Assembly (NCBI GenBank): GCA_037189585.1
Contig: JBBCJA010000025.1
Span: 22,080 to 86,079, forward strand
Reading direction: 5' to 3'
Length of the DNA: 64,000 bases
From: Selenomonadaceae bacterium
Lineage (GTDB): Bacteria > Vulcanimicrobiota > Xenobia > Xenobiales > JADMJV01
Of this stretch, positions 1 through 64,000 are shown piece after piece. The notes below the pieces were generated by a model. The model was not told the origin of the DNA and did no database searches. It worked only from the letters and a program-made list of their open reading frames with translations. The position numbers and the translations under genes were made by a program. Every line of letters starts with the position of its first letter. The stretch's first letter is position 1.

Positions 1-441
1 GGACTGGTCACCACCAAGGCCGAGTTCATGGAGCGAGAGCGAGCCTACTGGCGGACCGCGACCCCCATCGGATACATCTTCAATCTAGGAGTCGTCTTAG
101 GTTTCGTCGTGGGCGTGATCATCGTTTACCAGATCCTCCACAGCGACGTGAACGATCATCTGGCGGAGTACGCCACAATGAAAGCGATGGGCTACGGCAC
201 CGCTACCCTGGCCAGCATTCTGCTCTTGGAGTCGTTGCTCTTGGCCTGTCTCGGCTACCTGCCCGGGACGCTCATCGCCAACGCTTTCTACACGGCCGCT
301 CACGAGGCCACTCAACTTCCCATCTACATGACGGTCGAACGCGCTCAGGGCGTCTTTCTCGCTACCGTGGCGATGTGCGGATTCTCCGCTTTGATCGCAT
401 CACGACGCCTCAACGCGGCCGACCCGGCGGATATCTTCTGA
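1..441 (+). CDS. ABC transporter permease, C-terminal fragment (FtsX-like, DevC/MacB-type); the gene begins upstream of the window
   Basis: Frame is open from nt 1. The C-terminal TM helices and the ...LNAADPADIF tail are typical of DevC/FtsX permeases. It sits immediately upstream of an ABC ATPase gene. Confidence 0.7.
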   Translation, partial: GLVTTKAEFMERERAYWRTATPIGYIFNLGVVLGFVVGVIIVYQILHSDVNDHLAEYATMKAMGYGTATLASILLLESLLLACLGYLPGTLIANAFYTAAHEATQLPIYMTVERAQGVFLATVAMCGFSALIASRRLNAADPADIF

Positions 442-443
442 GC

Positions 444-1142
444 ATGCCCGCCATCGTCGCCAAAGATGTGAACTTCAGTTACGGTCAGGGGCGACTGAAG
501 AAACAGATCCTCTTCGACGTCAATCTGGAAGTGCCGGAAGGCGAAATCGTTTTGATGGTGGGACCTTCGGGCGGTGGAAAGACCACACTTTTGACCTTGA
601 TCGGTACGCTGCGAGCCATGCAGACCGGCTCTCTGGTGGTGCTGGACAAAGAGCTAAGAGGAGCCTCCGAGCGAGCCCGCCGCAAGCTGCGCAACAAGAT
701 CGGCTTCATCTTTCAGGCTCACAACCTGATGAGTTTTTTGACCGCCGAACAGAACGTCAGTCTTCCCTTGGAACTCATCGGTATGGGCGGACGGGAACGG
801 CGACAACGCATCACGGAGATTCTCGGCGCGGTGGGCCTGGCCCAGCACGGACACCACTACCCCGACCAGCTTTCCGGTGGGCAACGCCAACGCGTGGCCA
901 TCGCGCGCGCTCTGGTGGCAAGACCCCAATTGGTCCTGGCCGACGAACCGACGGCGGCCCTCGATAGCCATTCTGGACGCGAAGTGGTGGACCAGCTTCG
1001 GAAACTGGCTCGAGAGCAAGGGACGACCGTCCTGGTTGTGACCCACGACCCGCGCATCGAGGACATCGCCGATCGGATCGTCCATCTGGAGGACGGGCGA
1101 ATCCAGACCAGCGACGCCGTCTCCGAAGCGGCTCACCGCTAG
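444..1142 (+). CDS. ABC transporter ATP-binding protein (DevA/LolD-like)
   Basis: Walker A GPSGGGKTTL, ABC signature LSGGQRQRVAIARAL and Walker B LVLADEPTAALD. ATG lies 2 nt after the permease stop. Confidence 0.85.
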   Translation: MPAIVAKDVNFSYGQGRLKKQILFDVNLEVPEGEIVLMVGPSGGGKTTLLTLIGTLRAMQTGSLVVLDKELRGASERARRKLRNKIGFIFQAHNLMSFLTAEQNVSLPLELIGMGGRERRQRITEILGAVGLAQHGHHYPDQLSGGQRQRVAIARALVARPQLVLADEPTAALDSHSGREVVDQLRKLAREQGTTVLVVTHDPRIEDIADRIVHLEDGRIQTSDAVSEAAHR

Positions 1143-1181
1143 AAGACGGGTGAGTCGGAGAAAACAACGAACGAGGGCGGT

Positions 1182-1844
1182 ATGAAGACGATCGAGGAAT
1201 GCGAAGCGTTGCTGGAAAGCGTTGGTCTGGCCACGATATTACCGGCCAAGGATGCTCTCTTACCCTGTTTACTCTGGGAGGCTCGAGGAGACCGAGAGCG
1301 CCGCGAGGTCTGGGACGAGGCGATGGAGCGCGTGTGGACCTGGAAGGACGATCTGCCGGCTAGAAAGACCGCCTGGCTAGGCCAGCTGTTCGGGGACCGC
1401 GTGGTTTTACTGCATCGCCGTCTGCTACCGCCGTTCTTGGCCTGGCGAGATCAGCCCCGGGTGAAAAAGCTGTATGAGGATGGTCTGCTGACCCACGAGG
1501 CCTTCCGGGTAGTGACCGCCGTCGAGCAAGCCACTGAACCTTTAGGCCGCAAGTCTCTTCGTCGTGCGTCGGGGCTGTCTTCCCGGGAAGACGCGGGCCG
1601 CTTCGACCGGGCTTGTCGAGATTTGGAACGCCGTCTGCTGCTCACCCGCGCCGGTCGTTCCAGCACAGCCTCCGGATGGGACGCGAACTCCTACGCTCTG
1701 GTGGAAGCCTGGTTTCCCACAGAATGGGAAGCCGCGCGATCCTGGACAAATGAAGAAGCCAGGGCGGCGGTCAAAGAGGCGTTAGAGCAGGCCGCGCCCG
1801 GGGCGTCCGAGCGACAACTGGCTCGCTGGATGCGCAATCTCTAA
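1182..1844 (+). CDS. hypothetical protein with a weak resemblance to the winged-helix YcaQ/AlkZ family
   Basis: Long ORF with coding-like composition; the only family hint is an LLPPFLAWRD segment. Confidence 0.35.
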   Translation: MKTIEECEALLESVGLATILPAKDALLPCLLWEARGDRERREVWDEAMERVWTWKDDLPARKTAWLGQLFGDRVVLLHRRLLPPFLAWRDQPRVKKLYEDGLLTHEAFRVVTAVEQATEPLGRKSLRRASGLSSREDAGRFDRACRDLERRLLLTRAGRSSTASGWDANSYALVEAWFPTEWEAARSWTNEEARAAVKEALEQAAPGASERQLARWMRNL

Positions 1845-2065
1845 TCAGTGGAATTTCAAGGCCTCAAACTCCTACCCGGCGAGGAGAGAACGGACGAGTA
1901 AAGAAGCTTATCATCGTGAACTCTTCTGAAATCCGAAATCAAGCCTCCCGCATCCTTACTCCGTCCACCACTCCACGCAAGCCCATCGCATCGAGTGATC
2001 CGCCCGAACCTAGTGACGCCTTCGCACGTTCGGGTGACAGCGCGGACCTCGGTTTGATCCAGAAC

Positions 2066-2404
2066 ATGTATCCATTGATCGGCGGAAGGCTCAACGAGGT
2101 GGATTCCCAGGCGCTCCTGGAAAAAACCAAAGGTTGGAACCTCAGGTCGGTCGACGGATTTCCCCGACTAGAGCGAGAGTACAAATTTAAGAACTTCGTG
2201 ACAGCCATGAAGTTTAGCAACAGCGTGGCGGAATTCGCCGAGAAGCAAGGTCACCATCCGGCTCTTCTCACGGAGTGGGGCAAAGTCACCGTTGGCTGGT
2301 GGACTCACGATGTTGGCGGCATCCATGCCAACGACTTCCTCAGCGCCCAACGTACCGATGCCGTCTTCAATCATGGCCAGGTTCAAACTTCGAAGCCAAG
2401 TTAG
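2066..2404 (+). CDS. pterin-4a-carbinolamine dehydratase (PCD/DCoH)
   Basis: EREYKFKNFxxAMKFxNxVAEFAEKQGHHPAL...VGWWTHDVGGIHANDF matches the PCD signature. The listed ORF starts at GTG 1916; the internal ATG at 2066 gives the usual ~110-aa size. Confidence 0.7.
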   Translation: MYPLIGGRLNEVDSQALLEKTKGWNLRSVDGFPRLEREYKFKNFVTAMKFSNSVAEFAEKQGHHPALLTEWGKVTVGWWTHDVGGIHANDFLSAQRTDAVFNHGQVQTSKPS

Positions 2405-2883
2405 GTCTCGTCCGGCAGAATGAAGCCTTGCAGCTCGGAAAAGAGTCCGGGAAGCAGAGTCTGGAATCCACCGACTAAGGGAAAGACCGCCCGTGCTTTC
2501 AACGCCGCGAGCAGGTTTCCGTTGTTATCACGAGCCGCGACGATCACATCGTAGGGGGCCACGGGAATCCCATTGACCGTCTCACTGTAGGACGAGCCTG
2601 TGGTGTAAGCTGAGCTCGCGTGAGTGACCAGAACGCCGTCCGCGTTGTAAACGAACAGCGTGAATCTTTTGAGCTCTGGATCGATCTTCAAGGCTGGTAA
2701 AGCCAGAGGGTCAGGAAACAGTTCGGCCAGGTCCTGGGCCCGGAATTGAACCGCGTAACCGCCCTGACCGCTAGGACTGAGGTTTCCCTGAGCGGTATCA
2801 CCCCTAGAGCTTCCGCACCCCGCGACCCACATGACGATCCAGAGAATGAAGAATCTCTCAAGGGACGAACTCGACTTTGCCAT
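2401..2883 (-). CDS. lipoprotein of unknown function
   Basis: Internal Met followed by a hydrophobic core and an LVAGC-type lipobox (MAKSSSS...WVAGCGSS). Confidence 0.45.
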   Translation of the reverse strand: MAKSSSSLERFFILWIVMWVAGCGSSRGDTAQGNLSPSGQGGYAVQFRAQDLAELFPDPLALPALKIDPELKRFTLFVYNADGVLVTHASSAYTTGSSYSETVNGIPVAPYDVIVAARDNNGNLLAALKARAVFPLVGGFQTLLPGLFSELQGFILPDET

Positions 2884-3412
2884 GACAGATAGCCTTTCTA
2901 CCACTCTGGTCGGGACTATAATTCCGATCGACGCCGATCCGCAACCCAACGACGAGGCCTTTGAAGCCAAATTGAAAGTCGAGCTCACCCGTCGTGGGGT
3001 CCAAGCCGATCATCTGGTGTTCCAACAGAGTTGCCATTCGGTGGCCGAGGCGGCCCAGGCCGCCGGTGTGACACCGGGCGACTTCATCAAGTCGATAGGG
3101 TGCCTCACCGAGGACGGACGCTTTTTTCTAGCCATCGTTCGTGGAGTGGATAAAGTCAGCTCGACTCGCGTTGGGAAAGCCGTCGGTTCTCCCGTCCGTA
3201 TCGCCACACCCGACGAAGTGTTGGCCTTCACGGGTTATCCCTGTGGCGGTACCCCACCGGTCGGTGTCGACATCCCCTGCCTGGTCGATCCCAAAGTGTT
3301 GGAACTCGATGAGCTCTACGGAGGCGGTGGCAGTCAAAGGACGCTTCTACACATGACCTCTCAGGAAATGGTCAGAACCAACAACGGCCTGGTGGTCCGT
3401 ATTCGCCGATAA
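2882..3412 (+). CDS. YbaK/ProX-type aminoacyl-tRNA deacylase domain protein
   Basis: GYPCGGTPPVG and YGGGGS motifs of the YbaK/prolyl-tRNA-synthetase-associated editing domain. Confidence 0.65.
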   Translation: MTDSLSTTLVGTIIPIDADPQPNDEAFEAKLKVELTRRGVQADHLVFQQSCHSVAEAAQAAGVTPGDFIKSIGCLTEDGRFFLAIVRGVDKVSSTRVGKAVGSPVRIATPDEVLAFTGYPCGGTPPVGVDIPCLVDPKVLELDELYGGGGSQRTLLHMTSQEMVRTNNGLVVRIRR

Positions 3413-3414
3413 CA

Positions 3415-4431
3415 TCAATAGCTGGTGTCGTCGAGTTTGACTTTACCGCGAAAGACCCAATAGACCACCGCCGAGTAAGAGAGCACGAAGGGGAGTCCCA
3501 AGAAGGCGATGACACGCATCAGTTTGAGCGTTTCTTGGGAGGAAGCCGCGTTATAGATGGTCAGGTTATAGGCCGGGTTCAGACTGGAGACCATCATGTT
3601 GGGGTAGAGCGCGGCTCCGAAAAGCGCTGTCAAGGACAAGATCGCCGCGCCGCTCGACAAAAATGCCTCGCCGGGACGCTCGATGTAAAGGGCCCTGGGG
3701 ATATTAGCGAGTGCCAAAATACTAACCAGCACGGCTAGCCAGGCCGGCCCCGGATGGCGAAAAGGCTCCACCGCGTGGGGGATACTGACCAAAGTGATGA
3801 TGGTGGCCATCAAGTAGAGCACCAGAAAGCTCCCGAACGATTTCCACATCAAGGGGCGGAGTCGCTTCTGCAGCTCCCCCTCGGTCTTCAAGGTGAGATA
3901 CACGCTGCCGTGCAGGGCGAACAGCGCGACCACCAAAGCGCCTACCAGTAGAGGGTAGAAGCCCAGCAGGTGTCCTAGATGACCCTGGTACTCATGATCG
4001 GCTCCGATGGGGAGACCCACCATGGAGTTGCCCACCGCGACTCCAAAAAGAAACGAGGCCATGGTGCAGCTGGCGAAGAAAGAGAAATCCCAAAACTTTC
4101 GCCATGGGACACTTTTGACCTTACTGCGAAACTCCATCGAAACCGCGCGAAAGATCAAGCAGATCAAAAGCAGCATGAAGGGCAGGTAGAAAGCCGAGAA
4201 CGAGGTGGCGTACACCTCGGGAAAGGCAGCGAAGAGCGCACCTCCGAAGGTGACCAGCCAGACCTCGTTCCCGTCCCAGATCGGCCCGATGGAGTTCATG
4301 AAGATGCGGCGCTCCTTGTCCGTCTTCGCCGTGTAAAAGACGATACCGACTCCCAGGTCGAATCCGTCGAGGAAAGCGTATCCGGCCAACAGGATGCCGA
4401 TCAAGATAAACCAGAAGACTTCAAGTTCCAT
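3415..4431 (-). CDS. cydB: cytochrome bd ubiquinol oxidase subunit II
   Basis: N-terminal MELEVFWFILIGILLAGYAFLDGFDLGVG is the CydB hallmark. The protein is polytopic and lies directly downstream of cydA. Confidence 0.85.
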   Translation of the reverse strand: MELEVFWFILIGILLAGYAFLDGFDLGVGIVFYTAKTDKERRIFMNSIGPIWDGNEVWLVTFGGALFAAFPEVYATSFSAFYLPFMLLLICLIFRAVSMEFRSKVKSVPWRKFWDFSFFASCTMASFLFGVAVGNSMVGLPIGADHEYQGHLGHLLGFYPLLVGALVVALFALHGSVYLTLKTEGELQKRLRPLMWKSFGSFLVLYLMATIITLVSIPHAVEPFRHPGPAWLAVLVSILALANIPRALYIERPGEAFLSSGAAILSLTALFGAALYPNMMVSSLNPAYNLTIYNAASSQETLKLMRVIAFLGLPFVLSYSAVVYWVFRGKVKLDDTSY

Positions 4432-4434
4432 CGA

Positions 4435-5859
4435 TTAGGAGTCCTCCATCAGGTCGTGGCTCGGGTCCACCTCTTGCCCGGCGGCGTCGGCCAGTCCCTC
4501 CAGCTCGCTTTGGCCTTCAGGACGTGGAGGTGGAAGCTGGGGTCCGTGCTGGATCTTCTCGTTCATCACGAAAACCCAAACCCCGAACAAGAGCAAGTAG
4601 ACGATCCCGAACATGATGATCGAGATCAAGACTTCGTGGGCTTGGACAGAGCGAGAGAGTCCCTCACTTGTTCTCAGGAGCTTGTAGACGATCCAAGGCT
4701 GCCTACCGGCCTCTGCCACGACCCAGCCGGCTTGATTCGCCACATAGGCGGGGACGACTGAGAGAACGCACAGCTTGAGAAGCCAGGGATGTCGCTCCGG
4801 ATCGGAGCGCCAGAGAGCTAACCCCGCCATCGCCGAGACCGCGATGAAGAAGAGGCCGCAACCCACCATCACACGATAGGCCCAAAACGTTATCAGCACA
4901 TTCGGGCGTTCATCTTTGGGGGTTTGGTCTAAGCCGGGGACGGGTTTGTTGGGGTCTAGGTAGAGTAAAAGACTCAGTAGCTTCGGAATTTCAATACCGT
5001 AGTGGACCTTCTCGGCGTTTTGATCCGGCCAGCCGACCAGGTACATGCCGGTCCCACCTGTACCCGTCTGGAAGTGTCCTTCCATCGCCGCCATCTTGGT
5101 CGGCTGTTCGCGAGCCACCATCTTGGCGTTGGAGTCACCCGAGAGCCCCATCGCCACCGATGACCCCAGCGCCAGGACAAGAGCGACCTTGAACATCACA
5201 CGCGCCTCGGGCAGATAGCGCTTCTTCAGCAGGTACCATGAGGCGATGGAGAGGGCGAAGAAGCCACCCAGAATGAAGCAGCCGAGCCAGACATGCACCA
5301 AACGGTCGGGAGCCGAGGGGTTAAAAACCATAGCCCAAAAGTCGACGATCTCGGCCCTAGTTTTTCCGTTGTGCTCGACCAGGTGAAAGCCGGCGGGCGT
5401 CTGCATCCAGCTGTTGGCGATCACGATCCAGACAGAAGAGAAGAAGCCTCCCAGGCAGACCATGCAGGTGGCGAAGTAATGAAATTTTGGGGAAACTTTA
5501 TTCCAGCCGAAAACCACCACTCCCAGGAATCCCGACTCTAAGAAGAAGGCAAAAATCCCCTCCGCCGCCAGCGCCGACCCGAAGACGTCCCCCACGAAGC
5601 GTGAATAGGTGGCCCAGTTAGTCCCGAACTGAAACTCCATCACGATCCCGGTCGCGACCCCCATGGCGAAGTTGACCGCGAAAAGCCGGGTCCAGTAATA
5701 CGCCACCTTCTCATAAACCGGGTTTCCGGTCTTGAGCCACATGCCTTCCATCATCACCATCAAGACCCCGAGACCAATGGTCAGCGGAGGAAAGAGATAG
5801 TGGAACATGATGGTCAGTGCGAACTGAAGTCGAGAAAGGATCAAAAGTTCGGTATCCAT
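4435..5859 (-). CDS. cydA: cytochrome bd ubiquinol oxidase subunit I
   Basis: [31 protein letters not shown] and the Q-loop region; 474 aa; 3-nt gap to cydB. Confidence 0.85.
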
Positions 5860-5975
5860 GTGGAACCCTTAGGAAGGTCGGAGAAAGAACCTTCAGGGAA
5901 TTCCCCGAGAAGGTTCACCAACTCACAGGCACCGGAGCATTGGTGTGGAATGCGGGCTCCCGAGGTGGACAAACG

Positions 5976-6440
5976 ATGAAGTGTGAATGTGGTCAGGAAC
6001 AACCCTTCGAGGAGTGCTGCGGACGTTTCTTAGGCGGCGGCGCCAAACCGGAAACGGCCGAAGAGCTGATGCGCTCACGCTTCGTCGCTTTCGGGATGGG
6101 AGACTTCGACTACATCGAGCGGACCCAGGTTGACCCACTTCCTCCAGAGGTACGAGAGCGCAAGCTCCCCGAATGGGAAACCTTGAAGGTTATTGGAACC
6201 AGCAAGGGTGGCCCTGAGGACCAGACCGGCATGGTCGAGTTTGTCGCGCACTACCACCATCATGGCTGCCGTAACCACCATGAGAAAGCCCGCTTTAGCC
6301 GTGTGGAAGGCGAATGGAAGTACGTCAGCGGTGAAATGCTCGAGGGCGCGACGATCAAGCGGAGTCACGCCAAGGTCGGCCGCAACGACCCATGCTCCTG
6401 TGGAAGCGGCAAGAAATACAAGCGCTGCTGCGGCGTTTAA
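5976..6440 (+). CDS. YchJ-family SEC-C motif protein
   Basis: N-terminal CECGxxxxFEECCG and C-terminal [21 protein letters not shown] motifs. The internal ATG at 5976 was chosen. Confidence 0.65.
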
Positions 6441-6496
6441 CCCAAACCGGTTGGATGCGTGCGGGGCTTCACCACACGCATCCACCACATCAATGC

Positions 6497-7504
6497 TCAG
6501 TCAGTGGGGTCGAGGTCCAAAGCCTCAAACAAAGCCTTCTCAAAGCGCGGAAAATCCTCGATGTGAGGTAGGTGGCCGAGAGCTTCCAGTGGGATCAAGC
6601 GCCCCTTACGTAGTCGCTGCACGACTTCCGAGCCGAGCAGGTCGTAGCGTCCCAATTTGTCCGCCACCTCTTTCTTAGCTAGGTCCTTGTCCAGAGCGGT
6701 TCGATCCCGCTCACCCAGGATCAAAGTTGTCGGCACTTCCAGAATGTGGAACTTGCGGGCCACCGGCTGACTCATAATCATCGCCGTGGTCAAGGCCTGG
6801 ACCTTGGCCACCCGAGGGTAGTCCGGGGACCCGATCGGGGCGGACAGAAGCTCGGCCCATCGGGCGTACTCGGGAGTCCACTTTCCGTCGTAGTAAGAAT
6901 CCTTCTGGTAGGCCTCGATGGTCTCGGGAGTCGTTTTTAATTCCTTTTCGTACCAAGCGTTGAGTCCACGGTAGGGAACTCCCTTTTCTGTCCAGTCCTC
7001 CAACCCGATCGGATTTACAAGGATCAGGCTGTCGATGTCCTCCGGGTAAAGCAATCCCCAATGCACCGCCAGCATTCCACCCATCGAGTGTCCGATGACC
7101 GTGACTTTCTGGGCCCCAACCGCGCGTATAACCTCGCGCGTGTTGGACACCAGTTGGCCGAAGGTATAACTATAGTCGGTTGGCTTGGACGATTTACCGA
7201 ACCCGATCTGGTCCGGGATGATCACTCGAAATCCCCGCCCGGCAAGCGACTTCGCGGTCGTCTCCCAATAGGCTCCGTTAAAATTCTTGCCATGCAACAA
7301 AACGACGGACTTCCCGTTCGGCGCCCCTTGAGGCTCCACCAACATCAGCGCCATTTTGAATGGACTCTCAAATCCACCGAGCTGTTGAAAGCTTACGGGG
7401 AAAGGGTAGTCATACCCCTCCAGATTGATCCCCTCCGGTTTGGCCCAGGATGGGAAACATAGTGAGAGACTCAGCAGACACGCGCAAAGAAATCTTGAAA
7501 CCAT
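6497..7504 (-). CDS. secreted alpha/beta-hydrolase (esterase/lipase-like)
   Basis: N-terminal signal peptide and a GHSMGG nucleophile elbow; 335 aa. Confidence 0.75.
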   Translation of the reverse strand: MVSRFLCACLLSLSLCFPSWAKPEGINLEGYDYPFPVSFQQLGGFESPFKMALMLVEPQGAPNGKSVVLLHGKNFNGAYWETTAKSLAGRGFRVIIPDQIGFGKSSKPTDYSYTFGQLVSNTREVIRAVGAQKVTVIGHSMGGMLAVHWGLLYPEDIDSLILVNPIGLEDWTEKGVPYRGLNAWYEKELKTTPETIEAYQKDSYYDGKWTPEYARWAELLSAPIGSPDYPRVAKVQALTTAMIMSQPVARKFHILEVPTTLILGERDRTALDKDLAKKEVADKLGRYDLLGSEVVQRLRKGRLIPLEALGHLPHIEDFPRFEKALFEALDLDPTD

Positions 7505-7542
7505 GTTCGGTGGCTTGGCTCACAACATCGCAAAAATCCTTT

Positions 7543-7797
7543 CTATACCCATATCCATAATATTTTGCATAAAGATTGGTGGGGAGGCGCCGAAAGCGCA
7601 AGGACCATCCGATGGCGCACCTCGGTCCCGCTTGCAAGTCGAGACGTTACGCAGTCGGGATATCGAGAATATGTAACTGAGGCGCGGCGCGGCGCGGCGA
7701 CTTCGGATGGTGTCCGGGCTTCGTAACGCCTGGCTTGAGGAACGCCTTCGGCTTTCGCCGCCAAGATTATGCAAAATACTATGGATGTGGGTATAGA
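7543..7797. repeat. ~255-bp element bounded by ~55-bp imperfect inverted repeats (MITE-like/palindromic intergenic element)
   Basis: 7543–7572 ctatacccatatccataatattttgcataa versus the reverse complement of 7768–7797 ctatacccacatccatagtattttgcataa (28/30). The arms extend ~25 bp inward with partial matches. The centre holds a (GCGCGG)3 run at 7683–7700. Confidence 0.6.
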
Positions 7798-7921
7798 GGC
7801 TGACTTCGTGGACGTGTGTCCACCGAAGCGTGGTGATATATCCAGCTTTCAGTGGGTACACCCTTCCCCAGAGTCGCGTATCCACACTTTAGAATCAGCG
7901 ACACATGCCGATGAAGCGTCC

Positions 7922-8680
7922 ATGGCAGTGCAGGCGGGTGCGAGTGCTTGGCGAAATCTTCGACAGATGAATCCTGAACTTCTTTCGGCATCTCAATTGC
8001 CGCGGGAGGCTCGTGGTACGTGGGGATGGGACAGCTGTTTTAATCCCCAGGATCTTGAGTACAGCGCGAACGGCCTCGCAGTTGTCTGGCGTCAGCGTCA
8101 CCAGGAGCCTGGAGATGTCGGTCCACGTCTATGGGTCCCCGTGCAAAGCCGCGCGCGGCTCCACAGTGGAAATTTCCGCTGGAAATTTCGGGTCAAGAAC
8201 ATGGCCGGCGCCCAACTCGGCGCGGGATTCATGCTGGACTGGACGGTGGGACCCGACTGGGGTTTCTTCGGTTATCTCGGCTCGAGTTCGAGCGCCTGGG
8301 CCTATGACCCGTCGTCTGGAGATGTGGTCCTGGCCACTCGCTCCATCGAGGGCGGGCTTCCTACTTTTCCCTCTGGTGAAGGTGTGATCACGGTGGAAGC
8401 TCACCTTCCACGACAAGCCGACGGACTTGCCAGATTTCTGGTTGACGGGGTCGCTTCAGGCGCGGTCTGGCTTCCCCCCGGCGCGGTCCTGGTGCCTGCG
8501 GCATGCCTTCTGGAAGTTGGGCAGCAAGTTACGCTAGGGCCGCTAGAGAGACCAGCTTTGGATATTTCCACCTGGCTTGCCAAAGGCGAGGATTCAGGCG
8601 AACCCCAAACGGTACCCAGACCTATGAAACGAGGGTTCTTAGCCCGCCTCAAAGGCAAGCTCCTGGGCCTGGGCTCTTAG
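7922..8680 (+). CDS. SPRY (B30.2-like) domain protein
   Basis: RWKFRV...GAGFMLD...WGFFGYLGSSSSAWAYDPSSGDV...GEGVITV...LARFLVDGVASGAVW...LVPAACLLEVGQQVTLG follows the SPRY β-sandwich motif order. The start is uncertain: the ORF is open from 7769, which lies inside the inverted-repeat arm. Confidence 0.5.
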   Translation: MAVQAGASAWRNLRQMNPELLSASQLPREARGTWGWDSCFNPQDLEYSANGLAVVWRQRHQEPGDVGPRLWVPVQSRARLHSGNFRWKFRVKNMAGAQLGAGFMLDWTVGPDWGFFGYLGSSSSAWAYDPSSGDVVLATRSIEGGLPTFPSGEGVITVEAHLPRQADGLARFLVDGVASGAVWLPPGAVLVPAACLLEVGQQVTLGPLERPALDISTWLAKGEDSGEPQTVPRPMKRGFLARLKGKLLGLGS

Positions 8681-9095
8681 TGGAACTCGGCACAATTCCA
8701 TCATAGAATAGACATAAACTATATTCTCGACTTCGAGCAGGGCCATTTGACCCTAACCCAAATCCAAGCCAGGGGCCCACTGGGTCGCAGCCGAAGGGCC
8801 ACTCATGAGAATCGCGAGTGGCATGGTCTACAGAGCGTCATTGTCCCACCACGCTCACACCTTACGCCTATCATCCGCAACAGCAGAGTGGACGTTTCGT
8901 TGTCGGTTGCACGGGTAGCCACCAGAGCACTCCCGCGGGATATCCACGCATCGACGAGATGTGCGTTATCAAGCTGTATCCCTGAGGGATGATCATCGCA
9001 CTCACTGGCCTGATTGCCCCAGGCCACTGGGGCGAGAGCATCGGAGACAGCGAAGGGGCCGATGGGTTGGCCACACCATGAGCCCGCCCCTTACT

Positions 9096-10286
9096 CTACA
9101 GTTTTCCTAGACTTTTCACCAGGCGCGGTTTGACCGCTTCGTGGAAATCCAAGAGCGTCCGCGTGGCCGAGGGCCAGAGTTTGCTGTCCCAGCCTCGACG
9201 TAAGGGAAAGTATTTCAGCCCGACATCCTTGGCGGTCAGTCGAGAGACCATCTCTTGCCATGGTCCGAGCGCCGGTTGTTGGTAGACCAGGTGAGGAATA
9301 CCGCCGGCGCCGAGTCGCTGCCCCACAGTTTCCCCCACGTTCTCGCTAACAGGTAAAAATTCTACAGGACAGCCGTAGTGCTGGCTCAAGCGTTGAGTGG
9401 TGTCGGCCAGAGCCGCTTCCACAAAAGCCTGGACCTTGGGGCTAAAGACCACATTCTTATCGAGATTCTCAAATCCGGTCATCAAAACGACCCGGGGCTT
9501 TAGAGTTCCGGCGGCTGAGGCTTCAGGACTGAGGTCGTCGGGGGTCACCAACAAAGCATAGCTCTCACCCAAAGCTCCGCTCGGTTCGCTCGGAAGCTCT
9601 TGGAAGCGCGGTCCCGGGATGGCGGGACCGGTGAGAGCTACAGGCGACTCGTTAAGATGGCCGGTCAGGTCATAGCGGCCTTCGCTCCACTTCGAGATTT
9701 CGGCGGCCTTGGCTACGTAGGGTTTCGGAGTCAGATGAAGTCCCGCTACCCAGCGCCAAAGCAAAACCTGGGAGGCGGGGTCGGCGTCGATCAGGTGCGA
9801 GGCGAAGTGAGCCGCACCCAGCGTCCAGGGCAACCGAAGAGTGAAGATCCAGATGGAGGCATACCACAGCCGAGCTTGCTGAGGCAGCCATCCTGTCTGA
9901 AGCATCTCTTGATTCCATTCGTCGAAGGCCAGAAGACCCGTTCTTCCCTCCAACGCTGTCGCCAGTGACTGCGTTCCGTTAAAACGGCGCCGGTCATCGT
10001 CGCAGGTCCGAAGATAAGCCAGATAGACCTGAGGTCGGCCTTCGGACCAGCCGCGCCAATAGCTGCGTGCGCACAGGTCCTTGAGGTTGTTCTCGATGAC
10101 GGCTGGCCTGTGGCGTGAGAAAAGTGAAGTGGCCGCCTCGGCTTCGTGGATCAGACGATATCGAAAGGCGGCCGACAGCCCGCTCGACTCCAAGGACAAC
10201 CCCTTCCCTGGCTTAACCAAAGCATCAACGATACCGGTCCAATACTCCAGGGCCGCGACTCGTGAATGGAGCAAAGAGCTAGTCAT
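9096..10286 (-). CDS. photolyase/cryptochrome FAD-binding-domain-like protein lacking the N-terminal α/β domain
   Basis: GRTGLLAFDEWNQEMLQTGWLPQQARLWYASIWIFTLRLPWTLGAAHFASHLIDADPASQVLLWRWVAGLHLTPKPYV aligns with the photolyase GWMHNRxRMxxASF...WxxGxxxFxxxLIDxDxAxNxxxWQWxAgtG...PYF block. The C-terminal ~180 aa are unrelated to known domains. Confidence 0.5.
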   Translation of the reverse strand: MTSSLLHSRVAALEYWTGIVDALVKPGKGLSLESSGLSAAFRYRLIHEAEAATSLFSRHRPAVIENNLKDLCARSYWRGWSEGRPQVYLAYLRTCDDDRRRFNGTQSLATALEGRTGLLAFDEWNQEMLQTGWLPQQARLWYASIWIFTLRLPWTLGAAHFASHLIDADPASQVLLWRWVAGLHLTPKPYVAKAAEISKWSEGRYDLTGHLNESPVALTGPAIPGPRFQELPSEPSGALGESYALLVTPDDLSPEASAAGTLKPRVVLMTGFENLDKNVVFSPKVQAFVEAALADTTQRLSQHYGCPVEFLPVSENVGETVGQRLGAGGIPHLVYQQPALGPWQEMVSRLTAKDVGLKYFPLRRGWDSKLWPSATRTLLDFHEAVKPRLVKSLGKL

Positions 10287-10596
10287 CGGGATGGCGCTCG
10301 GGGAGAAGATCTCCCTTGCGAAGTGCTCGCAGCCGGTTGAAAGCTCGCTCGACTCGCTCCGCCTTCTCTCGCAGGCGAAGCCCGCGTCGGCGTTCCCAAG
10401 GCTGAGTTTTGGTCTCGGCGTGAAGTTCCTCGATAGCCTGGCGAGCGCTCTTCACGGCGTCTTCCAGGAGCTCTCGCTCCAACTGGTTCTCAAGCTCATG
10501 GGCTTGTGCCCAAAGCGACTTGAGCTCGTGCCCCTCGGCATCGGCCTTGGGAGACACGGCCTTACGCTTTTTGCTTGCTTTCTTTACTAACGCCAT
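10279..10596 (-). CDS. small charged coiled-coil protein
   Basis: K/R/E-rich 105–110 aa ORF overlapping the start of the photolyase-like gene by 8 nt (operon). Confidence 0.35.
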   Translation of the reverse strand: MALVKKASKKRKAVSPKADAEGHELKSLWAQAHELENQLERELLEDAVKSARQAIEELHAETKTQPWERRRGLRLREKAERVERAFNRLRALRKGDLLPERHPDD

Positions 10597-10997
10597 TTCA
10601 CTCACCCTCAAGCGACTCGTCCGCCTCTACGCGCCGCTCGCGAAGGAGGCTCCTGAGCGCGTGAGGCGACATGAGAACCTTTCCTTCGACAGCGAGCTTC
10701 CAGCAGGCCCATAAGTCCGGCGTAGAGCGCGAGAATCGCTAGAATTTTTAGTATCAGGGCTAAGCCCATAGTCTGACTCGAATCTCTCTTTCGCCCCCAA
10801 TTCGTGTATGGTGAGCGCCCGGGGGTACGACGCTGTTCACAGGTCCCCCTCTTTGAGGATAAGGCCTTGTAAGCACGGAACACTTTAGCCTTGGAGACGG
10901 CTCATTCAAACTCCCGCAGCTAGGATCACCGCGCGATTTGCAGAAATTTAACATCCCGGGGAATAGGCGAACTCGGGCGGCGACGAGAGGGGGTATC

Positions 10998-12041
10998 ATG
11001 AAAGTCTGTCTAGTTCTCACCCATCAGTGCAATCTGGCCTGCTCCTACTGTTACGCGGGCGAGAAGTTCAATCGTCACATGGACGAACGAACCGCCATGG
11101 AGGGCCTCAAGATGCTCCTTTCAGATAGCGGCCCGATGGAGCTGAGCTTTTTCGGAGGAGAGCCGTTTCTTCGCTTCGCGCTGATGGCCAAGGTCTGCCG
11201 ATGGGCCCGCGGGGGTGCCGAACGCTCGGGTCGCCAGCTAAGCTTTCAGGTCACCACCAATGCCACCATCCTGGAAGACAAGCAGCTCCGCTTCCTTAAG
11301 GAATATCAGGTCTGGACGGCGTTGTCCCTCGACGGCCCCGATAATGTTCAAGACGTGGCTCGTCCCTTTGTCAACGGGAGAGGCTCGGGGAAGCTGGTCT
11401 GGCGTAACGTGGAGAAGGCGCTGGAAACACTTGAGCGCGTCCACATCCTGATGGTGGTGACTCCCACCACCATAACCTCGCTGCTTCCCGCCGTGGAACG
11501 CCTGTATCGAGCTGGTGCCAGCCGAATTTCGCTGCTACCCGACCTGGAGGCGGACTGGAGCACGGTCGAAGGCGAAGCGCAAGCGATCTGGGCTCAACTG
11601 GCCCGAATTTCCCTGCTCTCGATGTGCACGGACCAGCCTCTCTATCTGGCTCCTTTCTCCTCCTACTTTCCCGCCAACGAGGTGTATCCCGCCGAGGGCC
11701 AGGGCCAGTGCGACTTTGGAGGACGCCAGGTCACCATCGCTCCCTCCGGCAACCTCTACCCTTGCGCGCGGCTGGTCGGTACCGACCGTCGTCCCGAGGT
11801 GCGCATCGGACATGTCAAAATGGGTTGGGAAAAAAGCAAGGCCGAGGCTCTCAAGCAGGCCGGTGACGAAGGTCTTCGCCAGGGCGGCTGCGGCAAAGGA
11901 GGTTGTCAATGCATCCCCCTGATGCCCGGCGACACAAAGGTCCAGCTCGACCATAGCGCTCGCTTCGCCCACTGGACCCGCGACGCCGCGCTACCGGTAT
12001 CCCGAGAGATCGAGGAAGCCCTCGGGGTATTGGCGCTATGA
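10998..12041 (+). CDS. radical SAM/SPASM-domain enzyme (anSME-like peptide/protein maturase)
   Basis: CNLACSYC (CxxxCxxC) at the N-terminus. C-terminal Cys clusters GQCDFGG...YPCARLVG and GGCGKGGCQC match a SPASM auxiliary-cluster domain. RBS GAGGGGG precedes ATG 10998. Confidence 0.8.
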   Translation: MKVCLVLTHQCNLACSYCYAGEKFNRHMDERTAMEGLKMLLSDSGPMELSFFGGEPFLRFALMAKVCRWARGGAERSGRQLSFQVTTNATILEDKQLRFLKEYQVWTALSLDGPDNVQDVARPFVNGRGSGKLVWRNVEKALETLERVHILMVVTPTTITSLLPAVERLYRAGASRISLLPDLEADWSTVEGEAQAIWAQLARISLLSMCTDQPLYLAPFSSYFPANEVYPAEGQGQCDFGGRQVTIAPSGNLYPCARLVGTDRRPEVRIGHVKMGWEKSKAEALKQAGDEGLRQGGCGKGGCQCIPLMPGDTKVQLDHSARFAHWTRDAALPVSREIEEALGVLAL

Positions 12042-12382
12042 GTGACGGTCAAAGAACACGAAGGAGATTTCTAGCGGACCTCCTCTTTCTCGGCGGTGCC
12101 CTGAGCGCGGGGGCCTTTCTGACTCAGACCGAGGCTCAAGCTCCCGGGACGACTCCAACGCCAGCCTCCACCCCTGTGACGCCGCCGACAAACCCTCCCG
12201 TGGTGCGTGGCCAGTATGTCGCCTCACCCTCACCGGACGGAGACGTGGCCGTGCCTCAAGCCTCCTCGACCTGCGCACCGGTGGTGAAAGGTGAGCCCCA
12301 GCCCCCCACTCCTCCAGAGAGTTTCGAGAGTCAACCTAAAGAAGTTCCGCTGGCCGGCTCGCCTAGTCCGCCAAGAAAATAG
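12038..12382 (+). CDS. small Pro/Thr-rich protein with a twin-arginine signal; candidate rSAM substrate
   Basis: ATGA overlap with the rSAM stop. The N-terminus TRRRFLADLLFLGGALSAGAFLTQTEAQA/P is a Tat motif with an h-region and AxA site. There is a single Cys in STCAPVV. Confidence 0.55.
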   Translation: MSDGQRTRRRFLADLLFLGGALSAGAFLTQTEAQAPGTTPTPASTPVTPPTNPPVVRGQYVASPSPDGDVAVPQASSTCAPVVKGEPQPPTPPESFESQPKEVPLAGSPSPPRK

Positions 12383-12392
12383 GAGATCACAG

Positions 12393-12803
12393 ATGGAGAA
12401 TTCCACTTCTAAAAAGAGTCGCCGGAGGTTTTTGGCCGACCTGCTCTTTGTGGGCGGTGGCCTGACCGCGGCCGCGGTACTGGCTAAGACGACTCTGCTA
12501 GAGGAGATCACACCGACGCCTCCGGTGGCGGCGGGAGAGATGGTGGCGCCTCCGCCACTTGAGGCGACTCCGGCGGCCTACCAAACACCAGAGCCGGAGA
12601 TTGCGAAAAAATGCATCGAGCCTCCCGTCGACCGGCGAAAAATACGAGATCCCATGCAGCCTCCTCCACCCGGTGCTGTGGTCGCTCCCGCGAAGCCCAA
12701 TCCTCAAGTCCACAAGCCAAAACCTGAACCTCAACCTTACACGCACGAGCTTCCTCCAGGCATCATGGGAGAAGTGCGTCTTAAGCGAATCGACACACCC
12801 TAG
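12393..12803 (+). CDS. paralogous small Pro-rich protein with a twin-arginine signal; candidate rSAM substrate
   Basis: AGGAG RBS lies 7 nt before ATG 12393. The leader SRRRFLADLLFVGGGLTAAAVLA is near-identical to that of the upstream gene. The core is divergent and Pro-rich with a single Cys (KKCIEPPV). Confidence 0.55.
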   Translation: MENSTSKKSRRRFLADLLFVGGGLTAAAVLAKTTLLEEITPTPPVAAGEMVAPPPLEATPAAYQTPEPEIAKKCIEPPVDRRKIRDPMQPPPPGAVVAPAKPNPQVHKPKPEPQPYTHELPPGIMGEVRLKRIDTP

Positions 12804-12954
12804 CCATTCGTTCAAATTTCGGAAACCAAATCGTTGAAGCCTCGGCCTATAATGTTTCTCATCGCAACGTAGAAGTGGCTCGCTCTGAGACGATCCTTGA
12901 AGAGATCGCCGGTCGAGAAACTCATGCGAAAATCCAGCCAAAGGCCGTTATGCT

Positions 12955-13611
12955 ATGAACATCTCGAGCGCTAGCCACGCATTGCCTACTTATCTTCGAC
13001 CCGCCAGCGCGCAAACCGCGCCGGGAGTGTCACCGGGCTCTCCCAAAGAAAGCATCTTGACGCGCCTCGGCGAAATGACGGTAGACACCGCCTTTTTTGC
13101 CGCCAATGAGATCGCCGAACTGGGCAAAAACGATCCCGCTCTAGCCATGCGATATGGCGCGACCACCATCAGTGAGAAACTTTTGGAAGGCACCGGCGAC
13201 AACGTCCGTCCCGCCTTCAATCAAGCCATCATCCCCACCATCCGCTTGGCCATCCTGGGAGCCAATATCTATCGGGCGAACGAAACTTTCAAAGACCCCG
13301 GCTCCAACTTGGTCGAGAAAGGTCTGGATGTGGCTCGCGTGGCAACCGACCTGGCGGGTCTGGCTGGAAGCGTGATGCAGTTTGTCCTCCCCGCTCAGGC
13401 TGCTCTGGGTGACACGCTGGTCGGCGTCTCCTACGCCGCCGACTCGGTCAGTCACTCCATTCGTGGCGTCCTCCATGGGGCCGACCGAGTCAAAGTTTGG
13501 AAGAAACAGTTGGCCGAAAAGAAAGCGGCCAAAGCCAAGGCCGAAACTCCCATCACCCCACCGCCCGCCGTGTCGGCGCCAGTGATCAACTCTCCCCTAC
13601 TCGCGACTTAA
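12955..13611 (+). CDS. hypothetical protein
   Basis: 218-aa ORF downstream of the rSAM cluster with an Ala/Lys/Pro-rich C-terminus and no recognised motifs. Confidence 0.4.
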   Translation: MNISSASHALPTYLRPASAQTAPGVSPGSPKESILTRLGEMTVDTAFFAANEIAELGKNDPALAMRYGATTISEKLLEGTGDNVRPAFNQAIIPTIRLAILGANIYRANETFKDPGSNLVEKGLDVARVATDLAGLAGSVMQFVLPAQAALGDTLVGVSYAADSVSHSIRGVLHGADRVKVWKKQLAEKKAAKAKAETPITPPPAVSAPVINSPLLAT

Positions 13612-13621
13612 ACACGCCAGT

Positions 13622-14398
13622 CTAGACCACCGGCATCGTTCCTCCGTCCACGACCAGCTCCGCGCCATAGATGTTTCGTGCATCTTCAGAGGCCAGAAAG
13701 AGCACCGCACCGGCGACATCCTCAGGCGCTCCAGGTAGGCCGCGCGGAATCCCTCCGAGACCGGAGACAAGGTTCCTCCTTGCCGCCTCCCTATCGGTTC
13801 CCGACTCTTTCGCGAGTCTGTCTATCAAGCGACTCGCTGCTTCCGTCTCTATAAAACCCGGGGCCAGGGAGTTCACTCGGACTCCCTTCGGAGCGACTTC
13901 GTTGGCCAACCCTTTGCTGTAGGTCGTCAAGGCCGCTTTCGCCGCGGCATATCCTAAGGTCGACTCATACAGAGGGAAACGGCGCTGTATCGAACTGATA
14001 TGGATTACAACACCGCCATTCGCGGCGAGCATGGATGGAAGAAAGACTCGGTCGAGTCTCACCGCGGCAAGAAGGTTCAGATTCAACTCGTCCCGCCAGT
14101 GCTGCTCCGATAAAGCCGCGAACCCGCCGCCCGGAGAACTCGATCCTCCGACGCAGTTGACCAGGATACTGATCCGGCCGAAGCGCTCTTTCACTTGTCT
14201 TGCCAGCGTTTCAACCCCTTCTGGAGTGGATAAGTCAGCCGTGAAATGATGGCCCGGATGGTCCGCATCCGCTTCTCTCCGAGCGCAAGTGATCACGGTC
14301 GCTCCTTCTTCGGCAAAGCGTCTGGCAATCGCCAAGCCCATCCCCTGGGTACCACCGGTGACAAGCACAATGGCCTCTTGAAATTCTTGATATCGCAT
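13622..14398 (-). CDS. SDR-family oxidoreductase
   Basis: TGGTQGMGLAIA Rossmann motif, NNAG and a YxxxK active-site pattern. Confidence 0.8.
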   Translation of the reverse strand: MRYQEFQEAIVLVTGGTQGMGLAIARRFAEEGATVITCARREADADHPGHHFTADLSTPEGVETLARQVKERFGRISILVNCVGGSSSPGGGFAALSEQHWRDELNLNLLAAVRLDRVFLPSMLAANGGVVIHISSIQRRFPLYESTLGYAAAKAALTTYSKGLANEVAPKGVRVNSLAPGFIETEAASRLIDRLAKESGTDREAARRNLVSGLGGIPRGLPGAPEDVAGAVLFLASEDARNIYGAELVVDGGTMPVV

Positions 14399-14492
14399 GT
14401 TTGGCTCTCCTTACGTCTAATCGAGAGCGAGCGGCCACTGCTCGAGCCAAGCATAGAGGCCGGTTTCGGAAAGTGGAAGAGCCGACGAGAAA

Positions 14493-14840
14493 GTGGGGTA
14501 CGAACTTTTGAGTAAGAAACAAGAATGGACGAGGGAAACTGGTGCCTCCGGAGTGGTCGAGGCCCTCAGCTATCTCGACGGCCGGTGGAAGCTCTCGATT
14601 CTTTTCCAGCTCTTTGGCGGACGCATTCTTCGTTTCTCCGAACTCGAGAAGGCAATCCCCGGAATCTCCCAAAAAATGCTGATCCAACAACTCAGAAGAC
14701 TCGAAGCCGACGGTCTCGTTCTCCGCGAGGTCTTCCCTGAAGTTCCGCCGCGCGTGGAGTATCGACTCACCCCCTGGGGGCAAGCTCTCTGCCCGGTTCT
14801 CGACCACCTTTTGTCCTGGGCGGCGGAAAAAGAGCCTTAA
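14493..14840 (+). CDS. HxlR-family transcriptional regulator
   Basis: LxxLxGRWKLxILxxLxxGxxRFxEL...PxxSQKMLxQxLRxLExDGLVxRxVxPxVPPRVEYxLT signature; divergent from the SDR gene. Confidence 0.75.
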   Translation: MGYELLSKKQEWTRETGASGVVEALSYLDGRWKLSILFQLFGGRILRFSELEKAIPGISQKMLIQQLRRLEADGLVLREVFPEVPPRVEYRLTPWGQALCPVLDHLLSWAAEKEP

Positions 14841-14887
14841 TGTCGAAGGTCGCGGATGGCTTCTTCCAACCCCTGATGCACCAGTTA
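14840..14887 (-). pseudogene. 15-codon 3' remnant of a VWA (CoxE-like) gene paralogue
   Basis: The minus-strand reading ...VHQGLEEAIRDLRH* is identical over 10 aa to the C-terminus of the 17414..18589 gene. DNA differences are synonymous in that frame, and an in-frame stop lies 15 codons upstream. Confidence 0.35.
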
Positions 14888-15103
14888 CTACATGACGCGC
14901 CTGGAGAGCTGTCCTTGCTCGAGCAATGCGACACCAGGTTTTACGGCCATCTCTCGCGCTCCCTCGAGAAGTTGGAGAAGCAAACTTTTTTGGTCGAGCT
15001 GTCGATCCGAGAGCGACCCAATCGACTACGTCATGAAAGAGTCAAGAAGAGCCCCCGGTCCTTCGCAGATCACATCAATCATCCGTTCAAGGAGTCTTCC
15101 AAT

Positions 15104-15538
15104 ATGAAACGCCAAATCTTCGTCAACATCGCCGTCACGGACCTGGCCAAGTCGAGAGCCTTCTTCTCCAGCCTGGGCTTCAGCTTCAACGAGCAGTTCT
15201 GCGACGACACCGCCGCCTGCCTGGTCATATCCGAGGAGATCCACGCCATGCTACTGACCCACGACAAGATGAAGGGCTTCTTGCCCAAAGGCCACGAGAT
15301 CGCCGGTCCCAAGACGCATGAGGCGCTGGTCTGTCTGTCGTGCGAAAGCCGAGAAGAGGTCGACCGTCTGGTGGACAAAGCCATCACCGAGGGCGGCAGG
15401 ACCTTTAGCGAGCCGCAGGACTATGGATTCATGTACTACCGCAGCTTCCAGGACCTCGACGGCCACATCTGGGAGATGGCGCACATGGATATGAGCAAGA
15501 TACCTAGCGAAGAGCCCACGAAGGCCGGAAAAGCCTAG
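15104..15538 (+). CDS. VOC/glyoxalase-family protein
   Basis: MKRQIFVNIAVTDLAKSRAFF...YRSFQDLDGHIWE glyoxalase/bleomycin-resistance fold motifs. AAGGAG RBS before ATG 15104. Confidence 0.65.
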   Translation: MKRQIFVNIAVTDLAKSRAFFSSLGFSFNEQFCDDTAACLVISEEIHAMLLTHDKMKGFLPKGHEIAGPKTHEALVCLSCESREEVDRLVDKAITEGGRTFSEPQDYGFMYYRSFQDLDGHIWEMAHMDMSKIPSEEPTKAGKA

Positions 15539-15565
15539 TGCTCCCTCACCATGGAGGTCCTCCTC

Positions 15566-16000
15566 CTACGCACTACTCTTAGGTACGAGCACGAGCACCG
15601 GAATCTCTCGCTGGCCGGCCGCCGCCTTCTCGTAGTCTTTGAAGAACGGCATGATTTCGGACTGCTGGTCGTAGAGGCGTCGTCGCTCGGCCCCTGAGGC
15701 TTGCTCGGCTCGCACGGCGATCGTCTCGCTTCCTACCTCGATCTCGGTCTCAGGGTGGGCGACGAGGTTGTGGTACCAATCCGGGTTGGTAGGCGCTCCA
15801 CCCTTCGAGCCGATGATCACGAAGCGGTCGCCGTCTTCGCTGTAGACCAGAGGATTGACGCGAGTCTTGCCACTTTTGGCGCCTTTATGATGCAGTAGGA
15901 GAACGGGCATCCCCTCGAATCGGCCTCCTACCTTTCCGCCGTTAGCGCGAAATTCTTCGAGAACCTGGGCATTCTGAGCGTCGAGCGCGGCTTTATCCAT
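15566..16000 (-). CDS. deazaflavin-dependent nitroreductase-family protein (DUF385)
   Basis: PVLLLHHKGAKSGKTRVNPLVYSEDGDRFVIIGSKGGAPTNPDWYHNLVAHPE matches the DUF385 core. Confidence 0.65.
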   Translation of the reverse strand: MDKAALDAQNAQVLEEFRANGGKVGGRFEGMPVLLLHHKGAKSGKTRVNPLVYSEDGDRFVIIGSKGGAPTNPDWYHNLVAHPETEIEVGSETIAVRAEQASGAERRRLYDQQSEIMPFFKDYEKAAAGQREIPVLVLVPKSSA

Positions 16001-16033
16001 GGTTTGTCTCCTGTTCTATATCCAAGGTCGAAA

Positions 16034-16783
16034 TCACCATCCGCCGCTGGCGGTGACGATCTCGCCGGTGACCCATCCTGCGTCGTCTGAGGCCAGGAAG
16101 GCCGCGACCTTGGCGATGTCCTCGGGCTTCCCCACCCGGCCAAGGGGAACCTGGGAGACGAGCTGGTCGAGAAAGCCGTCGGGCATGTCCACTCCGGCCG
16201 AACGGGTGCCCTCCGTGTCGGTGTAGCCAGGATTGACCGAGTTGACCCGGATTTTCCGAGGCGCAAGCTCTCTGGCCAGCAGTGGGGTGATGGAGTCGAC
16301 GGCGGCCTTGGTCGCGCAATATACGGTGCTTCCAGGCAGACGCAGTCTGGTCACGTTGGACCCGATGTTGATGATGGCGGACCCCGGGCCCATGCGTTCG
16401 ACCGCCGCCTGCGTGGTCAGCAGCAAGCCCAACACGTTGAGGTCGAACAGCCGGTGGAACACCTCGGAGCTGAATTGCTCGAGGAAGCCGTTCTCGAAGA
16501 CCCCGGCGTTGTTGACCAGGATGTCCAGGCGACCAAAGGCTTTGACTGTCGACTCCACCAGCGAGCGGACGTGCTGTGCTTGCGAGACGTCGGCCTGGAT
16601 CGCCACCGCCTCTCCTCCCCGCTCGATGATATCCGCGACCACGGTATCGGCATCGCTCCGGCTGCTGGCGTAGTTAATCACGACTCGGGCGCCTTCGGAT
16701 GCGAGCTCCGCGGCAATGCCGGCTCCAATCCCCTTGGAGGAGCCGGTTACTATCGCGACCTTTCCTCGCAATTTTTTCGACAT
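16034..16783 (-). CDS. SDR-family oxidoreductase
   Basis: GKVAIVTGSSKGIGAGIA, NNAG and a YxxxK pattern. Confidence 0.8.
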   Translation of the reverse strand: MSKKLRGKVAIVTGSSKGIGAGIAAELASEGARVVINYASSRSDADTVVADIIERGGEAVAIQADVSQAQHVRSLVESTVKAFGRLDILVNNAGVFENGFLEQFSSEVFHRLFDLNVLGLLLTTQAAVERMGPGSAIINIGSNVTRLRLPGSTVYCATKAAVDSITPLLARELAPRKIRVNSVNPGYTDTEGTRSAGVDMPDGFLDQLVSQVPLGRVGKPEDIAKVAAFLASDDAGWVTGEIVTASGGW

Positions 16784-16916
16784 AACAGTTCTCCTGTGTG
16801 GCTCTCTAGTTTTTGACCATACGGTGCACTATTCTTGTAAGTGAGTTCGGAAATGATATCAAGTACGGATTTGAAAGTAACTCACTTACTCGGAGGTAAG
16901 GAAAGGGGCGGTGATC

Positions 16917-17312
16917 ATGAGGCAAAGTTGTGCCGGCGTGGGCGGAAAAGACAAGCTTGAGGAACAGCGGGTTTGTCCGATCCGTTATGCTCTCAAGAGG
17001 GTGGGTGACCAGTGGAGCATGCTGGTCCTGTATTGCCTGACAACGGGCACCATGCGGTTCGGAGAGATGCAGAAACAGATCGGAACGATCTCGGCGCGCG
17101 TGCTGACGCAAACGCTGCGCAACCTCGAGCAAGATGGACTGCTGACGCGGAAGGCTTATCCCACTATTCCGCCGCGAGTGGAATACACGTTGACCGACCT
17201 CGGGCGGTCTCTGGCAAGTTCTCTGGACTCCCTCTTTGTCTGGGCCGAAGAGAACTACGAGCGCGTCCGGGAGGCCCAGGCAAGCTATCGCAAGACGGAG
17301 GTCTCGCAGTAA
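16917..17312 (+). CDS. HxlR-family transcriptional regulator
   Basis: HxlR signature including IPPRVEYTLTDLG. It is a paralogue of 14493..14840 and is likewise divergent from an SDR gene. Confidence 0.75.
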   Translation: MRQSCAGVGGKDKLEEQRVCPIRYALKRVGDQWSMLVLYCLTTGTMRFGEMQKQIGTISARVLTQTLRNLEQDGLLTRKAYPTIPPRVEYTLTDLGRSLASSLDSLFVWAEENYERVREAQASYRKTEVSQ

Positions 17313-17413
17313 GGAGCTTTCGTGAAAACGCCGCCCGTGGCGGTGAAGGTTCGAATAGTGCAGCCATAATGACCTTTGGAGAGCCACTCGCCGGGGACGG
17401 TCCAAGAAGAGCT

Positions 17414-18589
17414 TTAATGACGGAGATCGCGGATGGCTTCTTCCAGTCCCTCGATGGTCAAGGGATACATCGGGAACAGTTGGGAGATGGCCGTTAGCGT
17501 TTCCCCGTGCCAGTAGCGGATCGGCTCGGGGTTGAGCCAGACCGAGTGGGGATAGCGGTCGCGCAGGGAAGTGAGCGACTCCCATCCTCTCTCGGTCTCG
17601 GGGGGACCGAAGAACATGGCGTGGCGACTGGCTACCAGTTCGTAGGGCGCCATCATGGCATCGCCCAACACGATCAGACGATACTCTCGATTAGTGGAAC
17701 GATACAACTCGGCTAATGGTACCTTTTCCCGAAAACGAGCGTCCTTGTAGACCTTTCCGTAGACGCAGTTGTGAAAGTAGTAGGCCTGGAACTCCTTGAA
17801 ATGAGAAGCCTGTGAAGCCGCGGAAAAAAGCGCTTCCACCTGGTGGATGAAAGGATCCATCGTCCCGCCGACATCCATCAATAAAATCACCCGCATGGAG
17901 GGCTCCAACGGCCGGCGGCAGACCACCTCCAGCTCTCCGGCCTGCCGTCCGGTCGCCTCGATGGTGGCGTCGATGTCGAGCTCTTCCTCTCCCGGATTAC
18001 GCCCGAACTGGCGCAGTTTGCGCAAGGCCACCGAGAACTGGCGAACGTCGAGCATCCGGTCGTTGCGGTAGTCTTGATAGCTTCTCTTCTCCGCCACCTG
18101 CATGGCGCGCCGGTTTCGCCCCGGGCCACCGACGCGAAACCCTGGACGGGGGGCGCCCGAGTGCCCAAAGGGTGAAATCCCGCCCGTACCGATGAACTTG
18201 GAGCCTCCGTCGTGCCGTTCTTTCTGCTCCTCGAGAAGCTCGCGGAACATCTTCTCCAGCTCCTCGAAGGGCATCGACTCGAAAAAGGCCCGCTGCTCCG
18301 GAGTCAGCTCGGGGATCTCGCCCTCGGCTGCCTGGCGAAGCCACTCCAAGAACTGGTCCTCGATCTCGGCCGCGGCCAGGTCCACTCCCTGGAAAAAGGC
18401 GGTGAAGGCCTGGTCGAAGCGGTCAAAGTCGGTCTCCGTGGTCATCAGGGTGCAACGCGCCAGATGGTAGAACCCAGTCAAAGTCTGTCCGTGCAGCCCC
18501 TTGGCCATGCCCTGGGCTAGGGTCATCAGTTGCTGCGGGCTGACCTTGAGACCCTGGGAGCGGAGCAGATAGAAGAACCGGACCAGCAC
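17414..18589 (-). CDS. VWA-domain protein (CoxE-like)
   Basis: RVILLMDVGGTMDPF MIDAS-like start of a VWA domain. CoxE-family architecture downstream of a MoxR ATPase. Confidence 0.7.
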   Translation of the reverse strand: MLVRFFYLLRSQGLKVSPQQLMTLAQGMAKGLHGQTLTGFYHLARCTLMTTETDFDRFDQAFTAFFQGVDLAAAEIEDQFLEWLRQAAEGEIPELTPEQRAFFESMPFEELEKMFRELLEEQKERHDGGSKFIGTGGISPFGHSGAPRPGFRVGGPGRNRRAMQVAEKRSYQDYRNDRMLDVRQFSVALRKLRQFGRNPGEEELDIDATIEATGRQAGELEVVCRRPLEPSMRVILLMDVGGTMDPFIHQVEALFSAASQASHFKEFQAYYFHNCVYGKVYKDARFREKVPLAELYRSTNREYRLIVLGDAMMAPYELVASRHAMFFGPPETERGWESLTSLRDRYPHSVWLNPEPIRYWHGETLTAISQLFPMYPLTIEGLEEAIRDLRH

Positions 18590-18772
18590 GGCTAGGGCGT
18601 GTCATCAGTTGGCGTTTCAAGATATACGTAGAACATTTTTGTCCTCCCGAAGTGAGATTTTTCGCCTAATACCAAGCGTATTTAAGATAAAATATCGCTT
18701 CGGGAGGGCGCGGGTACCCACGAAGTGGGTGTCGGGCAAGTGTAGCGACGGAACGCTAATTGATGGCACGTC

Positions 18773-19666
18773 CTAGTTGATGGAGCGTTTGGCGAAGCTC
18801 TTGGCCACGGTCAAAAGGTCTTGCTCTTTCTTTAACAGCAGTCCCAAAAGCGGCACCGTTCCCTCTAAGAGCGATCCTCCGGCGCCCGCCACCTTGAGCG
18901 CCGCGATCCAGTCGATCAACTCGCTGGTGCTTGGCTTCTTGCGAAGTGGGGCTTCGCGAAGCGAGTAGAAGATCTCGAGCGCCTGACGGGCGATCTCTTT
19001 CTCCAGGTTGGGATGGTGGACGTCCAAGATCCGCTGCATGAATTCCGGCTGGGGGAAGTCGAGGTAGTGAAAAACACAGCGTCGCAGGAATGGATCGGGC
19101 AGCTCCTTTTCGTTGTTGCTGGTGATGATCACGGCGGGGCGATGCTTGGCCGTGACCTCCCTTCCCGTCTCACGCACGGTGAAAGTCATGCGGTCGAGCT
19201 CATTGAGCAGGTCGTTGGGGAACTCGATGTCGGCCTTGTCCACCTCGTCGATCAAAAGCACCACCCTCCGCTCGGCCTCGAAGGCCTTACCAAGAGGCCC
19301 AAGGCGGATGTACTGGGCGATATCTGCCACGTCGCGGTCTCCAAAACGGCTGTCGTACAGGCGCGAGACCGCGTCGTAGGTGTAGAGCCCTTCCTCGGCC
19401 TTGGTGGTGGACTTGATCGACCAACGGATCAGCTCCGTGTCCAGCGACTGGGCCAGGGCTTCCGCCAACAGAGTTTTCCCCGTACCAGGCTCTCCCCGGA
19501 CGAGAAGTGGCTTCTCCAGGGCCAACGCGCAGTTGACCGCTGCCTCCAGGGCCGGGTCGGAGAGATAGTCGGAGGTTCCTGAGAAACGGTGATAGTCGGT
19601 CATGCCGCTCTTGTTCTGGCCCCGAAGTCGGTGGCCCTTGGAGAAATGTTCACAGCCCGGATCCAA
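18773..19666 (-). CDS. MoxR/CoxD-like AAA+ ATPase
   Basis: Walker A GEPGTGKT, Walker B LLIDEVDKA and sensor motifs; 297 aa. Confidence 0.8.
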   Translation of the reverse strand: MDPGCEHFSKGHRLRGQNKSGMTDYHRFSGTSDYLSDPALEAAVNCALALEKPLLVRGEPGTGKTLLAEALAQSLDTELIRWSIKSTTKAEEGLYTYDAVSRLYDSRFGDRDVADIAQYIRLGPLGKAFEAERRVVLLIDEVDKADIEFPNDLLNELDRMTFTVRETGREVTAKHRPAVIITSNNEKELPDPFLRRCVFHYLDFPQPEFMQRILDVHHPNLEKEIARQALEIFYSLREAPLRKKPSTSELIDWIAALKVAGAGGSLLEGTVPLLGLLLKKEQDLLTVAKSFAKRSIN

Positions 19667-19698
19667 CCGCGCGGCCGGCTCCGGATACAGTCGTTTCT

Positions 19699-20574
19699 AT
19701 GATTGTCAACATGCCTTTCGTGCGCCCCTTCGCGGGCAACCTTCGCCCCAATCCCGCCGAGACCATTGAGAAAGGCGTCGAGCTCGGTGCCGATCCGGTA
19801 CAGCAGGACCTCTTCGCCCTATCCGCGGGCGTGGCCGACGTGAAGAGTGCCGCGGAGTTCGCCGAGGTGGGACGTTCCAAGGGCGTCGACTCCTGGCAAA
19901 AAGGGGCTTACAGCGTGGCCTCGGCTCTTTCGGGAAGTCCCGCCACCGGCCTGGGCCTCATCCAAACCGTGGAGAGTCTTTTCGCCGACCCGACCTCGCG
20001 GGGGTTCTTCGCGGTGGCGGGCTCGCTTTCGGGAGGTGAGGACCTTACCGCCCTCAGGGACCTGACCACCGGCTACGGCGCGACGCCGTCCGAGAACGGG
20101 TTGCTCGGCGTAGCCGGCGCGATGGCGGGACTAGAAGGGGCACAGGAGGCGATCAACCTGGGCCTGAGTGAAGGCTCTAACTCTCGAGAGGGAGCCTACT
20201 TCGCCCTGGCTACCGCGCTGGTAGGAGGCGCGCAAGAGCTGGGCTCGACGCTGGAGATCGCGCGCGACTTCGCCTCCTCCCCCACCCTGGCCGGTCCCTA
20301 CGCGGTGGCGGTGGCGCTAGCCGGAGCCGACGAGGCGACGGCTGCCCTACGCATGGCCGAGGACCTGGGGGAAAACGAGCAAGAAAAAGCGATGTTCGCC
20401 CTGGTAGGCGGACTGATCGGCGCCGAACGAGGGCCCGGGTTCGTCAGAATGAGTCGGGCTCTGTCGCCCACCGAGGGACAGACCGGAGCGATGGCCGTGG
20501 CGGCCGCCCTGACTGCGGCGGGAACCGAATCTCCGCGAGAAGCCGCGGTCGCGGCAGCTGTACTCGCCGGCTAG
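19699..20574 (+). CDS. Ala/Gly-rich internal-repeat protein of unknown function
   Basis: About seven ~27-aa repeats of the form G(A/F/L)(Y/F)xVAxAL(S/A)G...EAxxxLxxAEDLG. Confidence 0.45.
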   Translation: MIVNMPFVRPFAGNLRPNPAETIEKGVELGADPVQQDLFALSAGVADVKSAAEFAEVGRSKGVDSWQKGAYSVASALSGSPATGLGLIQTVESLFADPTSRGFFAVAGSLSGGEDLTALRDLTTGYGATPSENGLLGVAGAMAGLEGAQEAINLGLSEGSNSREGAYFALATALVGGAQELGSTLEIARDFASSPTLAGPYAVAVALAGADEATAALRMAEDLGENEQEKAMFALVGGLIGAERGPGFVRMSRALSPTEGQTGAMAVAAALTAAGTESPREAAVAAAVLAG

Positions 20575-21962
20575 TGTCCAATCTTGTCCAGAAACATCGT
20601 TCCTAGACCAAGCAGTAACGCGAACCCGATCCAGTCGGTGAAAGTGGTCAGCCAGACGGTGGAGGCGAGCGCCGGGTCTACCTTGAGGGCTTTCAAGCCC
20701 ATCGGGATAACCGAACCGGCGAATCCGGCACAGACAATGTTGAGCGTCATGGCGGTCATCACGATTCCCGCCATCCATATATTCTTGGTCAGAAGATAGG
20801 CCAGACTACCGGTCAGAAGTCCCGCCATTGACCCGTAGAGCAGCCCGAAACCGAGCTCCTTCATCACCAGTTCGCGAATATCGCGCTTATAGATCTCACC
20901 AAGGGCCAAACCGCGCACGACAAGCGTGGTGGTCTGACAGCCCGTATTTCCACCATGGCCTGCGATGATGGGCATAAAGGCCGCCAAGATGGCCACATGG
21001 GCCAGGGTTCCCTCGAAAAGACTGACCAGAAATGCCGACAAAAACCCGATCGTCAAATTTACCAGAAGCCAGGGAGCGCGCCGGCGTAGCGTCGCTCGTA
21101 CCGAGGAAAGCGCCTCTGACTCAGCGTCGAGACCAACCTGCAGGTAGATGTCCTCGGTGGCCTCCTCGATCTGCACGTCCAGCACGTCGTCCGCGGTCAG
21201 AACACCTAACAGAACCCCTTCATCGTCCACCACGGGAAGAGCGAGAAGGTCGAAGTGACGTAACCGCTGAGCCGCGTCCTCCTGGTCCAGGGCGACGTTG
21301 ACCGAAATGACGTCGCGCACCTCGATGTCGGCCAGAAGCGCCTTGGGGTCGGCGGTGATCAAACGGCGTAGGTCGATGACGCCGCGCAGGTGACCTTGTT
21401 TATCCACCGTGTACAGATAGAAGGGGTGCTCTGTATCCGGTGACAGTCGACGCAGATAGTCAAGACCTTCGGCCACGGTCCAGCCGGTTTGCAAGGCCAG
21501 GATATCACGAGACATCCAGCGGCCGACGGAGTCCTCCGGTAGAGAGAGAATGTCGGTGATAGTGGACGAAGTCGGAGCGTCCAGGCGCGAGAGGATCTCG
21601 TGCACCCGCTCGTCGGGAAGCTCCTCGACTAAATCCGCGGCCAGATCCTCGTCGATAAGAACGAGGACCTCCGAGAGAACATCGGGGTCCAGCGATTCCA
21701 ACAGCTCCGTCCGAGCGGATTCATTGAAGAACTCGAGGAGGTCGGCCAGCCCATCCTGGTCGTAGAGCTCCACCAGTTCCAGGCGTTTGGACGGGCTCAG
21801 CTCTTCTAAAAAGTCCGCCTGGTCGGCTGGATGCAAGGACCAAAGCCGCTCCACGACCCGTTCGGACGGCTCGGAGTCGACCACGGGAAGCAACTCTTCG
21901 AGCAGAAGCTCCCGGCGTTCAAGTTCGTCGAGGCTCGCTCCGACATCCGGGCGAGAACTCAA
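20571..21962 (-). CDS. mgtE: magnesium transporter MgtE
   Basis: Acidic N-terminal domain, tandem CBS domains and a C-terminal TM domain with GGNTGCQTTTLVVRGLALGEI. Confidence 0.85.
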   Translation of the reverse strand: MSSRPDVGASLDELERRELLLEELLPVVDSEPSERVVERLWSLHPADQADFLEELSPSKRLELVELYDQDGLADLLEFFNESARTELLESLDPDVLSEVLVLIDEDLAADLVEELPDERVHEILSRLDAPTSSTITDILSLPEDSVGRWMSRDILALQTGWTVAEGLDYLRRLSPDTEHPFYLYTVDKQGHLRGVIDLRRLITADPKALLADIEVRDVISVNVALDQEDAAQRLRHFDLLALPVVDDEGVLLGVLTADDVLDVQIEEATEDIYLQVGLDAESEALSSVRATLRRRAPWLLVNLTIGFLSAFLVSLFEGTLAHVAILAAFMPIIAGHGGNTGCQTTTLVVRGLALGEIYKRDIRELVMKELGFGLLYGSMAGLLTGSLAYLLTKNIWMAGIVMTAMTLNIVCAGFAGSVIPMGLKALKVDPALASTVWLTTFTDWIGFALLLGLGTMFLDKIGH

Positions 21963-22122
21963 GACGCGACTCTTGCTGACAAAGAGATATGGCTGTTCGC
22001 GCGCGACATGCGCCCTGGGGTTCTCTTCGGTTCATCCAAGGCCTGCCCTAGGCGGGGTATAGGGGTCGGTTTTTTCTCTACCTATCTTTACATTGCAAAG
22101 TCAAACCGTTATCATAGCGCGG

Positions 22123-22719
22123 ATGAATGTTTCTCAGGCCTTAGAACAGCTCGACGAGATTCGCCATCATTTGGGCCGAAACGAGGTCTACCGGGGATAC
22201 AGGTCCAGGACCATCGCTCTCACCGGAGCGAGCGGGGTGCTGGCCGCTATGGCGATGTCGGTGTGGGCCTCCTCCGCGGGAGAACTTTCGCGGGTGGGCT
22301 TTTGGGTCGCGGTCGCGGCTTTCAACCTGGCCATTATGGCCTGGGAAGTTCTCGGTGACTACGGTAACCATCGAACGGAGCACCAGCGTAAGATCACCCG
22401 GCGCACGGTCGGACAGTTTCTCCCGTCGCTGGCCCTTGGGGCGGTGCTAACACTCGCCATCGCCGGCCGCGGAGAGGCGCTCAACTTGCTACCGGGTCTG
22501 TGGGCAGGGCTCTTCGCGCTAGGAATTTTCTCTTCTCGCCCCTACTTGCCGCGCGGTGTGGGCTGGGTCGGCGCTTACTACCTGATCGCCTCGGCGCTCT
22601 TGATCAGTTTTGAGGGTAGCGCGCTCAGTCAACCCTGGGCGATGGGAGGCTGTTTCGGACTTGGCCAGGCAGCCATGGCCTGGGTGCTGTATCAAAATCT
22701 TGAAAGGAAGACGGCATGA
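22123..22719 (+). CDS. integral membrane protein of unknown function
   Basis: Four to five hydrophobic helices. Translationally coupled (ATGA) to the downstream regulator gene. Confidence 0.45.
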   Translation: MNVSQALEQLDEIRHHLGRNEVYRGYRSRTIALTGASGVLAAMAMSVWASSAGELSRVGFWVAVAAFNLAIMAWEVLGDYGNHRTEHQRKITRRTVGQFLPSLALGAVLTLAIAGRGEALNLLPGLWAGLFALGIFSSRPYLPRGVGWVGAYYLIASALLISFEGSALSQPWAMGGCFGLGQAAMAWVLYQNLERKTA

Positions 22720-23078
22720 ATGATGATGATGCAGGCAGATTCGCCTATAACGGTCTGGATCGCGTACTACACGAAAAAGCTCGGCTGGGAATTCTCACCT
22801 CGCTTTTCACTCACGTTGAGGGTTTGACGTTTAACGATATCAAGACGCTCTGTTCCTTAACCGATGGAAACCTGAGTCGCCATCTGCAAGTTCTCGAACG
22901 TGAAAGTCTTGTGGAGATCGTGAAAGAAACAGGATCAGGGCGTCCCCAGACCACGTGTTTTCTTACCGATTCTGGACGCCAGCGATATCTCGATTACTTG
23001 GAAGAACTGCAGACCGTTTTGCGAGCGGTGGCCCAGCGAGATCAAACCCAATTCGGAGCAGGTTTTAGCCCCGCCTAG
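22716..23078 (+). CDS. winged-helix transcriptional regulator (HTH_34-like)
   Basis: LDRVLHEKARLGILTSL...LTDGNLSRHLQVLERESLVEIVKETGSGRPQTTCFLTDSGRQRY pattern. Confidence 0.6.
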   Translation: MNDDDAGRFAYNGLDRVLHEKARLGILTSLFTHVEGLTFNDIKTLCSLTDGNLSRHLQVLERESLVEIVKETGSGRPQTTCFLTDSGRQRYLDYLEELQTVLRAVAQRDQTQFGAGFSPA

Positions 23079-23146
23079 CGGAGCGGACCGCTCTTTTTTT
23101 TACCCCAACACTTTGCAACACAAAGCAAGAAAGGCGAAAATCAAGT

Positions 23147-23998
23147 ATGTTAGTGATTTTAGCGGACCACCTCGGAATGTGTTTCGGAGTCAAGGATGCG
23201 CTCACCATGATGAGAGAGCTTCCAGAGCCCAAGGATGTCACCGTTTATGGTGAGTTGGTGCACAACCCCGTGGTGCTCGACGAAATGGAGTCTCGAGGTT
23301 TTCGGCAGCTTTCCGAAACAGACCGGGGAGTTCCAGAAACCCGACAAGTGCTGGTCACCGCTCACGGGATCAGTAACACGACCCGACAGCGGTTGGAATC
23401 AGCCGGGAAGGTCTTGCTGGACACGACCTGCCCCCTCGTGCGAAGGGTTCATAAAGCCGCGCTCCACTACCAGAATCTGGGCTACACTGTCGTCGTAGTG
23501 GGGCGCCAAGGACATGTCGAAGTGGAGGGACTCGTCGGAGACCTGGATCGCCATCACGTAGTGTCAACTCCGGAAGAAGTTCGTTCCTGGTCTGACGCTC
23601 GTCTGGCCGTGGTCAATCAGACAACCATCCCGCCCGATCAAGTTCAGGAGGTCCATCGCGCGATCCGTGCTTTAAACTTCGACCGCGACCTGGTCTTCGT
23701 CGATACGGTCTGTGGTCCGACCCGGGACCGTCAAAGCGCGGTGGAGCGCTTGGTGGAACGGGTGGACGCTCTCGTCGTGGTGGGCGGGCCGAAAAGTCAC
23801 AACACCTTACAACTGGGTCGCAAGGCTGAACTTCGAGGCAAGCCTTGGTGGCGGGTTTCCTGCGCCGAGGAGCTACGTCGAGAATGGTTCCTGGGAATGC
23901 GCCTCGTGGGCTTGACCGCCGGCACCTCCACCACCGACGAGACGGTAGCAGAGGTCCACCGGCGCCTTCGTGCCTTGCCCGGTCAAAGAACTGCCTGA
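23147..23998 (+). CDS. ispH: 4-hydroxy-3-methylbut-2-enyl diphosphate reductase
   Basis: CFGVKDA, HNPVV, VTAHGIS, DTTCPLV and DTVCGPT blocks with the three conserved Cys. Confidence 0.85.
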   Translation: MLVILADHLGMCFGVKDALTMMRELPEPKDVTVYGELVHNPVVLDEMESRGFRQLSETDRGVPETRQVLVTAHGISNTTRQRLESAGKVLLDTTCPLVRRVHKAALHYQNLGYTVVVVGRQGHVEVEGLVGDLDRHHVVSTPEEVRSWSDARLAVVNQTTIPPDQVQEVHRAIRALNFDRDLVFVDTVCGPTRDRQSAVERLVERVDALVVVGGPKSHNTLQLGRKAELRGKPWWRVSCAEELRREWFLGMRLVGLTAGTSTTDETVAEVHRRLRALPGQRTA

Positions 23999-24053
23999 AA
24001 AATGTTCTATATAGCTGCGGGATGAAGGTAAATTCGGCGCGAAGAGTGTCTTA

Positions 24054-24803
24054 GTGAGCCGGATCAGTCTCTATCCCGAAGCCGCCCACGGCGGTATTCT
24101 AGAGCGTCACACCGATTGGGAACCCTCGGGGGGTAGCGGCGTCTATCGACGACGATTGGTCGTATGGCGAAATTTCACACGCTGTAATCGGCACTGCCAA
24201 CTCCTCATTTTCCTCGACGGGCAAAATCTCTTCGAGACCGATCATGAAGGTCCGAACCCCCACTGGTCGGCGGAAAGGCATCTGTCGACGGTGGAGGAAC
24301 CGCTCCTGGTCGCGGCCGTTCCCGCCAGCCGGCGGCGCTATCCGGAGTACGTCGGCTGGAGCGAGGAGCACTACTCTCCCGCCGGGCCCAGTCATGCCGA
24401 GTTTCTGGTTCACTGCGTGCTACCCTATCTCATCTCGCTTTACCCGAACGCCAGGCTTCGTGGCTTAGTCGGCGCCTCGGCTGGAGGAGTGGCCGCTCTT
24501 TACACGGGCTGGTGTTATCCTAAACTTTTCCCCGGTATCGGATGCCTGTCGGCCGGCCGGCACTACTTCGGCGAACTGCTCTCGCGTTTCGAGGGGATTC
24601 CGGCACCCAAGATCTATCTGTCCTGCGGGAATCGCGGCATGGACACCGCCTTTCAAACAACCAATCGCGAGCTCGCGAAGGCTCTCCGCTCGCGTGGTGC
24701 CGAGGTTCGCTTGCGCCTCCATCAGGGAGATCATTCGGAACCGGTTTGGAGTCGACGGTTGCCGGACTTGCTGAATTTCCTCCTAGTGCTGCGTCAAGCC
24801 TAA
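24054..24803 (+). CDS. esterase-family alpha/beta-hydrolase
   Basis: GASAGG nucleophile elbow; putative-esterase layout; GTG start. Confidence 0.55.
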   Translation: MSRISLYPEAAHGGILERHTDWEPSGGSGVYRRRLVVWRNFTRCNRHCQLLIFLDGQNLFETDHEGPNPHWSAERHLSTVEEPLLVAAVPASRRRYPEYVGWSEEHYSPAGPSHAEFLVHCVLPYLISLYPNARLRGLVGASAGGVAALYTGWCYPKLFPGIGCLSAGRHYFGELLSRFEGIPAPKIYLSCGNRGMDTAFQTTNRELAKALRSRGAEVRLRLHQGDHSEPVWSRRLPDLLNFLLVLRQA

Positions 24804-24821
24804 AGCGGGCTCAGCACCGGA

Positions 24822-25472
24822 TTAATGTCCGGTGATGGAGCCCAGGTATTTTTCCAGGATGCTCACCATCTCTTGGTAAGTCATAAAACCGAAAAACGAA
24901 TGTAGCCTGTATCCAGAATTGTCTAGAATCACGTAGTAAGGCACCTTGTCGCCTTCGAAATAACCAGCATAGTCTCGAAAGCTCGGAGACTTTGGAGCTT
25001 CAAGGTCCACCTGCACCACTTCCACCACCGGTGACTTAGACAGGTCTTCGAGCGTCGGTTGCATCGCCTGGGTCGCTGGACACCATGAGGTCCCAAAGAC
25101 GACCAGGATCCCTTCTCCACCCCAAACTCCCCTATTGCTCCCTTCTCCGGCCGCGCGATAGAGATCAATGGTCTTGAACTCTTTGTTCACGACCACTCTG
25201 ACGAGTTCTGGGGGGAGCTGATCTAATCGAGCCCAAACGATCCCTCCATCCTCGGAAACGGGAATGGTGTGGCCGCCAAGAGTCCAGCCAGCCGAACTTT
25301 GCTCGGCTCTGAGGCTCATCGCCTTGGCCAGGTCGTTCAGCGAAATCTTGATCTCCGAGCCGACCCCCATGACGCGTCCTTTGAACGGCTGGTTGGCCAC
25401 AAAAATCTGTTCTGCCGCGACGGCGGTGACCAGGACCAAGAATGTCGCGAGCAATAAGAGAATGCGCTTCAT
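24822..25472 (-). CDS. secreted thioredoxin-fold protein
   Basis: Signal peptide MKRILLLLATFLVLVTAVAA. An FGTSWCPATQ thioredoxin-like motif in which the second Cys is replaced. Confidence 0.5.
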   Translation of the reverse strand: MKRILLLLATFLVLVTAVAAEQIFVANQPFKGRVMGVGSEIKISLNDLAKAMSLRAEQSSAGWTLGGHTIPVSEDGGIVWARLDQLPPELVRVVVNKEFKTIDLYRAAGEGSNRGVWGGEGILVVFGTSWCPATQAMQPTLEDLSKSPVVEVVQVDLEAPKSPSFRDYAGYFEGDKVPYYVILDNSGYRLHSFFGFMTYQEMVSILEKYLGSITGH

Positions 25473-25514
25473 TCTATCTAGCTTCCCGCCCTGGACGAAC
25501 GACCCTCTACTTGA

Positions 25515-25916
25515 TCAATTTGAGGACAGTGCCTCCGAGAGCTTGGCCGCGATTGCGGCAAGTTCAGCTTGGTCGACCTCGCTGGCGGCGTGGGCGAAGC
25601 TAAGTTGGGATTCCTCGGAGATCGGAACGAGGTGAAGATGGGCGTGCGGAACTTCGAATCCGGCGATGATCATGCCGATACGGCTCGGCTTGAACACCTC
25701 CATCTGCGCCTTCCCCACCCGCTGAGCCACCCTCATCAAGTGGGCGTTCGCTTCGGTGTCGAGATCGATCCAGTGGGAGACCTCCGCGATGGGAACCACC
25801 AGAGTGTGGCCTGGCCGGATGGGATTGATGGAGAGAAAAGCCGCACAAACATCGTCGCGGTGAACGAAATGTCCCGGCCACACGCCGGTGAGGATCTTGG
25901 TAAAAACGGTGCTCAT
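25515..25916 (-). CDS. HIT-family hydrolase
   Basis: Histidine-triad motif HAHLHLVP. Confidence 0.75.
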   Translation of the reverse strand: MSTVFTKILTGVWPGHFVHRDDVCAAFLSINPIRPGHTLVVPIAEVSHWIDLDTEANAHLMRVAQRVGKAQMEVFKPSRIGMIIAGFEVPHAHLHLVPISEESQLSFAHAASEVDQAELAAIAAKLSEALSSN

Positions 25917-26003
25917 AGAGGGATCTGCTTCGTATTGGGGGCGATGAGAGCCTCTTAGCGTTGGACTGAAGGGACCGCGGCACCACTCACCAAACTGCGA
26001 AGA

Positions 26004-26882
26004 ATGCCAGAGCTACCAGAGGTTGAAACGGTTAGGCGCAGTTTGGTCGACCATCTGCCCGGGAGAGAGATCCTGACAGCGGAGGTCCGCGATCCTTATG
26101 TTCTGCGCGGACAGCCGGTCGCGGACTTCACCAGAGCGCTTCAAGGACAAACCTTCCAGACACTGGAGCGGCATGGAAAGCTCCTGTACTTCCCGTTCGA
26201 GCACGGTTCGCTGATCGTCCATCTGGGCATGACCGGACAGCTCACCGTTCGCCTACCGAATCGCGACGACACCGCTTTCACCCGGCACGAGACCACCGGA
26301 CTGCAGCGTACGTTACAGCATCCCCCCGACAAGCATACTCACATCAGCCTCCATCTCGACGGCGGCGTCGAGGTACACTACCGGGACATTCGAAAATTCG
26401 GTCGTGTCTTTTTCATCCCCGAAACCACACGGGAGGAGATCGTGAGTCGCTTCGTTCTAGGCGTCGATCCCCTCTCGGAGGCGTTCAGCCGCTCTTACCT
26501 GGCCGGCGGGCTGATGACGAGAAAAACCGCCATCAAGGCGGCCCTCCTAGATCAAAAGCTCTTGGCCGGCCTGGGCAACATCTATGTCGATGAAGCCCTC
26601 TTTCTAGCCGGCATTCGACCCGGACGGGGCGCCTTCCGAGTGCGCGGCCAGCAACTCAACCGGTTGACCGAGGCGATCCCTCAAGTCCTCAACAAAGGAC
26701 TTGAAGCCGGAGGCACAACCTTGAGAGATTTCGTCAGCGGCCTTGGGGAAGCCGGATACAACCAGGAAGACCTTCTGGTCTACGGGCGCTATGGAAAGCC
26801 ATGCCCCATTTGTGGGGAAACCCTTCGACGAGGAGAGTTTGGCGGACGGACCACCACCTGGTGCGCACGCTGCCAGCACTGA
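26004..26882 (+). CDS. mutM: formamidopyrimidine-DNA glycosylase
   Basis: N-terminal MPELPEVE and a C-terminal zinc finger CPICGx..CxxCQ. Confidence 0.9.
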   Translation: MPELPEVETVRRSLVDHLPGREILTAEVRDPYVLRGQPVADFTRALQGQTFQTLERHGKLLYFPFEHGSLIVHLGMTGQLTVRLPNRDDTAFTRHETTGLQRTLQHPPDKHTHISLHLDGGVEVHYRDIRKFGRVFFIPETTREEIVSRFVLGVDPLSEAFSRSYLAGGLMTRKTAIKAALLDQKLLAGLGNIYVDEALFLAGIRPGRGAFRVRGQQLNRLTEAIPQVLNKGLEAGGTTLRDFVSGLGEAGYNQEDLLVYGRYGKPCPICGETLRRGEFGGRTTTWCARCQH

Positions 26883-27241
26883 TTAGTGCTAAATTGACTA
26901 CCAGCCCAGTTTCGCCTCACCCACCTTGCAAACCAGAATTTTGGATAGAAACCCCGAATTTTTTGATCATGGTTCATTCCAACTCCCCCATTTTTGACTA
27001 GATCGCCAAAATTGGATATGGGCGTGCATTTCTTGGTAAATTTGTACCAAACATCAATTCTGATGTTTGACCTTTGGGAATGAGGGAACAGTCATTTGGG
27101 TAGTTTGACCGCCGAGGTCTCCCCCTCGATCCAGGCGAGCCTTCGCCGTCCGAGGCGGGAGTGGGTTGGGCGGCGATGCAAACAAGGAAACATCGTCCAC
27201 AGGTCAACTGCCCACCTATGCTTCTTTCAGGGGGGCAAAAC

Positions 27242-27278
27242 GAGACCGCTTCAAAGTCGAGGCGGTCTTTTTGTTTTG
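27242..27278. terminator. rho-independent terminator-like hairpin
   Basis: gagaccgcttcaaagtcgaggcggtctc stem followed by TTTTGTTTTG. Confidence 0.5.
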
Positions 27279-27460
27279 TTAACCAGGACTGGGCATCAGT
27301 TCACAACTTGGTCACAGAGTCGACCCGAGTTTCAGAATAGAATGCCGCCACGAGATGAAGAGGCCGCCGGGTCCTTCATCGCGTGAATCACATCCGAAGA
27401 CGGGTCATCGGTCCACACTTTACGTGGACCCTTCGGTAAGCTTTAGATGAGGAGGCTTGC

Positions 27461-27556
27461 ATGAATCAGGACGCCAGCCGGTCCGAGCTCACGCTCTGTG
27501 GACCGTCGAACCTTGATGCGTTGCGGCTCTATTTCGAGTCCCTACGCCGATCATAA
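27461..27556 (+). CDS. possible 31-aa small ORF (uORF or leader peptide)
   Basis: Strong AGGAGG RBS 7 nt before the ATG, with two perfect stem-loops upstream and an agaagg/ccttct hairpin plus T-run downstream. No homology was recognised. Confidence 0.25.
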   Translation: MNQDASRSELTLCGPSNLDALRLYFESLRRS

Positions 27557-27668
27557 CTTTCCGCTGACCACGTCGATTAGGAGAAGGGTGCTCACCGTCA
27601 GGTGTGGCGCCTTCTTTTCATCTACGACCAGGAACGTCGTGAATCTTATTCAAGAAGCTCTCTAACCA

Positions 27669-28547
27669 ATGGAGGGTCTCTTGTCTCAATCGTCATCAGC
27701 TAAAAAGCTCGTTCACTCCCAACGCCGCCCCAGTACCGGCTCGAAGTTTCACGATCTGGATCTCAAGAACTGGAAAGACTATCCCGAGCTCATCACCGAC
27801 AGCTTGTGGACCCTGGGCGCTCGCAGCCGAGCCAGCGTCCACAAGGGCGACTACCACGGGAATTTTGTCCCTCAGATCCCTGAACAGGTTCTGCGCCGGT
27901 TCACCAAAGCCGGAGATGTCGTGCTCGACATGTTCAACGGAATGGCCACCACCTTGATCGAGTGTCGCCGTCTGGGACGTCACGGGATCGGAGTGGAACT
28001 GCAGTCCTCGATCTGCCAGGAAGCGAGCCAACGACTGGCAGACGCGGAGAATCCTCAAGACGTCGAAACCCAAATCGTATGCGCGGACTCTTCTTGCTCC
28101 TCGGTGGTGGAGAGAGTGCGCGAAGCCTTACAGCCGCTCGGTCGGACTGGAGTGGACCACCTCCTGCTCCACCCTCCCTATTGGGACATCATCACCTTCA
28201 CTGACCGCCAGGATGAGCGCGATCTCTCCTCCTTCGAAACCCTAGAGGGCTTTCTGGAAGCCTTCGAGGCGGTGGTTCGAAACGGAGCCGAGCTGCTGGA
28301 GCGCGGCAAGTTCATGACTCTAGTTATCGGCGACAAGTACGCCGGGGGGGAATGGGTTCCGCTAGCTTTCGAGTGCATGGACGCGGTGCGCGCCTGCGGA
28401 TTGACCCTGCGTGCGATCAACATCAAGGATATTCAGGGTAACGAGAAAGCCAAGGGGAAAAACAATAACCTGTGGCGCTACCGAGCCCTCCGCAACGGTC
28501 TTTACGTGTTCAAGCATGAGTACGTGATGATCTTCAAGAAGGATTAG
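27669..28547 (+). CDS. SAM-dependent amino-methyltransferase (N6/N4 DNA-MTase or m2G RNA-MTase type)
   Basis: GDVVLDMFNGMATTLIECRRLGRHGIGVE (motif I/X-like) precedes LLLHPPYWDI (motif IV, xPPY). Confidence 0.5.
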   Translation: MEGLLSQSSSAKKLVHSQRRPSTGSKFHDLDLKNWKDYPELITDSLWTLGARSRASVHKGDYHGNFVPQIPEQVLRRFTKAGDVVLDMFNGMATTLIECRRLGRHGIGVELQSSICQEASQRLADAENPQDVETQIVCADSSCSSVVERVREALQPLGRTGVDHLLLHPPYWDIITFTDRQDERDLSSFETLEGFLEAFEAVVRNGAELLERGKFMTLVIGDKYAGGEWVPLAFECMDAVRACGLTLRAINIKDIQGNEKAKGKNNNLWRYRALRNGLYVFKHEYVMIFKKD

Positions 28548-29529
28548 AAAGCAGAACGCTCACTTCAGAGCGATTGAAGAACAGCTGGCGAGCCGCTTCC
28601 ACTCGGAAGCGGCTTTTTAAAATTTCCAATGCCTGGTCCGCCTCTTCCAACCCGCCGCTCCCCTTGCCCAGCTTCAAGGTGGTGAAAACTCTGGCCCCGA
28701 CTTTGAGTCGCGGAGAGCATGAAACGAGTAAGTCGGCAACTCTCCTTGCCTCCATCTTCATGTCACAGACCAAAAGATCAAACGTCGGTCCCGGTTTAGA
28801 GAGAAAGCGGCCCGCCGTCTCCTGATGGGCATGAACTCGCGAAGCGACTCGAGGGTCCAAAGGCGCTGGGTCCACCGCGTGAACTTCATATCCCCAATCG
28901 GCCAGTACCCGACTCCATCCGCCCGGCGCCGCGCCCAGGTCTAGAGCTAGACCGGGTCGCGGTCTACCCAATCCGAATGCCTCCCATCCCTCGATCAGCT
29001 TGGTCTCCGCTCGGCTCACGGAATCTGGGTCGCGGGGGATACGGCATTGGCCGGAACTCCAGGGTGAGAGATTCTCTTCCACCTTGGAGATTCCGGCGAA
29101 GAGACGGCCGCCCTGGGCTCTTTGCTGAAGGTAGACCGAGATGACCACTCCTGGTTGTCGGGGAGAGAAGCGCACTTCGGCAAGCCCCACTCGCGCGATG
29201 AGCTCTTCCACCAACCGAGAAAATGACCATTCCATGCGAAGATTAGCCGAAATCTGCACTCCGTAAGGCTGATCTCCCACCGTCTGCTCTGAGAGCCAAT
29301 CCGCCAGGACTTCAGCGACGGTATCGAACTCCAGGTCCTTCAACGTCGTAGTCAAACGCACCGGGAACTGGTGAAGAGCGAAAAGGTAGGAATGATCCGG
29401 GGGCAGTTCACAGAGGTGGCGCCAATCGTCCAAGGACTCCAGAAGTTCGGCGCGCTCATCCCTCTTCAACTCCTGACGAAAAAGCCCGCTGGAGGCGGGC
29501 GCTACCGAAACGATGAAACTCTTCCCCAC
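28534..29529 (-). CDS. RlmM-like 23S rRNA 2'-O-ribose methyltransferase (FtsJ-type domain)
   Basis: LDLGAAPGGWS (RrmJ/FtsJ signature) and LLVCDM in the C-terminal half; N-terminal THUMP-like region. Confidence 0.65.
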   Translation of the reverse strand: MGKSFIVSVAPASSGLFRQELKRDERAELLESLDDWRHLCELPPDHSYLFALHQFPVRLTTTLKDLEFDTVAEVLADWLSEQTVGDQPYGVQISANLRMEWSFSRLVEELIARVGLAEVRFSPRQPGVVISVYLQQRAQGGRLFAGISKVEENLSPWSSGQCRIPRDPDSVSRAETKLIEGWEAFGLGRPRPGLALDLGAAPGGWSRVLADWGYEVHAVDPAPLDPRVASRVHAHQETAGRFLSKPGPTFDLLVCDMKMEARRVADLLVSCSPRLKVGARVFTTLKLGKGSGGLEEADQALEILKSRFRVEAARQLFFNRSEVSVLLSNPS

Positions 29530-29538
29530 GCTGTCGTC

Positions 29539-30384
29539 CTAGTGAGCCGCCTCTTCGGACTGTCGCTCTCCCGCGTTGACCTCGAAAGGAAGAATATTTC
29601 CTTCGGGAGGCAACGGACAGGTCGCGAAAGGCGTCATAGAGCATGGTGGATTCTGTGCCTTGTTGAAATCTAGAACCAGCTTACCGTTATCGGCCTTCTC
29701 CACATCCAAAAATCGACAACCGGAATAAGTGGTTTTTCCGGCGCTGGCGTCGGAAAACACTAGAAAATATGAGTCATCATCGGCATCTCCCACCAAACGC
29801 AGTTTGTGAGGTTTCCCTTCCCAGCTGAAGACGGCGTAACCTGGGGAGACCTCATCGGTCGACTCGTCCACCACGGAAGGGACCGGGATGGTGGCTGGGG
29901 AGGCCTCAAACTCTCCGACGACACGCCACTTAGGGTCGACGGGAAACCTCTCGATCCCCGAGAAATTCGCGCGTGTGGGTGAGTTGGGGTCCTTGACTCG
30001 GATACCGATCTTCTTACCGTGCCGGATGATAAAAAAGTGACTCGTCCCGTTATGAAAGTCCGGCGTCCCACGCGGCATGTCAGGAGTAACTCGGTACTCG
30101 CCGACAGGTTTTCCATCGAGAGTCACTCCTTCCTCAAGCTTCAACACGACATCTTGACCCTCCAGATAGGCCTCTCCGATCCCCAGGAGCACTCGGGGAG
30201 ATTCGGTCAACCAGTGAAGTCCGGTCAGACTGAGATATCCATCGGGCCTGGTCAAACGCGCGAGCCGCTCCTTGTGCCAATTCTCGATCTCTGTCTGATA
30301 GTCGGACGCGGAGCCTTCAGCCTGGACCGCGATACTCGAGGCTACCGCCAAAGCCAGTGTCCAAAAGAGGAGAATTCGTTTCAT
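29539..30384 (-). CDS. secreted DUF1684-like protein
   Basis: Signal peptide, then RLARLTRPDGYLSLTGLHWL near the N-terminus. Confidence 0.45.
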   Translation of the reverse strand: MKRILLFWTLALAVASSIAVQAEGSASDYQTEIENWHKERLARLTRPDGYLSLTGLHWLTESPRVLLGIGEAYLEGQDVVLKLEEGVTLDGKPVGEYRVTPDMPRGTPDFHNGTSHFFIIRHGKKIGIRVKDPNSPTRANFSGIERFPVDPKWRVVGEFEASPATIPVPSVVDESTDEVSPGYAVFSWEGKPHKLRLVGDADDDSYFLVFSDASAGKTTYSGCRFLDVEKADNGKLVLDFNKAQNPPCSMTPFATCPLPPEGNILPFEVNAGERQSEEAAH

Positions 30385-30693
30385 AGCGGCTTCGGTTCGT
30401 TCTATGATCCGGTCTGCCTCCCCAAAATGTTACATTTGGTTCCACCCTTCGGAACGCGATAGCGAGCTATGGCCTAGAATGGTGGAAACGAACAGAGGAG
30501 GCTCGAAATGCCTATCGCCTACATTGCCGCCTTCGTGGAGAAGGCTCCGAACTGTCTGACTCGTGAGGACCTATTAAAACCCGCGACGCTGGACTAGCCA
30601 TCCCATCGCAAGGTGGAACAGAAAAACCATTTCGACGGTGTGTTCACACATCGTTTAGAATCAAGGCGCTTTCAGGTGTGATATTCCAAGCAT

Positions 30694-31722
30694 ATGAATA
30701 TCGGCGCCTTTATGTCCAAACACTTGACCACCAAGTCCGACTACGTCCCTCGTGACTCGCTAGTCAACAAAGCTCGTGCGGAGGGTCTCTCCAAGCCTCT
30801 GGTCGGCGCCGGCATCGGCGCCGCGGTGGGAGGCACCGCGGGTTTTCTGTGGGGCGCTCACAATCTCTCCAACGACCGGGTCGAGGTGGTGACCCAAAAC
30901 GACGCGATCACGCGGCCGGTCTTAGTCGGTGCCGACTACGACGACGCCGACACTTACACCACGACGTACACCACCACGGACTCGGATGGGAACACCACCA
31001 CCCACACTCAGTGGCACTATGATCCCGCGGACTGGGATCCCGTGATTCGCCAACAGGACACCGGATATCGCGACGTCAAAAAAGTCTTTCAGCACACCTC
31101 TTCCTTCGGTCCCTTGGCCGGAGCCGCCGTGGGAGCAGGGGTTGGCGCGGTGGTGGGTGCCCTGGTCAGCTCTTTGACCAAACTGGTCACCGACGAGCCG
31201 GCGGGTTGGTCGAAAAAGCCGAAGAGACCCGAAACTCCCGAGAAAGAGCAGTTGGCGCGACGCGCCGATCAAGCACCTCTGGTCGGTACGGTGGCGGGCG
31301 CCCTGCTCGGCGCCGGGGCTGGGGCCTGGGCGGGGTCCATCGCGGCCGATAAGAACCAGACTTTCACTCAAGTCTACGACAAGCCGATCTACCGCAACGA
31401 GACGATCGGCTATATTCCTCGCGAATCTCAGACCCATCTCATTCCGGGACGTCGCTGGGGGGATTTCCGCGTCAACTACGACGACCTTCCCGAGAACTTC
31501 CTCGGCTCTCCCCGATTCTCCCAAGGAGGAGAGCCGGTCAATCGCCCTGTCTTCACCGGTCGCTATGAGCCTGTTCAGGTGACCACCAACAGCCACTGGC
31601 TGACGCCCGTCAAAGGAGCTGCCATCGGAGCCGGCCTCGGTGCCGCCACCGGATTCCTAACCGGAGTGGCCGGAGGAGTCCTCATGAAGATCGCGGCCGG
31701 AGAACAACGCGGAGGCTACTAG
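30694..31722 (+). CDS. glycine-zipper repeat protein
   Basis: Four GxxxGxxxG-rich hydrophobic segments such as GAGIGAAVGGTAGF and GAAVGAGVGAVVGALV. Confidence 0.45.
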   Translation: MNIGAFMSKHLTTKSDYVPRDSLVNKARAEGLSKPLVGAGIGAAVGGTAGFLWGAHNLSNDRVEVVTQNDAITRPVLVGADYDDADTYTTTYTTTDSDGNTTTHTQWHYDPADWDPVIRQQDTGYRDVKKVFQHTSSFGPLAGAAVGAGVGAVVGALVSSLTKLVTDEPAGWSKKPKRPETPEKEQLARRADQAPLVGTVAGALLGAGAGAWAGSIAADKNQTFTQVYDKPIYRNETIGYIPRESQTHLIPGRRWGDFRVNYDDLPENFLGSPRFSQGGEPVNRPVFTGRYEPVQVTTNSHWLTPVKGAAIGAGLGAATGFLTGVAGGVLMKIAAGEQRGGY

Positions 31723-31842
31723 AGGCCAACCAGGCTATTTCTCTCAAGGAAAACGGCGCCCTCTACGAGAGCCGCGTAAAAACCGGGGTTTCCGGTTAGG
31801 CCTCTAGCCAGGATCTCCGAGGACGAGAAGGTATGCGTCTTC

Positions 31843-33837
31843 ATGCGTACTCTCGCCTTCTCCTTACTCACCGTTGTGATTCTGCAAGTCGCGGCCTTGG
31901 CCGAGCCTTCGCCCATCGAGGAGGCAGGCCAGACCAACCTCTTCCTAGACCGTGACACCGCTCAGGTCCACGTTCTGGTGCGACCCCAAGAGCGTCTGGT
32001 CTTAGCCTTTCCTGCCGATAATTCGGGGCACGGTCTGTGGTTTGACGGCGATCTTGTAGTCCAACCGGAGAGCCTCAAGGAGCTCCCCACACCAGGACAG
32101 GGTCAGCGCATCCAACTTCAACTCCAGGTGCGCCAACCCACCGTTGTCCGAAAGGTCTTGATGGACAGTCTCCGGGTGCTGCGTGATCAAGGCGAGGGTG
32201 ACGGCGCTTTGGCGGAAAGAGTGGAAGCTGCTCGGTTGAAAGCTCACGGAGAGCCGTCACGCATGAGTCTGTCACGCCACCAGCAGGGGGTCAACTACAC
32301 ACGCCGGCAGGCGGGCCTACCGTCGGGGGCTCCGGAATTCTCGCTGACTCTTACCCCAGCGCGGCTCGAAAGTGATGGAAAGGTCACCCTTCTCCCCGGG
32401 GAGGTGACGCTGGAGGCGACTCTCCCCTTTGCTCCGATGAGTCGCTTTCTTCCTCAGGAGCTCTATCGTTCGGACTACCTTACCTCCACGAATTCCGATT
32501 CGCCTCGAGTGACAAGCTCCAAGCAAGCCCTGGAGTTTTTAACTCGACGAGAGAAGATGATGGCCGGCTCCTGGCGCTTTCTCACCTACTTCGGACGAGA
32601 CACCCTGATCTCGACGGCCATGCTGGAGCCGATCTTAAGTGATCAGGCCTTGCTCGCGTCACTCCAAAGTGTGCTCGACCGCCTCTCTCCCGAAGGAGCC
32701 GTCGCTCATGAAGAAGACATCGGCCCGTTCGCGGAGTGGCGCAACCTGGAGGCCGGGAGTTCCGGACTCGACCCGGTCTACGACTACAAGATGATCGACG
32801 ACGATTTCCTGTTGCCGCTGCTGTTAGCCAAGTTGAACGAGTCCGGCCATAGCGATCTTCTGAAGACTCTGTTGAGCCAACCCAAGACCCGAGAACTCAT
32901 CCTTCGCAACGCCGATTTCGCCCGAGATAAGCTCGCCAAGCACGATCTGGTCCGCCTGCTTCCTGGCGAAGTCACCGGCGACTGGAGGGACTCTCACGAA
33001 GGTCTGGGCGACGGGGTTTATCCGGCCAGCGTGAACTCCGATCTAGCTCCCCCCACCCTGCGAGCTTTGGAGACGATCGAGGATCGACTGCCCATGCCCA
33101 GACCCGGCGTGAAAAAACAGCTTCAACAGCTTCAAAAGGAGTGGAAGAAGCGCTCGGACAGCTTCTGGGTAGAGCTCTCCCCAGCTCAAGTCAAGTCCCG
33201 GCTGGAGGCTTTCGCCGGCTCGCTTTCGCCCGCCCAAAAAGCCGGCTTCGAGAAACTGGTTTCCGAACACTCGGACCTTCTCGAGGAGCCGCTCCGTTTT
33301 CCCGCTCTTTCCCTCGACGACAAGCAACAGCCGGTGGAGGTGGTCCACAGCGATGTCGCCTTCACCCTTTTTTACGGACATCCTGACCAGAAACAGCTGG
33401 GAGACATCCTCACCCTGCTGGAGCGCCCCTTTCCCTACGGGCTCAAGACTCCGGCGGGCTATCTGGTGGCCAACCCGATCTTCTCCAGCAATCCCAGACA
33501 CTATCAAAGTCTCGGTTTCGGGCAGTATCACGGCCTGGTGGTCTGGTCCTGGCCCCAGGCCATGCTCAGCCTCGGGCTGCTACGCCAGCACGGGCGGTTC
33601 CCTCAGCTCGACGAAAAAATCGCGCGCCTGGCCCGGGAGATTCGCGATGGCGAGGAGCGGGTCGGGCCCCTTGCCACCTCGGAGCTGTGGGCCATCGACC
33701 TCGACGAGAGCGGCCTCACCTGGCGGGCCTACGGAGTGGCCGGCGACCAGACCGAGTCCAACGCCCTCCAACTCTGGTCCACCGTCTACCCGGCGCTAGA
33801 GTACGCGCGCCAACGCTCTCCCATCTGGAGAAATTAG
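31843..33837 (+). CDS. secreted large protein, possibly an (α/α)6-barrel glycoside-hydrolase-like enzyme
   Basis: Signal peptide. GFGQYHGLVVWSWPQA and neighbouring acidic motifs resemble GH15/GH63/GDE-type catalytic barrels. This is not a firm assignment. Confidence 0.35.
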   Translation: MRTLAFSLLTVVILQVAALAEPSPIEEAGQTNLFLDRDTAQVHVLVRPQERLVLAFPADNSGHGLWFDGDLVVQPESLKELPTPGQGQRIQLQLQVRQPTVVRKVLMDSLRVLRDQGEGDGALAERVEAARLKAHGEPSRMSLSRHQQGVNYTRRQAGLPSGAPEFSLTLTPARLESDGKVTLLPGEVTLEATLPFAPMSRFLPQELYRSDYLTSTNSDSPRVTSSKQALEFLTRREKMMAGSWRFLTYFGRDTLISTAMLEPILSDQALLASLQSVLDRLSPEGAVAHEEDIGPFAEWRNLEAGSSGLDPVYDYKMIDDDFLLPLLLAKLNESGHSDLLKTLLSQPKTRELILRNADFARDKLAKHDLVRLLPGEVTGDWRDSHEGLGDGVYPASVNSDLAPPTLRALETIEDRLPMPRPGVKKQLQQLQKEWKKRSDSFWVELSPAQVKSRLEAFAGSLSPAQKAGFEKLVSEHSDLLEEPLRFPALSLDDKQQPVEVVHSDVAFTLFYGHPDQKQLGDILTLLERPFPYGLKTPAGYLVANPIFSSNPRHYQSLGFGQYHGLVVWSWPQAMLSLGLLRQHGRFPQLDEKIARLAREIRDGEERVGPLATSELWAIDLDESGLTWRAYGVAGDQTESNALQLWSTVYPALEYARQRSPIWRN

Positions 33838-34418
33838 AGCTCGCGAGTCCAAAACTCCATGCTCTTCTCGCTCTCTTCCGTCTCGCCCAGATCGGGCCAG
33901 GAGTAGGTGGTGAGGAGATCGGGGCGGCGCTGGTAGCCTCGGCGGGTCCAGAAGCCGTCCAGCGGCCGGTAGTCTTGCGGTCGAAGAGGATGGTCCTGAG
34001 GACGCAAGACGCGGCAGAAGCAGCTGAAGCGATAACCCAGATCCTTCGCCTCGGTCTCACGCCGGTCGAAAAAGCGATGGCCGGCGCCCTGCCCCCGATA
34101 GGCGGGCAGCAAAATCGACTCTCCGAAGTAGTAATACTCCTGGACAGGCAGTCCCGCGCTCTCGAAGGGGCGACGGAACTCCGCTCCCTCGTCCTGCAGC
34201 GGCAGCGCGGTGGAGGCACCCACCACAGCGCCATGGTCGCGCGCCATCACCAGAAAACTCGAGGAGCTGGCGGGAAGAATCCTGAGATACTCGCGCTCAT
34301 ACTCCATCGTTCCCTCATACAGATAAGGAAACTCTCGGAAGACCCGGATCCGTAGACCGGCCAGGTCCTCGAGTTGAGAGGCGATCTCCTCACCCCGGTA
34401 GATTTGATACTCGATCAT
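33834..34418 (-). CDS. GNAT-family N-acetyltransferase
   Basis: PAYRGQGAGHRFF acetyl-CoA-binding motif. Confidence 0.6.
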   Translation of the reverse strand: MIEYQIYRGEEIASQLEDLAGLRIRVFREFPYLYEGTMEYEREYLRILPASSSSFLVMARDHGAVVGASTALPLQDEGAEFRRPFESAGLPVQEYYYFGESILLPAYRGQGAGHRFFDRRETEAKDLGYRFSCFCRVLRPQDHPLRPQDYRPLDGFWTRRGYQRRPDLLTTYSWPDLGETEESEKSMEFWTREL

Positions 34419-36001
34419 AACTCCTCTGGGAGAACGCCGTGGCCGGCACCTTCCGGCTCAGGCTCGGTGAGATAGGGAGCCAGAAGCATGACCACGGCGA
34501 CCCCTAAATATCCCCACACCCATGGCCCGGCGAAGGCGAGTTTGACGACCACGTCGCCCGGTGTGATCTGGTAGGAATGCATCAATCCCACCGAGGAGAG
34601 AGCGGCTCCCGCCAAAGCCCACAACGCCGCCTTGCGAAACTCCCGCTCGATGATGGCGACCGTCAAAGCCGCCCACAAGATAGAGGTGAAGATGAATCCC
34701 TGCTCCAGGGCGAACCCTCCGACCATGTAGAGGTCCGAGGCTTGGAACTTCGCGATCAGATCCTCGCTAAAGGGCGGGCCGGGCGGTCCCATTCCGGCCG
34801 CTCGCAAGCCGCCCTTAGCCATCAACACTCCCCAGGCGGCGAGGCCCGGAAGCAGCCCGACGACGACCGCCGGAGCGTGCTTGGTGGGTGTGGCCTGAAA
34901 GGCCTGAGCGGCGATGATGAGGCCGATCCAGATGACGATCGCCATCCCCGCTTCCACCGGCACCGCCCAGGCCAGAAGACCCAGGGTTCCGGTGATGCAA
35001 ACCAAAGCCATGAAAAGGCCGTTGAGAATGGAGTAGCCGGCTCTTGAACCGAGGGCCTTCCATCCTGGGTGACCGATGTAGATGGTGGTGGGAAAACAGG
35101 ATCCAAAAAACGCCGCAGCGATGGTCCCGATGCCGTTGACGGCAAGAGAAGGCGCGGTGGGATAGCTGTCGCCGGCGGCCTCGGCCGACTCGATGTTCTG
35201 CAGCGAGCCGACCACGTTGAAGAGACCCATCGGTAAGATGACGGAGATATAGCTGACCAGGCTACCGGCGGCAACTCCGGCCACCAGGTCCCCAAGCCAG
35301 GGTTGAGGCAGCGCGATGCCCGCCCAGGCTGGTTGGTCCCCCACCGGAGCCAGTCCGGTGGCCCAGGCGACCGCCGTCCCGACAGCCACCGCCACCATTC
35401 CGCCCGGAACGCCCCCCTTGAACCTCACTCCTCCAAAGAAGACCAACAAGACGATGGCCAGGGTGAGAAAGCCGACTAAAGGATGGGCGAAGGTGCGAAA
35501 GAGAAAGCCGAGAGAGATAAATCCCAGAGCGATCCCGGCAAGGGTGGAGAGAAGCGCCGCTCTCGGGGTCGATCGTCGTAACGGCTCGGCCAGAAAAGCG
35601 CCCACTAGCTCGATCACTCCCGAGCCCAGACAGGCCACCAAGCCCGCCTGCCAGGCCACCAGCGCAGGGTCTGGCGCGCCCGCGGCTTGAGCCGCGAACT
35701 TGGCCGGCAGCATGACTAAAAAAATGTGGGCGAAAAGCGAAACGGTGTTGATCCCGTAAGGCAAGGCGCAGATGTCGGTCCGCCCGGTCTTCTCCATCAA
35801 CTGGCGAGCTTGCCAGGCGTAAAAGAAGTTTCCAATGATAAGTGAGATGGCCACGCCGGGTAAGATTCGGCCGCTCACCATCTCCTCGGGAAATCCCAGC
35901 ACGAACCGGCACAGCGCGTCTATCAGAAGAAGCTGTACGAAGTTATCCAGAGCTAAGGCGAAGAAGCCGTCGACATCTCCGCGAACGAACCACCCCCGCA
36001 T
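34415..36001 (-). CDS. NCS2-family nucleobase permease (AzgA/GhxP-like)
   Basis: 528 aa with ~13 TM helices. N-terminal FxLxxxGTxVRTEIxAGLTTF-like segment and Gly-rich TM motifs. Confidence 0.7.
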   Translation of the reverse strand: MRGWFVRGDVDGFFALALDNFVQLLLIDALCRFVLGFPEEMVSGRILPGVAISLIIGNFFYAWQARQLMEKTGRTDICALPYGINTVSLFAHIFLVMLPAKFAAQAAGAPDPALVAWQAGLVACLGSGVIELVGAFLAEPLRRSTPRAALLSTLAGIALGFISLGFLFRTFAHPLVGFLTLAIVLLVFFGGVRFKGGVPGGMVAVAVGTAVAWATGLAPVGDQPAWAGIALPQPWLGDLVAGVAAGSLVSYISVILPMGLFNVVGSLQNIESAEAAGDSYPTAPSLAVNGIGTIAAAFFGSCFPTTIYIGHPGWKALGSRAGYSILNGLFMALVCITGTLGLLAWAVPVEAGMAIVIWIGLIIAAQAFQATPTKHAPAVVVGLLPGLAAWGVLMAKGGLRAAGMGPPGPPFSEDLIAKFQASDLYMVGGFALEQGFIFTSILWAALTVAIIEREFRKAALWALAGAALSSVGLMHSYQITPGDVVVKLAFAGPWVWGYLGVAVVMLLAPYLTEPEPEGAGHGVLPEEL

Positions 36002-36007
36002 TTCGTT

Positions 36008-37804
36008 CTACACCAACTCAAGCCAGGAGAACCAGACCGGGTGCCGCTCCTGATACCAGCGCAGAAGCTCGGCCAGCCGGACCTTCTGCTCTTCCGAGAA
36101 GACCGCTTCCGGAATCCGATCGAAGATCAAGCGCATGCTCCGCCCTCCCGGAAACTCCAGGGCGTCGGAACAAAGCGTCTGCAGTTCGTTACGAATGCGT
36201 CCCGAGTCGGAGATCTTGACTGCCCGCTGGGTGTAGTCCTCACCGTGCAGAAAGCGCTGCAGGAGCGGCTGAAAGACCAGACGCTCCTTGCCGTCAGGTT
36301 GAATCATGCGAAAGGTCAAGTGAACTCGCTTATCCACCGTCTTGGAAGTCAAGCGCGTGGTCACCCGATAGCGATAATCCCCCAGGTCCTCAACGCCGGG
36401 CAATCCGGTGTAGGGGTCGTCACCCATATAGCTTCCCAAGGCTAGGACTCCCCAGCTCTTTTCGGGGAAGAAATCGTCAGCTCCGAGCACCGTCTTGTGC
36501 AGCGGGATTCCCGCGTCCGCCCCTTCGGCGATCTGCTCGCGATAACTCTGGGCCGTCTCCTCATCCACCTCCGATTCGGTCAAAGCGGAAAGCTTGGCCA
36601 CGAAATTCTCGGCCTGGGGATCCAGGTGCATGATCTTCTGTTCGCGCTGATAAGGTAGCTTAAAAGACGAGGTGAAGATGGAAAGCGAGGCGTCCACCTC
36701 CTTGGCGGCGGCAAGGGTCGCCGCCGCCACCGCCTCGGCCGAGGCGGCGTAACCGTCGACTAAGAAAAGATGGGTCGCTCCCCTGTCGTCTTGCCAGGTT
36801 CCGACCGCGTGGGTGGGAGAATAGGTACCGGATTCGGTGAAGAAAGCGGCTCCGGTGGGCGGGTAGGTCCATCCCTCCTCCACCAGGTGAACACCCAGTT
36901 CGCTCCAACTATCCCACAGTCCGGAGAGCCTCGTCTTACGGCTCGACCCCCCCAGGGTCCAGACGTGAATGTTGCCGGGCTCCATATCCGGATAGGCTCG
37001 GGTGATAGCCTCTAGAACCAGCTTTCTCGGTGTCCGGTAGTCCAGCAAGATGCTGGCCTCGGCGGCGGCTTCCGAAACAGCCTTGGGCAGCAACAAAGTT
37101 CCCATGTAGCCTTCGTAGGGTCGCACGATGTGGAGCGGTTGGTCGAAGATATGCAGAATCGTCATGGTGCCCGGAGCACGCCCCAGGGCGAAGCGCGAGG
37201 TGTTCTCCAAGGTGTCGATGGCCGCTCCCCAAACAGTAATACCGGCGCGCTGGATCTCCGTGTAGAACTCTTTCCACCCATAGTCGGGATCGTTGAGAAG
37301 GCGAACCACCTTGGCGTCGAGGGCTCGAGCCACTTCGGGACGCGCGTAGACTCGCCCGAAACCGAGATTGGGGTTCGAGCCCATCTCCGGGGTCTCTCCG
37401 GCTTTCGGCATCAAGCCCTCGCCCAGGCAGACCATGATGGCGTGATTTTCCGGCAGATGGCGGGTCAGATACCAGAGCCCCTCGCTCATAGCGTAGGCGG
37501 AGACGCCGTCCGCCTCCTTCTTGACTTGATTGAGCCCTGCTTTATCTAGCCCCGCGCCCTCCCCGAACCTTCCGAAGAGCTTGGTACCTAGCGCCGTGAC
37601 AGCCGCCGTCATAGCGAGCTGGCGCTCCAAGGCTCCAGGGACAAACGACATGTCGCAAGGCTTGTCGGGGGACGGCTTCCCCTTGCTCCATTCGGTCTGA
37701 ACGTCTTCGAGCCAGAGATGGAAACGGCCGAGAACAGGTCGAGTGTCGAAGGCCCATTGGGCCAGCATGTCGCGATTGGCGGGAGCTTGCGTGGTAGTAG
37801 ACAT
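36008..37804 (-). CDS. hypothetical 598-aa protein; segments weakly resemble GlpX-type FBPase
   Basis: Long ORF with coding composition. LVDGYAASAEAVAAATLAA and ...TSKTVDKRVHLTFRM loosely resemble GlpX blocks. Unresolved. Confidence 0.4.
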   Translation of the reverse strand: MSTTTQAPANRDMLAQWAFDTRPVLGRFHLWLEDVQTEWSKGKPSPDKPCDMSFVPGALERQLAMTAAVTALGTKLFGRFGEGAGLDKAGLNQVKKEADGVSAYAMSEGLWYLTRHLPENHAIMVCLGEGLMPKAGETPEMGSNPNLGFGRVYARPEVARALDAKVVRLLNDPDYGWKEFYTEIQRAGITVWGAAIDTLENTSRFALGRAPGTMTILHIFDQPLHIVRPYEGYMGTLLLPKAVSEAAAEASILLDYRTPRKLVLEAITRAYPDMEPGNIHVWTLGGSSRKTRLSGLWDSWSELGVHLVEEGWTYPPTGAAFFTESGTYSPTHAVGTWQDDRGATHLFLVDGYAASAEAVAAATLAAAKEVDASLSIFTSSFKLPYQREQKIMHLDPQAENFVAKLSALTESEVDEETAQSYREQIAEGADAGIPLHKTVLGADDFFPEKSWGVLALGSYMGDDPYTGLPGVEDLGDYRYRVTTRLTSKTVDKRVHLTFRMIQPDGKERLVFQPLLQRFLHGEDYTQRAVKISDSGRIRNELQTLCSDALEFPGGRSMRLIFDRIPEAVFSEEQKVRLAELLRWYQERHPVWFSWLELV

Positions 37805-37962
37805 GGCGGGCGTTTTGCCGTCGAGTGAGGCCCCCCCTCTTTGACACCCGATGATAAGACGTGGGCCTCATCCAAGTCGAATTTGGTGATCAAGATTACT
37901 GAACAGTCTAGGACATGTTTCCTATATTGAAACCCACATCTCGATCCAGGAGCGTGAACTGC

Positions 37963-46019: not shown

Positions 46020-48419
46020 CTAGGCGTCAGTGTAGCCCAGGCGAGCACGGTGATACAGCTCGAGAAGCTCGGTGGTCGGTTCGAGCTCATACTCGAGGCG
46101 CAGGTTTTTCTCCAGTTTATTGAAGAGTTCGATCACCTGGGTGCCACGATTGAGGCGAATCAACGCTCTCATCTGTAAAGCGTGAGCGTCCTGCCGATAG
46201 GGGGCCAACTCCACCGCTGAACGCGCGTGCTCGGCCGCCTCCTCATCCTCGTTCTTTCTCAAGCTGAGTTGAGCCGCCTTGACGTAAACCTCCAGCGCCG
46301 TGGTCTCCATCTTCTCTCGAACTTCGAGAGCGAAGTCGTGGTAGCATCCCTCGAGATAGGGCCCACGATAGACCCGGCCGGCCAGGCGAAGGTGGCCCAG
46401 GGCGGTGTCGATATCTCCCGCGGACTCCAGGCGAAGGCCCTCGGCCGCGGCTTTCTCGAACTCTTCCAGGTCGTGCCAGCGCGGGAACTCGGGATGGAGA
46501 CTGAGGGTGTCGTGTACGCGCACCAGGGCCGTCTCGAAATCCGGGTTGAGCGTGCGCAAGGCTCCACGCAAGGTCGTGGTTCCCCAATACAGATTGTTCT
46601 TGTTCTTGGTATTGTCTTTGGGCCAGAAGGCCTCGATGATGTGATCCTCGGCGATAGGCTTGCCCCAACGCGAAGCCAGGTAAGCGAAGAGAAACTTGAT
46701 TTTTCGTGTCTTCCACAGCGACTCCGGCGCGACTTCACCCTGGTTGACCAACTCCAAGGGGCCAAAGGAGTGAACCCGCAGGATCTGGATTCTAGGCCCG
46801 CCTTCCTGACGCGCCTTAACCGCGGCGACGGCTTCCCGAATCGAGGGTTCGGGGTCGGACTCCAACTGCTCTAACACCAGGTCGGGCAGATATCTAGCCG
46901 AGGCCAGAATACGAGCCACCCTGACCCGCTGCTCGGGAGGACAGTGGGTGGGTTCGAACCAGTGGAGAAAGCGGCGCGGAAAATCGCTGAGAATCTGGAG
47001 TAAGACGGCGGCCAGCGGTGAGCCCTCGGCTGTCTCCGCGCGGCGCAGCAGGGTCGGTATGAACCAGTCAACGTAAGGAGCCAGTTCATTGGCGCTAGCC
47101 GGAGACAAGAGTGCCTTGACTACCTCCTGGCCAACGGTGGCATCCGTCGCCAAGGACAGGGCGTAGCCGATCAGAGCCCGCTTGACGCCCAATCCCATGC
47201 TGTCGGCCGCCTGATCGACGGCTCTCAGCGCCTCCTCGGCTTCCGGCGCCCCGGACTGTTGCAGATAGAGCGCGGCCTCCAAGCCGAACTGGACAAGCGA
47301 GGTCGGGCCGACGCTGCGGGAGAGTCGCAACGCTTTGATGCACAGCGTTCGCGCCTCGCCGGCTTTATTCTCGGAGATGGCTAGCCGAGCCAGGCCCAAC
47401 ATCCCGGCCAAGCGCTCCCGAGTCGGTGTGTCGTTGCCCGCCAAAGCGAGATAGGCCTTACGAGCACTCTCCTTGTCTCCGATCCGCTCGAGAGTGCGCC
47501 CCAGACTGGCTAAGCTTCCGAGCCTCGGCGCCTCCTTACCCTCCTGGCCGGCCAGCTCTCGAGAGGCGGAGCTTCTGGCCGCCGGACGACCGTCCTGAGT
47601 AGTCAAAGCCTCGATCAGGTCGCCCCGAAAACGACCGTTGAGCGCACCCGACAAGGATTCCGAGTCGCGAGGGCGGTCGGTCCCCACGTGGGCCACCAGC
47701 GCCATGGCCACAGCCTGGACGGCGGTGGACAGGTCTTCTCCCTGGGAGTTGGTGGAGAGTGAAGCCAGGATCTCTCGTAACTCCGGAAACTGCCGATTGG
47801 GCGCCAGCAAAGCGGAAGGCTTCTCCAGCCCCGCAAGGTTCTGGGAACCGTGAACGATGGTCGCCCAACGGGCCGCCCGGACAACTTCGGGAGACTGGTG
47901 GAACTGCCGACAGAGAGCAACGGCTGATTCGGCCGCGGTCAAAAGCGAGCCGTCGATCGCCCCCGTGTCGTCGACCACCCTGGCAAGCGAGGTGAGCGAC
48001 CAGTCCAAAATTTCTCGAACGAGGTCTTCCTCGCTTTGTGGAGCTTCCGGGACGCGATCGGCAAGCTGCGCCCGGACGTAGCCAAGCAGCTCTTGCATTT
48101 TGAACGGTTTGGTCAGATATGCCCCGACTTGCAACCGTTCAGCTCTGGCGGTTTCATGCTCTGTCGCGTAGCCGCTAACGATCAGGCTGCCGATATTGGG
48201 CTGAAGCTTTTGAGTCTGCTCCAGAGCCTCGAGGCCGCCGATCCCTTCCATGCGGATGTCGGCGATGATGAGGTCGAAAGACTCTTGGGCCGCGCACTCC
48301 ACCGCGGTCTCCCCCCTCGCCACGGCCTTGACCTCGAACCCCTCGTCGGTCAAAACCTCGGCCAGAACATCGCGGAGATTGTCGTCGTCTTCCAGGATGA
48401 GAATTCTCGGCGCTGCCAC
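46020..48419 (-). CDS. response regulator with REC, helical-repeat and OmpR-type wHTH/BTAD (SARP-like) output
   Basis: N-terminal REC with a phospho-acceptor D (LIIADIRMEG). The C-terminal region LRVHSFGPLELVNQGE...WKTRKIKFLFAYLASRWGKP...AFWPK matches the SARP/Trans_reg_C + BTAD pattern. Confidence 0.65.
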   Translation of the reverse strand: MAAPRILILEDDDNLRDVLAEVLTDEGFEVKAVARGETAVECAAQESFDLIIADIRMEGIGGLEALEQTQKLQPNIGSLIVSGYATEHETARAERLQVGAYLTKPFKMQELLGYVRAQLADRVPEAPQSEEDLVREILDWSLTSLARVVDDTGAIDGSLLTAAESAVALCRQFHQSPEVVRAARWATIVHGSQNLAGLEKPSALLAPNRQFPELREILASLSTNSQGEDLSTAVQAVAMALVAHVGTDRPRDSESLSGALNGRFRGDLIEALTTQDGRPAARSSASRELAGQEGKEAPRLGSLASLGRTLERIGDKESARKAYLALAGNDTPTRERLAGMLGLARLAISENKAGEARTLCIKALRLSRSVGPTSLVQFGLEAALYLQQSGAPEAEEALRAVDQAADSMGLGVKRALIGYALSLATDATVGQEVVKALLSPASANELAPYVDWFIPTLLRRAETAEGSPLAAVLLQILSDFPRRFLHWFEPTHCPPEQRVRVARILASARYLPDLVLEQLESDPEPSIREAVAAVKARQEGGPRIQILRVHSFGPLELVNQGEVAPESLWKTRKIKFLFAYLASRWGKPIAEDHIIEAFWPKDNTKNKNNLYWGTTTLRGALRTLNPDFETALVRVHDTLSLHPEFPRWHDLEEFEKAAAEGLRLESAGDIDTALGHLRLAGRVYRGPYLEGCYHDFALEVREKMETTALEVYVKAAQLSLRKNEDEEAAEHARSAVELAPYRQDAHALQMRALIRLNRGTQVIELFNKLEKNLRLEYELEPTTELLELYHRARLGYTDA

Positions 48420-48453
48420 CGCGGCGACTTCTTAAAGGCTAGAATGAACTCCT

Positions 48454-48885
48454 TTAGCGAGTGATCGTGCGGCGCGGTACGGCGTTCGCCGCGGCTAGAG
48501 CTGTTAGCGTCGCGATGAGGGGCTCGACGCCGGTCCCATCGCGAGTGATACCCACGGCATCCGCAAGACGGACGATACCGGCGGTATCGAGGGGCGACAT
48601 GACGTTCTCGATCAGGACGGGGTCCGTTCGCCCGAGAGTCTGCCTGATCGCCGCGACCGCGTCCGCGGCGGCCCATCGCACTTCCCCGAACTGATACGGC
48701 AGGCTGAGGATAGTTACGGTCTGGTCATCGAGTAGCTTCTCGCAAGCTGCGAGCAGTTGCTCGTCCGCGACTGGCTCCACGGCGAGAGCGTTGAGCGCGT
48801 TCACGCGCTTGCGAGGGTCAGAGCCCTCGAGGCGCGCGAGCAGGTGCTCGTAGGCGTCGGCGGCGTCAGACATGAAACCGATCAC
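48454..48885 (-). CDS. hypothetical protein (HEAT-like helical)
   Basis: 143-aa Ala/Leu-rich ORF overlapping the adjacent genes in an operon. Confidence 0.35.
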   Translation of the reverse strand: MIGFMSDAADAYEHLLARLEGSDPRKRVNALNALAVEPVADEQLLAACEKLLDDQTVTILSLPYQFGEVRWAAADAVAAIRQTLGRTDPVLIENVMSPLDTAGIVRLADAVGITRDGTGVEPLIATLTALAAANAVPRRTITR

Positions 48886-49574
48886 ACCCCGACTTCACGC
48901 CGCTCTTCTCGACTAAAGGCTGTGCCAACCCCGATCCAAGAGGCCGCGGCTCCCCATGCCTGTAGGTTGGACAAGGCCGCGAAGAGATGATACAGGTGGT
49001 TGGAGAGCCGGCCATCTAGAGCGGCCGATATGACCAGTATCACCGAGGCTGCGAAAAGGGCTTTCATCCAACAGCTTCGGGGAGCCACGCTCAAGCCGAC
49101 CGACAACGCCACCGCCACCGCCACGCTGACCGGCAGCAGGTAGCCGAGGTGAGCCTGAAGCACCAGGCGAAGGCTAACCAAAGCCTCGACCGGCGCGGCA
49201 AGAGAGGCCGCCGACACCATAGCCAGTGCGCCGGCCAGGGCGACTAGTACCCGAACACCACCCGAGAAGAAGCCTCCCACGAAGCGACCCTGGCACTCCG
49301 CCGAGTCGCTCAAGAGGCTCGCGCACCTTTTCACCATCGCGGTGGTGGACATCTGAGCCCCCTCGCGGGTCTCCCCTTCAGGGTCCAGCATGAAGTAGAT
49401 CGCTTGCAGTCCACACAGCCCGTAGAAGACGTCGTCGAGCGGTCCGAACCAGATGGTGACCAACGGTTGTAGTTCGACCACCTGCATGGTGATGGCTAGT
49501 TGGGCCGCGAAATCGCACACCAAGAGCAGGACGAAAAAGGAAAGAAAGCTTTTCTGCGCCTGACTTTGACTCAT
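48882..49574 (-). CDS. membrane protein of unknown function
   Basis: Several hydrophobic helices; 4-nt overlap with ppc. Confidence 0.4.
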   Translation of the reverse strand: MSQSQAQKSFLSFFVLLLVCDFAAQLAITMQVVELQPLVTIWFGPLDDVFYGLCGLQAIYFMLDPEGETREGAQMSTTAMVKRCASLLSDSAECQGRFVGGFFSGGVRVLVALAGALAMVSAASLAAPVEALVSLRLVLQAHLGYLLPVSVAVAVALSVGLSVAPRSCWMKALFAASVILVISAALDGRLSNHLYHLFAALSNLQAWGAAASWIGVGTAFSREERREVGV

Positions 49575-52267
49575 CCGGTTGTCCTCAATCCCGCGGCGAT
49601 CCCCTTAATGGCCAACCGCATTAAAATCGGTGCTTCCTGATTGCCGGCCTCGGCCTCCTCAAAGGCCCGTAGCTGGATCAGGTTCAGCGGATCCACGTAG
49701 GGGTTCCGCCGGGTCAAAGAAGCGGCGAGCCAGGGCACGGAATCGAGCAGTTCCCTCTCTCCCGTGACCTTCAAGATCGCCTCTTTGGAGCGGGCGTGCT
49801 CGGCCTGGATCTTCGTCCAGACGTCCCACACCTCGGGCGTCTTTCGCTGCCGGCGGGCGTAAGCCTCGGCGATCCCCATATCCGCCTTGGTCAGCGCCAG
49901 GGTGGCGTTGCCGACAAGGGCCGCGAAAAAGCTCCACTCCTGATACATCTCGCGCAACGCCTCCAGGTTGTGGGACTCGAAAGCCAGGCCCAACCCGTAC
50001 CAGGCCGGAAGAAGAATACGAGCCTGGGTCCAGGCGAAGGACCAGGGAATGGCACGCAAGTTCTCGATCGACGGGGTCTGATCGCGCCGCGAGGGGCGCG
50101 AGCCGATGGGCAGTTGCTCGATCTCGGCGATGGGGGTGATCTCTCGGAAGAAGCGCAAGAATCCCGGCATGGCCAGCAAGTCTCGATAGGCCTTCAAGGC
50201 TGTCTCGGACATGCGATCCATGGCGCCTGCCCACTTGTCGGCTAAACTTTCGTTTTCGCTATGCTCAGGCTCGTGAATGGAGATCTGGGCCCACAGTAGC
50301 TGCTCCAGATGTCGATAGGCGATAGCTGGATCGTCGTAGCGCTCGGCCAAGACCTCACCTTGCTCGGTCACCCGAAGACCGGCTCGGGCCACCTTCACCG
50401 GTAGAGAAAGGATCGAGCGGGCGGCCGGTCCTCCACCTCTCCCCAAGGCTCCGCCGCGTCCGTGAAAAAACAGCAGCCCCACGCCGTGCTTTTGAGCCAC
50501 CTCAGCCAAACGACGCTGGGACTGATAGAGGTTCCAGTTGGCGGACAGGTAGCCTCCGTCCTTGGTGCTGTCCGAGTAGCCGATCATCACCAGCTGCTGA
50601 GACGGGTCGCCTTCCATGGATTCCCGATAAAGCGGATGAGAAAAGAGCGCCTCCAGAATGTCCGGCCCATGGCGCAGATCGTCCACCGTTTCCAACAAAG
50701 GGGCCAACGGCTGTTGAACATTGGGACAGAAGGTTCGTCGCAGCCAGAGCAGCCCAAGGATGTCGGAGGGGCGCTCGGTCATGCTAACGATGTGCGCTCC
50801 CAATCCCTCTCCCTGACTTTTCAAGCAGAACTGCTCCAGCACGCCGAAGAGCTCGATGACGGATTGGGTCGCTTCGGAATACCCTACCCGAGTGAGAGGC
50901 AGCTCGGTTCGCAAAGCCTGATCCAGAATTCGAATCCGCTCTTGCTCCGGCGCCTCCTCCAGGTCGGGGTGAAGACCGATGCCTGCGATCAATTCCGAAA
51001 CCGCCTCCCGCAGAGACTTGGCGTTGTCCCGAATATCCAGCCTGGCCGTGCAAAAGCCGAAGCTCTCGGCGCAGGCCCTCCAGGCCCGCAAGGGAGGAAC
51101 GACGGCGGAGGCCGAGTCGGGGCGATGGGCGGCTAGACTGTTCTCCAGAAGCTTGAGATCGCGCACCAAGCCGGCGCTGCCCCGGTAGGCCGCCACTCCC
51201 CCCAGGGCTGTCTGCTCGAGCCGCCAGTCCAGGACAGTCAGGAAACGCCGGTAGACTTCCTCGGAGGGATGCCGGCTCAGGCGTGAACCGAGGGCCGGAA
51301 ACTCCTGGGCGAAGTGTTCCAGCCGATCGATCAGGCGTTGGTCCATCGGAACCAGGAGCGAGGACTGAGTCAGGACCTCCATCAGCTCGCGAGCTTTCTC
51401 GCGATGCTTGCTCAGGGTGAACTGGCGAAGGCGATCCAATGTCGCGGCCGTGACCGAAGCGGTGACGAAGGGGTTCCCGTCGCGATCGCCACCGATCCAG
51501 GTACCGAACCGAAACAAGGTCGGGACTTCCTCCACCAGCTCCGGATAGTGCTCGCCCAGGGCTTGCTCAAGATCCTCGGCCAGGCCCGGAACGACCAACC
51601 AGAGGCTGTCGAGCACGAAAAGAGAGCGTTCCATCTCCTCCATCACGGTGGGCCTGTCGGCCCGCAACAGGTCGGTCTCCCACAGCGCGGTCAGCTCGCT
51701 GGAGATGTCACGGCGCAGCCGAGCTTGCTCCCGAGCCAAAAGCTCGCCCGTCTGGCGCTCTTCCAAGAGCTTGCGAATCCGTCGCAACTTCATCCTGACC
51801 GCGCGGCGCTTGGCCTCGGTCGGGTGAGCGGTGAAGACCGGCTCGATGAGCGAGCCTCGTAGTACCTCCCGCAGCTCGTCGACGGACATTCCGCGCGACT
51901 TCAGCCCAGCGATGGCGGCCCGGATCGACTCGCGCCGAGGGGAAGGCTCGCGCTCTCTCTCCCGTTGCCGTAGAACTCGGACGCGGTGGCGATCCTCGGC
52001 CAAGTTGGCCAGGTCGAAGAAGATGGAGAAAGCCCGGCAGAGGGCGAAGAGCGACTTCACCGAGCAGCCCCAGAGGGCGCCATGCAGGCGCTCTTCAGCT
52101 CCCTCCTCTCCCTGACGGCGCGCTTTGGAAAGCTGGCGAACCCGCTCCTCCAGGTCGAGCGTCTCCTCTCCCTCTTTCAAGGCGATCACCTCACCCAAAA
52201 TCTCGCCCAGAAAACGCACCTCGGCGCGTAGCTCCTGATCAGTGGGAAGAGTTGGCGGCACGCGCAC
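49571..52267 (-). CDS. ppc: phosphoenolpyruvate carboxylase
   Basis: TAHPTE, VMIGYSDSTKDGG and FHGRGGALGRGGGP signatures with a C-terminal ...LRTTG tail; 898 aa. Confidence 0.9.
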   Translation of the reverse strand: MRVPPTLPTDQELRAEVRFLGEILGEVIALKEGEETLDLEERVRQLSKARRQGEEGAEERLHGALWGCSVKSLFALCRAFSIFFDLANLAEDRHRVRVLRQREREREPSPRRESIRAAIAGLKSRGMSVDELREVLRGSLIEPVFTAHPTEAKRRAVRMKLRRIRKLLEERQTGELLAREQARLRRDISSELTALWETDLLRADRPTVMEEMERSLFVLDSLWLVVPGLAEDLEQALGEHYPELVEEVPTLFRFGTWIGGDRDGNPFVTASVTAATLDRLRQFTLSKHREKARELMEVLTQSSLLVPMDQRLIDRLEHFAQEFPALGSRLSRHPSEEVYRRFLTVLDWRLEQTALGGVAAYRGSAGLVRDLKLLENSLAAHRPDSASAVVPPLRAWRACAESFGFCTARLDIRDNAKSLREAVSELIAGIGLHPDLEEAPEQERIRILDQALRTELPLTRVGYSEATQSVIELFGVLEQFCLKSQGEGLGAHIVSMTERPSDILGLLWLRRTFCPNVQQPLAPLLETVDDLRHGPDILEALFSHPLYRESMEGDPSQQLVMIGYSDSTKDGGYLSANWNLYQSQRRLAEVAQKHGVGLLFFHGRGGALGRGGGPAARSILSLPVKVARAGLRVTEQGEVLAERYDDPAIAYRHLEQLLWAQISIHEPEHSENESLADKWAGAMDRMSETALKAYRDLLAMPGFLRFFREITPIAEIEQLPIGSRPSRRDQTPSIENLRAIPWSFAWTQARILLPAWYGLGLAFESHNLEALREMYQEWSFFAALVGNATLALTKADMGIAEAYARRQRKTPEVWDVWTKIQAEHARSKEAILKVTGERELLDSVPWLAASLTRRNPYVDPLNLIQLRAFEEAEAGNQEAPILMRLAIKGIAAGLRTTG

Positions 52268-52826
52268 CTCGCAGCATCTTGATCAAAGTGGCGCGGACAC
52301 TGTTGGCGTCCTCGCATCTTTGGGGAAAAGGTATGAAGTGGTGTTCACCGCCGGCGGTGAGATAAAATCCCTCGGACTCGACCCAGGGCATGGTGATGTC
52401 CTGAGTCTCGGAGAAGTCAGCCCGCCCGATGAGTCCCAGAAAGAGCCCGAAGGTGTCGGCGTGGTCGGCCTCCATATGGGAGCAGATACTGTCGGCGCTC
52501 TCCCACAACGGATCGGGCGCGACTTTGGCCAATTCCTCCTCGGGCCAGGACTCCGCGGTCCCCTGGAACGTGATGAGGCTCCATCCACCCCTAGAATCTC
52601 GCTCTAGAACGAAAAGACTATCTCCACTCAAAGTAGAGCCTACTTTCACCCGCTCTCCGGCGTCGGAGGACACCACACTCATCGCATGGGGCCTGGAGTC
52701 ACCGCCCGCGTGGGCCAGGCGATGCCGAATTGTTGAAGCGATGGTGGCTAGTCCGCCTGTCATATCGCGCCATTCTTCCGAAGGCGCGCGGGGGCCTGTC
52801 GAACGGAGATTTGTGAGCCAGTTCAC
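52239..52826 (-). CDS. DUF2470-domain protein
   Basis: CSHMEADHADTF matches the DUF2470 CxHMNxDHxD motif. Confidence 0.45.
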   Translation of the reverse strand: MNWLTNLRSTGPRAPSEEWRDMTGGLATIASTIRHRLAHAGGDSRPHAMSVVSSDAGERVKVGSTLSGDSLFVLERDSRGGWSLITFQGTAESWPEEELAKVAPDPLWESADSICSHMEADHADTFGLFLGLIGRADFSETQDITMPWVESEGFYLTAGGEHHFIPFPQRCEDANSVRATLIKMLRGARAANSSH

Positions 52827-52891
52827 AGAACAGAGATCTTCTCGAGGTAATAATTCGATCGGGTTGCTGGGACGAGAAGAGGAAGGCCGCT

Positions 52892-53245
52892 ATGCTGTTA
52901 CAATCTCCGACTCCGATGTCTCACCTTCGCGAAGAATTCACCCTCCTTCTAGGAACGGCCGGCGCCGAGTTGGTCGCTCGCACCTGGCAACGATTCCAGT
53001 TAGACCCGGGTGAATCGGATCCCGGCGCTCTCCGTCCCGCCCTGGTGGCGCTTTTTTTCGGTGGCGCGCGCCTGGCCGCTCCACGCGGTGGAGGCCGGGC
53101 TTTAAAACAGATCCTGCGCGACTTCGAGGCCGACTTTTTCTCTCTTTCTCAAGTCGCCGTCGCCCCCTCGAGACAACGAAGGCGGCGAGAGTATCTTTTC
53201 AAGCAAGAATGCCAAGCCAAGCGCTGGACCGAAGGCTATCGATAG
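52892..53245 (+). CDS. hypothetical protein
   Basis: 117-aa ORF with no recognised motifs. Confidence 0.25.
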   Translation: MLLQSPTPMSHLREEFTLLLGTAGAELVARTWQRFQLDPGESDPGALRPALVALFFGGARLAAPRGGGRALKQILRDFEADFFSLSQVAVAPSRQRRRREYLFKQECQAKRWTEGYR

Positions 53246-53521
53246 CTCTACCAGAGATGACCAGTCTCCTAGTAGGTTGTACTGGTCCGGCAAAGAACAC
53301 GAAGAATGACGTAAGTTCTTCGTGCTTTATCACGCTCGTAAAGAACTCGCCAGTCCCCCAACCTGAGCCGCCATCGACCTCTCTGTGCCGTAAGCTTTCG
53401 GAAATCTCCTTGAGGAGGCTCTTCGGTCAAAAGCCTGATGGCTTTGATAATACTGGCTCGATCTGTTTGGCTTATATCTTGAAGGTCTTTGTCCGCGCGA
53501 CGCGTGTATTCGATCGACCAG

Positions 53522-53770
53522 CTAGCCTACTCCGTACCTGTGCTCGATCTCTTCTTGGGATAAGACTTCTCCACGAAGATACTCTTGATGAGCCTCTTCT
53601 AGACTGTCCAGTTCATCTTCGGAAAATTCTTCGTCGTCGTAAAGGGCTCTGTCATGCTCATCGTTAGAACCAGAGTGTTGTTCGAGCACATAGCCAAGAA
53701 ATGTTCCAACAGTTGGAATCTGGCTATCTGGAAGCTTGTCGATAAGTCTATGGAGGTCGAGTCTATTCAT
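53522..53770 (-). CDS. small acidic protein, possible orphan antitoxin-like (DUF2281-like N-terminus)
   Basis: MNRLDLHRLIDKLPDSQIPTVGTFLGYVLEQ resembles the Phd-like DUF2281 N-terminus. No toxin partner is present, and the local GC is lower. Confidence 0.3.
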   Translation of the reverse strand: MNRLDLHRLIDKLPDSQIPTVGTFLGYVLEQHSGSNDEHDRALYDDEEFSEDELDSLEEAHQEYLRGEVLSQEEIEHRYGVG

Positions 53771-53854
53771 GATGTTTCTGGATATTAAAGCGATACCAAG
53801 AGCGAAGATTTGTGAACTCCTTGGTTTATGGTGCCATTCTATCAAAATTCAAGG

Positions 53855-56083
53855 TCACCAGATATAGTTCTTGGCGATCTCGCGAAAGCGGTGGCCGGCC
53901 AGCACGTGAAAGACCCGCACTCTCTCCAGCGAGGTCGGCGAGAGTGAGCCGATGGGGAGATAGATCAACTTCTTACCCAAACGCTGAGCTAGACTAAAAA
54001 AGTAAGAGCGAGGCGCTTCAGCCGCCACGTACAGGACATGGCGGTCCTGACAGTAGTCGATGGCGGCGAACAAGAGCACTTCCGCTTTGGTCTGGGCGCT
54101 CGCGTAGTGCGGGTCGTTCCAGACGTTGGCTAAACGCCGCGGCGGGTAGGAAAGCATCAGCCCACCGTACTCGCAACGCGCGATACCCGGCCCGATGATC
54201 TTCTTGCGACGATCGGTACCGTAGAACGCCATGTCGGACTCCTGATCATACTCGCCGTGCCAGGTGATGCACCAGGGATACTTGTTGCTCCCCTTGTCGG
54301 TGTCAAAGATGAGAACCACCGATCCGGTGCCGCCGGAGATCTTCTTCTCCTCCCGCACGTAAAGTTTCTGACCGTCGGCCCAGTTGCGCAGCGTGGTCCG
54401 CATGTCGATGCCGTCGAGAAGCGAGGTGGTGAAGGGCTCGGTTCGCGAGTGAGCCTCGGACTGAACCTTGATCGCTTTTTTCTGCAGATAGCGACCGTAG
54501 TCTTCGATCACCAGATCTTCCGGAGGGTAACTGCAGATCCGTCCATCCTCGAAGGCTCCGGACCAGTCGTTGGGGTCGTCGGTGGGCGTGTGGCGCTCGT
54601 TCATGGGCAGGCGCTTGATCGTCTGGCGAAGGCGCGGAAAGGTTCGCTGAAGCTGAAAGTGGCGCAGCCGGACCCCGTTGATCTCCAAGTTCTCTCCGTC
54701 AAAGTCGAACATGGAGGCGTCCTCCGGGTCGAGGTCCTGCCAGGGGTAGAACGTGGCCAGGTCCCAGAACTCGAAGGCGTAATTGTGGTCCACGCAGGCC
54801 CGGGCCGCGAAGATCATCGGCAGCATCCCTGGGAGTAGGCGTCCTTGCAAGTGGGCGTAGCGGCGGGCGAACTTGTTGAAATTTTCGTGCTGCCAGCGCT
54901 TGAACGTCTCTCCCGTGTTCTCTTCGTAAAACTTCGCGGCAAGCTCGATAAGCCCCCGGTAGACCAGTTGACGGTCGAGCGTTCCGTCGGCCTGCCGGCA
55001 CTCCCCGTTGAGGCGCTGAAATTCAGCCAGAAGCTCACCCCGGCGGTGGTGCACGTCCTTGTAGGTGAAAAACCTCCCCACTCCCTCAACGGTGGGCTCA
55101 GAAGACGGGGCCTCGGCAGCGTCGTCGTCGCCGAAGCTCGGCGGGGTCCAAGTCTCTGGATTCAAAGAGGCGAGATAGGCGTGAATTCTCTTGAGCAGAT
55201 CAGGAGAGATGTCAGCCACTTCGTCTTTGACTTTCATCCCCAGAAGCTGCTCTAGCGCGCCGAAGACCGACTTTCGGTCAAGCGACGGTTCGGGCTCGGC
55301 CTCAGGCTCCGTCTTCGGCTCCGGCGGCGGTTCCGGAGACTTCCAGACCTGGTCCGGACCGGGACCGCCTCGGGACAGTTCGTGCAGGGTCATCACGAAC
55401 GGCATCTCCTCCGAGAGTGTCCGCACCGTGCGCAGTGTGGGGTGAAAGATGACCATCTTCGGAAGTGCTCCGGCCCCGGGGTCGATACCCTCCAAGGGGC
55501 TCGTGAGCAGTTCCAGCAGGGGATCGACGTGTTTCATGCCCCCCACGAACATCACCCTCCCCTGAGCCGAGAGGCGCTGAAGTCGCAGCGCGATCAAGTG
55601 CTCGCGAGGTTTATCGAACGACTCGCGAGGGTCGTCGCCCATGCCGGACCACAGCTCCCGACAGCTCTGGTAGTAAGCTCCCGGGCCGATGGCGGTGACC
55701 GAATAGGGGTCAGGCACCATATCCCGGCCGAGCGGATAGTCCGGCTCCAAAGAGTCCACGAAGTGAACCGGAATCTCCAGCTCCACCGCGGTGCGAACGG
55801 CCTCGCAGAACGGATCGGTGGGCTCGACACGCCAGAGCGGCACTCCGCTTTCCGGGTTTTCGAGCTCTGAGGCGGTGATAAAGGAGAGCTTGGGGAAGCG
55901 AGCCACCGCCTGCAGATAAATAGGCTCCATCCCCTTGGGCAGTTCTACTGCTACGATGTCAGGCGACAGGTCACGAATGGCCTGGCGAACCGGTCGACAG
56001 AACTCCATTCTCCCATGCAAGATAGGAAGAAGACTGATCCGATCGATGGTCTGAACCCAGGGCTTTTCGCTATCTTCGATCAT
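53855..56083 (-). CDS. large uncharacterised protein (YehM-like) partnered with a MoxR ATPase
   Basis: 742 aa, starting 2 nt after the upstream MoxR-like ATPase gene. Size and context match E. coli yehL–yehM. Confidence 0.45.
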   Translation of the reverse strand: MIEDSEKPWVQTIDRISLLPILHGRMEFCRPVRQAIRDLSPDIVAVELPKGMEPIYLQAVARFPKLSFITASELENPESGVPLWRVEPTDPFCEAVRTAVELEIPVHFVDSLEPDYPLGRDMVPDPYSVTAIGPGAYYQSCRELWSGMGDDPRESFDKPREHLIALRLQRLSAQGRVMFVGGMKHVDPLLELLTSPLEGIDPGAGALPKMVIFHPTLRTVRTLSEEMPFVMTLHELSRGGPGPDQVWKSPEPPPEPKTEPEAEPEPSLDRKSVFGALEQLLGMKVKDEVADISPDLLKRIHAYLASLNPETWTPPSFGDDDAAEAPSSEPTVEGVGRFFTYKDVHHRRGELLAEFQRLNGECRQADGTLDRQLVYRGLIELAAKFYEENTGETFKRWQHENFNKFARRYAHLQGRLLPGMLPMIFAARACVDHNYAFEFWDLATFYPWQDLDPEDASMFDFDGENLEINGVRLRHFQLQRTFPRLRQTIKRLPMNERHTPTDDPNDWSGAFEDGRICSYPPEDLVIEDYGRYLQKKAIKVQSEAHSRTEPFTTSLLDGIDMRTTLRNWADGQKLYVREEKKISGGTGSVVLIFDTDKGSNKYPWCITWHGEYDQESDMAFYGTDRRKKIIGPGIARCEYGGLMLSYPPRRLANVWNDPHYASAQTKAEVLLFAAIDYCQDRHVLYVAAEAPRSYFFSLAQRLGKKLIYLPIGSLSPTSLERVRVFHVLAGHRFREIAKNYIW

Positions 56084-56084
56084 G

Positions 56085-64000: not shown

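Follow-up and report, generated by a model that had tools for sequence, protein, structure and literature searches.

Does the radical SAM (rSAM) enzyme encoded at this locus modify the two small, proline-rich proteins whose genes follow it directly? In a first-pass annotation of the 64-kb stretch of DNA analyzed here (the window), the three genes were taken for a candidate maturase and its substrates. This reading fits the adjacency of the genes, their overlapping stop and start codons, the presence of one to five paralogs beside the enzyme, an ultra-conserved leader and fast-evolving tails. The rSAM and the small proteins probably form an uncharacterized enzyme–substrate system, judging from these sequence features, and we put the probability that the former acts in the cytoplasm as a maturase dedicated to the latter at about one half. 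The features of the locus are collected in Table 1.

Table 1. Positions of the rSAM module and its parts within the window
Feature	Position	Strand	Remarks
Shine-Dalgarno-like GAGAGGGGG before the rSAM ATG	10985..10993	+	Read from sequence
rSAM CDS	10998..12041	+	347 aa; starts at the CxxxCxxC region, without N-terminal RRE; truncated SPASM, predicted twitch-like
CxxxCxxC (C11, C15, C18), ligands of the radical-SAM [4Fe-4S] cluster	11028..11051	+	Invariant in homolog alignment
Auxiliary-cluster region, five invariant Cys (C238, C256, C298, C303, C305)	11709..11912	+	Alignment columns
sORF-A, probable substrate or partner protein, 114 aa	12038..12382	+	ATG overlaps rSAM stop (ATGA)
sORF-A leader core RRRFLADLLF, Tat-type twin-arginine motif	12059..12088	+	Family alignment
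sORF-A tail	12203..12373	+	Four φ-x-G-x-φ-x-x-P units: 12203-12226, 12233-12256, 12284-12307, 12350-12373; Cys 12272-12274
AGGAG ribosome-binding site of sORF-B	12381..12385	+	7 nt before ATG, overlapping the sORF-A stop codon; read from sequence
sORF-B, 136 aa, sORF-A paralog	12393..12803	+	Leader core 12420-12449
sORF-B tail units	12528-12551, 12666-12689, 12762-12785	+	Cys 12612-12614
218-aa ORF, clade-specific neighbor, probably outside the core unit	12955..13611	+	tblastn and position

The start codon assigned to the rSAM gene was backed by an alignment of 32 homologs, all of which begin with MK/RV.LVLTH. The protein belongs to the radical SAM superfamily by its match to Pfam Radical_SAM (PF04055; 63.1 bits, cutoff 29.5) and also matched Fer4_12; the CxxxCxxC motif noticed at first pass (C11-x3-C15-x2-C18) is invariant. 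The C-terminal SPASM Cys cluster claimed together with it held up in part: five Cys are indeed invariant, but the domain is truncated and the Aux II cysteines are deleted. Pfam SPASM (PF13186) matched only the first half of the domain (model positions 1–35 of 67; 17 bits, cutoff 21.5). A full SPASM domain, with two auxiliary clusters bound, has the pattern CX9-15GX4C ... CX2CX5CX3C ... C, and neither the Pfam model nor the comparison of Cys columns with a sister clade of full-SPASM enzymes (see below) revealed all seven of these Cys in the rSAM. Relative to the sister clade, an 8-residue deletion removed the second and third Cys of CX2CX5CX3C, and the distal SPASM Cys, kept in the sister enzymes, is also missing from the window clade. 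The C-terminus of the rSAM is thus predicted to be twitch-like, with one auxiliary cluster and with the Aux II ligands lost; the assignment of individual Cys to Aux I or Aux II follows the anSME structure.

None of the curated NCBIfam rSAM families, including the SPASM maturase subfamilies proposed for comparison at first pass, was matched above its cutoff. The best match was PapB (NF047865; 171.5 bits, cutoff 340), for which the relatives of the rSAM at other loci scored 172–214 bits; scores were 113.9 bits for QhpD (TIGR03906; cutoff 453), 106.6 bits for the SCIFF maturase/CteB (TIGR03974; cutoff 425) and 62.6 bits for anSME (TIGR03942; cutoff 349). In the PDB, the best sequence match was CteB (5wgg; E = 3.9e-40, aligned over CteB residues 99–404), followed by TigE (E = 1.8e-17). 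The AF2 model (pLDDT 88) was compared by Foldseek and resembled CteB (TM 0.75–0.76) and anSME (TM 0.77); an epimerase-like assignment was rejected, EpeE being only a weak structural match (TM 0.47–0.49). The top relatives in NCBIfam and the PDB all mature peptides or proteins. CteB, PapB and QhpD, which form thioethers in peptides, are the closest to the enzyme; it lacks their RRE and has lost the Aux II ligands.

The association of the rSAM with small ORFs was found at 12 of the 12 loci where rSAM identity was at least 40% and downstream DNA was present. At each of these, one to five small ORFs directly follow the rSAM gene (one in L001, L003, L081, L163 and L166; two in L008, L161, L164 and L169; three in L084; four in L171; five in L002), and reverse look-ups that started from the small proteins P0136, P0174 and P0160 led to an adjoining rSAM in 3 of 3 cases. 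The search for the leader next to rSAM homologs in other genomes that had been suggested at first pass gave a consistent outcome. Relatives of sORF-B were also detected by tblastn beside rSAM homologs in L001, L002, L008 and L081, and one genome carried two separate modules. Modules of an rSAM gene and tandem small ORFs, in most cases with overlapping stop and start codons, persist over rSAM identities that range between 88% and about 40%. Stop and start codons overlap by 1–8 nt in the window, where the ATGA reported earlier lies at 12038-12041, and in L161, L163, L164, L166 and L169. A metagenome scan yielded few close relatives, most loci being rSAMs of other families with 26–37% identity. 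The pairing of rSAM and small ORFs is more than chance.

The neighbors of the module in the window encode a photolyase-like protein, SDRs, HxlR regulators and VWA/MoxR proteins. No protease or transporter recurred in the neighborhoods of related loci, no sulfatase was found among the annotated neighbors of the rSAM and no MNIO (DUF692) enzyme in the module; no Rfam match was obtained upstream of it at E≤1, and no terminator-like site on the + strand between its genes. A link to flagellar or type III secretion was considered, given that the module of one subclade (L164, L173) is bordered by FHIPEP and FliP and that of L161 is preceded by a FliF-like gene, and was set aside as not a general feature because it is absent from the window and most loci. 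The suggestion that the 218-aa ORF might belong to the same unit was not borne out. Among the loci fetched at that stage, tblastn found a homolog only in L001; L169 and L171 have ORFs of comparable size (216 and 225 aa) at the corresponding place, and no counterpart was present in the more distant loci. This synteny is confined to the closest clade, where the wider neighborhood is syntenic too. The ORF had no Pfam, NCBIfam or PHROGs match, and no terminator-like site was found between it and sORF-B.

The small ORFs seem to be unannotated or misannotated in the deposited record. The 136-aa paralog and its AGGAG site were confirmed at the positions given in Table 1, as was the near identity of the twin-arginine N-termini: RRRFLADLLF is exact in both proteins, and 17 of 25 residues around this core are common. 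A single query with sORF-A retrieved 9 homologs and a profile 170, and the family comprises about 240 clusters in Vulcanimicrobiota/Eremiobacterota-type assemblies. Pfam, NCBIfam and PHROGs contained no family for the two proteins, nor for their relatives even at E≤1. The N-terminus of the family is nearly invariant (M-S-x4-RRRFLADLLFxGGxxxAAxLLA[K/Q/R][A/S/T]), and seven positions (R, R, R, F, A, D, F) show 100% identity across the 114 aligned members, a degree of conservation far above the need of a generic signal or anchor. Tat signals were called by heuristic rules (S/T-R-R-x-F-L-K-like motif, moderately hydrophobic h-region, basic c-region, A-x-A), and by these rules the leader qualifies as a putative Tat signal peptide. 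It consists of [S/T/K]-RRRFLAD with RR in 100% of members, an uncharged stretch of 15–17 residues and a c-region with a basic residue, A (80%)-[K/Q/R]-[A/S/T], in which small residues occupy −3/−1 in 98% of members. Some observations count against this reading. The hydrophobic segment, with Kyte-Doolittle values of 1.5–2.05 over 19 residues and of at least 1.6 in 93% of members, is hydrophobic enough that the leader may be a membrane anchor and not a cleaved signal; at the c-region site, sORF-A has AQA and sORF-B only V-L-A, which is no clean A-x-A; and no TatA-like ORF was found within the window.

The same segment, which exceeds the classical transmembrane threshold in those 93% of members, favors a reading of the small proteins not as rSAM substrates but as common envelope proteins, secreted or anchored by the N-terminus, whose Pro-rich parts are periplasm-spanning spacers like the TonB linker. 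The rSAM would then act elsewhere, or the small proteins would be its membrane partner or regulator, and adjacency would reflect co-regulation. Consistent with this, the tails are of low complexity and disordered in the AF2 model of sORF-A (helix at residues 3–33, coil elsewhere), and the surroundings of the module otherwise differ from locus to locus, some having envelope or flagellar genes close by. Two further points count for envelope proteins and against a maturase: the rSAM has no RRE or other recognized leader-binding domain, and in the tails nothing but Gly and Pro is invariant, both unusual targets of rSAM enzymes. We nevertheless regard this reading as unlikely, considering that adjacency and overlapping stop/start codons were kept over deep divergence amid unrelated flanks, that one to five copies beside a single enzyme are the typical pattern of precursors, that an anchor would hardly need such leader conservation, that no alternative substrate gene is conserved nearby and that all relatives of the rSAM modify peptides or proteins.

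The tails had been described as hypervariable. They are divergent, with a Pro content of 26–28% in the two window proteins, but are built on a defined repeat, P-x-φ-x-G-[D/E/K]-φ-x-x-P, and do not represent a free core. The units are VRGQYVAS, PDGDVAVP, VKGEPQPP and LAGSPSPP in sORF-A and AAGEMVAP, PPGAVVAP and IMGEVRLK in sORF-B. Across the family, the tails are disordered, free of aromatic residues and 26% Pro, with two to five units P-[P/E]-P-x-[L/V/I]-x-G-[D/E/K]-[V/M/P]-[A/V]-x-P. Tail motifs were enriched 4- to 200-fold over composition-preserving shuffles (G.φ..P, 323 observed vs 73±7; DGDφ, 42 vs 0.2; GG[KE]P, 42 vs 1.6). Conservation, counted on close pairs only since the all-pairs count is confounded by Pro-rich alignments, was 0.84–0.91 for Gly; Pro, Asp, Glu and Lys were also among the best kept residues, and Cys was in the middle of the range (0.58–0.72).

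Each window tail contains a single Cys, as noted at first pass (C79 in STCAPVVKGEP of sORF-A and C74 in KKCIEPPVDRR of sORF-B). The conserved chemistry could be a Cys-dependent cross-link of the ranthipeptide/QhpD type, with a thioether between Cys and a nearby Asp or Glu, or another Cys oxidation, prior to Tat export. Most of the best-scoring relatives of the rSAM make Cys thioethers or mature Cys-rich peptides (PapB, QhpD, CcpM, SCIFF maturase, CteB), and at least one tail Cys is present in 88% of family members and exactly one in 71%, a greater regularity than expected of a residue with a frequency of 1.4%. Moreover, about 30% of the Cys are located exactly six residues before the motif Gly, producing C-P-P-x-φ-x-G-[D/E] with an acceptor at +7, a pattern that sORF-A fits (C79...E86). 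A +7 spacing is within the ring sizes of QhpC. QhpC contains a Cys41-Asp49 bond (PMC7876137). Against such a cross-link, 14 of 120 members (12%) lack a tail Cys; P0136, the only rSAM partner in L166, is Cys-free, whereas its ortholog P0131 has Cys where P0136 has Gly; copy 1 of L084 has no Cys, and copy 2 of L164 has Cys only in the leader. In addition, Cys position varies across the family, orthologs conserve Cys only to the mid-range degree given above, no motif containing D or E is suitably spaced from the Cys of sORF-B (KKCIEPPVDRRK), and the Aux II ligands are lost in the window clade. The PapB-type Cys-X3-Asp/Glu is absent from sORF-A (C-A-P-V-V), from sORF-B (C-I-E-P-P) and from all other Cys contexts of the family. 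Together, the Cys-free partners, the variable position and the middling conservation weaken Cys-centered chemistry as the universal reaction, and with it the earlier proposal of the single Cys as the target of thioether or formylglycine formation; we consider it doubtful that a Cys cross-link is the conserved activity. Oxidation of Cys to Cα-formylglycine before export, as in the anSME modification of sulfatases, is very improbable: anSME is as similar in fold as CteB and some tails contain C-x-P-x-φ-[R/K], reminiscent of C-x-P-x-R, but the TIGR03942 score is far below the cutoff, the C/S-x-P/A-x-R target is matched neither by C-A-P-V-V-K of sORF-A nor by C-I-E-P-P of sORF-B, no sulfatase gene lies nearby, Cys-free partners exist and Aux II, which anSME has, is lost in the window enzyme.

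A sister clade of rSAMs, 29–33% identical to the window enzyme and with a full SPASM domain, occurs in Myxococcota, Kiritimatiellia and others, where look-alike modules are thus present. In agreement with the maturase reading, these enzymes too adjoin small proteins that are rich in Pro, bear a signal, contain LGG[K/E]P and xG[D/E]φ units and have a lipobox-like G-C after the hydrophobic segment; RR is missing from some of them, which means that Tat does not apply throughout the sister clade. An hhalign comparison of the partner profiles of the two clades aligned only 12 columns with a probability of 50%, so that the two partner families are at most putative homologs. The window-type module itself is widespread in Vulcanimicrobiota/Eremiobacterota, a phylum with almost no cultured members.

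If the rSAM is the maturase of the small proteins, it would bind the invariant leader, which has at the same time the anatomy of a Tat signal peptide, and would abstract a hydrogen atom within the repeated tail units, modifying the tail without a strict need for a substrate Cys. Where Cys stands six residues before the motif Gly, a Cys–Asp/Glu thioether could plausibly form in addition or as a variant. Once modified, the protein would leave the cytoplasm through the general Tat machinery and be processed by signal peptidase I, which would account for the lack of a protease or transporter gene dedicated to the module. The maturase reading also agrees with the genomic hallmarks of RiPP-type systems found here, namely, precursor-like genes beside an enzyme, a conserved leader, a variable core and several paralogs. 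As a more speculative elaboration, to which we give only limited credence, RRRFLADLLFxGG could be a dual leader that serves both as the recognition element of an RRE-less rSAM with a single auxiliary cluster and as a Tat signal. The enzyme would then double as a Tat proofreading chaperone, allowing export only after each tail unit has received a new, Cys-independent modification, such as epimerization or a C–C or C–O cross-link at residues flanking Gly; with the lipobox-bearing sister clade included, the exported, proline-rich proteins modified by rSAM enzymes would then make up a new class that spans several phyla. The putative substrates are unusual (about 100 aa, aromatic-free, 26% Pro, disordered, built on a defined repeat, Cys dispensable), so the chemistry may not be that of the thioether, cyclophane or sulfatase reactions known from the closest relatives. 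With only two genes and neither a protease nor an exporter, the module is compact enough for direct tests by co-expression.

Among characterized systems, CteB, the SCIFF maturase (PDB 5WGG, 5WHY), and the PapB family are nearest to the rSAM in sequence and fold. They share with it the rSAM core and the first half of SPASM with the C...G-x4-C hairpin and act on a peptide encoded next door, as is the candidate arrangement in the window. Unlike CteB, the window enzyme has no N-terminal RRE-like domain, the alignment beginning only at CteB residue 99; compared with both CteB and PapB, its Aux II ligands are deleted and its scores fall far below the family cutoffs. The partners differ as well, being Pro-rich proteins of 83–194 aa with zero to three Cys, with neither CX3D/E nor the six-Cys motif of SCIFF peptides, and with a leader that has the look of a Tat signal.

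For the mode of working, the best analog is the QhpD–QhpC pair from the maturation of the γ subunit of quinohemoprotein amine dehydrogenase. QhpD is a cytoplasmic rSAM encoded in the same operon as QhpC, a small, mostly random-coil protein bound for the periplasm, which it modifies and holds through an N-terminal leader (PMC7876137). In QhpC, however, there are four Cys along with a Trp cofactor precursor, and its maturation depends on a protease (QhpE), an ABC exporter (QhpF) and QhpG, all three missing from the window module, whereas in the window family Cys is dispensable and the leader resembles a general export signal. The poly-cyclopropylglycine RiPPs of the Tvg/Tig type (TvgB/TigE; PDB 8VPO) have in common with the window tails a repeated short unit with an aliphatic residue beside Gly, and two reports describe an rSAM-SPASM enzyme that acts on every copy of the repeat (TVGG, TIGSVS) (PMC9062424, PMC10878394). 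TigE is a much weaker relative of the rSAM than CteB, the motif, length and composition of the repeats differ from those of the window tails, and the precursors have no signal-like leader, unlike the small proteins described here. The anSME–sulfatase systems resemble the proposed window system in that a cytoplasmic rSAM of similar fold acts before export, and differ in family score, target motif, the presence of a sulfatase and Aux II.

In the logic of using an export signal as a RiPP-like leader, the window system is closest to bufferins, MNIO-modified precursors with a Sec signal peptide that are modified in the cytoplasm before export (PMC11626156), and to lipo-RiPPs such as DybA, which are MNIO-modified, carry a lipoprotein signal peptide and are likewise exported after cytoplasmic modification (PMC13056109). 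Because their N-terminus is a general secretion signal, these systems need no dedicated protease or exporter. The differences lie in the enzyme (MNIO vs rSAM), in the signal (Sec/SPII vs Tat type) and in the cores, which in bufferins and lipo-RiPPs are Cys-rich and folded, or short macrocycles, and in the window are Pro-rich repeats. The first-pass claim of an undescribed RiPP class thus stands in one respect, given that our literature search found no paper joining twin-arginine, RiPP and radical SAM, and not in another, export signals being known as leaders from these two precedents. If the pairing is enzymatic, it would be the first rSAM maturation system with a Tat-type signal as substrate leader and would extend the general-secretion theme of MNIO-modified RiPPs with Sec and lipoprotein signals to radical SAM enzymes.

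The gene layout, leader, proline content and cysteine content of the window locus agree with the first-pass annotation, which was thus right at the sequence level. The radical-SAM gene (rSAM) shares an ATGA stop/start overlap with the 114-aa sORF-A, and AGGAG precedes its 136-aa paralogue, sORF-B. The leader RRRFLADLLF is exact in both small proteins, 17/25 surrounding residues are common to both, and the tails contain 26-28% Pro and one Cys apiece. The true rSAM start is the listed ATG, because M-[K/R]-V-x-L-V-L-T-H is the N-terminus in 32/32 aligned homologues and a Shine-Dalgarno sequence, GAGAGGGGG, lies upstream. In a 15-billion-protein collection, the exact sORF-B sequence had no match and sORF-A was recorded only from a Logan assembly; rSAM and a downstream 218-aa ORF are also recorded there from the NCBI record. 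The deposited annotation therefore seems either to omit both small genes or to place their starts elsewhere.

Features of the locus and its neighbourhood (window coordinates)
Feature	Position	Strand	Remarks
Cytochrome bd oxidase subunits I and II	3415..5859	-	
396-aa photolyase-like protein with 110-aa coiled-coil-like ORF	9096..10611	-	396-aa protein has only FAD_binding_7 part of photolyase/cryptochrome (residues 106-191)
Shine-Dalgarno of rSAM	10985-10993	+	sequence reading
Radical-SAM protein, 347 aa	10998..12041	+	CxxxCxxC motif, Pfam Radical_SAM
ATGA overlap, rSAM stop/sORF-A start	12038-12041	+	sequence reading
sORF-A, 114 aa	12038..12382	+	
AGGAG after sORF-A stop	12381-12385	+	sequence reading
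sORF-B, 136 aa	12393..12803	+	paralogue of sORF-A
218-aa ORF	12955..13611		treated as clade-specific neighbour
3.8-kb block	13622..17312		SDR, HxlR, glyoxalase, F420H2-dependent quinone reductase, SDR, HxlR genes
Large ORFs near 816-aa protein	31843..33837, 34415..36001, 36008..37804		no Pfam match
816-aa protein	37915..40365	+	PF11978 (Major Vault Protein shoulder domain) at 83 bits, weak Vault_3 repeat match

Relatives of rSAM number in the thousands and include a coherent family at 40-88% identity, from assemblies labelled Eremiobacteraeota, Vulcanimicrobiota, Xenobia (a class within the phylum Vulcanimicrobiota) and Armatimonadota, a few of which are probably mis-binned. Co-occurrence of leader and enzyme in other genomes, proposed earlier as a check, was found in every locus with at least 40% rSAM identity and DNA downstream of the gene: one to five same-leader small ORFs lie directly 3' of rSAM (one in L001, L003, L081, L163 and L166; two in L008, L161, L164 and L169; three in L084; four in L171; five in L002). 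Genes of this module usually overlap stop/start by 1-8 nt, one genome carries two separate modules, and reverse look-ups from small proteins P0136, P0174 and P0160 led to an adjoining rSAM in 3/3 cases. The flanks vary by subclade (photolyase-like and VWA/MoxR; Exo_endo_phos and NDH-2; FHIPEP and FliP), so the conserved unit comprises rSAM and the small ORFs; no protease or transporter gene belongs to it in the neighbourhoods compared. Judged by this synteny, the pairing is evidently not due to chance. A profile search with the small proteins retrieved 170 clusters in a 90%-identity collection and 242 representatives (E≤0.001) among 1.84 billion; the matches listed span 69-194 aa, and 0/120 of those listed from the 90%-identity collection contain a Pfam domain.

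In a subclade at 39-41% rSAM identity, the module lies between FHIPEP (FlhA-like) and FliP genes in two different assemblies (L164 1..13023, L173 1..8005), and a divergent FliF-like gene lies upstream in L161 (4102..5676); the module may be linked, though not consistently, to a cluster for flagellar or type III export. Just 3' of the five tandem small ORFs of L002 (7571..8528), tandem DNA repeats are suggested by near-duplicate ORF starts (MSPANLAP(L/F)SLASASEASAPLSGRSPAPLSRAKRALPSRRRSRR, positions 7857 and 8008) and, on the opposite strand, by an LPSTVYR peptide that recurs.

The 218-aa ORF, previously thought to be possibly part of the same unit, has no protein-family match and is shared with close relatives only: among the loci searched, tblastn found a homologue in L001 alone, L169 and L171 have similar-length ORFs at its position, the whole neighbourhood is syntenic in these three, and the more distant loci compared contain no counterpart. 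We treat it as a clade-specific neighbour. The SDR/HxlR block between this ORF and a VWA_CoxE/MoxR-AAA pair looks like a lineage-specific insertion, because the VWA/AAA pair comes immediately after the 218-aa ORF homologue in both L001 and L171. The photolyase-like gene and a 110-aa coiled-coil-like ORF, divergent and upstream of rSAM, are retained as a pair in L001, L169 and L171. Farther away, the Major Vault Protein shoulder domain is unusual on a bacterial contig.

The enzyme scores 63 bits against Pfam Radical_SAM, and its CxxxCxxC motif (C11-x3-C15-x2-C18) is invariant in the homologue alignment. In line with its earlier description as uncharacterised, it reaches no curated NCBIfam cutoff: PapB-family ranthipeptide maturase is best (171.5 bits vs cutoff 340), with lower scores for nif11-type maturase (151 vs 519), QhpD (114 vs 453), SCIFF maturase (107 vs 425) and anSME (63 vs 349). 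By sequence, CteB is the nearest solved structure (5wgg, E=3.9e-40); only CteB residues 99-404 are aligned, so rSAM lacks the N-terminal peptide-binding domain that CteB has. The AF2 model (pLDDT 88) best matches CteB (TM 0.75-0.76) and anSME (TM 0.77). The proposed C-terminal SPASM Cys cluster holds in part: C238, C256, C298, C303 and C305 are invariant, but Pfam SPASM matches the first half only, below threshold, and, compared with CX2CX5CX3C of a sister clade, an 8-residue deletion removes the second and third Cys and the distal Cys is also lost. The domain is thus not a full SPASM. From the anSME structure, we take the lost Cys to be 3/4 Aux II ligands and the Aux I ligands to be kept; rSAM probably carries only one auxiliary cluster and is twitch-like by reduction. 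As the cytochrome bd genes indicate, the host respires oxygen, yet it encodes an oxygen-sensitive rSAM system.

In 114 aligned family members, leader conservation reaches 100% at the fixed positions of R-R-R-F-x-A-D-x-x-F and 94-99% at L4, L8, G11 and G12; S, T or K precedes the RR, and an uncharged stretch of 15-17 residues ends A(80%)-[K/Q/R]-[A/S/T]. By its anatomy, including the basic c-region residue, the leader is a predicted twin-arginine signal peptide, as first proposed. Conservation well above the needs of export suggests a second, specific reader. The hydrophobicity of the segment (Kyte-Doolittle 1.5-2.05 over 19 residues) would also allow a membrane anchor; AF2 predicts residues 3-33 of sORF-A as helix and the remainder as coil.

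The tails (26% Pro, nearly aromatic-free, mildly acidic) are not the hypervariable core initially envisaged, being built of a repeated unit, P-[P/E]-P-x-[L/V/I]-x-G-[D/E/K]-[V/M/P]-[A/V]-x-P, present four times in sORF-A and three in sORF-B. Against composition-preserving shuffles, G.φ..P occurs 323 times (73±7 in shuffles), DGDφ 42 (0.2) and GG[K/E]P 42 (1.6).

The single Cys, formerly regarded as the modification target, does not fare well. Among 120 family members listed, a lone tail Cys is present in 71% and no tail Cys in 12%; about 30% of tail Cys lie six residues before the motif Gly (C-P-P-x-φ-x-G-D/E), the others being scattered. P0136, the sole rSAM partner in L166, is Cys-free and has Gly where its orthologue P0131 has Cys; in close orthologue pairs, Cys is less conserved than Gly, Pro, Asp, Glu and Lys. 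Given these Cys-free members, scattered positions and lower conservation, a substrate Cys is excluded as obligatory partner of the proposed modification. A Cys-Asp/Glu thioether may form where geometry suits, a guess from homology that fails as a universal reaction. C79 and E86 of sORF-A have what we take to be the spacing of QhpC. The QhpC bond joins Cys41 and Asp49 (PMC7876137).

Sister-clade enzymes, from Myxococcota/Polyangiales, Kiritimatiellia and other groups, are 29-33% identical to rSAM and 38-55% to one another; their SPASM domain is complete, and they likewise score best with PapB, below its cutoff (200-214 bits vs 340). At least 16/58 of their loci encode an adjoining 94-205-aa protein. 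Typically its N-terminus is basic, Y-P is conserved, RR-x-F-L is frequent, and a hydrophobic stretch and a G-C resembling a lipobox precede the Pro-rich tail, in which LGG[K/E/R]P and xG[D/E]φ units occur. Because profile-profile comparison aligned the RR region only (12 columns, 50% probability), the relation to the window family appears limited to architecture and motif, short of proven homology. In L017 (Polyangiales, 6258..7484), three tandem partner ORFs, with tails otherwise not strongly Pro-rich, each carry one P-H-P-P-x-L-G-G-x-φ-x-x-P-like unit that lies at the C-terminus or close to it (copy three has AGG and runs on for ~10 residues), which hints that a single unit may be the minimal functional element.

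The maturase-substrate reading is partly supported: it fits the conserved pairing and leader, but Cys as universal target is not supported. In the cytoplasm, rSAM would bind the freshly synthesised small protein through the invariant leader and, by abstracting hydrogen atoms, modify the repeat units in the disordered tail; the released product would then be directed by its leader to the Tat pathway, and signal peptidase would remove the leader. This scheme fits a module with no dedicated protease or exporter gene. Our literature search found no paper on an rSAM-modified precursor that has a twin-arginine leader. The scheme also has precedents in QhpD/QhpC, where a small periplasmic protein is modified by a cytoplasmic rSAM (PMC7876137), and in recently described RiPPs that carry a Sec or a lipoprotein signal (PMC11626156, PMC13056109). 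As read from its genes, the window system is best described as a variant of the known arrangement of an rSAM maturase with adjacent precursor proteins.
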